Source of the DNA: Eledone cirrhosa
Lineage: Eukaryota
Direction of reading: 5' to 3'
DNA: 64,000 bases
Assembly: GCA_964016885.1 (NCBI GenBank)
Contig: OZ024742.1
Coordinates: 362,762,001 to 362,826,000 of the forward strand
In this document: positions 1 through 64,000 of the stretch, in pieces
Layout of the letters: every line of letters starts with the position of its first letter
Position numbering within the stretch: the first letter of the stretch is position 1
The notes under the pieces: model-generated
Database searches by the model: none
Told to the model about the DNA's origin: nothing
The model's input: the letters and a program-made list of their open reading frames with translations, nothing else
Program-made: the position numbers and the translations under genes

Positions 1-267
1 TATGCTCCAAAGTTGATTACCCACATGTGGTTGTATATGTATGTTTATATATAGAGAGAGGGAGTATGCGTATGCTGTGTGTGTAGGTAAATAGAGAGAT
101 TGAATCATTAGCTCTAACAATTTAAATCCAAATCAATTTCTAATCAGACAGCCAGTATTAGTATATATAGGCAATCATGTAGGCACATACACGACAGAGA
201 AACACACACACATACACTCACACATCAGAGGTATGTGTGTGTCTTTCTCTGTTTTGATTGAGTCTAC

Positions 268-353
268 ACTTCTGAGGATCAGATCGATGAAGAAGTCAGG
301 TCTATCGCATCGGTGACGATCTCGGGTCAATCATCTGTGAAATATTTGTAAGG
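268..353 (+). ncRNA. degenerate type I hammerhead ribozyme motif (PLE 3' remnant)
   Basis: CTGAGGA (272-278), T, stem II CAGAT...ATCTG, T, GAAA (339-342), TATTTG, TA. Stem I is only ~3 bp (CTT/AGG). A TA run follows ~35 nt later. Confidence 0.45.
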
Positions 354-1761
354 GTCGAACAACATTTTAACGTGTAACCTATCTCTATATATATCAACAG
401 ATTGATGAAGCACAATAGATGGATATGAACCAAGAGTGCAAATATCTGAACCGAGAGTGCAAATATCACAGCAATGTTTGCCCGACTCGCTAAATTTGCA
501 GCCAATCGACCATCATATTACAATATGAAGGGTTAGTAGGGTCATCCGTTTTGAGATATAGCATGACTTGGGCATTTCAAACCTAGACAGCCAATTCCTG
601 TGTGGCTTCAACCACGGCCCATTTCTTGCAGAGAAATGAAGAGGAAAAATGATATAGAGAGATTGCGGAAGACTTGGCCCCAGAACGAGACTGGTGGTTT
701 ATTTCTGAAAAGCAGATTTCCCTCGATGAGACTAAGAACTAAACACACTGTAAGTCGGAACAAATACCGAGACAGGTTTAACCTGAGTCCCTAAAGGCTC
801 CATTCACCGCATTCATCGCCATAAACTATACTTAATTATCGCTTTATATTAATTAGTTGTTGATTCTCTATAATTTACGAAGAATGGTATGTGTATGTGT
901 ATGTGAGTGAGTATGTGTGTATGTGAGTGTATATGTGTGAGTGTGTGTGAGCGTATGTGCGTGTGTGAGTATGTGTGCTTGTATGCGTGTGTGTGTGAGT
1001 GTATGTGAGTGTGTGTGAGTGTGTGTGAGTGTATGTGAGTGTATGTGTGTGTGTGTGTGTGAGTGTATGTGAGTGGGGGAAGGTGTTTTGAACTTCGGAG
1101 TAAGTTAATATAATTAACGTGAAACTGCATCATATCTCTAATGGTTGTCCACATCTGTTTAATATTGATTCCCTTATAGATACAATGTGTGTAGTAGATT
1201 ATTTCATATAAATATGATTCTGTAATATTCGTGCGCTAACCTACAGTCACCTTATTCATAACAAATGGCTTAAAGTAAGGAAAATTAATTGAAAACTTCT
1301 TCTCCTTATACTACTTATCGATAGTCATAAACAGTTAGTATAATATTTAAATGACGTTTATTGGAAGTCTAAATTGAGAAGACCTAACTTGTAAAATATG
1401 TCGCTTATACAATAAGCCGTCGTCATGTTTCAACACCAACATTTGACCCATGGGTATTTTTAGTTACGTCCACCATGTTACAAGCATTCTGGCTAGGTCT
1501 GTTATTTGAGGTGTCTTCCTTCGCCCCTTAAAACTGTCTCTGAAGCCTTTAAAACAGGCATGGACGCTACACTTCTCTCCTTCATTAAGTATCATCTCAG
1601 AATCCTCATCTATAGCTTCCGGTTCACTAATGCCTTCCTAGCGGAATTTCATACACGAAACTGTCTAAGCCTGTCATGTATATCTCTCTTTCTCTCTCTC
1701 TCTTTCTACCTCTCTCACTCTGCTTCTCTCTCCTCCCTCCCTTTTTCTATCTCTCTCTCTC

Positions 1762-1834
<73 letters not shown>

Positions 1835-1839
<5 letters not shown>

Positions 1840-2040
1840 AACCAGTAAGACCCCGACGGCTGAGCTCAAGCCGTTTCGACGGCTAATTCTGGACTAAATT
1901 TTAGTCCAGAATTAGCCGTCGAAGCGGCTTGAGCTCAGCCGTCGGAGTCTTACTGGTTCCTATTACCCACTCTACTACCCTAAGTATTGAGTACTTTGGC
2001 GCGTTATGGTCCACCTGGTTCCTTACCACATTTCTTTCGT
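1835..2040 (+). mobile_element. short PLE-type 3' fragment with perfect fold-back 5' inversion, between (TA)n tracts
   Basis: 1835-1898 is the near-exact reverse complement of 1901-1963. The right arm continues 77 nt to (TA)n. A related sequence lies at 42154-42214. Confidence 0.6.
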
Positions 2041-2166
<126 letters not shown>

Positions 2167-2559
2167 TGTCTGTGTTTATGTACCGGAATATACTGGTTCG
2201 AGAGAAAAATAAGCTCCATGAAATAAATAGCTGATTTGAAAATCTAAGTAGTCGGGTCTATATGATCGAATAAATAAATGCGATGCTCCAGCACGCGGCC
2301 GGAGTCCAATGAATAAAACCAATAAAATAATACATAAATAAAATAATACTGTGCTAGACACATATCTCTGTTTGTTTACTGAAAATAGAAAAAAAACCGT
2401 TAAATATTAAAACAACGATGAAGATTAAATAAGTAGTTAAAAGAAAGTAATGATGTTTCTGCAGCAGCAGCAGCAACAGCAGCAGCAGCACCAACGACAG
2501 CAGCAACAGCAGCAGCAACGACAACGACAAACCTTCCTAGATTATTATTAGTTTTACCT

Positions 2560-2943
2560 TGAATTAAAACCTGGCATAAATGGGGTTCCTCCGAAGGGTC
2601 TTTAGAGTAACGTTACTCGATAAAGTGCGTAGGTGGGAGTTGAGAGCGTCACTCCAGGTAGAGCCGCTCCTTCTCTGAATCGAGAGATCACAGCTCCGAC
2701 GATATGGAGGACATATGGTTAGAATGTCTCAGGAACGCTGGACATATTTTACAGGCAAATCCAACCGACAGGAGAGCCACGGGTAGACTCCGATCAAGAT
2801 TGTTGGATAACATCCATGAGCTTGCATGGTCTCGTTTGGAGAAGAAGAAGAAGAAGAAGAAGAAGAAGAAGAAGAAGAAGAAGAAGAAGAAGAAGAAGAA
2901 GAAGAAGAAGAAGAAGAAGAAGAAGAAGAAGAAGAAGAAGAAG
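2560..2943 (+). mobile_element. RTE-clade LINE 3' fragment with (GAA)n run
   Basis: Broken frames read ESLQVEPLLL.IERSQL..GHMVRMSQE..ILQANPT.RR..GR.RSR.LDNIHELAWSRL, a typical RTE C-terminus. Same family as 18572-19250. Confidence 0.7.
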
Positions 2944-3294
2944 GGATCTACCAACTGAAGATTCAATAACAATAGTTAATCTGAAATAATTGCAGGTATT
3001 TGATTATTGTTGAGGTTAATTAGCAGCAATCTGACACTGGGTTCTAGGTTTTAACATCCAATCATTGTTGAGGTAATAATTGTTTCTCCCTTTGGTTGAG
3101 GGTCAACAATTTGAAGGGAAGGGAAAGTTATCGACCGCAGTACGTTACTCGAGCTTTATTATATCAACACTGTAAGCATGACAGTTCATCTCGATGGGAT
3201 TCAAATTCAGAAAAGAGGCAGAACAAATACCACAATGTTATTTTATCCGATACTCTACCAATTCTGCCAATCAACCACCCAATAATAATTTTTT

Positions 3295-3480
3295 CTACTT
3301 TTGGCACAATGCCAGCAATTACCCCAGTGTATTACTAATACCTTATTTTATCGACCCCGTAAGGATGAAAGGCAAAGTTAACCTCGGCAGGATTTGAACT
3401 CAGACCATAAAGGGCCGTAACTCTTTGCTGCAAAGCATGGCGTCCGACTCTCTACCGATACTCCTAATCCACCGCCCTAT
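3295..3480 (-). mobile_element. SINE (octopus-type, Meta-like central domain)
   Basis: Reverse strand has GAGTTCAAATCC (B box-like) and CTTTGCCTTTCATCCTTACGGGGTCGATAAAATAA, which recurs many times in the window. Confidence 0.65.
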
Positions 3481-4061
3481 AATAATGTTTTCTCTACTGT
3501 TATTACAAGGCCAGCAATTTGAAGGGAAGTGGAAAAGTCAATTAGGTCGATCCTCGTACGTTTCAGGTATTTTATATTATAGACTCCGTAAGTTTGTCCC
3601 GGTGAGATTCAACAGAGTCTAAAGAGCCAGAACAAATAGAAAGTCGGAATGGTGTAAGGCAAAATAAATTTAGGTTTTGTAACTAGAACCAGAATTCCGT
3701 AAATAAATGCAGCGAACCATTTTGTCCGACAGTCTACTGGTGTTGCAAATTCACTCCCTTCAACAACATCAATAACAACAATCCATTTCTAAACACACCT
3801 ACTCTCGAGTCTCGAGTAATTGCCAAACCCCCACCCAACCACCCACCACGTTTATTAATTTTTCAGGTCTTTTCTAAACTCCAGATCTTATTCCACCCTT
3901 CTTATTAAAGTTTGTTAATCTACCTCCGCTGAAATTTTAGTTTAAGTTGTAGCATTTTAGTTATAATTAATTTTCTTTAGATATTAACTATATACATACA
4001 AATACATACACACACACACGTATATACACATACATACACACACATACACACACACACATAA

Positions 4062-4145
<84 letters not shown>

Positions 4146-4242
4146 CATATATATACATGTTAAAAATATATGACAAACAATTAGAAAAATACATAATCTA
4201 GAAGAAATCCCGACATACACCAACAAAGAAATAGAAACTCAC

Positions 4243-4478
4243 CATATCGAAAATTTGTGTAAATGTCAAACCCATTTTGACAACAACAGCCTTGGAGGCA
4301 TTCTTAACTGGTCGGACCGATCTTTCATATCCCCTGAGAAGGTATGTCATCAGGCGTTGTTCCTCCGTCATCTCCGGTACTTTGAATGGAATGCCGGCAT
4401 AATAATTGTCTTGAGGATTCGGATGAGATTCACTGTTACCTTTTTGCTGATCATCCGTATGATATTTTACTGACAGGC
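4243..4478 (-). CDS. coding exon 2 of a nicotinic acetylcholine receptor-like (Cys-loop ligand-gated ion channel) subunit
   Basis: Acceptor tttttattctag and donor gtgagt; 236 nt, phase 1 to phase 0. Encodes LSVKYHTDDQQKGNSESHPNPQDNYYAGIPFKVPEMTEEQRLMTYLLRGYERSVRPVKNASKAVVVKMGLTFTQIFDM, the EQRL..LL..Y...VRPV...V..GL..QI.D motif of nAChR ligand-binding domains, ending at the conserved intron before DEKNQ. Confidence 0.9.
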
Positions 4479-5096
4479 CTAGAATAAAAAGTGAATTAAA
4501 TAAAATTATACAAAAATAAAAGAAATATTTAAACAGAACTTGTAAACAAGTTTAAGAATAAAAACAAACAGTAACGACAACAACAACAATATTGACATCG
4601 ATGACAACGAGGAGGAAATGGACATCGGCAACATTTCAAAGAAAAATAGTATAATTTATAAAAATGTCTTATTTTACAAAAGACCCAACTCTCAGCATTG
4701 TGTAAGAATGATGTAATAAATTATGTTTATAAAGATATGGAAATCTTCCACTTGAAGACAAACAACACAAAACACGTTAAACCATTGTACTGAGAAACAA
4801 AAGGAGTTCTATATATTGCCTTTAAAAAATATTTGGATCTTTTTATATAATTAATTATATATATATAAGAAAGTAAGTCCATAGAATCATTTGATAAAAT
4901 ATATACAGTATTTATCCTCCCAATCATCATAATTAACCACACAAAACATCAATTAAATGAGGCTATAAGTTTAAAATATACCTATGAAAAACAATAGATA
5001 AATAAATGATAGCTATTTTATCCGCGATCAACAGCCACAGAAGATTTGCCTAGTATTTCTAATAGCCCGTAGAAATTGATTAGACATATAGCCAAC

Positions 5097-5208
5097 CATA
5101 CACAATTCGGTACAAAATCAAAGTTAGAAGAAAAAAATTACATAAACATACCAAAATTATGTTTCTACCCCACGAGGTTTCATTCGCTTTTTGGAAATAT
5201 CCGATCAT
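5097..5208 (-). CDS. probable first coding exon (signal peptide) of the nAChR-like gene
   Basis: MIGYFQKANETSWGRNIILVCLCNFFLLTLILYRIVY-G: a hydrophobic core ending in phase 1 at a GTTGGC donor, in frame with exon 4243-4478 (618-nt intron). An alternative in-frame ATG lies at 5235. Confidence 0.65.
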
Positions 5209-5364
5209 GGATAAATTCACGAGTTTCGAAAGCATCAGGAAACAAACTCAATTAGACAAAGATTTTTCTTAAATGATTCCCGCCAGAAACGAATTCAAAA
5301 TGGCTAAGAATTGTCACATGGCCAGTGGTCAAGTCAGAAAACTCAACCATATGGGAGTATATAA

Positions 5365-5636
5365 AATATATAGGTTTACATACACATAAACTAGACAGAG
5401 CCATAGATATATATATATGTGTTTTTGGCAACCAATCACGGTGTGGCTCAATGACGAATTAATTAATTAAATAATCAGCAACTTTCTTATATATTGCTCT
5501 GATTGTTGATTATTTAATTAATTACTTCGTCATTGAGCCACACCGTGAATGGTTGCCAAAAACATATATCTATATATATATATATATATATCTATGGCTC
5601 TCCCTAGTTTATGTCGGTAAATCTATATATTTTATA
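5365..5636. repeat. inverted repeat (fold-back) with ~115-130 bp arms and ~20-nt loop next to (TA)n
   Basis: TTTTTGGCAACCAATCACGGTGTGGCTCAATGACGAA..TAATTAAATAATCAGCAA versus TTGTTGATTATTTAATTA..TTCGTCATTGAGCCACACCGTGAATGGTTGCCAAAAA. The outer arms also match. Confidence 0.8.
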
Positions 5637-5808
5637 TTTATATATATATATACACACAGATAAATCTACCAATCAATGGTAGGGTCTAAACCGTATGAAG
5701 AACTCAATGTAATCCGTATGAAGATGTGAAGCAAATTTTAAAATACTAAATTTTCAACGATATAATAGAAATATTAAAACAATGAAATTTGTTTAATTTT
5801 ATTGTTTT

Positions 5809-5896
<88 letters not shown>

Positions 5897-5897
5897 C

Positions 5898-5960
<63 letters not shown>

Positions 5961-6180
5961 CACATACATATATGTGTTACATATATGTGTATATATTTTA
6001 GATTTTCTGATAAATTCATTTGTCTATATTGTAATATGAACACACACACGTGTGTGTTCATATTACAATATATACAATTGAACTTATCAGAAAATCTGAT
6101 AGCGTTCAGAAGTCCGATAACGTAACATATAGTGTTATAGAACAATATAATATAGTTATACCTGTACATTTACTAGTTGT

Positions 6181-6470
6181 GAAGGCACGAGGCTTAGTAG
6201 TTAGAGCGTTGAGCTCAGAATCGTGTGATTGTCAGTTCGAATCCCGAACCGTGCAGTCTGTTTTGTTGTGTTCTTCACCAAGACACATTATTTCATGTTG
6301 CTCCAGTTCACTCAGTTGGAGAAATGAGGAAATGAGTTGCGACATAACTTGTGCTGTTACCTTTCCTTTGGGCAACATCGGTGGGGAGGGGAGACTGGTA
6401 TGCATGGGTAAACACAAACTACCTTGCCTTGGATTGTGCTGCGGTGGAGAACTTTTGAGGTTTAAAACCA
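6181..6470 (+). mobile_element. tRNA-derived SINE
   Basis: A-box-like GGCTTAGTAGTTAGAGCG, B-box GTTCGAATCC, then a CAAGACAC core. A related copy lies on the minus strand at ~60590-60830. Confidence 0.65.
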
Positions 6471-6521
6471 TATATATATACTTAGTTTATATATATATAC
6501 TTACTTTATTGGTAAACATCG

Positions 6522-6572
<51 letters not shown>

Positions 6573-6578
<6 letters not shown>

Positions 6579-6980
6579 GAGATAATATACAGAGATAAAC
6601 ACAGATATATACATATATGTGTTCAAATCGTAATTTAACATCCACTGACGAACAATAGAATTGGTAATTCCCTTTCACTTAATTGCGAAGCAGCATTGCC
6701 AAAAGCTGTCTGCATGTACAATTTGATAGCTATCACAATTTCGGTTTGCATTTTTTCTTAATTTATTCGTTTAAATTTAGTCTGGCAAACCGCATTGCTC
6801 ATAGTTAGTATTTTTATCACCCTAGCGAATCTGGTCCCCTACGATTTGAACACATATATGTTTATATCTGTGTTTATCTGTCTTTTATATTCAATTATGT
6901 TACACGGCCCGGAAAACTTTTTTCCTAGAGCTATTTTATTGTAAGAGACTATTTTGAGTTTCTAACTTAATATATACTTT

Positions 6981-6983
<3 letters not shown>
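6573..6983 (+). mobile_element. short non-coding PLE-type element with hammerhead and inverted 5' end
   Basis: 6580-6632 is an inverted copy of 6840-6890. Flanked by (TA)n. A second copy lies at 62824-63433. Confidence 0.7.
6638..6717 (+). ncRNA. type I hammerhead ribozyme with full stem III (GAAA mutated to GAAG)
   Basis: ACATCCA-CTGACGA-ACAAT...ATTGC-GAAG-CAGC attgccaaaa GCTG-TC-TGCATGT. Confidence 0.7.
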
Positions 6984-7024
<41 letters not shown>

Positions 7025-7162
7025 AGTGTAATTTACTACACAAAACGAAGGTTATAGAGAAAATTGAGGTTGGTAATGGCACATGGAATATATAAGAGAC
7101 AGAATACTTTTTTGTGAAAAAACATATAATTTTATAAGGTAAGGAAATAATAAAGTGTATAA

Positions 7163-7210
7163 AAAATGACCGGTTTCGATGGGTCTGCAAAAGCCATCTT
7201 TTCAAATGTT
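7163..7210 (-). ncRNA. minimal hammerhead ribozyme, U3-A8 variant (inverted pLTR copy)
   Basis: Reverse strand reads TTGAAAA-GATGG cttttgcagac CCATC-GAAA-CCGG-TC. Confidence 0.7.
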
Positions 7211-7538
7211 GATTAATATTAAGAAAAATTAATAATAAGAAGAGTTAAAATTTCAGATTTGAAAATTCAAGTATAGAATTCATTGTGGGATTTCATAGTA
7301 GTTTTCATCTTGGTAGCAACTCGTTGACTGCTTCTGGTAGTGAATGAGAAGTTATTTGGGGTGTGGGTTATTTTATAAAGGTCAAGTTTAGCAATGGCCA
7401 GCTGCTGGTCAGTGAGGGGGTGGAAGCAATATACATACATATATCTTCCTGTGCTCGGTAGGAGAGGGGAGATTGATAGAAAGGGATTTAGTGCACTTAC
7501 ACCTATATATACACACATACCTTCATCCACACATACAT

Positions 7539-7599
<61 letters not shown>

Positions 7600-7875
7600 T
7601 ACATACACACACACATATACATATACATACACACATACACACACACATATATATGCACATACACACACATATATATATATATATACACACGCACACACAC
7701 ATATATATAGATACACATACATCCAGATACACACATACATACATACACACACACACACATATATATATATGTGTACATACATATATATACACACATATAC
7801 ATACACATATATATACACACACCCACACATACATACACACACATATATATACATACACACATACACACAAACACA

Positions 7876-7925
<50 letters not shown>

Positions 7926-7936
7926 CACATACACAC

Positions 7937-7989
<53 letters not shown>

Positions 7990-8068
7990 CACATTCGCAT
8001 ACATCCCAATAGACACATACATACACACACACGCACACACACGCACACACAATACATACATCCACATG

Positions 8069-8100
<32 letters not shown>

Positions 8101-8486
8101 TACATACACCCACACACAGAGAAATGGCCTCCAAATATATATATATACATACATACACATATATTGTTTCCATAATATAAGTTAGGGCAGTGAAATTAAA
8201 ATACAAGTCATTCTGATCACATTGAGTTCTTCATGTAGATTGGGCCCCGCAACCGACAGTGGTGAATTCTGTGTGCGCATATATATATATAGATATATGT
8301 GTGTGCACGTGCAGGGTTTAACATGGATGTGTTGGTCACACAAAGGCATGGTCTGTCAACGAATAAACCTGATTCTACAGAATTGGTCTCTGGTCTTTAA
8401 AAGTAGTGATAATTATATACATGCACACATACAAACACATATATCTGTCACTCCGTGCGTATGTGTGTTTATATTTTATGACAATT

Positions 8487-9512
8487 CTATTGGGGTGATA
8501 ACCCGTTTAGTTTTGGTTTAAATTTGTTAAGGAATAGATTTTCTTTGTTTATTCTTTGTTGCTGTGTGAACGAATCTGAGCACTTGTAGAAGGGGAAGAT
8601 TTTAAAGTTGGGTAGTGTCATTCCTGCGCAGTTCGCAATATAGCTGCTCAAGGGGATTTTTCTTGTGCTAGCGTCCCGGATTTGTTGGCGGTGGATGGTC
8701 ATTCTTTTGCGTAATGAGGTGCCCGTCTGTCCTATGTAGTTGTGTTTGCACCCACCGCAAGTTATTGCGTAAATCAAGTTCTCCGAGTTGCAGGTGAAAT
8801 TGTTTTTTACTGTAAATGTTTGGCCATCTTTAAATGTGAATTTTTGTCCTTCCGTGAGGTAGAGGCACGTTCCACAGTTTGTTCTACCAGATTTGGTAAC
8901 TGTAGGGTTGAGGATTGGTTTGGGTATATTTGGTCCAGTGAGAATGCGTTTTAGTGATTTGGGTTGTCTTTTACTTTTAAGGATCTTGTGTGTTTCAAGA
9001 ATAGACTTCATTTTTACATCTTTAAGTAGGATGGGGAGGTTTTTGTGTAGGTGATCAAACATTTCGGTATTTCTGGGGTTGAAAGTGGATACATATGGCA
9101 GGGTGTTGAGTGTGGTTTTCTGTTTTGGATTATTAAGTTGATGGGGATTTAGGTGTTTTGCCCTGTCTATTCCATTGTTGATTATTTCAAGTGGAAAGGC
9201 TCTTAAGATAAGGGTGTCTTTTAGTTCCTTTAGTCTTTGCTCCCGTTTAGGTGGATCTGATACTATGGTACATATACGTTTGGCCAAATTGTAAGGAATG
9301 TTAAGTTTTGTATGTTTTGGGTGACTTGATGTGAAAAAGAGGTATTGCTTGGAATCTGTGGGTTTATAGAATATATCTGTATCTAATTTCCCGTCTATTA
9401 CAGAGATGAGAATATCCAAGAAGGCTAATTCCTTGGGATTGGATTCCATTGTGAATTGTATGTTATTATCTATGTTGTTTATCATGTTTTTAAACATAGT
9501 AAGTGAGTTCAT
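8487..9512 (-). pseudogene. inverted duplicate of PLE RT C-terminus and GIY-YIG endonuclease
   Basis: Translation from MNSLTMFK onward is nearly identical to ORF 12262-14109. The upstream part of the listed ORF is microsatellite. Confidence 0.9.
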
Positions 9513-9581
9513 GTGTGTGTGTGTATGTATGTGTGTATGTATGTGTGTATTTGGATGTATGCGTATGTGTATATGTATATA

Positions 9582-9632
<51 letters not shown>

Positions 9633-9637
9633 ATGTG

Positions 9638-9689
<52 letters not shown>

Positions 9690-9963
9690 TGTGTAAGTGT
9701 GTATGTATATATATGTGTGTGTATGTATGTGTGGGTGTGTGTATATATATGTGTATGTATATGTGTGTATATATATATGTATGTACACATATATATATAT
9801 GTGTGTGTGTGTGTATGTATGTATGTGTGTATCTGGATGTATGTGTATGTATATATATGTGTGTGTGTGTATATATGTATATATATATGTGTGTGTATGT
9901 GCATATATATGTGTGTGTGTATGTGTGTATGTATATGTATATGTGTGTGTGTATGTATGTGTG

Positions 9964-10044
<81 letters not shown>

Positions 10045-10591
10045 ATGTATGTGTGGATGAAGGTATGTGTGTATATATAGGTGTAAGTGCACTAAATCCC
10101 TTTCTATCAATCTCCCCTCTCCTACCGAGCACAGGAAGATATATGTATGTATATTGCTTCCACCCCCTCACCGACCAGCAGCTGGCCATTGCTAAATTTG
10201 ACCTTTATAAAATAACCCACACCCCAAATAACTTCTCATTCACTACCAGAAGCAGTCAACGAGTTGCTACCAAGATGAAAACTACTATGAAATCCCACAA
10301 TGAATTCTATACTTGAATTTTCAAATCTGAAATTTTAACTCTTCTTATTATTAATTTTTCTTAATATTAATCAACATTTGAAAAGATGGCTTTTGCAGAC
10401 CCATCCAAACCGGTCATTTTTTATACACTTTATTATTTCCTTACCTTATAAAATTATATGTTTTTTCACAAAAAAGTATTCTGTCTCTTATATATTCCAT
10501 GTGCCATTACCAACCTCAATTTTCTCTCTAACCTTCGTTTTGTGTAGTAAATTACACTTTTCATATATACTAACCTACGCAAATCCGGAAA

Positions 10592-11915
10592 ATGGCACTG
10601 GAACAAGACAATACAACTTCAAACTCCAATATAAATGAGGAAATCCTGAAAATCCTAAAAGAGATAAATGGAAAACTCACCATTCTGACAAAAAAAACAG
10701 GATATACCCCAAACCACCACACCGACTGACAACCTAATTTATTTAAACGTTCAAAACGTATGCAACTCCATCGAAAAACTTATTAATACCAACACAGAAC
10801 AGACGACATTGCTCCATATCAAAAACCAAATGGGACACCTCTGGAAAAAACATCTAAAAACCAGAAAATTCACTTTCTGGAATATGATACAAAACCTCAA
10901 CAAAGCTGGAATTTACCAAAAATGGATTAACTCAACACCGATAGTTTTACCACGTAAATTCCAAATAAAGCATATTACAAACGAACCTGAACCAGAAAGA
11001 AAACTCCGTGAACAAGTGTCACTCAACAGGATAAACATGGAAATAGAACTCCTAAAACTAAGGGCCACCTCCAACGAGCAAGAGTATAAGGATACTGATA
11101 AAAATATGGAGGAAGAATGCACTAAAAAGGCCGAGGGAACAACCCTACAAAATTTAATCAAATCGTGGAAACAGGACTGCGAGAATGCAGAAATTATTTC
11201 CCTTAAACGGTGGGAAAAATCCGAAAACTGGTTCCTCAAATATGAAGAAGACTTTAAAAGGACGCACCAAACAGGTAACCCCTTTATAAAGCATTTGAAC
11301 ATAACAAGAACTACAACAGACACATTTACACCACCAAACCCAACACACACTAACCACAGGCACATCCCCCACCAACACAAACCAAATACGGCCAACTACA
11401 CCAAAAGAAACACACCCAACCACCACAACACAGGTTTCCGTAGAAATGCCCCCTACATAAACCAACGACGAAATAACATAGATCCAACTCACAACACACA
11501 CACCACATTCCTCAGAAGAAATCCACCCAGACCACTTGAAATCACAACAGAACTTACCCACAACCACACCAGACATCACCCTCAATCCAACAAAAGACAA
11601 CCCCCCAACCTCAACACTCTGCACCACAGAAATAACGCACCCAGACCACATGAACCAACAACAGAACCCTTGCTCATCAACAACCACAACACATACCACC
11701 CCCACCATCACACTCATCCTCATGAAACAACAAGCTACAGACCCACACGCAACAGACCAACAAAATATAATCACACACAAAACTACATTCCTTTTTTAGG
11801 GAAAAGCCTGAAATACCAGGATACTCGATGCCCCCCACCCCCCTCAGGAGAAACCAAAAATAATCAACCTCTCAAAGACACCTCTAACCAACACACAAAT
11901 CAACATTTTAAGTAA
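10592..11915 (+). pseudogene. PLE upstream ORF1 (helical N-terminus, H/T/N/P-rich tail) with a 1-nt frameshift in an A run near 10690-10698
   Basis: The ATG at 10592 (MALEQDNTT...) joins ORF 10809-11915 if one A is removed. It lies between the pLTR and the RT. Confidence 0.65.
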
Positions 11916-14109
11916 GGGCCTGAAATTTACACCTACACCACGTAAACCAAACTTCCCCGAAATGAAGGATGACATCATGGAATACTGCCGAAAGCTGCGA
12001 CTAACGGAATTCTTCCACAACGACACCAACACTGAAGACGAATCACTGGTTAGAAATTAAAGCAATTTCTGCCCACAAAGGGGAAGAAATAAAGCACTGG
12101 ACACGTACTGCGAACACATCACCAACTTTCCCTATGAAAAAATTACAAATAAACACACGAAATCAAACCTATCTACACACGAATGGGAAGAATTATTCAC
12201 ACTTAGAAACAACCCTGAGATAACTATCAAAGAAGCCGATAAAGGCAGTACTGTTGTCATTATGAATACGGACTACTATAGGACCCTCGCACTTAACATT
12301 TTAGAAAACAACACATACTATGAAAAAACAGAAAACTACAAACACACCAAAACAATGGGGAACCTTTTGACCTTACTGAATAAATACCGCAACAGCTTAA
12401 CCACAAAAGAGTTTAACTATATAAGCCACTTCAAATGCAATACAAGCTCTTTTTACGGCTTACCGAAACTCCACAAATGTAAACCCATAAACGATGCATG
12501 TGACACCTCAACCAACAATTACATTGAACTAACACCACCAGAAGACCTAAAACTCAGGCCAATTATAGCAGGCCCTACATGTGAAACCCACAGACTTAGC
12601 AACTTTCTGGACATCCTACTGAAACCCTTTCTACAACATATACAGAGCTACATACGAGATGACCTTGACATGCTGAAACACCTCCCTAAAATAGTAAGTG
12701 CAAATACAATTCTTGTCTCCTTTGACGTAATAAACCTCTACACAAACATACCCCACAACTATGGAATAACAGCAGTCCAATACTGGCTTAACACACACCC
12801 ATCAGAAATACCGACACGCATCAACAAAGATTTTATCACTGACAGACTCCGCTTAATCCTACAAAATAACTACTTCACATTCAATGGTTCAACATACAGA
12901 CAAGTATCAGGTACGGCAATGGGCACGAAAGTAACACCCACATATGCCAACCTAGTCATGGGATTCCATGAACAACAAATATACAGTCAGTCCCTTCTCT
13001 TATTTGGAGACTCTTTCCACACACACCTCAAAGCCAATTGGAAAAGATATCTAGACGACTACTTTATCCTATGGCAAGAAGACATGAACTCACTTACTAT
13101 GTTTAAAAACATGATAAACAACATAGATAATAACATACAATTCACAATGGAATCCAATCCCAAGGAATTAGCCTTCTTGGATATTCTCATCTCTGTAATA
13201 GACGGGAAATTAGATACAGATATATTCTATAAACCCACAGATTCCAAGCAATACTTATTTTTCACATCAAGTCACCCAAAACATACAAAACTTAACATTC
13301 CTTACAATTTGGCCAAGCGAATATGTACCATAGTATCAGGTCCACCTAAACGGGAGCAAAGACTAAAGGAACTAAAAGACACCCTTATCTTAAGAGCCTT
13401 TCCACTTGAAATAATCAACAATGGAATAGACAGGGCAAAACACCTAAATCCCCATCAACTTAATAATCCAAAACAGAAAACCACACTCAACACCCTGCCA
13501 TATGTATCCACTTTCAACCCCAGAAATACCGAAATGTTTGATCACCTACACAAAAACCTCCCCATCCTACTTAAAGATGTAAAAATGAAGTCTATTCTTG
13601 AAACACACAAGATCCTTAAAAGTAAAAGACAACCCAAATCACTAAAACGCATTCTCACTGGACCAAATATACCCAAACCAATCCTCAACCCTACAGTTAC
13701 CAAATCTGGTAGAACAAACTGTGGAACGTGCCTCTACCTCACTGAAGGACAAAAATTTACATTTAAAGATGGCCAAACATTTACAGTAAAAAACAATTTC
13801 ACCTGCAACTCGGAGAACTTGATTTACGCAATAACTTGCGGTGGGTGCAAACACAACTACATAGGACAGACGGGCACCTCATTACGCAAAAGAATGACCA
13901 TCCACCGCCAACAAATCCGGGACGCTAGCACAAGAAAAATCCCCTTGAGCAGCCATATTGCGAACTGCGCAGGAATGACACTACCCAACTTTAAAATCTT
14001 CCCCTTCTACAAGTGCTCAGATTCGTTCACACAGCAACAAAGAATAAACAAAGAAAATCTATTCCTTAACAAATTTAAACCAAAACTAAACGGGTTATCA
14101 CCCCAATAG
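11812..14109 (+). CDS. PLE reverse transcriptase + GIY-YIG endonuclease (one in-frame TAA at 12058-12060)
   Basis: INLS..LSKGLKFTPT, ADKGSTVVIM, YGLPKLHK, LRPII, SFDVINLYTNIP, GTAMGT, RYLDD, FLD, YKPTD, CGTC linker, NLIYAITC..C..NYIGQT..LRKR...H, FKPKLN. Confidence 0.92.
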
Positions 14110-14497
14110 AATTGTCATAAAATATAAACACACATACGCACGGAGTGACAGATATATGTGTTTGTATGTGTGCATGTATATAATTATCACTACTTTTAAA
14201 GACCAGAGACCAATTCTGTAGAATCAGGTTTATTCGTTGACAGACCATGCCTTTGTGTGACCAACACATCCATGTTAAACCCTGCACATGCACACACATA
14301 TATCTATATATATATATATGCGCACACAGAATTCACCACTGTCGGTTGCGGGGCCCAATCTACATGAAGAACTCAATGTGATCAGAATGACTTGTATTTT
14401 AATTTCACTGCCCTAACTTATATTATGGAAACAATATATGTGTATGTATGTATATATATATATTTGGAGGCCATTTCTCTGTGTGTGGGTGTATGTA

Positions 14498-14533
<36 letters not shown>

Positions 14534-14664
14534 TGTGGATGTATGTATTGTGTGTGCGTGTGTGTGTGTGTGTGTGTATGTATGTGTGTATTTGGATGTA
14601 TGCGTATGTGTATATATATATATGTGTGTGTGTGTGTATATATATATATATGTGTGTGTATGTG

Positions 14665-14697
<33 letters not shown>

Positions 14698-14868
14698 TTG
14701 TGTGTATGTGTGTATGTATATATATGTGTGTGTATGTATGTGTGGGTGTGTGTATATATATGTGTATGTATATGTGTGTATATATATGTATGTACACATA
14801 TATATATATATGTGTGTGTGTGTGTATGTATGTATGTGTGTATCTGGATGTATGTGTATGTATATATA

Positions 14869-14903
<35 letters not shown>

Positions 14904-14970
14904 GTGTGTGTATGTGTATATATATGTGTGTGTATGTGTGTATGTATATGTATATGTGTGTGTGTATGTA

Positions 14971-15043
<73 letters not shown>

Positions 15044-15371
15044 ATGTATGTGTGGATGAAGGTATGTGTGTATATATAGGTGTAAGTGCACTAAATCCCT
15101 TTCTATCAATCTCCCCTCTCCTACCGAGCACAGGAAGATATATGTATGTATATTGCTTCCACCCCCTCACTGACCAGCAGCTGGCCATTGCTAAATTTGA
15201 CCTTTATAAAATAACCCACACCCCAAATAACTTCTCATTCACTACCAGAAGCAGTCAACGAGTTGCTACCAAGATGAAAACTACTATGAAATCCCACAAT
15301 GAATTCTATACTTGAATTTTTAAATCTGAAATTTTAACTCTTCTTATTATTAATTTTTCTTAATATTAATC

Positions 15372-15419
15372 AACATTTGAAAAGATGGCTTTTGCAGACC
15401 CATCGAAACCGGTCATTTT
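15372..15419 (+). ncRNA. minimal hammerhead ribozyme, U3-A8 variant (3' pLTR)
   Basis: TTGAAAA (15377-15383), GATGG/CCATC stem II, GAAA, palindromic CCGG, GTC site. The 5' pLTR copy at 10373-10420 has GAAA changed to CAAA. Confidence 0.7.
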
Positions 15420-15518
15420 TTATACACTTTATTATTTCCTTACCTTATAAAATTATATGTTTTTTCACAAAAAAGTATTCTGTCTCTTATATATTCCATG
15501 TGCCATTACCAACCTCAA

Positions 15519-15642
<124 letters not shown>

Positions 15643-16429
15643 GTATGTATAATGAAAGGGAAAAGAGTACTTAATACCGAAGTAGAGTTTTAATATTAAT
15701 TTTATTAAGGCTAAATAGAGTCTTGTTACTCTGGTGTTTCTTTACTTATCCCAAGATCCGCAGTGAAGGACCTCGAGCTGTTGTTTCGGTAATCTATTAA
15801 GAGAGGGAAACACTATGGAAGAGAAACACTGAAATGAAACCTGATGTTTATGTGATTACAGGTAATCATTCTTAGATTTGTCATCAGATAATAATCACTG
15901 AAACTTGTTATACAGGCGACTGTCAATATAACTCATCGTGTACAGATGTCTCTTTTACAATCTTCTCATCTGCAATTCTATTACAACAGCGGGGATAGAG
16001 TATTGCTCCGAACTTCTTGTAACGTATTGCTATATACGTGGTGTCACGTGAATTTGTGAGGTAACCTCGGGGTTGGTGTGTAGTATAGGTGGAAACAGTC
16101 ATGGTTCTCCAGTTACCTGTGCTAATAAGTCCTATGTTCGAGAGTTTTCGGTGGTTGGGGAGGGGATATTTGTTATGCCATCAAGGGTATGGACTTGCAG
16201 GAATAAGTGAGGTGATGTTGAGAGAGTTATCATATGACAAGATGAAACAATCGCACTCTCTTACACAACACACACACACACAAACACACGCGCGCGCGGA
16301 CACACACATATACATACATACATATATATATTGGCAACATGACCCTCCCAAAGTATAACAATATATATATAAAATCATCTCTAAAAATAGACCACACACC
16401 AACAACATAACATCTAACATCAAACGCAA

Positions 16430-16798
16430 CACTATAACGGCATCACAACCAACAATATAACGGCATCACAACCAGCAACATAACGGCATCACAACCAACA
16501 ATATAACGACATCACAACCAGCAATATAACGGTATCACAACCAGCAATATAACGGTATCACAACCAGCAATATAACGGCATCACAACCAGCAATATGACA
16601 TCATCACAACCACCAATATAACGGCATCACAACCAGTAACATAACGGGATCGCAACCAGCAATATAACGGCATCACAACCAGTAATATACCGGCATCACA
16701 GCCACCAATATAACGGCATCACAACCAGCAATATAACAGCATCACAACCAGCAATATAACGGCATCACAACCAGCAATATGACGGCATCACAACCAGC
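16430..16798. repeat. 23-bp minisatellite, ~16 copies
   Basis: Unit AATATAACGGCATCACAACCAGC. Confidence 0.9.
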
Positions 16799-16859
16799 CT
16801 GTCGACAATATGACACACCAACACAACAAAAAAGATACCAACATCCCAGCCTAATTCAA

Positions 16860-18135
16860 GCCACACATCAGACTATAACGAAGATACAATACACAGGAAG
16901 TCCACTAAGTACAACTGCCACCTACCAGATAAATGCCACTATAAAACAAATGCCTTGAATCTAATATAGTGTATCAATCTACTATAAAATCGGGCGACCA
17001 GGAATTGTATTACATAGGTTTTACAACAAACGAATTTAAAAAACGCTGGTATGTGCATAGACATTCGATTAAAAACTGTAGACTTAGAAACACGACGACA
17101 CTAGACGTCGTGTTTCTAAAATCTGGCAGCTTGTGGATAACAAACAAGAATAAAAACTAAGCTGCCAGGTCCTACACACACGGGATGTCCCAATGCAAAT
17201 TGTGTAATATGGAATTACTCCACATTTTACAATGCCATAACAAATTACTAAATACTGTAGGCACAAAGCCACCAACACATTCATAAAGTACAACACAAAA
17301 TAAGCAGGATTCGATCCAATAACCTAACTGTTTGTATAAACATTATAATTCCCTTGTAGCATTTGAAGACTTGGCGCCACTGGTCATCTTAAACACATCT
17401 CTCTTATCACCTTAAAACGACATCTCAAATCTACCATAACTTATCTTGCAAACATAACCATTTATCTATCACCAACCGTAATAAACAAGTAGATGCATCA
17501 ATCCACCCCAAAGACATCAAAGGACGTACCATTAACCAATCAAATACAAGGAAAAAATTCTAACCAATCAGATGCAAGAAAAAGTGGTGGTCTAAGAACA
17601 CTCCCAGAGTAAATAGGAACTTTATCTTTATAGACCCCTTCAATTATCTTGCCCTCACATATTGTATCAGTCATTTAAAATTATCATAGTTGCTCTCATT
17701 CTATACCTCTACTATATTAACCCTTCATCTTTATTACACATCGGACATATAAACCCCTACATATCTTTTAGTTTTATTATATTTTTTCTCTTATTTTTCA
17801 TCTTAATGTCTGTATACGTATGTTTATAGATTTATTTAATTTTTGATCTCATTTTATTTTATCTTATCATCTCTCATTTCACTTCTCTTCTCTTCTTGAT
17901 GTTTTTCATATTAATGTTTGTTGACCTCAGTATAAATACGACGTATCACCTGCTCTAAAGTAGTATTTCGAGAATTTGGCTGGTATAAGTAGTATTTAAA
18001 ATCGAATGTCGCAACAGCACCGCAGATTTTTAGATGCATTCAACCACATGCTGGCCAATGAAACATATGTTAATACTTGGAATAAACCCTTTTGTAGAGC
18101 TTATCCGTGTTATTATTCATTCCTTCATTATATAT
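16860..18135 (+). mobile_element. decayed Naiad-type PLE 3' remnant (GIY-YIG + 3' UTR)
   Basis: VYQSTIK..YYIGFTTNEFKKRWYVHRHSIKN..NTTTL resembles the endonuclease of 49938-51566. A degenerate hammerhead lies at 17962-18077 (TTGGCTGG/CTGGCCAA, GAAA-CATATG-TT, AGTATT/AATACT). Confidence 0.7.
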
Positions 18136-18428
18136 ACTAGCAGAAAAACCGCCTGCGGGCGTTTTTTCTGCTAGCATATGTGGTGTGCATATTGATATTA
18201 AGCGCAAATATATATGCATATATTGTTATTCTTGGGGAGAGTCATATTTGTGTAATATTGCCAGAATTAATAACAGAACACACTCACTGTTTGGTTGGTT
18301 TTCGCTTTTCGCTTCTGCGTCTTTTATATCGGTAATCTAATTTATTCGGTCCTCAATGTTGCCATTGACTGACCAACGGTCAAAAATAATACAGATACAA
18401 TATAGACACAAACACATATATATAGTTT

Positions 18429-18470
18429 ATCAAAGTTCTTTCGTTGCACATCTGCAACATCGTCAGTGGT
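18429..18470 (-). ncRNA. minimal hammerhead ribozyme (GAAC stem III)
   Basis: Reverse strand reads ACCA-CTGACGA-T-GTTGCA gatg TGCAAC-GAAA-GAAC-TT-TGAT. Confidence 0.7.
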
Positions 18471-18571
18471 GCTATTGTTTCCTCCCATTGCATTGTATTT
18501 TCTACGCCATCTTTATTTAGTCTGTTTATATGCATATAGATATATGTAAATTGAAAAGTAAATTGACAATA

Positions 18572-19250
18572 TCTTCTTCTTCACCCACTTATTTCTGAGA
18601 GGATCATGAGGGCAGAGTCTTTCTCAAACACTCCTTCCAGCGAGTCTGTCAGTAGCATACATCTCTAACTGATCCAGCTCAATCCCAAAGCGTGACCAGC
18701 CAAGCTCATGGATGTTATCCAACTATCTTGCTCAGGGTCTACCTCTGGGTCTCTTGCCGGTTGGTTTTGCCTGTAAAATGTGTCCAGCGATTCTTTACTG
18801 AGACATTCTAACCACATGCTCATAATATCAGAGTTGTGACTCTCAACTCGGAGAAGTAGCAGCTCTACCAGGAGTGATTCTCTGGTCTTTGAGCTATGCA
18901 CTTTATCAAGTAACGTTACTCTAAAGGCCCTTCGGAGGAATCCCATTTCTGCCACTTTTATTTGCAATTGTATTCTTTTGGTCATTCCTCAAGATTCATG
19001 ATCCTAGGTAAGAGTTGGCAGGAATACCAGGAAGACAGTGAGTTTGGCTTTTACACTTACGCCCGCCACTTCATCTTATTGCTGAATGCTGAGGCTGGCG
19101 CATTACTGCATCAGCTTTTGCACTTAATTCAGCATCATGCATTCCATCACTCAAGAACACGGCTCTAAGATACTTGTACTTCTCTAACTGCTTCAGTAGA
19201 ACTCTATTCACATGTATATAAATTTGAGGGACTTCTGTCCACCCGTCCAT
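18572..19250 (-). mobile_element. RTE-clade LINE 3' fragment
   Basis: LEKYKYL, IKVAEMGFLRR..VTLLDKV..RESLLVE; short (GAA)n tail. Confidence 0.75.
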
Positions 19251-19419
19251 CACACAATGTGTATGTGTGTTTGTGTGAATGCATGTGTGTGTAAAAGGAA
19301 GGAAAGGGATACACACATATATGTCTAACTTAAAAACAGTGATACACACACACGTGTCTCTAATTTAAGAACGCTGACAAACTCACGCGCGCGCACATAC
19401 ACACACTGTCCTATTACTA

Positions 19420-19710
19420 CTTAAAAGCTTTGGCCCGGGCAAACATCCCCTCAATTCTGAAACCGTCTGGGATTCCCAGAATTGATGGGAAAAGACTTGA
19501 CGGTCTTACTCTGTGCTCCTGGTCAAGGTAAGGCAGGTGCCTTGCCTGGGACGTCACAGTTAGTGACTCTTTTGCTTCATCCCACATCATGGATGCAGCG
19601 GTAAGGGCGAGAGATACAGCATCTGCAGCTGAATGGAACAAAATCCTAAAATACCATGTTCTGTTAGCTAACTACATTATCCAGCCTATGTGGTCTAAGA
19701 TGTGGGTATT
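19420..19710 (+). pseudogene. CRE-clade non-LTR retrotransposon restriction-like endonuclease remnant
   Basis: Plus frame reads ALARANIPSILKPSGIPRIDGKRLDGLTLCSWSR*GRCLAWDVTVSDSFA..SAAEWNKILKYHVL, matching the DGKRPDG..W..WDVT..AE..K..KY pattern. Confidence 0.7.
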
Positions 19711-20210
19711 ACCTGCCAGTGTATTTTTTCTCTTCCTTTTTTCCCTTTCCCTTTCCTTTTTATACATTATATTTATTTGTGTTTTCGTTCTGTAAGAATT
19801 ATATTAAACTAGCAGAAAACCATCCTTCGTGTGGTTTTCTGCTAGCATGTGTAGTATGCATAGTGATATTATATACAAGTATATATACATGTAGATATGA
19901 TACATCAAATAAAATCGTAATTGACAATATACACAGAAATTGAACGAAGACTGCGTTACACTGTCTTATGTAATCAGTAACGTAATCCATGATAAATTAA
20001 GAAAGACGGTATTATATATAAACTGCGCTGGGAGAAGATTAGTGACGGAAATATATGAATGTTTATTTAAGCGATCGCTAAACGGAAGTGTTGACATTTG
20101 AAAATTTTAAAGAAGTGAATCTTTAAATAAGCTATAAATTATATTTAACCAACAGCCACGAAATTTAGCACAAAAATAATATAATATTCATTCATTATTT
20201 ATTCAAATAA

Positions 20211-20400
20211 GGCGGCAGATTGGCAGTATCGGTAGAGGGTCGGACACCATACTTTCTAGCATAGTTACGTCCCTTTGTGATCTGAGTTCAAATCCCGCCG
20301 AGGTTGACTTTGCCTTTCATCCTTACGGGGTAGATAAAATAAAGTACCAGTAATGCACTGGGTAATTGCTGGCCTTGTGCCTAAAGTAGAAACAATTATT
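20211..20400 (+). mobile_element. SINE (octopus-type). Further copies at ~21090-21210, 30845-30955(-), 36115-36255, 44165-44350, 44820-45000(-)
   Basis: GGCGGCAGATTGGCAG...GAGTTCAAATCCCGCCGAGGTTGACTTTGCCTTTCATCC...GATAAAATAAAGTACCAG...AGTAGAAACAATTATT. Confidence 0.7.
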
Positions 20401-21245
20401 TATTCAAAGTAATCCAACTTATTTTACAAATGGTGTAAAAAAATATACTCTGGACGCAGTCCCGCACTCCTTACTTCATTATAGTTAAGATTCTTATACA
20501 AATGAGTTTAAAAAAGAGTTAAATTGTGTTGTTAATAAATAAATAAAACGTTATACTTGTTTTACCCTCCCATTTCCAATTCACCGAATGCAGCTATCTT
20601 GACTGTGTGTGGGTGTTTGTGTATATGTATGTGTAAATGTATGTATGTGTTTGTGTAAATGTATGTGTGAAAGTATGTGTATTTGTGTGAATGTATGTGT
20701 ATTTACGTGAATGTCCGTGAGCGTGTATTTTTATAAGTTTGTGTTGGCGCGATTATAGTTATAGACTCATACATATAGATGTATAAATATGCACATACAC
20801 ATAGTTACGCGTCAGCGTGTAGAAACTCATAATCACTCTAATGTATGTCTCTCATCACACACTCTCTCTTTCTATATATATGGTAGTTGAATTGGTGGTG
20901 GTGGCGGTGATATACCGGAAGTGTAGAAATTTGAAACTTTGAAAAGAAGTCAATTTTAAATAAACAATAAAATTAATTCTATTAATATTTATATTAAATT
21001 TAATTTAGTACATAAATTATGTAATATTCACTCATTATTTATACAAAGTTAGAGTTACACCCTTTTACGCATAGAGTTACGCTCCTTTCCATTTTGAATT
21101 GAAATCCCGCCGAGGTTAAATTAGCCTTTCATCCTTACGGGGTCGATAAAATAAAGTACCAGTAATGCATTGGTAAATTGCTGGCCTTTGCCAAAAGTAG
21201 AAACAATTAATTATTCAAGGTAATCAAACTTATTTTACTAACTGG

Positions 21246-21327
<82 letters not shown>

Positions 21328-21638
21328 AATGGCTTCTACAGGACTAGAAATGTTTCATTCGAAGGAAACGGCTCTAGACCTGTAGAAGCCATTTCTATCA
21401 TCATCATCATCATCGTTTAACGTCTATCTTTCACGCTAGCATGGTTTGGATGGGTTTATCCCATTTAGAGGCAAGTGAGTCGGCTGACCATGTCTCGGTC
21501 ATATAGGACTTTTTCTGGCTGGCTTTCTAGCGCCTATATTAAACATTATATACTCTACTATGTATTGACTACCGTTCTTACCGTGATTACCCCCCGATTG
21601 AACCCGGGATACAGACACACACATACACACACGCTACC

Positions 21639-21709
<71 letters not shown>

Positions 21710-21970
21710 ATACTTTGGGAGGGTCATGTTGCCAATAAGAAACACACGCACCAGTCGCTTTCATTTCAATTTATTATAATAAATTTATAATAAATTTATA
21801 AATTTATAAATTTCTGGTTGGTTGTTTGGTTCCACAACCAGATAGTTGTTTATATATTGTCATAGTTCCAATCTATTGGAATAGAATAGAAAGAAGATAG
21901 AATAGAAAGAACTAGGAACAAGGCTAATAGAATAAACTCATGGTATGATAGCAATAAATACCAGAGTGTA

Positions 21971-22504
21971 ATGTTCATCGATACAACCCCTAGAGGTGAA
22001 TTAGCTTACAAATTTAGAAGGGCCCTAAATAAACATAAACTCAATATTAAGATAGCAGAAAGACCAGGTACCTCCGTAAAAACACTTATTAGCAAGACAT
22101 ACTCTTTTCAAAGACCCTCATGTATAGATAAGAAATGTATAACCTGTAAAATAAGCCCCCATATTAACGGTAAAACTAGAAATGTAATGTATAGCATAAG
22201 ATGTACTGAAGGACATTGTAGAGACAAAACTATAGTGTACATAGGTGAGACAGCTCGTAGTGTAGGGGAACGGATAAATGAACACTGGCGAGACCTTCAA
22301 GATAGTAAAGAATCATCTGTACTCTACCAACATGCTAAAATAGAACACAAGGGTAAATTAGAGAACATAGAAATAAAAATAGAATCTACACACAGAAAAG
22401 ACGCAATGTTTAGACAAATTACAGAGGCAATAAACATAAAAGAATTACAACCAAAATTAAATAGAAAATATGAGTGGAACAGCAACATCACAACTTACAA
22501 TTAA
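21971..22504 (+). CDS. PLE GIY-YIG endonuclease domain (fragment)
   Basis: TPRGEL..IKIAERPG..CxxxxCxxC..NVMYSIRC..C..VYIGETARS..ERINEH..EAINI...PKLNRKYEW. Confidence 0.85.
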   Translation: MFIDTTPRGELAYKFRRALNKHKLNIKIAERPGTSVKTLISKTYSFQRPSCIDKKCITCKISPHINGKTRNVMYSIRCTEGHCRDKTIVYIGETARSVGERINEHWRDLQDSKESSVLYQHAKIEHKGKLENIEIKIESTHRKDAMFRQITEAINIKELQPKLNRKYEWNSNITTYN

Positions 22505-22707
22505 GGACAAAATGAAAACACACACACACACATAGAACAAACAACCAACCAGTAACATGTAAATAAACAAATAAATAAATGAACATAAACACGCACAGAC
22601 TCCCGGATGTGGCGCATGCGCAGACTGAGCACACAACACACACACAGAAACAAAATGGCGTAGGACAGAACAAAGGAGAGGCACAGAAACAAAGAAAGGA
22701 ATCCCCA

Positions 22708-22750
22708 GTCACTGAAGAGGTCACAGAGTGTGTGACGAAAGAACTATGAC
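22708..22750 (+). ncRNA. minimal hammerhead ribozyme (GAAC stem III)
   Basis: GTCA-CTGAAGA-G-GTCACA gagtg TGTGAC-GAAA-GAAC-TA-TGAC. Confidence 0.8.
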
Positions 22751-24085
22751 AATATATAAACAACTATCTGGTTGTGGAACCAACCAACCAACCATAAATT
22801 TATAAATTTATAAATTTATAAATTTATTATAAATTTATTATAATAAATTGAAGTGAAACGACTGGTGCGTGTGTTTCTTATTGGCAACATGACCCTCCCA
22901 AAGTATAACAATATCGGTTTCAACACGCGATTTCAGATAAAGAATCTTGCTAAACAAATTCAGAAACGAAATATATATATATATATGAGTGCGTTTGTGT
23001 GTGTTTATATGTTTGTATGTATGTAAAAGGTAAACAGAAATAATTAAAATTAAAACAAAAGTCACGGAACACCACTTCAACATCACTACACCACCAACAT
23101 ATGTCTCTTTTTATATCTCTCTCTATATCTCTCTCTCTCTTTATATATCTCCCTCCCGTCTCTCTCTCTTTATCTCTCTTTTTATCTCTCCCACCCTCTC
23201 TCTCTTTATCTTTTTCTTCATCTCTCCCTCTTTTTCTCTCTCTATCGCTCTCTCTTTTCTCTCCTTCTTTTTCTGTCTCTCTCTTTATCTCCCCCTCTTT
23301 CTCCCTCTTTATCTTTCTCTCTTTATCTCTCCCTCTCTTCCTCTCTCTCCTCTTGGTTTTGTTTTCTATCTGTAAAGGACATTAAATAATGTTCTCTGTC
23401 TGCTGTGGCTTATCAGTATGTATGTATGTATGTATGTATGTATGTGTGTGTGTGTGTGTATGTATGTGTGGGTGTGTGTGTGTGTGTGTATGTGTGTGCG
23501 TGTATGTGTGTGTGTGTATGTATGTATGAAGAGAGAGAGAGAAAGTGAGAGACAGGTAAAGATGGAGGGAGAAAAACAGGTGGAGTTAACAAGGTAGTTA
23601 CATCTAATGCTTTTGATCATAGGATTAATCAATAAGGATTGTTCTACAACAACAACAACAACAGCAACAACAATAATAATAACAACAACAATAAAAACAA
23701 CCACGTGTAGTGTTTCGTTAGGCTTCTTCAAATTGTGAATACGATGTTTTATCCTTCTGGTAAAACATTGCAGCAATCAGTTGCTGGATTAAGAGGATCC
23801 ACTGTACCGCCTCCACAACAATTTGTAGCTTCCTATTAATATAGAAGTCAGCTTTTATCGATCCTCCAGGCGGCAATGTGGCAGAGTTGTAACAACCTCC
23901 GATAGAACCTTTTACTGTAATTGTTTCAGCTATTGGCGTTCTGAGTTCAAATCTCGTGGGAATAACTTTGCAATTTATCGTTTCAGTGGTCAAGAAATAA
24001 CACTACTCCAGTGAACCGTGAATTGGTGATGTTAAAGCTTTTGTCTGATCCGGCTCTCAACATTTAGAGTTCAAATATTGCCCAA

Positions 24086-24416
24086 TCTCGGGTCCCAAAT
24101 AATAGGGGGCTGGAATAGGGGGAGGTGTGTACAAAATCGTTAAATTTTCTAGGTTGTCACCGTTGATAAAAAAAACTCAGAATTAATCGTTTAGTTTTAT
24201 ATATATAGAGCCTAACCTATCCTATTTATTTTATAACGTATGGCATTTGTAATACTTTACTTTTTATATCATGTGTAATGTTTTGCAATGAATAAAAAAA
24301 ATTAAAATTAAATTTCGTCCGAGTTAGATTAGCAAAATCCATATGCTTGGTGAGGAAAAAAAATCTTTAAAATTAATAAGCGGGTGGCGTTGGGTATTAT
24401 TGGAGACCCGTGAGTA
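24086..24416. mobile_element. decayed MITE-like DNA element. Related pieces at ~3799-4225 and ~58394-58800
   Basis: Imperfect TIRs CTCGGGTCCCAAATAATA / TATTATTGGAGACCCGTGAG. Internal sequence is shared among the three loci. Confidence 0.45.
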
Positions 24417-25384
24417 CATATGCCAGGAGTTGCGATGATGACAATATAATATGAGCAATGGAATGTCCAATGGAAACATAAGTTCCTTCGTTCAGTCTGA
24501 TTGGCAGTCTCTTTCCGTCTTCCCCTCGACGTGGAGGATGATTTCAGATATATATTTAGTTCTGTATTACAGTATATTTTGAGATCTGTTATATTGTTTA
24601 CATCGTAAATATTAATGCTTATATCGACAGAGAAAGTTAAACACCGACTTAAATACCAAACAGTATTTAGATGTCTCCCTTACCAAAATCAATAATATCA
24701 GGAGTATACTGGGTTCTTGCTGCATTAAAAGAGTTCAATAAAATGAAGTGCCAATCACGGACAAGAGTCGATATAAACAACATTTCCCTCTACTAAAATT
24801 TCTAATCTTAATTCCTGCCCAAATCAGTATCGGTTGATGAGGCAAGGCCGATTAATCAACAATCGGTTATTGACCTATTTACTTATCGATACACCCCTAG
24901 TATCGACTATGCCAAATCACTGTCGTTTACTAATGTTAAAAAAACAACAAAACCGATACATTCTATGTTTATTAGATTCGAACTGAGGATCTTTTCAACC
25001 TTTCACACCAGACATCTCAACTACAACAGAGAATTTTAAACTTGGTAAAGTTTACAACTTATTTATAATAGAATTTCAGTAACGCACAGTAAACAATTTT
25101 ATTCCATGTTAAAAATATATCTTGCCAAATGGTAAATTCTCATCGTCCTGCCGGGAGATATTTTTTCTCCAACATAGGAGTGGGATATTAATATGAAATC
25201 TTACATGAAGAGATTGTATCAATAATAGAGGTTGGACACAAGCAAAACACTCTTTAACAGTTCTCTTCTACTGGGTCAAGGAATCTCTGTCAAGGAATCT
25301 GTCAAGGAATCTGTCAAGGAATCTCTTCTCAGATAATTGCGTACTAAGCAAAAACATTACACACACACAACACACACTCACACA

Positions 25385-25421
<37 letters not shown>

Positions 25422-26079
25422 GTGTGTGTGAGTGCTTACGTGTGTGAATGTTTGTCTGTATGTGTGTGCGTGTTTATGTGTCTGTGTGTTTGTTTTGTTT
25501 GCATGTGTGTGTATGTGTGTGTATGTAATTATACACACAAACACGCTCACACATGTATATAAAGGAGTCGTTTATGAAGTAGTACGACTTGAGTTTCAAA
25601 TATGTTCTGCTCCGAGCAAAACTATAAGCAAGGATAAATTTAACGATAAGTATTAACACATTGTTTTGTAATATAAACCTTGGAAACAGAAAAGACTGGA
25701 AACAATTATCTGATCTGAAGGAATATATGTAAGTATGTGTGTGTGTGTGTACATGTATATATATATATACACACACACATATATATAATAATTATGTCCT
25801 GTTGCTAAAACAGCGCTATATTAGGTATATAGTTTCCTTAGCTTTGATGACCACCTTGTTCAACCTTTGCCAATGAAAATAAACCGGAAAATGCTCGAAA
25901 TGGAAATACATAAATACATATATTATAGATATATTATAGAAATTTAATTAGAAGCTCAATGCACATATTTTTTACTATGAAAATAGTCTACGAAATTGGG
26001 CATAAAATCCCCAGGGAACGGGAAAAGTGTAATATCTGCATACACCAACCCCCATATATATATATATATATATATATGA

Positions 26080-26820
26080 AGCTATTGCGTTGTAAATGTC
26101 TGAAATGGTTAACATATTTTACAGTTTTATTAGTGGATTGTACATTGAACATCCTCAATAGTTGTGCTCTTTCTGGCTCTGTGCCACCTATTTCTGAAGA
26201 TTTCTACTGAGCCAGCTAGTAGCATATACACTTGCTCCAATCATCAAAAGTACAAACCTAAATGTATAATCAGCGTTGAGTATCTGCAGAGTTCTCATCT
26301 GTGCAACTGATTTCCACATGAACTTTTGCGCATGTCTTCTGCTCCCTGTACTATATCACTATGTCTGGTCTATTATGTTTGCATCATATTTGAGTTTTGA
26401 TTGGAACATTCCACCAGTACTATCTCATATTGTGCCTGCGATGTCCTCTACATCACTGTAACATTGTGGGTCACATATATTCGGCGCAGAGAGTTTCGAA
26501 GAACATATTTTACTTAACCGTGTTTTATGTGCCCTGGTTACCTTGATTCAAATTCCATCATAGGATATATTTTCCTCTATAGTTAAGTATCTGTAGCAGT
26601 CCTCGTCAGATACTTGGCCAATGATAGATATGTTGTTAGTTTCTGATTTTTGAACGCTTTACAGTCACAACATTTCTCCTCACCAAACTCCATTCTCATT
26701 TCTAGAATGTCATAACGAGGCCAAGGTTTTTCTTCATACCATTTATATTCTTGGAATACACTTACAGATCGTCTACAAAGAAGCTACGTGCAAGGTTAGA
26801 ATTTCTGGCCTCCTGTGAAC
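26080..26820 (-). pseudogene. older degenerate R4-like RT fragment
   Basis: Reverse strand gives FFVDDL*VYSKNINGMKK and MEFGEEKC, paralleling FFVDDLKLY..MKFGESKC of the adjacent element. Confidence 0.6.
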
Positions 26821-26926
26821 CAATCATGTATGTATGTATGTATGTTATCTCTTTCTCTTAATTTCGAGTATATTTTTTTGGACCGGCCACCTTCCTGGTG
26901 ACAAGGTTGTAAAAGAAAAGAAATTA

Positions 26927-27277
26927 TCATCCTTTGAATCGAAAGAATGTTTTGCAAATTTTGAAGGTGCCAGCTATCGCAGCCATTTGTAGACTATGAA
27001 TTAGGGAGCTGCGCTTTTTGTCCGCAAATCCAAGTTCAGTCATACTTTGGTCCAAGCGGGTTGGTATATAACCTGTAGCTCCAATAATGATGGGTATGAA
27101 GCTAAAGGTGTATCTTAAATACTGGATTTGTAAACTCCTCATCAATGGTCCGTAGATGTCCTCTTTATCCTCTATTTTTCTGACAACGTTTACATTAAGT
27201 GGGCAGCTGATCTCTACAACAGAACACGTTTTAAATGTGTGGTCCCAAACAACAATATCAGGCCGGTTGTGCTTCAA
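26927..27277 (-). pseudogene. R4-clade restriction-like endonuclease
   Basis: HNRPDIVVWD..C.VVEISCP..K..K..Y..L..IPIIIGATG (PD-(D/E)xK). Confidence 0.85.
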
Positions 27278-27304
27278 TTTGGTGGCAGGTTTTGTTTTCG
27301 GGTT

Positions 27305-29677
27305 CTACCAGTATTCCTTAGTGCCATCTGTCTCAATACATTCTTCCTCGTTTGTTGTTAATTTTGTTTTCCGAAGTGCGTTCCAGATGGTTCTAGCTAT
27401 CCCATCGTGTCTCATGGGGAGGTAGTAGCGAGATGACATTATTTCGCAGCTGGCAACAATGTGGCTTACATCCTCGATCTTTGTTTTACATAGCCTACAT
27501 TTATTGTCAGCTGTTGGCCCTCCTCTTTTGTGCAGCAGATATTTGGTAGGGAGTTCTTGTTCCAGTATTGCATAGCGATATCCCTCAAGGTGTGATATCA
27601 TAAACTTGTCGGAACTCCATGCCAGGCCTTTTGAGTGGTTTATACCCTCTATGGTCTGTGTTTTACGTCTCAAGTATCCATGCACAACTTTTTCTGTAAA
27701 TTGGTCAATTTTTTTATCTTGTTTGAACATTGAATAGGATCTTCCGATTTCTCTGGGTGAGAGATTTATATCAGGCTTTATTCCATATCCCTCCTCCAGA
27801 TCAGTCGCTATTCTAATGATATTTTTTCGTTCATGCTCATAAACCTGGGCAAGATGGTTGCCAACCTTTTTCCTCTGTTGAAGGTGTTGCTTCAGTATTA
27901 CTATCCGGGTCTCATATATTGTTAATATTGATTTTAGACCCTGGCCACCTTCCTTGCGTGTGCGTGAGAAGTATAGCATATCCACATCACCATTGATGTT
28001 AAAGTTCCCAGTAACACTGAGAAGTTTGCGAGTTCTAACATCCAACTCACTTAGTTGTTGCAATGACCAGTTCAGCAGGCCAAATGTTGGCGTTTGAATT
28101 GGCACAGCATAAGTATTGGGGGCAACGTATTTGTTGTATGCTGACAGTTCTGATGACCATATTTTCTTTACTCTTCTGAGGTATTCAGTTCTGGTTCTCT
28201 CCTCATTTATGGGTCCATCATATCTGACATTCTTATCCTGTCCAAGATATCTGTTGTTGTCACCTGACTGTAGAGGTTGTATTGTCAGGCCGTTTATCTC
28301 TAGATTTCTAGAGGAGGGCACAGCTCTTCCACGTTTTACTGCCAAATATGCACACTTGGACTCACCAAATTTCATTTTGATGTCGGTTGAAAATTGTGTA
28401 ATGAGGTCCAATTGTTTCTTGATGTCATTGATATTTGGCCCATACAACTTCAGGTCATCAACAAAGAAATGATGGGAGATACTTCTGGACCCACTTCTTT
28501 GTCCACCTTGTTTCCTGAGTAGGTAAGATAGTGGATTCAGTGAGAGAACGAAGAGTAGCACTGACAAGCTATCACCCTGAAAGATGCCCTTCTGGTAATG
28601 TATCTTATCAGTCTTAACTTGCTCCTTCTCACCTCTAAGGATCAAATTGGTGTACCAGTTCTTGGTCAGGCGTTCAACAGCAGCTACCAATGGTTGTGGG
28701 ACTTTGGCTAACTGTAAAGCCTTAATAATCCACCCATGAGGTACACTATCAAATGCTTTTTGATAGTCCAGCCACACCACAGTCATGTTTCTGCGATTCT
28801 TTGTTGTTTTTTCCTGAATCATTTTGTTAGTTAGTAGGTGATCTATGCAACCCCATACATCCCTCTTTCCACCAGCTTGCTCAAGTGTTATGATGTTGTT
28901 GGTAGCACAGTGATCCTGTAAGAACAGATTAAGGCACCCAGTATATAATTTATACATGATGTTTTGGCAGGCTATTGGGCAGTAACTTTTAGCAAGGGTG
29001 GTTTGGCTATTTTGGGGAATGAGGAGAGTAGTGGCAGTTGATAACCATCTGGGCAGTTCTTGTGTGCCTTTAATGGTTTCTGTAAACAGCCGTATGAGAT
29101 CTTGCCGATAGAAAGTGAAATTCTTCAACCAGTATCCTGTAATGAGGTCTGGGCCTGGCGATTTCCTATTCGACATTTTCTGTAGAGCTGTTTCCAGTAT
29201 TGACCCATCTATGTCATATTGTTTTGTCTGGATATGTTGGCAGTAGTCCTGTTCCAGTTCTTTTAGCCAATTAGTTTGTCTGTTGAATCCGTCACCCGTT
29301 TCCCATACAGATCTCCAGTAGCTCTCAACCTGTTCTTTTGAAGGGGTGTCATTTACAGGGATTGAGCTTTTGCCACCGAAGCTGCAATAAACTGATTTAG
29401 GATCTCTAGCAAACAATGTATTTAGCACTTGTCGTTTATGTGCTGTTGACTTATATTTTAGTCTTTCTGTTGTAGCTGTGAGTTGTTGTTTCAACTGGTG
29501 TAATTTGGAGTTCAAAATTTTAAATTTTGTATCTCCAAATCGTCTCTCTAACTTTTTTCTTTTAGGTCTTCCTGGTGTCGTGTGAAGTTGGTCTCTATTT
29601 TGCATTTCATAACGACTGCGATTTGTGAGATACTTCGTCTCAGGGACAAAAGTTTGCTTTTTAAATTTCGCATCCAC
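27305..29677 (-). pseudogene. R4-clade reverse transcriptase and zinc knuckle
   Basis: KSPGPD, PIAC, WLDYQKAFDSVPH, GIFQGDSLS, FVDDLKLY, YLG, CRLC..E...HI...C, YYLPMRHD. Confidence 0.9.
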
Positions 29678-31278
29678 GCTGGTTCAGGCTTTCTGTTTGT
29701 ATCTTGATTGCCTGGTTTTAGATGTGTGTTATATGATAGCAATGTGACAGCTGAAACATATCACAAAATATTAAGCGTTTCATGTCGTTTCAGATAATTG
29801 CGTTTCAGATAACAGCCTTCAGATAATTGCCAGCTATTTCGTTCACCGCTTCCAATTCCAATTTAGTAGGTTCTTTACTGATTCTGGTGTTGTATGGTCT
29901 GTCACTCACATTAAAGCTGTGTATATTTTGAAACATATCGTTCCATATCACTTGTAAGGTGTCCACAAGTTTTTGGTGTTCTGTTTGTTCAGTAGAGTTA
30001 TGAAGTTCAGCCTCGTTGTTGATGTGGTGACAATTACTACTAGAGTTAGCTGACCTTTCTCGCTGTTCTTCAGTGGAAGTGGGATGGATTTCAGCAAAAT
30101 TGTTGGTGAGCTGTTCACTGTTAGATTTAGCTTGCCATTCTCTTTGTCTGTCAGTGGAGGTGGGGTGGTTGTCTACAAGGGCTGTATGTGTAACATCACT
30201 CAATTCCGTTAGATGTATCAATTTACATCTAATGATACGTTTTGCCTGTTCATTTAAATGCTTTGGAGAAAAGTCTAATTCTGGGTGTTTGGAGTTCCAT
30301 AAAGTTTTTAGCCTTTGCATAAAACCTAACTTTTGGGATTCAGATTGTTTGTATGCTTCATATAATTCTTTGTTAAGCTCATAGCTCCACTGTGTACAAC
30401 GGTTGTAGTTGCGATTTGGTCGAAGGAGACTTGTACTTTTTGCCATGATGAGTTCGTCTATTCACTAATATTTCGTATTTATTTTTCAATATAGTCGATG
30501 ATCATCTTTAAAAGTTTCGACAAAGTTCTGTCAGAATCAAATTTAAAGTTATTCACAGCTTGGGTAATATTTCTTTTCAGTTAGTTTTTAATTCTACAAC
30601 TGTGTTTTAAACGTTGTTCTTGAATCGTTTGAATCGAGAACAAAAAGAACCGTTACTTAGAATATTTCGTTATGAATGTAATATAATATAACAACGCTGT
30701 ATTTATATGTTAAAGTTTATGTATCATTCATATAAATAGGTGTTCTACAACTTATTCACAACATATTCACAGTTCAAACACTTATGTTTTTGTTTCTGAA
30801 TCGAAAACGTTACTTGTATATTTCTTTATAAATGTAATATAACTGTTTCTACGTTAGGCACAAGGCCAACAATTACCCAGTGTATTACTGGTACTTTATT
30901 TTATCGACCCCGTAAGGATGAAAGGCAAAGTTAACCTCGGCGGGATTTGAACTCATAAATGTAATATAACAACGTTGCGTTTATATGTTAAAGTGTATGT
31001 ATCGTTCATATATCATAAGTGTATGTATCGTTCATATAAATAGGTGTTTTACAACACACTTACAGTTCAAACACTTATGTAGAATTATTGTATGTAATCT
31101 TACCGCGTAATGTAGCTCAACTCTTTCCAATATATGGTATGTTGTCTTCATGTAAGCCGTAATTACACACGTCCGATGATCGGACACTGACCACAACGGT
31201 TGCCATTATGTATGTATGTATGTATGTATGTATGTATGTATGTATGTATGTATGTATGTATGTATGTATGTATGTATG

Positions 31279-32947
31279 TCAGGTCACCAGTTGGTGCTAC
31301 TGGTAACATGTATCCCAGTACAACCTGTTCCATGGTCGGGTCGTTGGCGACTAAACTGGCAACCCCACTAAGGTTTCTTAGTGAGGAGGGTGACTTTGGA
31401 CATCCTGCAGGACTAAAAACAAAACCTGTCAAAGGGCAAAAGAGCTCTAAAGAGTCAATGGCCATCCAAAATCACCGGGAGAGATGACCCCTTAGCCTTT
31501 GTCAAGGCAGAATTCTAGGAGAAGGAAAACTCTGATATAACATCTGCAACCCTGATGGTATCCAATGATGTTGACTTGTTCTTCTTTTTGGTAAATATCA
31601 TCTTGGTTAAGAGAGTGGGACTGGGTTCGTGCAGTGCCTTTGCTCACTATAAAAGCTTCACGGCACAGGCATTGCTTTGTATCTGGAGATCTCTCTGCAC
31701 TTGTCATCACATGGTACCATGGGTCCAGCACTATGTGTCAATAATTGTCACAAGTGTAGTATTTGTACCAAACTTTTCAAGTCGCTGGCTGGACTAAAAA
31801 GTCGCACTCGTTCAGCGCATCGGTAGGGGTTCTCCTACATGGATATAAAGTAGTGGCCGTACTCGAAAACGAGTTGGCAGCCACCATGTATGTATGTACG
31901 TGTGTATGTCGGGTCACTCTTGAGTGCTACTAGTAACATGTAACTCAGTACAACCTGTCGCATGGTCGGGTCGTCGGCGACTAAACCGGCAAAAAACCAA
32001 GTATACTTGGTGATTTTGGACACCCTGCAGGACAAAAACAAAACAAAACCTGACAAAGGGCGGAAGAACACATAAGAGTCAACGGCCATCCGAAAGTGTG
32101 TAAATATGTATATACGCATGTACCGCGCGGTTAAACCACTGGAAGTGAAGGACCCCAAGCCTTTGTCAAGGCATTCTTCTAGGAGAAGGCAACTCAGGAA
32201 ACTGGGTTAACTCCGATAAAAAACCTGCGGCTCAGTAGTTACCGATGATGTTGATATTTTCTTCTTTTCGGGTTATAGCTGCTGTCGCTCGGGGAGTGGG
32301 ATTGGCTCAGTGCACAGTCTTTCTTCACTTTAAAAAATATCTTCACGCACAGGCATTGCATGATAGCATTAATTGATAATTATTAATAATGTAATATCGT
32401 GCAATGGCCGTACTCGATAATGAGAGGGCAGCCATCATCATGTATGTATGTATGTATGTATGTATGTATGTATGTATGTATGTATGTATGTATGTATCTA
32501 TGTATGCTCTTAAGAGTCAATGGCCATTCAAAATCACCGGGAGAGATGACCCCTTAGCCTTTGTCAAGGCAGAATTCTAGGAGAAGGAAAACTCTGATAT
32601 AACACCTGCAACCCTGATGGTATCCAATGATGTTGACTTGTTCTTCTTTTTGGTAAATATAATCTTGGTTAAGAGAGTGGGACTGGCTTTGTGCAGTACC
32701 TTTGCTCACTATAAAAGCTTCACGGCACAGGCATTGCTTTATATCTGGAGATCTCTCTGCACTTATCATCACATGGTACCATGGGCCCAGCACTATGTGT
32801 CAGTAATTGTCACAAGTGTAGTGTTTGTACCAGAGTTTTCATGTCGCAGGCTGGACTAAAAAGTCACACTCGTTCAGCGCATCGGTAGGGGTTCTCCTAC
32901 ATGGATATAAAGTAGTGGCCGTACTCGAAAACGAGTTGGCAGCCACC
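31279..32947 (+). mobile_element. three tandem non-coding SINE-like modules separated by (TATG)n
   Basis: A 31279-31885, B 31909-32439, C 32506-32947 (5'-truncated copy of A). All share CTAGGAGAAGG(A/C)AA and a terminal hairpin TGGCCGTACTCG..GAG..GGCAGCCA. Confidence 0.7.
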
Positions 32948-33920
32948 ATATATCTAAGTATGTATGTATGTTTCTAAGTATATTTGTAACTATGTATGTG
33001 TATGTATATGTACGTAACCACTTTATATATGTATAAAATATCACTTGTTTCTCCTACTTTCACTAATTCAGGGAAGCAATACATTTTTACTTATTTCAGT
33101 AATTAGTACAGACATTAGTACTTATGTATTTCAAACGTTAAGCCGTTATTTCGCCAAAAATATATATTTAAATATGAATTATGATTTTCAAGAAAATTTT
33201 ATTTGACATTTGTTTTAGCATTCATGTTTGTACTATTCTTCTTTATATCTTCCTTTATATGAAGTCACGTAGCTTAGTGATTAATGTGTTCAGGTGTTAA
33301 AGTTGGTTGGTTCTTGAGGGAACGCCGTGTCATTCCCCAAAGTACATTCTTTTACAATATCCTTGTCGACTCAGCTGGAGGTCATATATTGCTCAAGATA
33401 TTTTAAAGACCAGCCTTATAACACGTTGTATGACATCGTATTCTCCTCAGAACGATTAAAGTTATCCATATCTGTTAATATCTGGATTGGGTCATTTCGG
33501 TAGACCAGCTACTGCGACACCGTTAGAATTGAGGAGCGTCCATCAATACCTTCATATAATCTAACATAAAAAATAGTTACACATCCAACTCATACTCCAC
33601 CTCGTGTAACCAACCAGGCATCACTAAACGTACTAAAATAAAGGTTTTTTAAACACCTAATGAAAATTCCAGCTTCACATTCAAATAATTTCAGTAGTTT
33701 CTTGTATTTTATTTTGTGTAACCTTTCTATATAAGATTATATAAAGAGGGAATCCCTCTTCTAACTTTTACTAATGTCTGAGAATCAGCGAAATAAATCT
33801 CAGAATAACGTTGAGTAAAATTTTCAGCAATGAATAGGAACCAACTGTACATTTCCTATTGAGTACAATTTTGTAGAATTCCTTTTCCCAAAATATTTTG
33901 TGTTAAACCATACGCACACA

Positions 33921-34049
<129 letters not shown>

Positions 34050-34089
34050 GCATTGTGTGGCACTTTGATCGGATATAAGTTGGCAATGT

Positions 34090-34290
34090 CTCCATTTAAT
34101 TCCTAAGGACAGCAAGACAAGCAAATACCGGGGCTTGTCTGGCCGTTTTCTCTTCCTATCCATCACTGTCGAGATCTCAGAATTCCTCAGACCCTAGACA
34201 GCAGAGCTCAACAGCCTGTCTGAGAAAGGAGCCTTGTGGGTAATTTGGGGCATTGTCCGCGGAAATGACATTTCAGTTTTGTCTGTGAAG
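34090..34290 (+). pseudogene. CRE-clade retrotransposon C-terminal remnant
   Basis: KTSKYRGLSGRFLFLSITVE and IVRGNDISV resemble K..KY..L...F.P.AVET / QRGNA.SV. Confidence 0.5.
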
Positions 34291-37200
34291 CACAACCGAA
34301 ACATCGTCCCAGCCCAGGAGTAGAGACTCTCACCCCTTCGACTCTCCTTCTTCCGTTGCATAATAGTCCTTGCTCTTTACCTCCTTTTCTCCTTTTTATG
34401 GCATTTAAATTCCTTTCCTTTCCTAAACAGCCAGATCCGCCTTTCTATATCCCTCCCACGTTTTCGATACTTAATTTTGTTTTTATCTTTCTTTAATATT
34501 TCCATCACTTTGTAAGTTTGGTTTGTAAAATCTAGTTGACATAAAATCGAGAGAATAAATTGGATAATTTAGACGTGGATACATTATCCCGATTAAGCTC
34601 ACACATTTATTGGCCGAATAACAGCTAGAAAACCTTTGATCATATATGTTTTTGATCAAGGTTGATCCTGGATTACAAAACAACAACAACAACAACCACA
34701 CGAAATTGAGACTAACAATATGTGACTCCCATCACCCACACACTAGTGAATATTTTATGGGGAAAGGAGATGGAAGAATGAGGCTTATTGAAATATTTTA
34801 AATTTAGTTCAATTTATAATGGACCCGTTACATTTTAAATTCAATTTTTCTATTAACAACAATCGGAGATACCCTTAAGTTGTTCATCAGAGAACTTTTA
34901 TTATTAATTAAAACTGTAAAACTGTTTACGCGGAAACCAAGGAAAATAACTAACAAAAATATTACAGAAATACATATAAAAAATAGAAATAAAATATATC
35001 TCTGTTTCTAAAATAATTTTCAATTAAATGAAATATCATTATCAATTAAATATTAAAGCCAAAGAATAAAAACATAAAAAACAAAATGTCAATAACACTG
35101 AATAAAATCTTTGAATATATATAGAATGGCAAAGTATGGTTGAGGAAATTACATGAATACTCATTTTTATGTTGAACTGAGCAAACAACTGATTACCACA
35201 AAGAAATGTCTGGTTTGCCTTATTTATGACACGTGAGGACAGAACCAGTAGAGCGTCACATACAAATATGGTGTCTATTTTGTGCTAGTTCGTTATGTTC
35301 TGAGTTCAAACAATATCCAGGTGAAATTTGTCTTTCATCATTTCCGTATCGATAAAATAAATTACCAATCAAGCATTGCGATCGATATCTTCGGCCTTCC
35401 CTTCCCACCAAATATGGGACATTGTGTTTAAATTACAAACCATTATTTATCACATACAAATGTTGTGGAGAGGGGGAGGGGGTGATCCTTAAAACGTCGG
35501 AGAAAATTCCGTGTGATATTCGTTTCTCATTTTTAATCGTTGTAGGGTCGCTCAGAGCACCAGGAAATTGAGTTTTCCCCGCCCCCAACTCCAAATTGTT
35601 TGCCTTGTGTCTTAATTAAAACCATCATTTGTTACCATGCACCCGTGCCTTATCCAATGTTAAAACATGGCAGAATATTGTCAGTTGATTTGAAACAGTA
35701 ACACTATAAGACCGCAAGTAGTGAACTACGCCATCCACTATAACTACTCTAAAAGCCCATTACACACTAATATATATTTAATAAATGTATATATGTGATA
35801 TATATATATGTAATATATATATTAGGTATATTCTAACATGTTGTAATATATGTCACACATCTTGTGATATGTTTATCTACTAAAATGGCTATAAACCTCA
35901 TGTATCTTTAAGAAATATGAAATGAATTATCCACAAATACAATTCCCATTTCATTATTCTTGCAAGTAATTTAAAAGTCAATTTGTTTTTTTCCCGCCAC
36001 TATCTTAATTTAATTATCCAACCCAAATTGATTTCTTAATCAACTTCACTTCATCGAAATCTATTTGATCTTAATGTGGATTTCTAGCTGACATTATTTT
36101 ATTTTCTTTCATATAGAGTTACGGCCCTTGCCATTCTGAGTTCAAATCCCGCCGAGGTTAACTTTGTCTTTCACCCTTACGGGGTCGATAAAATAAAGTA
36201 CCAGTAATACACTGGGATAATTGCTGTCCTTGTGCCAAACGTAGAAACAATTATTTTATTTTATTTCATAAAGTCTTAACTTCCACTGAAACGTGTTGTT
36301 AAAGAAGGTTCAAACACAGATTAATTCAGATTAGATAAATAGAGCCAAAGGATTCATTGGTTAAACAATGATAAAGTTGTAAGCCAATCAGTGGTCAGTA
36401 AATAACTAGAGGGATTCGTTCATCATCTATCAATGTAGAATGAACTCGTTATTGAGTCATGGGGGTATTTAATCCAGTGGAGTCCATCCATCTTCTCCTT
36501 CTTCTTAGAGAGAGGGAGAGAGAGAGAGAGAGAGGCAGAGAGAGCGAGAATATAGAGAGGAGGGAGGGAGCTGATGGATGTGAGAGCGGGAAGATGAGAG
36601 AAAGGAATTAGTAGGAAAAAGATAAAAGGAGGCAGAGATGAGTATGAGATAGGTGAGAGAAAGAAATAGAGAAATAGCTATAAAGGAAGTATCGACAGAT
36701 CTCGTACGGCAGTGGAACTATATTTATTGACTTCGAATGATGCAAGGTAAAGTTGACTTCGGCGTGATTTGGGCTCAGTAAACTTAAAACTCTAAAAGAA
36801 ATACTGGAAACTTTCTATCATATGTTCTAACTAATCTGTCAATTGGAAGCCTTATATAGCTTCACGATCTAACAAATAATAAGAAGAAACGCTTTGGATG
36901 TTCTGGCATGAAAGACTCTGTATGCAGAGAGAAGGGGGAGAACCGTTGGAAACGACATAATAATATGTGTGTTGCTTAGTTTGTTCATAATGTTTAAAGT
37001 CAGAGACAAAAAGAAAAATAGATAAGAAGCCGATCAGATCAGGGTAGTATTGATTCCGTTGGTAATTCCATTGCTGATGCTACCGATAGGTCGTAATTAC
37101 AACGGGAAAATAAACATTTTGCCCAATATCGCAACACACCACCCGGTCTAGGAATTGAACCCACGACCATGCGGTTATGAGTCCACTAGCTCACGTGCCT

Positions 37201-37532
37201 TCTTAAAAGAAAGAAGCCGATCATAGTACTTTCATAAGTTGTGATTTAATTACGAAGCATAAATGCATTTAACTTAATTACAAATCACTCTGACGGTTCT
37301 ACCACTTCAGCGACGTACACAAGATATATAGGATGTTGAACTAAATTATTTACTTCCTTTACCTTAATGAAACGCCAGAAATAGCTTTCAGTGGTCATGT
37401 ACTGGAACTGGTACGGCGGGATTTTAAGTGAGTTTATTATAAACTTAAACTGTGGCGTTTTATATCACATCTTTTAAACTAACATGTCACATTAAATTCA
37501 AATGCAATAGACATACACTAATCATTGTCTTC

Positions 37533-37578
<46 letters not shown>

Positions 37579-38178
37579 TATATATATATACATATATATA
37601 TAAATATATACATATATATATATATACATATATATACACACACACACATATATATATATATACACACACACATATATATATATATACACACACACATATA
37701 TATATATATACACACACACACACATATATATATACACACATACATACACACACACACACATATATATATATATATTTAATTGTCGAATGACTCTTATGTA
37801 AAACCGCGTTTCATTGGTCAGATATCATGAATACTTGGCAGTGACACACCATTATAGAGTAATGGATGTCGAGGTTACATCAGGAAACTCTAAAATCCTA
37901 ATATTGATTTATAAATTAGGCAGAAAGCCAAACATTTACAGAGAAGGCGTATTGTCGCTAGAATAGACTCAAGTACATTATCGGGGGAGGCTAATTATCA
38001 GAGTCGTTAGAAAATCCAATAGTATGATTTGTGGCATTAATTCCGCCTCTCTCTCTGTTCTCAATTCAAATCCCACCGAATTCAACTTTGTTTTCTCTTT
38101 GTTTTCGAGTTCGATTACTTCTGGTCTAGGGTCGATTCCTTCTCAATACGTTTTTATCTCTGTCTCCTTCTCTGGAAT

Positions 38179-38709
38179 GATTCGGTATTGTTCAGACCCG
38201 TTGCGGAATGGGCTCCGCTAGGTTTCCATGCCAGTATCCCACTATAGTGCCAAGGATTCGGTATTGTTCAGACCCGTTGCGGAATGGGCTCCGCTAGGTT
38301 TCCATGCCAGTATCCCACTATAGTGCCAAGGATTCGGTATTGTTCAGACCCGTTGCGGGATGGGCTCCGCTAGGTTTCCATGCCAGTATCCCACTATAGT
38401 GCCAAGGATTCGGTATTGTTCAGACCCGTTGCGGGATGGGCTCCGCTAGGTTTCCATGCCAGTATCCCACTATAGTGCCAAGGATTCGGTATTGTTCAGA
38501 CCCGTTGCGGGATGGGCTACGCTAGGTTTCCATGCCAGTATCCCACTATAGTGCCAAGGATTCGGTATTGTTCAGACTCGTTGCGGGATGGGCTCCACTA
38601 GGTTTCCATGCCAGTATCCCACTATAGTGCCAAGGATTCGGTTGTGTTCAGACTCGTCGCGGGATGGGCTCCACTAGGTTTCCATGCCAGTATCCCACTA
38701 TAGTGCCAA
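38179..38709. repeat. 76-bp minisatellite, 7 copies
   Basis: Unit GGATTCGGTATTGTTCAGACCCGTTGCGGGATGGGCTCCGCTAGGTTTCCATGCCAGTATCCCACTATAGTGCCAA, starting at 38254, 38330, 38406, 38482, 38558, 38634. Confidence 0.95.
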
Positions 38710-39271
38710 CAAGACTTCTTCAGAATTTACGTGTCCATATATACGAATTATTGTATTGTATTTTATTGTTTCGGCATAGATTATGGTACTACGTGGGACG
38801 GTGGTTAAGTTGTTCGACATACTCTTGCCAAATAGTGAGTTCGGTTCCCGGATCAAGCCTAGTATTGAGGCCTTAACAAGACACTTTACACTGTTGAAGT
38901 CAAACATATTTTCATGTTGCTCCAGTGAACAAAGTTGGACAAACATGTGGTGCATTGATGATTTAAAAATTAACCTTGTTATACACCGTGTCACGCTGAA
39001 TATAGTAGAGAATTGATTTAAAGATACTAGTGTCACTTGCATGTTAATTTCAGGATGAGGCTATTTCCTTTATTAAACAACTGCATCGCTCACCGTCGGA
39101 ACCAACGGAGGTCCAACATAAACACAAATGCACACATTAATACACAAAAGAACACACATCCAGTTCGGAGTCTTGTATTGTTAGTCGCTTAAAGGGAAAT
39201 CGGGATAAACACCGGCCTGGTGATCTCGAGACAGGAAACATTATATATATATATATATATATATATATAAT

Positions 39272-40252
39272 GGCTTCTACATAACCTGGACATAATTTTC
39301 CCAACTTGTAGAAAATTTATAATGAAACAATTGTTTGGAAAGGGAGATGTATTTTAATTATGTCTCATATAAAATAATACAACTGGCTATCCGCAAAATA
39401 CATATAGTTAGCACCCCAAACGTAAAATTGGGATTATACTAAGGTATATCCTAATGTTTGTTGAGTGAGATAGAAGCCAGTCAGATTATTGCTTAAAGCT
39501 TTCTCTTTTAATGTATTAAATATTATACTCTTGATTTGGCCAGAGATGAATATTTCCAGATACCTTTTAAGTGTAACTTTCCGTATTTATTATTTGTATG
39601 AAATATTGATTGTTATTCTGGTATCTCATCTCTGTTTTTAGCCTAAGAAAATACCTATATGCGTGTATAAATAATACATGCATATATTTATTTTTTAAAA
39701 TCTAATTGAGTTCTTCACACGCAAGGTTAAAATTATTGAAAGAATTAATTGACCCGCGTGCATATTATTTTCTTTTCTTTTGTTTTGCGATGACCCCCCC
39801 CCCCCTTTCCGCTTGATGACAGTGTGAAATTTCTCATTCTGAGACTGCTGGAATTTCAAATTTGGCTGTCATTCTGACACGGAGGGTGACCATCGCTGAA
39901 CATTGGATATCGGTAAGAACATTTTTTTATATCGATGTTTGACGGGTATCCACTGATGATTTATAAGTGCCCACCTGCATATATTCATACGGACTATGTG
40001 TAGGCTTCTACATAACCTGGACATAATTTTCCCAACTTGTAGAAAACTTATAATGAAACAATTGTTTGGAAAGAGAGATGTATTTTAATTATGTCTCATA
40101 TAAAATAATACAACTGGCTATCCGCAAAATTCATATAGTTAGCACCCCAAACGTAAAATTGGGATTATACTAAGGTATATCCTAATGTTTGTTGAGTGAG
40201 ATGGAAGCCAGTCAGAGTATTGCTTAAAGCTTTCTCTGTTAATGTATTAAAT
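39272..40252 (+). mobile_element. non-autonomous hammerhead-bearing partial-tandem element (731-bp period)
   Basis: Direct repeats 39272-39522 and 40003-40252. No ORF. (TA)n on both sides. A second copy lies at 62036-62355(-). Confidence 0.8.
39949..40070 (+). ncRNA. type I hammerhead ribozyme with ~95-nt stem II region
   Basis: TCCA-CTGATGA-T-TTATAAGT...ACTTATAA-T-GAAA-CAATTG-TT-TGGA. Confidence 0.8.
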
Positions 40253-40264
40253 ATATATATATAT

Positions 40265-41020
40265 ATTTCATTAACAAATTCCAACCTCTACTTAATGCTC
40301 TAAAAATCGGACCAATCTAAAACTGCAACAAACAATCAAACATTTACAAGAGTTACCTCACTCACACCCTAACTGATCCTTTTTCTTAAATAAATTAAAT
40401 AGCATCTAGCAAGAATTGCTTCCCCCTGCATATTAACTCTCTAAAAAGGTAAATCATATCAAACCTCAGTCCACCATTTGCCTCCATCATGGAATCATAG
40501 ATCAACTAAGCACTCTTGCTATATTAACACATTTTGATGTGCTTAACTTCAAGAACTATGCTTGTAAATAACATTAGTTTTTCTTCCATATTGACATTTT
40601 ATGCTCTACATTATTTCCGTTTTCTTTTTCTTTTTTCTTTTTTTTTTCTTTTTTCTTTTTTCTTTTTTCTTTTTTCTTTTTTCTTTTTTCTTTTCACTTT
40701 TCACTTCATAAACCTAGTTTGTAAACAACATTATTCTTTCTGCACCTTCTCTTTAACATGTGTGACACCGCACTAATACATTTCACTATCATTTGATAAT
40801 GCATAAAAATGCTGAAACCGGTAATAGACAATTATTAAATATATAAGTAGATAAATAAATGCCATTGTTAAATAATAAATAAATCAACTAATACCTTAAG
40901 ACTTCACATAAAGTAAAACATTTCGTTTTAATCATTTTCTAACCCAGAAAAAAGATAGAGAGAAACAAAAAAGGAAAAAAAAAAATGTTTTCTTCCTAAT
41001 AATCGCCTCTTTCTCCCTGT

Positions 41021-41026
<6 letters not shown>
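40265..41026 (+). mobile_element. 5'-truncated Neptune-like PLE 3' end
   Basis: Begins FINKFQPLLNALKIGPI*, compare FLNKFKPKLNGL at the end of ORF 12262-14109. U3-A8 hammerhead at 40786-40827 (TTGATAA-T-GCAT aaaa ATGC-T-GAAA-CCGG-TA). Confidence 0.65.
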
Positions 41027-41056
<30 letters not shown>

Positions 41057-41111
41057 CAGGGAGAAAGAGACGATTATTAGGAAGAAAAATATTTTTTTTT
41101 CCTCTTTTGTT

Positions 41112-41143
<32 letters not shown>

Positions 41144-41179
41144 TATATATGTGTATATATGTATATATAAATGTATATA

Positions 41180-41212
<33 letters not shown>

Positions 41213-41218
<6 letters not shown>

Positions 41219-41782
41219 GACGTAAAATAAGAAAATTATGAAAATTAACTTACTTACAAAAATTTCACTCCAACTAATTAGTTTCTGAAAGGGAATAAAT
41301 ATGGTTTCCGGATGGAACATGGAGAATACCTTTCGTCATCAGGAAGTCAATTCTCAGCTAAGTTCCCAGGCGATGCGTGGACACAGGGAACTTATACAAA
41401 AATAATTCAGTGGATGGAAAAAAGCAAGCGAGGACTAAATTCCAAGACATTGAACAAATCACTGCCTACTTCGTCGGTGGCAAATTCAAAAGAATCAAAC
41501 ACGTGACATCGAGGTTAATCAGTGAGGAGTGGGGTGTTAAGAAGACAGTAGCCGGACTATTACTATGAACTATAGTAGTAGTCTTGGCAAATTTTTGCTC
41601 AACAAAATAATTTGGAGATAATTATAAAGAATTAGTATATCTTATTTTCCTATTTTACGTCTTTCATATAATTGTTCTGCATCCCCTTGCATTGAACCAC
41701 AAAGTTATTATGACAAAACCTATATATTTGGTAGAATAGGTATGCATCTGTATATATATGTTGGTAGATATACTAATTCTTT
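41213..41782 (-). mobile_element. short PLE-type element with hammerhead and inverted end
   Basis: 41212-41236 is an inverted copy of 41644-41668. Flanked by (TA)n. Confidence 0.6.
41267..41347 (-). ncRNA. type I hammerhead ribozyme with extended stem II
   Basis: Reverse strand reads ACTTC-CTGATGA-C-GAAAGG..ATGTTCC atcc GGAAACCAT..CCTTTC-A-GAAA-CTAATTAG-TT-GGAGT. Confidence 0.78.
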
Positions 41783-41821
41783 ATATATATATATATAGAC
41801 AGGTAACATTATATATATATA

Positions 41822-41884
<63 letters not shown>

Positions 41885-41887
<3 letters not shown>

Positions 41888-42153
41888 GTTTCCTGTCTCG
41901 AGCTCACCAGGCCGGTGTTTATGCGACTGACAATAAAAGCCTCCGACCTGGACGAGTGTTCCTTTGTGTATTAATGTGTGCATTTGTGTTTGTGTTGGAC
42001 CTCCCTTCGTTCCGACGGTGAGCGATGCAGTTGTTTAATAAAGGAAATAGCCTCATCCTGTAATTAACATGCAAGTGACACTAGTATCTTTAAATCAATT
42101 CTCTACTATATTCAGCGTGACACGGTGTATAACAAGGTTAATCTTTAAATCAT
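41885..42153 (-). repeat. inverted duplicate of 38957-39242 (SINE tail + adjacent sequence)
   Basis: AATGTTTCCTGTCTCGAG...CACGGTGTATAACAAGGTTAAT is the reverse complement of the DNA immediately left of the (TA)n at 39243. Confidence 0.88.
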
Positions 42154-42211
42154 GATTTCCAGAAATAGCCATCGAAACGGCTTGAGCTCTGCCGTCGGGG
42201 TCATACATTTT

Positions 42212-42263
<52 letters not shown>

Positions 42264-42564
42264 CATATATATTTACATATATTCATATATATTTACAGAT
42301 ATATATTTAGACATACACACATATATATGTAATGTATATGTATATCACTAGAGCACTCTTATATGGTATTCCGGTCAGTAGGTGCTGCAGACCTTCATGT
42401 CAACGGAAGATTGCCATTCATTTTATTTTCAGATAATTATGTATGTTTGTATACACATGAATATATATATGTATAAACATACACACATACATATCCAGCC
42501 ATACATATGCACATATTAACACATATATACTCACCCATACATATACACTTCAAACACACGATCA

Positions 42565-42657
<93 letters not shown>

Positions 42658-42932
42658 ATGTGTAAAAGTTCTATTTAAATTGTTGGGATACAACAAGCAA
42701 ATATTTTTATAACTGATATAAAGCACTCAACAAATAATTGGAGTAAAACTATCCGGGAGCTCCCAACAGTAATGGTTGCATTCTTTAAGGGTATGTCAAT
42801 ATTTATTTATAAAACTGCTCTATATTATATTTTATTTGATGAAAGCACACCATAATTTAACTTGGTGTCCTTGAAATATGTATAATGAAATAAATATGGT
42901 TTTATAAATATAGTTTCCATTTGTTAATATCG

Positions 42933-43001
<69 letters not shown>

Positions 43002-43125
43002 AAAATTAAATTAAGGTTGTCATGCCTAAGAAACATGCGCCATATTCACTGCAGAATAAGCTCAAAGATTCCAATGAACAGATCTGAGCATTTTATATCA
43101 ACTTATGTGCCAATCTATTTCTAGT

Positions 43126-43185
<60 letters not shown>

Positions 43186-43186
<1 letters not shown>

Positions 43187-44024
43187 GTAGATAAATCTAC
43201 CAAGAGTTTACGGTAGTGTCCAATCCGTATGAAGAACTCAATGTATTCCGGACATCATGGAAAGAAGAGATGTAATGAAAATCCAATTTCGGTGAAAGAT
43301 AAACGGTATACAGAGTCAAGATAAAATATTAAACAAATAATGAACAAACAATTCCTTATATTAAACAAAAAAAGTTCACTATTTAACGATCGTTTCTAGG
43401 GTATATATGTGTTATAATTGGTATGCATATTTAACAGATCTATGTACAAAATTATACAAAATTATACAAATTATCAAGATTAAATATACATACCTAACTC
43501 ATATATACGCCGTCTTCAGAAATAATGAAGTATATTTATTGATAATAACAACAATTCAAAATATCAGTTCAAAATTGACCAATGAAAACACAAAGGGTTA
43601 AAAAGCAGTTTGGTGTGTGTATATACATGTAAAACCCTACACACATTTTACAATAATGTGTGTATAATTTGTATGTGCATACTAAAAAGATGGATGCAAA
43701 TAAAAAATTTCAAGGTTAATATCTCTGTAAGCTTAATGCGCTGATAAGATACGCAATGATACTTATGGAGTCAAGCATATAAATATATTTTTTTCATACT
43801 CACACATATCAGTATAATCACACATACATGTGCGTATATATATAAATATACACATAACCACGAACACACAAACACACACACTCCCCCACTCACATTTATA
43901 TATGTGGATATAAAATCATAAGCAAATAGAAATTAAGTCACTCACATAAACACACTGGTACACACATTTCAAGATCAAGATACAGAAATTAGGTGGGAGG
44001 GGGGGGGAGGGGTCAGTATTAGGT
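43186..44024 (-). mobile_element. extra inverted pLTR of the Naiad-type PLE carrying the longer 3' tail
   Basis: 43321-44024 matches 45436-46139. 43186-43320 is additional tail ending at (TA)n. Hammerhead at 43375-43529(-). Confidence 0.85.
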
Positions 44025-46412
44025 ATTAGGTATTTTACGTTTGGTGTTCAAACCCAACATGGTCAAGAGAAATACCAGTAAAATACTCGGGTAGAGATAC
44101 ACAACGTTCCCCTTCAATTAGAAATATTTTCCAAGATGGTAAAGGGTTGAGGATCGACAAAGTCGGTAGAGCGTCCGACAAAGATTTAGCAGTATTTGTT
44201 CCCAATCTTTACTTTCTGAGTTCAAATCCAACCTAGGTCAACTTTACTTCTCATCCTTCCAAGGTCTATAAAATAAAATAACCGTTAATTATTGGTGTCG
44301 AAATAATCAACTTTCCCTTCCTCCAATATTGAGTCCTTGGGCCTAATTTAGAAAACAAAATAAAAACATCAGAATGGCTAATTTAAAAGCCTGTATTCCA
44401 GCAACCCAGTGGGCTGTTTCATTCTTTCAAATTAAATCTGTCCTCACTAGACATACACACTTCGACTCACACACATATGTTTCCCTTTTTATTATATACA
44501 TATTCAAACACGCCTTTCACTACATAAACTTACATTCATGCACACACATACATCCCACTAAGCACACATACATACATCCCACTAAGCACACTTACTTTCA
44601 CGCCCACTCATGCATATAACATACACTTTTTCCTAGATATTTCACAACGCGCCCGCTCGAAATTTTAACGTATTTTCATTGCATTAAATCTGTAAAGATA
44701 TCATCCTCGGTCGTTCCTTTACGTCTCTCACAGAGATATTCCCTTGATAATGGGTTTTTAAATTTGCTAAGGTAAGAATCTATTTTTATCTTACCAATTT
44801 TAATTTTCTAGCGACAATTTTGAGGCGGAGAGAGTCGACTAAATCGACCCCAGGACATTACTGGTACTTTGTTTTATCAACCCCGCAAGGATAAAAGACA
44901 AAGCTAACCTCAGCAGGATTTTAACTAAGATCGTAAAGGGTCGTAACTCTATGTCATAAAGTATGTTGTCAGACGCCTTATCGATACTGCCAATCCATCG
45001 CACTCAAAAAACCTTTATTATATTAAATCATGTTGAAAGATTTTATTTAAAACGGTCATTTTAAAATGTGTAGTTTTGATTTATACAACAGAGACCTGTT
45101 TAAAACTTCATTTTTAGGCCATGCTGGAGCACTGCCAAGAATAAAAATTGTGTTTATAACGTCTGTTAGTTACGATACTGAAGATTTTATTGCACTGTTT
45201 TTGTTTTCATTTTTGTTTTTCTTATTTACTTCCAATGTTTATATACTCTTCACGGTTGACTGTTCATGGTTGGTTGTTTACTATGTGTAGTTCTAGAGGT
45301 GTATGTTATGGAAAGATTTATTTCCATTCTCCATTTGCCTCTTATCTTTTGGAAATATATATGTGTGTGTTCGTGTGTATGTATACATGCATGTATATAT
45401 ATATATATACATTGATATATATATATATATATATATAAAATATTAAACAAATAATGAACAAACAATTCCTTATATTAAACAAAAAAAGTTCACTATTTAA
45501 CGATCGTTTCTAGGGTATATATGTGTTATAATTGGTATGCATATTTAACAGATCTATGTACAAAATTATACAAAATTATACAAATTATCAAGATTAAATA
45601 TACATACCTAACTCATATATACGCCGTCTTCAGAAATAATGAAGTATATTTATTGATAATAACAACAATTCAAAATATCAGTTCAAAATTGACCAATGAA
45701 AACACAAAGGGTTAAAAAGCAGTTTGGTGTGTGTATATACATGTAAAACCCTACACACATTTTACAATAATGTGTGTATAATTTGTATGTGCATACTAAA
45801 AAGATGGATGCAAATAAAAAATTTCAAGGTTAATATCTCTGTAAGCTTAATGCGCTGATAAGATACGCAATGATACTTATGGAGTCAAGCATATAAATAT
45901 ATTTTTTTCATACTCACACATATCAGTATAATCACACATACATGTGCGTATATATATAAATATACACATAACCACGAACACACAAACACACACACTCCCC
46001 CACTCACATTTATATATGTGGATATAAAATCATAAGCAAATAGAAATTAAGTCACTCACATAAACACACTGGTACACACATTTCAAGATCAAGATACAGA
46101 AATTAGGTGGGAGGGGGGGGGGAGGGGTCAGTATTAGGTTGTCAGACCAGACAGCCTAATATAAATGTATCTATAAATTATGAAAAATAAAAAAATAAAA
46201 ACAATAAAATATATTACATATAATATAATGTACATACGCATACAGATATACATACACATACATACATGTACGCGCACATAGAGATATCTACACATACATA
46301 CATACACACATACCTATACTGTCATACACACACATACATTTACACGAACATACACATACACATATAAAAAGATAAAAATACAGACACACACACGCGCAAT
46401 ACATACACACAT

Positions 46413-46461
<49 letters not shown>

Positions 46462-46572
46462 TATACACACGCACATAGACTCATATATATATACACATAC
46501 ACATACATATACTTATACATAAACATATATATCCCACACTCATACCACCATGAGAACACATACAAACATCCA

Positions 46573-46615
<43 letters not shown>

Positions 46616-46832
46616 ACATACACACACGTACACATATATGCATATATACATACATATATACACACATACACATATATATATACACACACACATAAAATAC
46701 AGACATGCACATATATATATATATATATATATATATTTCATTACTCTTATATATACACATAGTATATATACATACACAACCTCACTTATACACATATACA
46801 CATAAGTTATATTACAATAATAATAAAGAATA

Positions 46833-46863
<31 letters not shown>

Positions 46864-47002
46864 TATACACACATATACACATATACATACACATACATAC
46901 ATATATATACATACATACACATACATACATACACCTAAATATAAACATATATAAATACACACATACGAATAAAGACATATATTCACACATAGACACCTAT
47001 AT

Positions 47003-47044
<42 letters not shown>

Positions 47045-47072
47045 ATATACACACACATACACATACATACAC

Positions 47073-47108
<36 letters not shown>

Positions 47109-47130
47109 GCACACACATACAGACACACAT

Positions 47131-47166
<36 letters not shown>

Positions 47167-48892
47167 GTGTATGTGAGTGTGCGCAAATACATACATATAT
47201 ATACATACACACATACAAACACACACAAACACATACAAATGCATACGTGCACACACACACACATATATCACATAGATACGAAGATAAACATATAAATAGA
47301 GAGACATACAAATATATACAGAACCCATATACACATACATACAAACACGCATATACATATATATACATATATACACACATATATATTCCTATATACAAGC
47401 ATACACATACACACACATATATACATATACATACACATATATATATCACACATTCACATACACGTACATATATAATATACATATATATACATATATATAC
47501 ATACATATGTATGTACAATCATATATACACACTCAATCTTACATTCATATTTACATGCTCATATATGTATTTTTATATTTAGAAATAAATACCAAAAAAA
47601 CTATATAGAACCCATCTACACATATATTCATACATATACACTTACAAAAACAGATGATAATAGTATGGGGGAAAGGGGGGGGTTTGGAGAAGGGGATCAA
47701 AGTAAATATATGTTTCAAGAAACCTATAATATTTTCCATATCTTAATTCAATGTATGTTCTTACATATTTTCAGTGCTAGGAAATACGAAATCTATGCAT
47801 CACAAAATAAAAAAGTATACCATTAATCATATGTCAACTAAACCAAAGATAGTCAACATATTGATTTCCAAGGTGTAAATTAGTTAGGTTTATAATATTT
47901 GAAGCAGAATTATGAAGTCAAACAGTAGTAGATTATTAATTACATTATAACTAAATTAAAGTTAATAACGTTATGGTATCAATATTAGGAGATGAATTTA
48001 GTAATAGGGAAAAGAAACCCAAATAAAAATAAAATAAAGTATTACATCGGTAGTAGCATATAAATTATATGTTAACTAAGTTAAAAATTATATATTTATT
48101 TCAATAGTATATGTTAATTAGTATATGTTAATTAGGTATACAATACATAAAGCAGATATTGTATTTCATCAATAGCATAATATAATTATATGCAAATAAA
48201 AATCAAAATTAATACGCATACACATACATATACATACACATACACATACATATACATATACATACACATATATATATATATATATACATATATATACACA
48301 TACATACATATATAGTCACATAAATATACATACAGATACACATACAATACATACATATACATATACATATAGATATACATATCTTTTTCAAAAAATTTGC
48401 ACAGAATATATTAACTAGGTATATATCCAAAAACACTTCCCATTCTATGATTACATGAAATTCTGCAATTCGTCTGTACAAGGATACTAATTTTAAGCAA
48501 ATTAAAATTAAAATTAAAGTTTTAGGTTGATTAAAGCTAAAACCAAATAATAAATATATTTCCAAAATGTATATTAATTAGGTCAATAATACTAAAAATT
48601 CTTTCTCCGTCATAGGATACATGATATTATTTTGTTATATTTTATCTGTAAAAGAATTATAATAAAAAAAATTATAATAAAAGGTTAAACTAAATTAAAA
48701 AATTATAATAAAAGGTTAAAATAAGTTAAAATTAATCTATAAATTAAATTACTGAATATATATTAGTAATATTTAAAGGTTTTTCAAAATTAATGATTAC
48801 ATAATATTTTCTCATCTGTAATAAAATATTAATTAAATTAAATTTATAGGTTAACTAACATTTAAATTAAATTAAATTCTAGAATAATGTTA

Positions 48893-49937
48893 TTAATTAG
48901 GTTTATAATATTTAAATGTTTTTTTTAGTTTATGATTACACGATATAATTAATTCCTGTCTTTTATTTAATAAGATATCCCTAGACTTCATTATTTCAAA
49001 TAGTTCTTGGGAACATAATCTACATTCCTTTCTATTATTTTGATAAGGGGTGGCTCTTTTGAGCACACTCCAGGTCAAATCATATTTTATATTTTTATTT
49101 TTATAACTATTGATTTTTTCTGCTAGAGATGTTGTATTAGCCAGTGCGGCATTTTTAAAGCTATGTTTGTGGGTATTATACCTTGTCTTAAAATTGTTAG
49201 AGGTAGCTCCTATATATGAGCAAATAGAATCTTTAGTTTTAACATTACATTTATAGACTATGTTGTTAACAAGACAATTCCCTTTTAATGGGCAGTTTGT
49301 TTTGTTTCTACAGTTACATCCTTTCGTTAATTCTGTATTTGAGGAGATATTATTGTTAATTTGATGTACTGGTGGTATACTTATAGTTTTCTTACATTTA
49401 TATGCATTATATGCACTTATATTTTGTTTTATGTTATTTGTTGTAGAATATGAGAATTTAACTGTAGACCTATTTAAGATTTGATGGTATTTGTGGTTTG
49501 GCGGGAAGTTTTTCTCAAGGATATAAAAAAATTTTTTAGCAATATTATCCTTAACTTGTAAATTAAAAGGAGCATTATACCAAGTAACCCGTCTATTACG
49601 GTTTCTATGTTGTTTATTATTTTTATTATTTTTATATGTTGTATCATGATTTTTACTAGGAGGAATAATGTTAATGATAACACCACAACTATTTTTAGTT
49701 ATATTTGTAGATTTAGGTGTTTTATCTTTTTTATTAGGAGTTTTATTATTAATATTTATTATAGTCTTATGATGAGTAGTTTTTTGAGGGTTACTATACT
49801 TTATATTAGAAGATTTAGTATTTTGGGGTATACTGTGGGTGGCATTTAGGTGTGTACTTTTCATTTGGTGTTTGTTGGTAATATTATGCTGTATGTTTTC
49901 AGTATTTTTAGTAGAAGTTATATACTCTAATCTATTT
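48893..49937 (-). pseudogene. inverted duplicate of Naiad-type linker + GIY-YIG
   Basis: Translation from NRLEYITS onward is identical to ORF 49839-51566. Confidence 0.92.
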
Positions 49938-51566
49938 GCTAAAAATAGATCTAATTTAACTTCGGATGACATTAACATTATTACACATGCTAGACAAACA
50001 CTTATTGAATTTCAGAATGAATACTGGACCAGAAACACTTATAGTAATCTTTTTGATATTACTATGGGTTCAAGCGATTCTGCCCAAATTACTGATCTTG
50101 TGGGCCTCTTTCTCCTTTTCAACATAAATGCCTCTTTTCCCCACCTCAAAGGTGGTTTATATCGTGATGACTGTCTTCTTCTTTCTAACAACCTTAGCCT
50201 TTCAGAAATCGAAAAAAACAAAAAGCATATTAGAACTTTCCTTAAAGACTATTATAATCTTAATATTACTTTTGAAAAAACAAGTAAAGTAGTAAATTTC
50301 CTAGATATAACTTTAGATTTAGCTACGGGTATATACCAACCTTACCATAAACCTAACCAAAACTTACATTACATACACTCACAATCTAATCACCCTAAAT
50401 CTATCCTTAAAAACCTTGCATATAATATATCACTTAGAATTTCTAACCTTTCTTCTAACCAAGATGTATTTGATAAAAATGCGACCTTTTATAATGAAGC
50501 TCTAGATAGAAGTGGCCACAAAAATAGATTAGAGTATATAACTTCTACTAAAAATACTGAAAACATACAGCATAATATTACCAACAAACACCAAATGAAA
50601 AGTACACACCTAAATGCCACCCACAGTATACCCCAAAATACTAAATCTTCTAATATAAAGTATAGTAACCCTCAAAAAACTACTCATCATAAGACTATAA
50701 TAAATATTAATAATAAAACTCCTAATAAAAAAGATAAAACACCTAAATCTACAAATATAACTAAAAATAGTTGTGGTGTTATCATTAACATTATTCCTCC
50801 TAGTAAAAATCATGATACAACATATAAAAATAATAAAAATAATAAACAACATAGAAACCGTAATAGACGGGTTACTTGGTATAATGCTCCTTTTAATTTA
50901 CAAGTTAAGGATAATATTGCTAAAAAATTTTTTTATATCCTTGAGAAAAACTTCCCGCCAAACCACAAATACCATCAAATCTTAAATAGGTCTACAGTTA
51001 AATTCTCATATTCTACAACAAATAACATAAAACAAAATATAAGTGCATATAATGCATATAAATGTAAGAAAACTATAAGTATACCACCAGTACATCAAAT
51101 TAACAATAATATCTCCTCAAATACAGAATTAACGAAAGGATGTAACTGTAGAAACAAAACAAACTGCCCATTAAAAGGGAATTGTCTTGTTAACAACATA
51201 GTCTATAAATGTAATGTTAAAACTAAAGATTCTATTTGCTCATATATAGGAGCTACCTCTAACAATTTTAAGACAAGGTATAATACCCACAAACATAGCT
51301 TTAAAAATGCCGCACTGGCTAATACAACATCTCTAGCAGAAAAAATCAATAGTTATAAAAATAAAAATATAAAATATGATTTGACCTGGAGTGTGCTCAA
51401 AAGAGCCACCCCTTATCAAAATAATAGAAAGGAATGTAGATTATGTTCCCAAGAACTATTTGAAATAATGAAGTCTAGGGATATCTTATTAAATAAAAGA
51501 CAGGAATTAATTATATCGTGTAATCATAAACTAAAAAAAACATTTAAATATTATAAACCTAATTAA
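49938..51566 (+). CDS. 5'-truncated Naiad-type PLE RT C-terminal half + GIY-YIG endonuclease
   Basis: FDITMGSSDSAQITDLVGL, GLYRDD, VNFLDITLDL, YHKPN..YIH..SNHP, WYNAPFN, CNCR..CPLKGNC, IVYKC..YIGAT..FKTRY..H..SF, CRLC..E, LLNKRQE..CNH. The listed start at 49839 lies within the inverted arm. Confidence 0.9.
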   Translation, partial: AKNRSNLTSDDINIITHARQTLIEFQNEYWTRNTYSNLFDITMGSSDSAQITDLVGLFLLFNINASFPHLKGGLYRDDCLLLSNNLSLSEIEKNKKHIRTFLKDYYNLNITFEKTSKVVNFLDITLDLATGIYQPYHKPNQNLHYIHSQSNHPKSILKNLAYNISLRISNLSSNQDVFDKNATFYNEALDRSGHKNRLEYITSTKNTENIQHNITNKHQMKSTHLNATHSIPQNTKSSNIKYSNPQKTTHHKTIININNKTPNKKDKTPKSTNITKNSCGVIINIIPPSKNHDTTYKNNKNNKQHRNRNRRVTWYNAPFNLQVKDNIAKKFFYILEKNFPPNHKYHQILNRSTVKFSYSTTNNIKQNISAYNAYKCKKTISIPPVHQINNNISSNTELTKGCNCRNKTNCPLKGNCLVNNIVYKCNVKTKDSICSYIGATSNNFKTRYNTHKHSFKNAALANTTSLAEKINSYKNKNIKYDLTWSVLKRATPYQNNRKECRLCSQELFEIMKSRDILLNKRQELIISCNHKLKKTFKYYKPN

Positions 51567-53286
51567 TAACATTATTCTAGAATTTAATTTAATTTAAATG
51601 TTAGTTAACCTATAAATTTAATTTAATTAATATTTTATTACAGATGAGAAAATATTATGTAATCATTAATTTTGAAAAACCTTTAAATATTACTAATATA
51701 TATTCAGTAATTTAATTTATAGATTAATTTTAACTTATTTTAACCTTTTATTATAATTTTTTAATTTAGTTTAACCTTTTATTATAATTTTTTTTATTAT
51801 AATTCTTTTACAGATAAAATATAACAAAATAATATCATGTATCCTATGACGGAGAAAGAATTTTTAGTATTATTGACCTAATTAATATACATTTTGGAAA
51901 TATATTTATTATTTGGTTTTAGCTTTAATCAACCTAAAACTTTAATTTTAATTTTAATTTGCTTAAAATTAGTATCCTTGTACAGACGAATTGCAGAATT
52001 TCATGTAATCATAGAATGGGAAGTGTTTTTGGATATATACCTAGTTAATATATTCTGTGCAAATTTTTTGAAAAAGATATGTATATCTATATGTATATGT
52101 ATATGTATGTATTGTATGTGTATCTGTATGTATATTTATGTGACTATATATGTATGTATGTGTATATATATGTATATATATATATATATATGTGTATGTA
52201 TATGTATATGTATGTGTATGTATATGTATGTGTATGCGTATTAATTTTGATTTTTATTTGCATATAATTATATTATGCTATTGATGAAATACAATATCTG
52301 CTTTATGTATTGTATACCTAATTAACATATACTAATTAACATATACTATTGAAATAAATATATAATTTTTAACTTAGTTAACATATAATTTATATGCTAC
52401 TACCGATGTAATACTTTATTTTATTTTTATTTGGGTTTCTTTTCCCTATTACTAAATTCATCTCCTAATATTGATACCATAACGTTATTAACTTTAATTT
52501 AGTTATAATGTAATTAATAATCTACTACTGTTTGACTTCATAATTCTGCTTCAAATATTATAAACCTAACTAATTTACACCTTGGAAATCAATATGTTGA
52601 CTATCTTTGGTTTAGTTGACATATGATTAATGGTATACTTTTTTATTTTGTGATGCATAGATTTCGTATTTCCTAGCACTGAAAATATGTAAGAACATAC
52701 ATTGAATTAAGATATGGAAAATATTATAGGTTTCTTGAAACATATATTTACTTTGATCCCCTTCTCCAAACCCCCCCCTTTCCCCCATACTATTATCATC
52801 TGTTTTTGTAAGTGTATATGTATGAATATATGTGTAGATGGGTTCTATATAGTTTTTTTGGTATTTATTTCTAAATATAAAAATACATATATGAGCATGT
52901 AAATATGAATGTAAGATTGAGTGTGTATATATGATTGTACATACATATGTATGTATATATATGTATATATATGTATATTATATATGTACGTGTATGTGAA
53001 TGTGTGATATATATATGTGTATGTATATGTATATATGTGTGTGTATGTGTATGCTTGTATATAGGAATATATATGTGTGTATATATGTATATATATGTAT
53101 ATGCGTGTTTGTATGTATGTGTATATGGGTTCTGTATATATTTGTATGTCTCTCTATTTATATGTTTATCTTCGTATCTATGTGATATATGTGTGTGTGT
53201 GTGCACGTATGCATTTGTATGTGTTTGTGTGTGTTTGTATGTGTGTATGTATATATATGTATGTATTTGCGCACACTCACATACAC

Positions 53287-53322
<36 letters not shown>

Positions 53323-53344
53323 ATGTGTGTCTGTATGTGTGTGC

Positions 53345-53380
<36 letters not shown>

Positions 53381-53408
53381 GTGTATGTATGTGTATGTGT
53401 GTGTATAT

Positions 53409-53450
<42 letters not shown>

Positions 53451-53589
53451 ATATAGGTGTCTATGTGTGAATATATGTCTTTATTCGTATGTGTGTATTT
53501 ATATATGTTTATATTTAGGTGTATGTATGTATGTGTATGTATGTATATATATGTATGTATGTGTATGTATATGTGTATATGTGTGTATA

Positions 53590-53620
<31 letters not shown>

Positions 53621-53837
53621 TATTCTTTATTATTATTGTAATATAACTTATGTGTATATGTGTATAAGTGAGGTTGTGTATGTATATATACTATGTGTAT
53701 ATATAAGAGTAATGAAATATATATATATATATATATATATATGTGCATGTCTGTATTTTATGTGTGTGTGTATATATATATGTGTATGTGTGTATATATG
53801 TATGTATATATGCATATATGTGTACGTGTGTGTATGT

Positions 53838-53882
<45 letters not shown>

Positions 53883-53993
53883 TGGATGTTTGTATGTGTT
53901 CTCATGGTGGTATGAGTGTGGGATATATATGTTTATGTATAAGTATATGTATGTGTATGTGTATATATATATGAGTCTATGTGCGTGTGTATA

Positions 53994-54042
<49 letters not shown>

Positions 54043-54810
54043 ATGTGTGTATGTATTGCGCGTGTGTGTGTCTGTATTTTTATCTTTTTATATGTGTATG
54101 TGTATGTTCGTGTAAATGTATGTGTGTGTATGACAGTATAGGTATGTGTGTATGTATGTATGTGTAGATATCTCTATGTGCGCGTACATGTATGTATGTG
54201 TATGTATATCTGTATGCGTATGTACATTATATTATATGTAATATATTTTATTGTTTTTATTTTTTTATTTTTCATAATTTATAGATACATTTATATTAGG
54301 CTGTCTGGTCTGACAACCTAATACTGACCCCTCCCCCCCCCTCCCACCTAATTTCTGTATCTTGATCTTGAAATGTGTGTACCAGTGTGTTTATGTGAGT
54401 GACTTAATTTCTATTTGCTTATGATTTTATATCCACATATATAAATGTGAGTGGGGGAGTGTGTGTGTTTGTGTGTTCGTGGTTATGTGTATATTTATAT
54501 ATATACGCACATGTATGTGTGATTATACTGATATGTGTGAGTATGAAAAAAATATATTTATATGCTTGACTCCATAAGTATCATTGCGTATCTTATCAGC
54601 GCATTAAGCTTACAGAGATATTAACCTTGAAATTTTTTATTTGCATCCATCTTTTTAGTATGCACATACAAATTATACACACATTATTGTAAAATGTGTG
54701 TAGGGTTTTACATGTATATACACACACCAAACTGCTTTTTAACCCTTTGTGTTTTCATTGGTCAATTTTGAACTGATATTTTGAATTGTTGTTATTATCA
54801 ATAAATATAC

Positions 54811-54965
54811 TTCATTATTTCTGAAGACGGCGTATATATGAGTTAGGTATGTATATTTAATCTTGATAATTTGTATAATTTTGTATAATTTTGTACATAG
54901 ATCTGTTAAATATGCATACCAATTATAACACATATATACCCTAGAAACGATCGTTAAATAGTGAA
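54811..54965 (+). ncRNA. type I hammerhead ribozyme with 116-nt stem II region (copies at 45489-45643 and 43375-43529, minus)
   Basis: Stem I TTCATTATTT/AAATAGTGAA, CTGAAGA, stem II including GGTATGTATATTTAA/TTAAATATGCATACC, GAAA, palindromic CGATCG, GTT site. Confidence 0.85.
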
Positions 54966-55010
54966 CTTTTTTTGTTTAATATAAGGAATTGTTTGTTCAT
55001 TATTTGTTTA

Positions 55011-55041
<31 letters not shown>

Positions 55042-56651
55042 CAATGTATATATATATATATACATGCATGTATACATACACACGAACACACACATATATA
55101 TTTCCAAAAGATAAGAGGCAAATGGAGAATGGAAATAAATCTTTCCATAACATACACCTCTAGAACTACACATAGTAAACAACCAACCATGAACAGTCAA
55201 CCGTGAAGAGTATATAAACATTGGAAGTAAATAAGAAAAACAAAAATGAAAACAAAAACAGTGCAATAAAATCTTCAGTATCGTAACTAACAGACGTTAT
55301 AAACACAATTTTTATTCTTGGCAGTGCTCCAGCATGGCCTAAAAATGAAGTTTTAAACAGGTCTCTGTTGTATAAATCAAAACTACACATTTTAAAATGA
55401 CCGTTTTAAATAAAATCTTTCAACATGATTTAATATAATAAAGGTTTTTTGAGTGCGATGGATTGGCAGTATCGATAAGGCGTCTGACAACATACTTTAT
55501 GACATAGAGTTACGACCCTTTACGATCTTAGTTAAAATCCTGCTGAGGTTAGCTTTGTCTTTTATCCTTGCGGGGTTGATAAAACAAAGTACCAGTAATG
55601 TCCTGGGGTCGATTTAGTCGACTCTCTCCGCCTCAAAATTGTCGCTAGAAAATTAAAATTGGTAAGATAAAAATAGATTCTTACCTTAGCAAATTTAAAA
55701 ACCCATTATCAAGGGAATATCTCTGTGAGAGACGTAAAGGAACGACCGAGGATGATATCTTTACAGATTTAATGCAATGAAAATACGTTAAAATTTCGAG
55801 CGGGCGCGTTGTGAAATATCTAGGAAAAAGTGTATGTTATATGCATGAGTGGGCGTGAAAGTAAGTGTGCTTAGTGGGATGTATGTATGTGTGCTTAGTG
55901 GGATGTATGTGTGTGCATGAATGTAAGTTTATGTAGTGAAAGGCGTGTTTGAATATGTATATAATAAAAAGGGAAACATATGTGTGTGAGTCGAAGTGTG
56001 TATGTCTAGTGAGGACAGATTTAATTTGAAAGAATGAAACAGCCCACTGGGTTGCTGGAATACAGGCTTTTAAATTAGCCATTCTGATGTTTTTATTTTG
56101 TTTTCTAAATTAGGCCCAAGGACTCAATATTGGAGGAAGGGAAAGTTGATTATTTCGACACCAATAATTAACGGTTATTTTATTTTATAGACCTTGGAAG
56201 GATGAGAAGTAAAGTTGACCTAGGTTGGATTTGAACTCAGAAAGTAAAGATTGGGAACAAATACTGCTAAATCTTTGTCGGACGCTCTACCGACTTTGTC
56301 GATCCTCAACCCTTTACCATCATGGAAAATATTTCTAATTGAAGGGGAACGTTGTGTATCTCTACCCGAGTATTTTACTGGTATTTCTCTTGACCATGTT
56401 GGGTTTGAACACCAAACGTAAAATACCATACCTTTGATGTCTTAAATTATTCTACCAATTCACCAACCTTTGACATCATGGGAATGAAATAATGAATAAA
56501 TTTAAGTCACTTCCAGTGTCTTCATTAATTAATGAAAATTATTAGAAATATGGCGGGAAAAAGGTTAACATTGATGTAAGACAACTTCTCACCTAGAAAT
56601 TCCTGCTCTATAAGCCTACTACTTAACCCCGGGCACATGATTGGAGTCCAG

Positions 56652-56905
56652 GACAGCGAGAGTAAGGTGTGGGGTGAGAGGAAGCGTGAAAGAAAGTGTG
56701 TGGGGGGGGGAGCTATAGAGCGAGAGTAAGGTGGGAGGGTTATGAGAGGTACAGTGAGAGTAATGTGTGGGGGGGGGGGTGTAGAGCGAAAGTAAGGTGG
56801 GAGAGTTATGAGAGGTACAGTGAGAGTAAGGTGTGAGAGGAAGAGTGAAAGAAAGTGTGTGAGTGGGGGGGGGGGGGGGGGTAGAGCGAGAGTAAGGTGG
56901 GGGAG
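56652..56905. repeat. G-rich degenerate tandem repeat
   Basis: Recurring (GA)GCGAGAGTAAGGTG units with G9-G17 runs. Confidence 0.6.
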
Positions 56906-57705
56906 AGAAGGAGAGGAAACACAAGGTAGCCAGAAGGAAAGACATTAAGGGACATAGAGAGAGAGGGAGAGAGAAAGTGTGTAGGTATGTGAGAGAGTGA
57001 GAATGAGAGTGAAAGAAAGACAAAGAAAACGAATATGGCTATGCGAAAGTGTGATAAAGAGCTAGAGAGAGAGAGTGAGGGAGAGAGAGAGAGTGAGGGA
57101 GAGAGAGAGAGAGTGTATGCATGTAAAGGTTGAATATACACAGTGTTGGCAGTTGTCCAGTATGGCTTCGGGAATGTAGATTTAAATGGCTAAAATCGAT
57201 GTAACAAATATCTGTTAGATGGAAGATAATATAATTTTTTTTATTCTCATTCTCGTTTCAGTCTTATTTCAATTCAGGTCTGGTACTTATTTTTATCGAT
57301 CCCTTTCGCTGAGCCTCTAGACATATAGACACACACACTGATATAAATGTAAACTTTGACACAGACACACACACCCGCACACACATACACACACACACAC
57401 ATGTATGTTTTCCTAAATATAAATATGTGTATATATTTACGTTGTGGGACAACTAAATAAATATCAAAGTTGAAAAAAAAGCGAGTAAATCCCTTTACGT
57501 TTGTGCCTCAGTGCAGATGAGGTCCCATGAATTGAACAAGCAACAGCTATATATATATATATATATACATATATATATAAGGAAAAGAAATCGAAAATGT
57601 AACTGCAGTCTTTTAAAGAATATTTATTTATTTCCTTTACGGGTTTCACAGTTCTTATGCTTTTCAAAAGTAAAATTGAGATGGAGTGTTTGTGGTTTGT
57701 CTCAC

Positions 57706-57752
<47 letters not shown>

Positions 57753-57757
57753 TATAT

Positions 57758-57841
<84 letters not shown>

Positions 57842-60800
57842 CTATTGCTCGTTCAATATATATATTTATGTGTATATATATATATATGTAATCAGAAGAG
57901 AGAGTTATCAATGTAACAGTTGTCTCTGCAACCCACCTGTTGTGTATTGCACTGTTATATGTCTGGAGTCAAGGATTGTGTCACATTCAGATGTAAAGAA
58001 AGACAGACAGATTCCGGAGTTAGTTCCTGGGTGAAGAGAGAGAGCTACATTAAATGTCGATATATCAGTGGAATGCTGATCAACCTGCACGTGATTTTCA
58101 CGAACAATCTATTCCGTTGTTGAAGCATCTGTAACACTCTTCGTCAGAACCGACGGAAGTCCAACGCCTTCACACAAAATCTTTCCTTGCAGAAATCTTT
58201 CCTTTTAGTCTAGTTAAATATTACAAATTATATGTCGTAGAATTATTTACACAAACAAGATATAGGAAGTTGTTGAGTGGTAGATTTAAACTAGGAATGT
58301 GGTTTGAAGCAATATTTAAACATACAAAAACAAGTAATAATTAGATATATCGGAATATATAAAGGTCAGAAGATTTGCTGACTAAAAATATGTCTACACT
58401 CCGGTTGCGAATAATGGACCCCCAACCTCACCGTTTATTAATTCATCGGATATTTCCAACCCCTAGGTCTTATTCCACCCCCACACCACTTATTAAATTT
58501 CGCTAATCTATCTCCAGCGAAATTTATTTTAATTATTAGCATTCCTGCGACAATTAATTTTCTTTAAGCAATGACAATTAATTTTCTTTAAGCAATGACA
58601 AAAAAAAAACAACAACAAAATGTACATTACTAGAAATCCCATGTTATACAATAAATAGGATGGGTTGGGGTTTCAATATGTAAACTAAACGACTAATTCT
58701 GGTTTAGAAAAAAAAATCAACGGACACTAACTAGAAACATTACCGACATTCCAACCCTTCCCGCTTATGTCACCACCCCCTATTATTTGGGACCCGGTGC
58801 AACATATCTTGTATTAAACCTATATCTTTCTTTAAAATGGCCTTAAATTTAGATGTGGAAACTATTGACACTCTGTTATATAAAGTACCAGTGATTCACT
58901 GCCGTAATTGCTGGTCTTGTGTCCAAAGTAGAAACTTTGTTATATAACATAATCTCTCTCAACATCTGTAGTTATCTCATAAAATCTACAATTGTAAAAC
59001 CACAAAATATTACTCACGGAACTATAAAAATAATTCAGGAAATATCTGATTAAATATATTATGTTTAATAGCCATACATTTTCGTATCGATAGTGTGTGT
59101 ATTTGGTTGTATGTGGATATTTGTGTGTATTTATATGTATGTGAGTGTTTGTGCGTATGTGTGTGTTTATGTGTGTGTATGTGGATGTATGTGTTTCTGT
59201 ATATGCATGTATGTATGTCTGTATTGGCATGTGAGTGTGAGTGTTTTTGTGTGTGTGTGTGTATTTTATGTATATGTGTGAGTGTGGTTGTGAGTGTTTG
59301 TTTGTGCGTTTGTATGTGTGTGTATATGTGGGTATATGTGTGTAAATATATGTATGTATTTGTGTGTGTATTTGTAGGAATGTGTGTGGGGGTGGGTGGG
59401 GTGGGGGTGTATGTGTGTGTGTGTGTGTGTGTGTGAGTTTCCATTTCATTTTTTTCATGCTGTTCATATTATATGAAAGAACGAATGCAGTGATGTCTGA
59501 AATTAAATTTTGTCAGATGAAATTCCGATGATAGTATTTAGGTAGCACACACATCCCAAACCACACACCACAACGACGAAGGACCAGAATCATATGACAA
59601 TAAATTATTTCCTATTATATATTTCTATGTGGCAATCACACACAAAAAACATAATACGAAGGAATAAAATAAGTTTCACTTTTGTATTTTTACAATCTTA
59701 TTAATTAGAATTATCGTTGGTCAGTGATTTCTAGTTTACTTTGAAAAATATCGCTGTTTTTTTAATCACAAGTTATGATTTCGCAATTCTCTTAAAGAAA
59801 AGCAATAACAGATTTTGATTATGTTTCCTCGCATTCATTCACTGGTTCACGTAATTGGTTTGGGCAGTTTATAATACTTACGCATATCTTTAATACTTCT
59901 CTTTCTCCCACATCTACTAAGGCATGTCTCTTATTGCTCCTATATCGACACTGATCTTCATCAAGCCGATAAGTGTGCAAAGAAATTCTTTAGATTATAT
60001 TAATCTCAAGGAATATATTATTGGACAGATAAGATCAATGAAAGGAATATTCAATTTTAATGTCTTCCCAATAACAAATTGTTTCTGTCTCTTTCTTCTT
60101 TGGTTTATTATCTTTTTTTTCGTGAAATGTTTCCTTGCAGATCGTAAGGATACTGAGGTGAACACATGTAGAATATATGATATATATATATGGTCGCGTA
60201 ACCTATGATGAAACCGTATGGGTGCCGTCTTTAGCAAGCTAGAGGTGGAGAGCCAATTGTGTTTCCAGGTCCTGAATACAGAGCCGAATTCTTCCCGAGA
60301 CAGCGAGAGAGAGAGAGAAAGAAAGAAAGAGAGAGAGATTGGGGAGGGAGATAGATAGATAGAGATGGGGGGATAGAGAGCGAGAGTGAAAGAGAAAGAG
60401 TGAGAGACAGAGATAAATACATGAATAGTTGGATAGATAGATATATATATACAGCACAGTGCTCCGAAATATATATATAATAAAACATATATTTTGATTA
60501 CGTGAATGTCTCCATTTATTAATATTCTGAATAATATGAATAATATATATATATATCACCTTGACCACCTTGACCGAGCAGTCTGTCGGGCGCCAATAGG
60601 CGCCGCTGGTCACAGCACGTCGTGCTGTTTTAGACATAAGATAACGCCATCCCACTAGCTGGGCGGGCAGGCCGGTACTCCGGTACTCATTTCTACAGGT
60701 GAGTAAATTGGAGCGACGTGAAATAAAGTGTCTTGCTCAGGGAAACAACACACCACCCGGTCCGAGAATTGAACTCACAACCTTTCGATTGCAAGCCCAA

Positions 60801-60859
60801 TGCTCTAACCACTAAGCCATACGCCTTCACCCCCCCATACACACACACATATATATAAC

Positions 60860-61043
<184 letters not shown>

Positions 61044-62005
61044 GACAAAGTTATAGTTCACTTGAAGCATTGTGTAATGAGGTATACACGTTTGTATATG
61101 TATAATAAAGCCAAAACAATGCAAGTATGGACATAGAATAAAGAATGTAAATGCAAAAGATATTGTTGACAATTTAGATTTATTTAAATGTCCTGTACAT
61201 TTATTTAAATGTCCTGACTAAGAGTGTTTCAGATGTATCAAAATAAAGATCCGGCACATAGTGAGTTCGATATGAGCTAACTACTTGCACTTCACATGGA
61301 TGTGTATATACCTAAACATACACTTTTATGGACGATACTGATGTTACAATTCTATCTATACACGTATAGCAGAAAATTGAACTGAACTTACTTGCGTGGG
61401 TATAGGGTTGCGGTTGACCCAATGTTTCCAATTTACATCGTCAAATTGAGATTTGACTAATATAACATTTCTTGTTTTGTAAACTAACTTTCGGTGAATA
61501 CTATGTTGGTATACTTATATTTTTTCTTTGACTTCGTGTCGCTGTGTTTGAGTATGTGTGTACACACTCACATTAACTGTGACCGTCTATAGTTCTACAG
61601 ATTTGATGCTATGTTGGTATATGTATATATATTTTTTTCTTTGACCTCGCGTCATGTGTGTGTGTGTGTACACACTCACATTAACTGTGACCGACTGTAA
61701 TTCTACAGATTTGATTGATGTCCAGCGTCTTTTACAGCTATTGGGAGATATGACCTGATAGTTTTATGACCCTAACTGAGGACGATAGCAGTCGCCGTAT
61801 TTTGACTGCTTGATCTTCATATGAAGGACTAAACTCTGTGAGTGAATACCGTTAATTTTCTCCCTCATATCAAGGATTTGAAGACAATTCATTTTCACCT
61901 GACGAGATCAGTTACAATCGATAATGGCTACACGATCGATCTATCTCTTATTGAAACATGTGTCGGGATTAAAATGATTGGAAATTTATACCATGCCTTC
62001 GGATC

Positions 62006-62035
<30 letters not shown>

Positions 62036-62036
<1 letters not shown>

Positions 62037-62355
62037 TTAATACATTAACAGAGAAAGCTTTAAGCTATACTCTGACTGGCTTCCATCTCACTCAACAAAC
62101 ATTAGGATATACCTTAGTATAATCCCAATTTTACGTTTGGGGTGCTAACTATATGTATTTTGCGAATAGCCAGTTGTATTATTTTATATGAGACATAATT
62201 AAAATACATCTCCCTTTCCAAACAATTGTTTCATTATAAGTTTTCTGGGAAAAATGTGTCCAGGTTATGTAGAAGCCTACATAGTCCGTAGGAATATATG
62301 CAGGTGGGCACTTATAAATCATCAGTGGATGCCCGTCAAACATCGATATAAAAAA
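62036..62355 (-). mobile_element. second copy of the 39272-40252 family, hammerhead at 62217-62329
   Basis: Reverse complement of ~39922-40252 with short indels confined to stem II. The core CTGATGA and GAAACAATTGTT are intact. Confidence 0.85.
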
Positions 62356-62400
62356 CTTTGGTTTAATATTGGTTTAATCCTGATATATGTATACATACAT

Positions 62401-62441
<41 letters not shown>

Positions 62442-62667
62442 ATGTATGTATACATATATCAGGATTAAACCAATATTAAACACTAGTGACATTATTATTG
62501 AACAGAATATTCGATACTTGAGATTGTAAAGTGTGACTATATTAGAAAGAGTAGGGGTAGGACGGGTGATTTCTTGTCGTTTTAATGGCTAGGTCCAGTC
62601 TAGAAGAAGATGAAGACACAGCAAGAGTTCAGCCGCCAGGCACTGACTCTTTCTAAGACACACACAG

Positions 62668-62759
<92 letters not shown>

Positions 62760-62790
62760 CCACACACACGCACACACACACACACCCGCG

Positions 62791-62821
<31 letters not shown>

Positions 62822-62823
62822 TT

Positions 62824-63433
62824 ATATAATTGAATATAAAAGAGAGATAAACACAGATATAAACATATATGTGTTCAAATCGTAAGGGACCAGATTCGCT
62901 AGGGTGAAAAAATAACTAACGTACATGGCATCAGAACCTAGCGTGTCTCATAAACGTACGCTACTAAAAATAGCACCCAAGTTTGCACGACGTTTAAATT
63001 AGCTCAACATAATTTGCCATGTGCGTTATTTTATATATGCACACTATTCAGTCTTTTGAGATACTTAGAAATGAAGGTATTACTAATTTTATACCCCATG
63101 ACGAGCAAAGAATTGGTAATTTCCTTCACTAAAATTGCGAAACAGCCAACCAAAGCTGTCTGGGTGTTCCGGCAGTTGCCCACTATAGGTTTGTATTTCT
63201 TTTTCTTGCTTTATTATTTTAAATTGAGTCTGGCAAACCATATTGTTAAGAGTTAGTTTATTTTTCACCATAGCGAATCTGTTCCCTTACGATTTGAACA
63301 CATGTATGTTTATATCTTTGTTTATCTCTCTTTTATATAATTATATTGCACGTGTCAGAAAAACGTCTTTCTTTGAGCTATTTAATTGTAAGAGACTATT
63401 TTGAGTTTCTAACTCAATATATACCTTTGATAA
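62824..63433 (+). mobile_element. second copy of the 6573-6983 family, hammerhead at 63091-63167
   Basis: Inverted 5' arm 62824-62920 versus 63250-63345. ATACCCC-ATGACGA-GCAA...TTGC-GAAA-CAGC caaccaaa GCTG-TC-TGGGTGT. Confidence 0.75.
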
Positions 63434-63627
63434 GTATATACATATATATATATATATATATATCATGTTAATATTGAAATGGCTTCCAAAAGACTAGAAC
63501 TGTATAATTCAAAAGAAATAATCAGGAAAGCCATTTCTATATTAAACATAATGTTTACTCTCTCCTAATGTATTGAGTACCTTACTTACTGTGGTCCCCC
63601 CGGTTGAACCCAAGACTCACCCCCCCC

Positions 63628-63701
<74 letters not shown>

Positions 63702-64000
63702 TATATATATACACACACATATATATATATATATATATATGGTTACTAATTTAAATGATAAGGCCAGGAGTAGATGGGTTGTATATTATCCATCCTGGAT
63801 GATGGAAGGCAAATTTGATGACAGTGTGATTTAAACTGAGAATGTGGACAGCCGGAATAAGTCCCTCAGATCAGTTCGTACCACACACTAATGATTCTTC
63901 CTGTCCACTTCCCATTGTACACTCTCAAGTATATAGTATAGATAGCTATAGATAGATCAAACAGTATACAGTTATAAATGTAGAGAGAGAGAGAGAGAGA

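Follow-up and report, generated by a model that had tools for sequence, protein, structure and literature searches.

Known Inverted Structures at Retroelement Junctions

Inverted sequence at insertion junctions has been described in several systems. For EN+ PLEs, two studies report inverted 5'-truncated copies, inverted pLTRs and targeting of (TA)n, with self-priming as the proposed cause (PMC8557442, PMC3846280), and the purified protein of another PLE was shown in vitro to cleave AT-rich DNA on both strands and to extend both (PMC11167929). How the PLE 5' end is joined, and what causes the inverted structures, are both stated as open (PMC8557442, PMC11167929). Outside the PLEs, one L1 insertion has been attributed to a reciprocal end that folded back, copied itself and was ligated to the RT end, giving an inverted duplication (PMC11702581, Fig. 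S9C). For R2 in PRINT, the cDNA 3' end snaps back onto itself or, less often, onto nearby rDNA, and these junctions form a minor class (PMC11371274). Fold-back also templates inverted duplications, mostly of 5–34 bp, at double-strand breaks (DSBs) in yeast (PMC11724301), and further host fold-back duplications at breaks are known (PMC13645644, PMC7954356).

The window analyzed here, a 64,000-nucleotide stretch of Eledone cirrhosa contig OZ024742.1 in which all positions are counted from the first letter, contains a locus at 38958-42213 that shares features with each of these systems. As with the inverted pLTRs described for PLEs, an inverted segment lies directly at a truncated PLE 5' junction. 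Nine of 14 junctions in the window are of the inverted-pLTR kind; at this locus, however, the inverted segment is upstream target DNA centered on (TA)n, not element sequence. The product is identical to that described for the L1 reciprocal end, namely an inverted upstream flank between the fold point and the insert's 5' end, and the mechanism proposed for L1 is the one that the initial annotation had put forward for this locus. The L1 observation is a single case from L1-expressing human cells with priming by chance homology, whereas the Eledone loci involve a PLE and a self-complementary microsatellite fold and number two within a 64-kb genomic stretch. R2 snap-back offers a likeness in DNA-templated synthesis from the cDNA 3' end before the 5' junction is made (route B below), but was described for an engineered R2 at an rDNA site, without a (TA)n target. 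The duplications at DSBs likewise arise locally from a broken end and are captured by end joining, although they are mostly much shorter and need no retroelement.

What appears to be new is the inversion of host flank at a PLE 5' junction; the kind of event is known from the fold-back and snap-back junctions of L1 and R2, where it is a rare outcome. We found no report of an inverted target-flank duplication for PLEs in the mainly open-access literature that could be searched in part, and an earlier report may exist. The available portions of two further sources (PMC13282606; bioRxiv 10.64898/2026.07.22.740005) hold nothing on a flank-inversion structure.

An Inverted Copy of the Target Flank

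The sequence at 38958-39241 (+; left arm, 284 bp) recurs in inverted orientation at 41886-42153 (-; right arm, 268 bp). BLASTN aligns the two over 284 columns at 89.8% with one gap (E = 2.7e-109), and in a global alignment 13 of 268 aligned columns are mismatched (95.1% identity), with an extra 16-bp segment in the left arm only. The arms are separated by 2644 bp and at their inner ends meet the remnants of a central tract, (TA)14 at 39242-39269 on the left and (TA)n(TG)n(TA)n at 41810-41885 on the right, with the same TA phase at both. In an all-pairs comparison of the flanks of 64 TA tracts (4096 left/right flank pairs, with families and duplications traced by hand), this pair scored 69, and the best other pair that could not be traced by hand scored 26. 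The structure is real, and the right arm most probably arose by copying the left one locally in inverted orientation; the locus as a whole has no evident function.

An inverted copy of the ~285 bp to the left of the (TA)n had been placed at 41885-42153 in the initial annotation, with a PLE-type tail and (TA)n immediately after it. This was borne out: the arms end within 1 bp of those positions, and the tail (42154-42213) and a (TA)n tract (42214-42261) follow the right arm directly. The length of ~285 bp is correct for the left arm and too great for the right.

Immediately upstream of the left arm, and unduplicated, lies a degenerate tRNA-type SINE head with 5' body (38790-38957, +, start approximate), which was delimited with nhmmer, its A and B boxes being read by eye from the sequence. 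nhmmer matches this head to 6214-6325 (E = 2.3e-5) and 60812-60690 (E = 6.8e-4). BLASTN, global alignment and nhmmer divide the left arm itself, the putative template, into a SINE-like center and a TA-proximal 120 bp; the arm is largely SINE-derived, for it forms the 3' portion of a degenerate, SINE-like copy whose end lies at (TA)n. Because the SINE-like head continues only upstream of the left arm, the left arm is, judging by the sequence, the original copy.

Within the window, the center of the left arm (39035-39117) is 71% identical to 58083-58165 and has a second distant relative at 33402-33544 (E = 0.021), and the TA-proximal 120 bp has no third match (best E = 1.3). The SINE-like family is thus dispersed, yet the arm version, and any near-identical copy of the whole 284-bp segment, is present in the 64 kb as the two arms alone. 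This favors local copying, since the arms are 95% identical to each other and other family copies in the window reach 71% or less. The initial annotation had allowed that the arms would be separate insertions if the full segment were a dispersed repeat with many independent copies; over the 64 kb that were covered, this is not the picture given by the weak relatives of the center and the matchless proximal part. The repeats of the window look like octopus repeats, which we presume them to be.

Divergence Between the Arms

Mismatches between the arms are unevenly spread, with 2 in the 134 columns of the distal half versus 11 in the 134 of the proximal half (Fisher p = 0.019, for a split chosen post hoc, after the data had been seen). 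Seven of them cluster at 39148-39183, beside the 16-bp gap, and an equally strong cluster arose in 5 of 200 permutations. When polarized with two outgroup copies, substitutions fall on both arms, about 2–3 sites each way, and therefore fit ageing in place. Simple ageing does not explain the unevenness. The cluster may have come from conversion by a further copy of the family; no donor for it was found within the window. Error-prone copying, which would have left all changes on the new arm, was also considered and is ruled out by the same outgroup polarity. The locus had been described as an older case, and its arm divergence of 4.9%, set against 0 of 43 at the second locus (62361-62481), agrees with that description, while the patchiness of the divergence speaks against reading it simply as age.

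The PLE-Type Tail

The 60-bp tail (42154-42213, +) reads as a 5'-truncated PLE-type 3' end that retains part of a type-I hammerhead, namely stem II (3' strand), GAAA, a stem III of 5 bp and the GUC site. The motif is half-complete, with the 5' (CUGANGA) half absent, and no coding sequence linked to the tail occurs within the window. A paralog at 1838-1960 agrees with it at 56 positions and differs at 7. Both end 3' at the same base (42213 and 1838, respectively), each at (TA)n, and so together display the fixed 3' end at (TA)n and variable 5' truncation that serve to recognize PLEs. The paralog is moreover a head-to-head palindrome, which gives the tail's family the tandem or inverted pLTR arrangement, and its loop 3 is palindromic; a palindromic loop 3 is among the traits listed for PLE hammerheads in PMC4209133. 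The hammerhead half-motif occurs 5 times in the window versus 0–2 times in each of 20 shuffles, so that a single match is modest evidence. As the 5' half of the ribozyme and an attached ORF are both absent, we grade the tail as PLE-type, short of a proven PLE member.

A perfect 12-bp palindrome (42147-42158) spans the junction of arm and tail; perfect palindromes of this length are found at 40 of 52472 unmasked positions in the window. It might be a trace of microhomology to the loop of stem II, or of a second snap-back on a small scale. In a collection of prokaryotic contigs, which is uninformative on the copy number of the tail, an exact 22-nt pattern from the tail returned no stretches, and a PLE protein pattern returned 34 matches with no confirmed locus. 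A 13-nt tail motif is absent from one supplementary file of PMC8557442.

Sequence Between the Arms

Three other elements had been reported to fill the central (TA)n, and all three are present. Element A (39272-40250, +) is a PLE-type partial tandem with a 252-bp direct repeat, a complete type-I hammerhead at 39953 and a 3' end at (TA)8. Element B (40267-41023, +) is a probable PLE 3' part whose 3' end lies at (TA)14; it carries a loose minimal hammerhead motif at 40814, was missed by the strict hammerhead descriptor and gave no protein match. Element C (41215-41666, -, with its body at 41215-41622) is a PLE 3' part with a complete type-I hammerhead at 41342 and a 3' end at (TA)n. The strict type-I descriptor finds 5 sites in the window, compared to 0–2 in 20 shuffles.

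The spacer also holds pieces beyond these elements, namely an inverted end of B, a piece that we call D, and a short copy of the arm end. The last ~69 bp of B are repeated in inverted orientation across (TA)14 at 41054-41121 (-; 65 matches, 4 mismatches, 1 gap column), and the far end of this copy adjoins (TC)n(TA)n instead of the 5' end of a PLE. The 5' junction of C (41623-41668) combines both kinds of inverted sequence in series: a 20-bp inverted copy of the end of D plus TATA, followed by 23 bp in which C's own 3' end is repeated in inverted orientation, plus ATATA. Piece D itself (41669-41781, 113 bp) has no other match in the window. At 41797-41809 (+) there is a 13-bp direct copy of the left-arm end, equivalent to an inverted copy of the right-arm start, with 1 mismatch; its score of 21 is not significant alone, given that 11 of 250 mismatched pairs reached 20 (a null inflated by real duplicates). 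Since an arm end, a TA tract and ATG bracket the spacer on both sides, there is a weak hint that the palindrome formed before the spacer was inserted.

A Second Locus and PLE 5' Junctions in the Window

The same order of parts recurs at 62037-62481 (-), which consists of (TA)n, a 5'-truncated family-A PLE with a complete hammerhead (62037-62355), 5 bp of filler, a 43-bp inverted flank copy starting at 62361, (TA)n and the flank. The inverted copy is identical at 43 of 43 positions (locus z = -13.7), and the flank sequence that was copied has no other match in the 64-kb window. Complete type-I hammerheads of family A are located at 39953 (+) and 62325 (-), and its 3' ends meet TA at 40251 and 62036; hammerhead, partial tandem and (TA)n end, the features by which PLEs are recognized, are all found in this family.

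Fourteen PLE-type 5' junctions in the window were read by hand, after those of 5423-5561, 5658-5769, 16331-17300, 18223-18470 and the 31294-32971 family had been dropped as unreadable. Inverted element sequence was found at nine (1838, 6576, 7021, 21327, 21706, 41643, 49938, 62822, and 63464), a count that includes the 21327/63464 family as presumed PLEs. Inverted upstream flank occurs at two (42154 and 62356), elements A and B have direct TA joins, and one junction is complex (43320). At 49938 the inverted copy continues past the 3' end of the element into about 4.3 kb of downstream flank, a read-through that requires DNA as its template, provided that the assembly is correct.

The initial annotation had expected PLE insertion to produce inverted rather than direct target duplications. 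With inverted flank at only 2 of the 14 readable 5' junctions, that expectation is not supported as a rule, and inverted flank duplication is a minority outcome of PLE junctions. Direct duplications are undetectable inside (TA)n, and direct TSDs of 8–10 bp are described at Adineta Penelope copies (PMC3846280).

Fold-backs on self-complementary tracts that end at a microsatellite, without a PLE, are located at 40953-41121, 41797-41898 and 6000-6097. Two of five self-complementary-tract fold-backs therefore end at an oriented PLE 5' end; given a PLE-type cover of about 31%, P is about 0.18 at 0.16 per case, calculated by hand, and in the window by itself the link of fold-backs to PLEs does not reach significance. 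Hairpins at 18132-18179 and 19809-19845 were kept out of all counts, as they look like the conserved internal stem-loop of one repeat family.

Proposed Origin and Alternatives

Our preferred reading, which we hold to be somewhat better than an even chance, is that the locus is the repair scar of a PLE insertion at (TA)n, in which the flank was inverted while the upstream end was being joined and the arms were later pushed apart. A cut by the PLE protein inside (TA)n would have left a downstream end on which it primed cDNA, and just 60 nt of this cDNA would have been kept. The 284 bp of upstream flank would then have been reverse-copied between the tract and the cDNA, giving the right arm seen at the locus, and this may have happened in either of two ways. 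In route A, the (TA)n at the upstream 3' end would form a hairpin, copy its own flank and be joined to the cDNA. By route B, the 3' end of the cDNA would switch onto the flank 284 bp upstream and copy towards the break, gaining a 3' (TA)k that could anneal to the upstream 3' (TA)m, as the self-complementarity of TA allows. Elements A, B and C and piece D would have entered the central tract afterwards, separating the arms.

Within the repair-scar explanation, route A (a target-end hairpin) takes a little under half of the weight, route B (cDNA snap-back onto the flank) takes the same, and a small remainder goes to the copying of a local transcript. Routes A and B and reverse transcription of a local transcript yield the same sequence, which cannot choose among them. 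Route B gains no support from elements that repeat their own 3' end head-to-head, because priming on both strands would produce such copies too. The inverted internal pieces at 6585-6632 and 62824-62920, together with the mixed junction of C, favor DNA-templated switching, and the fold-backs without a PLE favor route A or an origin in host repair. Inverted templated pieces are the rule at PLE 5' junctions in the window and count as support for the repair scar, as does the recurrence at 62037-62481 with a PLE that carries a complete hammerhead. From the window by itself, duplication and insertion are not proven to have been a single event, and the locus is probably, not certainly, a PLE scar.

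The alternative with a real, if minority, claim is an inversion by host repair or replication, independent of retrotransposition. At (TA)n, a broken or stalled end would fold, copy the flank and switch into a resident PLE, leaving 60 bp of it. About 31% of the window is PLE-type DNA by our own intervals, the far end lacks a PLE in three of the fold-backs on self-complementary tracts, and the junction palindrome at 42147-42158 may be owed to a further, smaller snap-back. In yeast, simple DSBs give rise to inverted duplications by fold-back (PMC11724301), and breaks in TA repeats are mended through MMEJ (PMC13645644); the yeast events, however, are mostly 5–34 bp, compared to 284 bp here. The PLE piece in both clear cases is 5'-truncated, correctly oriented and intact up to the TA junction, and inverted templated pieces at most PLE 5' ends in the window tie such copying to insertion, all of which weighs against a host-only event. 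If the link to PLEs fails, the locus becomes an ordinary fold-back repair scar.

It is improbable, though still worth weighing, that a young SINE subfamily supplied the right arm as an independent, 5'-truncated retrocopy, inserted tail-to-tail in the same (TA)n and perhaps joined head-to-head to the PLE tail by two-end priming. The arm is indeed the 3' part of a SINE-like copy ending at (TA)n, the mismatch cluster at 39148-39183 could reflect a different source copy, and oppositely oriented two-RNA insertions are described for L1 (PMC11702581), as is extension of both strands by a PLE protein (PMC11167929). Against this, no other copy in the 64 kb exceeds 71%, the proximal 120 bp has no other copy there at all, only 2 of the distal 134 columns are mismatched, and the second locus copies sequence that has no other match in the window. 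The long inverted arm pair enclosing 2.6 kb also invites comparison with a DNA element bearing long terminal inverted repeats (38958-42153), which is very improbable: the left arm continues past the boundary into the SINE-like head, the arms lack the flanking direct duplication of a TIR transposon or MITE, and the interior, made up of PLE pieces and TA tracts, holds no ORF that reaches 150 aa. A fold-back artifact of sequencing or assembly has the slightest chance of all, even with a near-perfect 5.9-kb inverted duplication elsewhere in the window (14 differing columns in 5921), since the arms here enclose several distinct elements and are set apart by 13 substitutions and a 16-bp gap.

Implications for PLE Insertion

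Junctions that copy host flank show that DNA of the insertion site served as template, and they make the question of PLE 5'-end joining countable genome-wide. At such a junction an explanation by a second RNA fails, unless that RNA is a local transcript. A broader rule, which we put forward tentatively and think rather less likely to hold than to fail, is that (TA)n-targeting PLEs routinely close the 5' junction through the self-complementarity of the target, either by folding of one 3' (TA)n end or by annealing of two. If true, it would account for inverted pLTRs, upstream-flank inversions and downstream-flank read-through, and it would place PLEs among the main sources of newly formed palindromes in animal genomes rich in microsatellites.

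Scars of this type can be mistaken for terminal inverted repeats or for hairpin RNA genes. Two TA-centered palindromes in the window drew weak miRNA-model scores, below the gathering scores, from Rfam, and only sub-threshold miRNA matches on microsatellite hairpins appear among the best 150 of 170 Rfam rows.

Pfam returned no families for four ORFs of the window. For one ORF (12061-14109, +) 1817 homologues were found, and the homologues listed carry RT and GIY-YIG domains, according to their precomputed domain labels. Animal-named homologues among the matches listed are few and come from bivalves. Coding PLEs of families other than that of the tail are present in the window, as at 12061-14109.

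Inverted Duplications and Palindromes

A near-perfect inverted duplication of 5.9 kb, with arms at 44021-49937 and 50522-56433, is centered on 584 bp of RT sequence from a Penelope-like element (PLE), and takes in the PLE 3' half together with ~4.3 kb of flank. When the arms were aligned, 14 of 5921 columns differed, one of them by substitution. An additional copied segment (43321-44024), which terminates at a (TA)n tract, accompanies the duplication. The structure represents either a very young event or an assembly artefact.

Smaller inverted structures were also observed. The head-to-head palindrome at 1838-1960 belongs to the same family as the 60-bp, 5'-truncated PLE-type tail at 42154-42213, and its center coincides with the expected position of the stem II loop of the hammerhead (the type-I ribozyme motif near the PLE 3' end), a position suggestive of snap-back at a natural hairpin. 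A nested palindrome at 5359-5637 (113 matches and 7 mismatches in alignment) reads in the order flank, (TA)n, 60-bp arm, loop, arm, (TA)n, and inverted flank. Two short fold-backs lie nearby. The one at 5767-5817 has a PLE-like tail on one side and (TC)n(TA)n on the other; the one at 6000-6097 is centered on a CA/TG tract, and its far end lacks a PLE.

PLE Copies and Hammerhead-Like Motifs

The PLE at 7021-15528 has the textbook layout, in which (TA)n is followed by an inverted 5'-truncated copy, a direct terminal repeat, and a long copy. The long copy carries a 408-aa frame (10689-11915) and a 682-aa RT/GIY-YIG frame (12061-14109); the 3' region of the element contains long microsatellites. 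Another PLE, represented by its 3' part (21706-22910), includes a GIY-YIG-like frame and a complete hammerhead at 22712; its boundary is formed by a copy of its own 3' end, 170 bp long and in inverted orientation. Relatives occur at 16336-16361 and 18223-18470. The GIY-YIG region of a decayed PLE was located at 16936-17253, with a 23-bp tandem repeat (16.6 copies, 16418-16798) upstream of it in the same element.

Hammerhead-like features were found in other repeats as well. Both copies of a TA-tailed family (6631-6967 and 63084-63414) have a hammerhead-like long stem III and an inverted internal piece on the 5' side. A short distance upstream of the SINE-like left arm (38958-39241), a 76-bp unit is repeated seven times at 98% identity (38176-38709); the minus-strand end of this array, possibly a PLE-derived minisatellite, shows a loose hammerhead-like motif. 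Another loose motif, at 32092, falls inside a partially tandem family (31294-32971; 466 bp, 95%) flanked by (TATG)n tracts.

Other Repeats

A non-LTR reverse transcriptase open frame of 792 aa was found on the minus strand at 27305-29683. A further frame lies upstream of it (29805-30461), and a decayed relative is present at 26455-26794. Two copies of one further repeat share a conserved stem-loop (18132-18179 and 19809-19845), which may resemble a Helitron-like end.

What the first reader, a model, noticed from the sequence alone, without database searches (positions are those of the whole stretch)
43186..56427. 12.4-kb palindrome whose inverted arm copies the PLE, its (TA)n junction and 1.4 kb of apparent host flank: evidence for snap-back, DNA-templated synthesis during PLE integration
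Seen: the left arm (44029-49937) is the reverse complement of 50522-56427. It includes the element's exact 3' break (45437 vs 55018), the (TA)n tract, and 55040-56427, which is SINE-containing ordinary DNA that continues to the right with no tail or TA junction. The turn-around has microhomology (AAAAATAGAT at 49940 and 50520). A separate pLTR with a longer 3' tail (43186-44024) joins the left (TA)n. Known: PLEs often carry inverted pLTRs, and to my knowledge the mechanism is unsettled. Inference: first-strand cDNA folded back on itself, was extended through the element into target DNA, and was then joined to a second cDNA primed from the other end of the break.
Basis: partly seen in the sequence, partly recalled or inferred. 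Interest (0 to 1): 0.85.

Follow-up and report, generated by a model that had tools for sequence, protein, structure and literature searches.

The report
Penelope insertion copied back into flank
A young Penelope-type jumping gene sits in a 12.4-kb mirror repeat that also duplicates 1.4 kb of neighbouring host DNA, likely because one of its two new DNA strands folded back and was copied through itself during insertion, a rare accident known in similar form from human LINE-1 and R2 elements.

Summary
The palindrome is real: 44029-49937 is the reverse complement of 50522-56427 (1 substitution, 4 repeat-length indels). The copied 1.39-kb flank was found only at these two arms. The element is a young, high-copy, Hydra-like PLE (6198-bp unit). 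Its insertions usually pair two fixed 3' ends 135 nt apart, head to head (45 of 60 sampled). In 19 of those 45 neither arm can be a copy of the other, so ordinary inverted ends come from two RNA-primed cDNAs, not from snap-back. Here 43186 is the long end and 55019 the short end of one such event. The extra inner arm must be a DNA copy, and the turn has an 8-bp hairpin (0.4% in a null). Best model: fold-back of the right cDNA, fill-in into target DNA, end-joining to the left cDNA (0.72). It is rare: 0 of 60 fetched insertions and 0 of 100 listed short ends show it. Independent reads did not confirm the junctions. Analogues are published for R2 and L1, and this scan noted similar PLE cases on other DNA, one in this genome.

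The parts
43128..43184 (.). Left (AT)n target tract
43186..44024 (-). Left cDNA arm: element unit 6198 (long 3' end, with the 135-nt tail) to 5359; includes a hammerhead copy
   Evidence: identical to 54316-55019 over 704 nt
44018..44031 (.). Junction 1: ATTAGGT tandem duplication and 3-4 bp microhomology joining the left cDNA end to the flank copy
44029..45414 (-). Inverted copy of host flank 55042-56427 (contains old repeat fragments)
45415..45434 (.). Copied (TA)n junction, one unit shorter than the original
45435..49937 (-). Inverted copy of the element, unit 6063 to 1552
49930..49950 (.). Junction 2 (turn): 5-bp overlap TATTT, 8-bp hairpin with 5-nt loop, 10-bp direct repeat of 50520-50529
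49933..55019 (+). Right cDNA arm: 5'-truncated PLE, unit 963 to 6063 (short 3' end); 49938-50521 is the unpaired spacer
49933..51566 (+). C-terminal about 545 aa of the 814-aa RT + GIY-YIG ORF (YRDD; CxCx5C linker; VY..YIG); open
54813..54965 (+). Predicted type I hammerhead ribozyme with long stem II; predicted cut after 54955 (unit 5999)
   Evidence: motif search and fold; not found by Rfam
55020..55041 (.). Right (TA)n target tract
55042..56427 (+). Host flank in its native place; continues unbroken past 56427 in another data set

Best explanation
This is one insertion of a young Hydra-like Penelope element in which, most likely during integration, the right-hand cDNA folded back on itself and was extended by DNA-templated synthesis through the element and 1.39 kb into target DNA before being end-joined to the left-hand cDNA. 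Shown: the mirror structure, the two family-standard outer ends, the flank found only here, the junction sequences. Inferred steps: (1) the endonuclease cuts both strands of a (TA)n tract and both 3' ends prime reverse transcription, one at unit 6063 (right), one at unit 6198 (left); (2) the right cDNA stops at unit 963, its last 5 nt pair 5 nt away, gain 3 nt, and the 8-nt end slips to the direct repeat 580 nt further on; (3) a host polymerase (or the RT) fills in along the single-stranded cDNA, across the primer junction and along resected or displaced flank to about 56430; (4) that end, freed by unwinding or by replication and breakage of a hairpin-capped end, is joined to the left cDNA end by microhomology-mediated end joining with a short templated duplication.
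For: RNA of a donor cannot easily supply the flank: 55090-56433 matches at about 100% only at the two arms; all other long hits are 69-87% old repeats (40 of 11,404 candidates scored, best first). The flank runs on unbroken past 56427 in three contig sets of one sample. The outer ends are the standard pair: 45 of 60 sampled short ends have a head-to-head long end within 7 kb, 7 more have an inverted arm leaving the fetched stretch; 12 of 15 earlier fetched copies likewise. Left unit and right arm have 0 mismatches over 704 nt, whereas 1 of 65 other full-length hits has 0 and 8 of 65 have at most 1: one event. The arms have no substitution in the 4.5 kb of element, while the nearest of 26 other copies has 5 in 2.3 kb. 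Turn hairpin of 8 bp: 24 of 5,876 simulated junctions with at least 5 bp microhomology reach it (0.4%). Ordinary centres of the family show the same kind of short microhomology and local templated insertion (L139, L146, L165, L169), and L159 has an 11-bp fold-back of its left flank. Literature: a PLE protein cleaves and extends both strands and starts RT at two sites that define the tail (PMC11167929); cDNA snap-back precedes 5' junction formation in R2 insertions (PMC11371274).
Against: No independent read or contig showed either junction, and the empty allele was not recovered. No second case in this family: 0 of 60 fetched, 0 of the first 100 of 520 short ends, 0 of the first 100 of 4,235 long ends. 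Timing has low power: 0 of 704 (left vs right) against 1 of 5,909 (inner vs right) does not exclude a later event. At the single substitution the other sample agrees with the inverted copy and not with the native-position arm, which needs a later mutation or a consensus error in the right arm. The polymerase and the way the hairpin was opened are not identifiable from sequence.
Confidence: 0.72

Rival explanations
1. A normal head-to-head insertion formed first; later a double-strand break or stalled fork inside it was repaired by fold-back priming (host polymerase delta type), producing the inverted duplication independently of retrotransposition.
For: Break-induced fold-back inverted duplication is established (PMC10622511, abstract). 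The junction features are generic for end joining. Identity between arms cannot separate the two dates. An earlier scan note (e1-9208303) preferred this reading for another locus.
Against: Needs a second rare event in 5 kb of very young DNA, whereas integration itself supplies two free ends with long single-stranded 3' tails; left and right arms are still identical over 704 nt; both junctions resemble the family's ordinary centres.
Confidence: 0.13
2. During integration the left cDNA end, not the right one, did the copying: it invaded the right flank near 56430, copied leftwards through the (TA)n and the finished second strand of the element, and then annealed to the right cDNA end (template switching without self-priming).
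For: Gives the same final sequence; explains the 5-bp overlap at the turn and the templated duplication at junction 1.
Against: Leaves the 8-bp hairpin and 10-bp direct repeat at the turn to chance (0.4%); needs second-strand synthesis finished on an end that was not yet joined.
Confidence: 0.06
3. Assembly or read artefact (fold-back chimera, or a graph node walked twice).
For: No independent junction evidence; palindromes trouble this assembly (N runs in L137, L161, L172); the private base sits in the native-position arm.
Against: Needs two separate false junctions, both with repair-type microhomology, and a left end that happens to be the family's correct partner end with a matching haplotype; the arms differ at five places; 584-bp spacer; no gap in the window.
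Confidence: 0.06
4. The inner arm is RNA-templated: a 3' transduction from an unseen donor, or a read-through transcript of an earlier insertion at this site captured by RT template jumping in a second event.
For: PLEs can capture host DNA downstream (PMC3846280 passages); RT can prime weakly from RNA 3' ends (PMC11167929); local pre-mRNA co-insertion is reported once for L1 (PMC10191854).
Against: No donor with this flank in the assembly; the flank is native on the right; no (TA)n or fixed RT start at 56427; needs two events at one site with identical haplotype.
Confidence: 0.03

Closest known systems
Head-to-head PLE insertions with inverted 5'-truncated copy and one-sided tail (PMC3846280, PMC8557442, PMC11167929)
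   Same: Inverted arms, two fixed 3' ends, tail on one side only, (TA)n targets, tandem units, hammerhead near the end.
   Different: Tail is 135 nt, not 30-40; a third, inner arm repeats the short end, its (TA)n and 1.39 kb of host flank, which I did not find described for PLEs in the passages read or in searches.
R2 snap-back 5' junctions (PMC11371274, PMC11331408)
   Same: cDNA 3' end primes DNA-templated synthesis on its own cDNA or nearby target DNA before the 5' junction forms.
   Different: Seen in short reads of engineered insertions in human cells; here 5.9 kb long, crossing the primer junction, germline, and joined to a second cDNA rather than to upstream target DNA.
L1-associated fold-back inversions and inverted duplications (PMC10191854; bioRxiv 10.1101/2024.12.14.628481)
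   Same: [quoted passage not shown]
   Different: The local L1 duplications are on the reciprocal (upstream) end and 52-220 bp in PMC10191854; primary-end fold-backs there are chromosome-scale replication/fusion products. Here the primary end's cDNA and downstream flank are duplicated locally and the locus is healed.
Hydra clade of C-terminal-EN PLEs (PMC8557442 section 11)
   Same: DKT, RWR (for RWK), CxCx5C linker, CxxC and CxH near the end, hammerhead, (TA)n target.
   Different: Unit is 6.2 kb with a 3.5-kb microsatellite-rich 3' part, against generally under 3 kb; no tree was built.
Break-induced fold-back inverted duplication in yeast (PMC10622511)
   Same: Short-stem fold-back priming and long fill-in.
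   Different: No retroelement involved; resolved through dicentric breakage.

Membership tests
EN+ Penelope-like element | Single ORF with RT and C-terminal GIY-YIG endonuclease | tested here: met
   814-aa ORF in an intact genomic copy with YRDD and VY..YIG motifs (motif names recalled); Atlas neighbours at 0.96-0.99 include clusters with GIY-YIG and RVT_1 on 18-50% of members. Pfam and PDB gave no significant hit.
EN+ Penelope-like element | Tandem/partial-tandem and inverted arrangement with one-sided tail | tested here: met
   tandem units up to three full copies; 45 of 60 head-to-head with ends 6198 and 6063.
EN+ Penelope-like element | Hammerhead ribozyme in the pLTR | tested here: met
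   Core motifs and fold at 54813-54965; predicted only, Rfam did not report it.
Hydra clade | DKT for DKG, RWK motif, CxCx5C linker, CxxC and CxH near the EN end | tested here: met
   HSDKTG, VRWRAY (R for K), CNCRNKTNC, CRLC, CNH in the ORF against the description.
Hydra clade | No CCHH motif in the endonuclease | tested here: inconclusive
   Two cysteines lie between VY and YIG but 8 residues apart; not aligned to references.
Hydra clade | Insertion into (TA)n | tested here: met
   520 and 4,235 exact end+TA matches; flanks.
Hydra clade | Placement in the clade by RT/EN phylogeny | not tested
   No reference proteins were fetched.
cDNA snap-back junction (R2 definition) | Sequence next to the cDNA 5' junction is the reverse complement of the cDNA or nearby target DNA | tested here: met
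cDNA snap-back junction (R2 definition) | Formed before the 5' junction, in the same insertion event | tested here: inconclusive
   Identity of arms fits one event but cannot exclude a later one; no population alleles.
3' transduction | Donor copy elsewhere followed by the same unique DNA | tested here: not met
   only the two arms match at about 100%.

The most novel reading that the evidence does not exclude
Fold-back of a cDNA 3' end is a regular route of second-strand synthesis in twin-primed PLE insertions: normally the sense copy anneals to the partner cDNA and leaves only a symmetric centre, and this locus is the rare overshoot that exposes it. Symmetric centres away from the common stop (unit 1082/1082, 5781/5781, 5878/5878, 671/676) would be its usual trace; both cDNAs ending at one RNA 5' end explains them equally well.
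Probability: 0.2. Interest if true: 0.75.

Novelty: new variant of a known kind. Interest (0 to 1): 0.45.

Why it matters
How PLEs make their inverted ends and second strand is open (PMC8557442, PMC11167929). This locus and its family separate two routes: ordinary inverted ends need two RNA-primed cDNAs, while a flank-containing arm needs DNA-templated fold-back. It implies a free double-strand break with long single-stranded cDNA tails during PLE integration and shows that such a family can leave kilobase germline inverted duplications of host DNA. With thousands of young copies, the genome is a ready test set. As a single rare accident with published R2 and L1 analogues it does not by itself change the model.

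Tried and rejected
Sequencing runs: only three contig sets of one sample hold the flank (0.60-0.67 of words); RAD-seq runs X4 and X5 gave no unique coverage. Searches showed no junction at 44029/56427 and the contigs stop in the (TA)n before the element end; contigs cannot show absence, so this is no test either way. Contig depth was 8.5-8.8 inside the duplicated flank and about 3.9-4.8 just outside it, a weak hint that I do not count, since the tool states depth is no copy number and the sample may be the assembled one. Close pairs of ends were fetched as candidate second cases (two short-end pairs, six long-end pairs): all were separate or nested insertions or another element. A genome-wide count of short-end/short-end palindromes could not be obtained; 420 of 520 short ends and 4,135 of 4,235 long ends were not examined. 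The 170-bp inverted match around C2:109.0 Mb lies 3 kb from the element and has mismatches: a dispersed repeat. Rfam gave only microsatellite-driven miRNA noise below gathering scores. Pfam and PDB did not recognise the ORF. The 592-aa ORF starts in the inverted arm by chance read-through; its first 48 residues are not part of the element protein. Simple snap-back as the source of all inverted arms was rejected (19 of 45 incompatible). Paper searches for a PLE precedent found none; one search returned nothing; subscription papers are not covered and the supplements of the bioRxiv L1 preprint were not seen.
Full report
Observation. Self-comparison of the window and an exact alignment show 44029-49937 as the reverse complement of 50522-56427, with one substitution and four repeat-length indels, around a 584-bp spacer. 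The inner arm includes the element's 3' break, the (TA)n and 1.39 kb of flank. 43186-44024 is a further inverted element end, identical to the right arm over the shared 704 nt. The window has no N and 33.7% GC; the genome is 3.0 Gb.

The element. A 1-kb ORF probe found 2,042 candidates; the 40 scored were all about 99-100% identical. An intact tandem copy on C1 gives a 6198-bp unit with an 814-aa ORF. Its motifs fit the Hydra clade as described in PMC8557442 section 11: DKT, RWR, CxCx5C, CxxC, CxH, (TA)n targets; no tree was built. Pfam and PDB do not recognise it; Atlas neighbours carry GIY-YIG or RVT_1 on part of their members. A predicted hammerhead lies at 54813-54965 with its cut after unit 5999.

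Family architecture. Exact end-plus-TA patterns give 4,235 long ends (unit 6198) and 520 short ends (unit 6063). Of 15 copies first fetched, 12 were head-to-head with one end of each kind (one short end at 6058). I then fetched 10 kb around 60 of the first 100 listed short ends, in list order, leaving out the first and those already held: 45 show the long end as head-to-head partner, 7 an inverted arm that leaves the stretch, 3 no inverted element arm, 5 unresolved. In 19 of the 45 the short-end arm reaches further 5' than the long-end arm by more than 20 nt, so it cannot be a copy of it, and the long-end arm holds 135 nt that the other lacks; both arms must come from RNA. This agrees with PMC11167929 (parts 1-2 of 4 read): both strands are cut and extended, and two RT start sites define the tail. 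In the window 43186 is the long end and 55019 the short end; their shared 704 nt have 0 mismatches, as in only 1 of 65 other full-length hits. They are the two ends of one insertion.

The extra arm. It repeats the short end with its (TA)n and flank. The flank matches at about 100% only at the two arms; other long hits are old repeats (40 of 11,404 candidates scored). In another data set contigs of 561 and 818 bases cross 56427 unbroken, so the right-hand copy is native. A DNA template at this site is therefore the simplest source. At the turn the overlap is 5 bp; the cDNA end can pair 5 nt away and, after 3 added bases, has an 8-bp stem whose 3' half matches the direct repeat at 50522. Of 5,876 simulated junctions with at least 5 bp of microhomology in the ORF region, 24 reach such a stem. 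That favours self-priming by the right cDNA over copying from the left. Junction 1 has a 7-bp tandem duplication and 3-4 bp microhomology, like the templated insertions at ordinary centres.

Frequency. No second case: none of 60 fetched insertions has downstream flank (28 bp or more, not microsatellite) repeated as part of an upstream arm (four loci gave hits, read as dispersed repeats or a neighbouring element); no minus/plus pair lies within 30 kb among the first 100 short ends (read by eye); the one such pair among the first 100 long ends was two insertions. One insertion has an 11-bp fold-back of the left flank (L159). Most ends were not examined.

Against. Neither junction was seen in independent data, and the empty allele was not recovered; contigs cannot show absence. 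At the one substitution the other sample agrees with the inverted copy, so the native-position base is a later change or an error. Identity between arms is too high to order insertion and duplication.

Known analogues. Passages read: R2 snap-back junctions (PMC11371274; PMC11331408); short fold-back inversions upstream of somatic L1 insertions (PMC10191854); inverted duplications and primary-end fold-backs from L1-induced breaks (bioRxiv 10.1101/2024.12.14.628481, passages and section 10); self-priming proposed for PLE inverted junctions (PMC3846280); retrozyme preprint passages (little bearing); yeast fold-back mechanism (PMC10622511, abstract only). Searches found no PLE report of flank read-through. 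Earlier scan notes describe similar PLE cases in this and other genomes; they are unchecked leads and gave me the two R2 papers. The label of end joining with templated insertion as polymerase-theta-like is recalled knowledge.

Verdict. Real feature at sequence level; most likely integration-coupled fold-back in a twin-primed insertion (0.72); rivals are later repair (0.13), left-end template switch (0.06), artefact (0.06), RNA template (0.03). New variant of a known kind; interest 0.45.

Noticed in passing
window 6970-15630: A second, older palindrome (95-97% arms) from a different PLE family with a 682-aa RT/GIY-YIG ORF (12061-14109) and a 408-aa upstream ORF; three-part arrangement with an inner inverted piece, no host flank copied.
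   Followed up: partly
element unit 5999-6198; G000 C3:197.976 Mb, C1:88.74 Mb, C1:90.91 Mb, L174: Both RT starts lie 64 and 199 nt 3' of the predicted ribozyme cut, several arms stop at unit 5999-6001, and some insertions hold up to three full tandem units (C2:170.42 Mb): fits circular or multimeric RNA templates.
   Followed up: partly
element unit 5856-5861 (window about 54813): Strong recurrent stop at the 5' edge of the hammerhead stem I; about half of the sampled short-end arms begin there, which suggests a common RNA 5' end or RT stop.
   Followed up: partly
L136:2092-2100; L147:6697-6700; L183:6769-6774; G000 C7:31.870 Mb: Nearly perfectly symmetric centres at positions away from the common stop; unexplained.
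   Followed up: partly
L159:1099-1141: 11-bp inverted copy of the left flank across a (TA)n at the 5' junction of a single-armed copy, like L1 reciprocal-end fold-backs.
   Followed up: yes
L146:6323-7019: Three-part solo insertion (long arm, 8-nt snap-back, extra 149-nt inverted piece, short arm): a possible small version of the window's structure that stops before the flank.
   Followed up: partly
G000 C1:90.88 Mb and others: A subfamily shares the ORF and ends but has a different 3' non-coding part after about unit 2790.
   Followed up: no
window 27305-30461 (-): Non-LTR retrotransposon remnant, 792-aa frame with RVT_1 and zf-RVT hits.
   Followed up: no
window 38179-38709 and 16418-16798: Tandem arrays: 7 copies of 76 bp at 98% and 16.6 copies of 23 bp.
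   Followed up: no
window 21890-22504 (-): 204-aa frame resembling a GIY-YIG end of another PLE (by eye).
   Followed up: no
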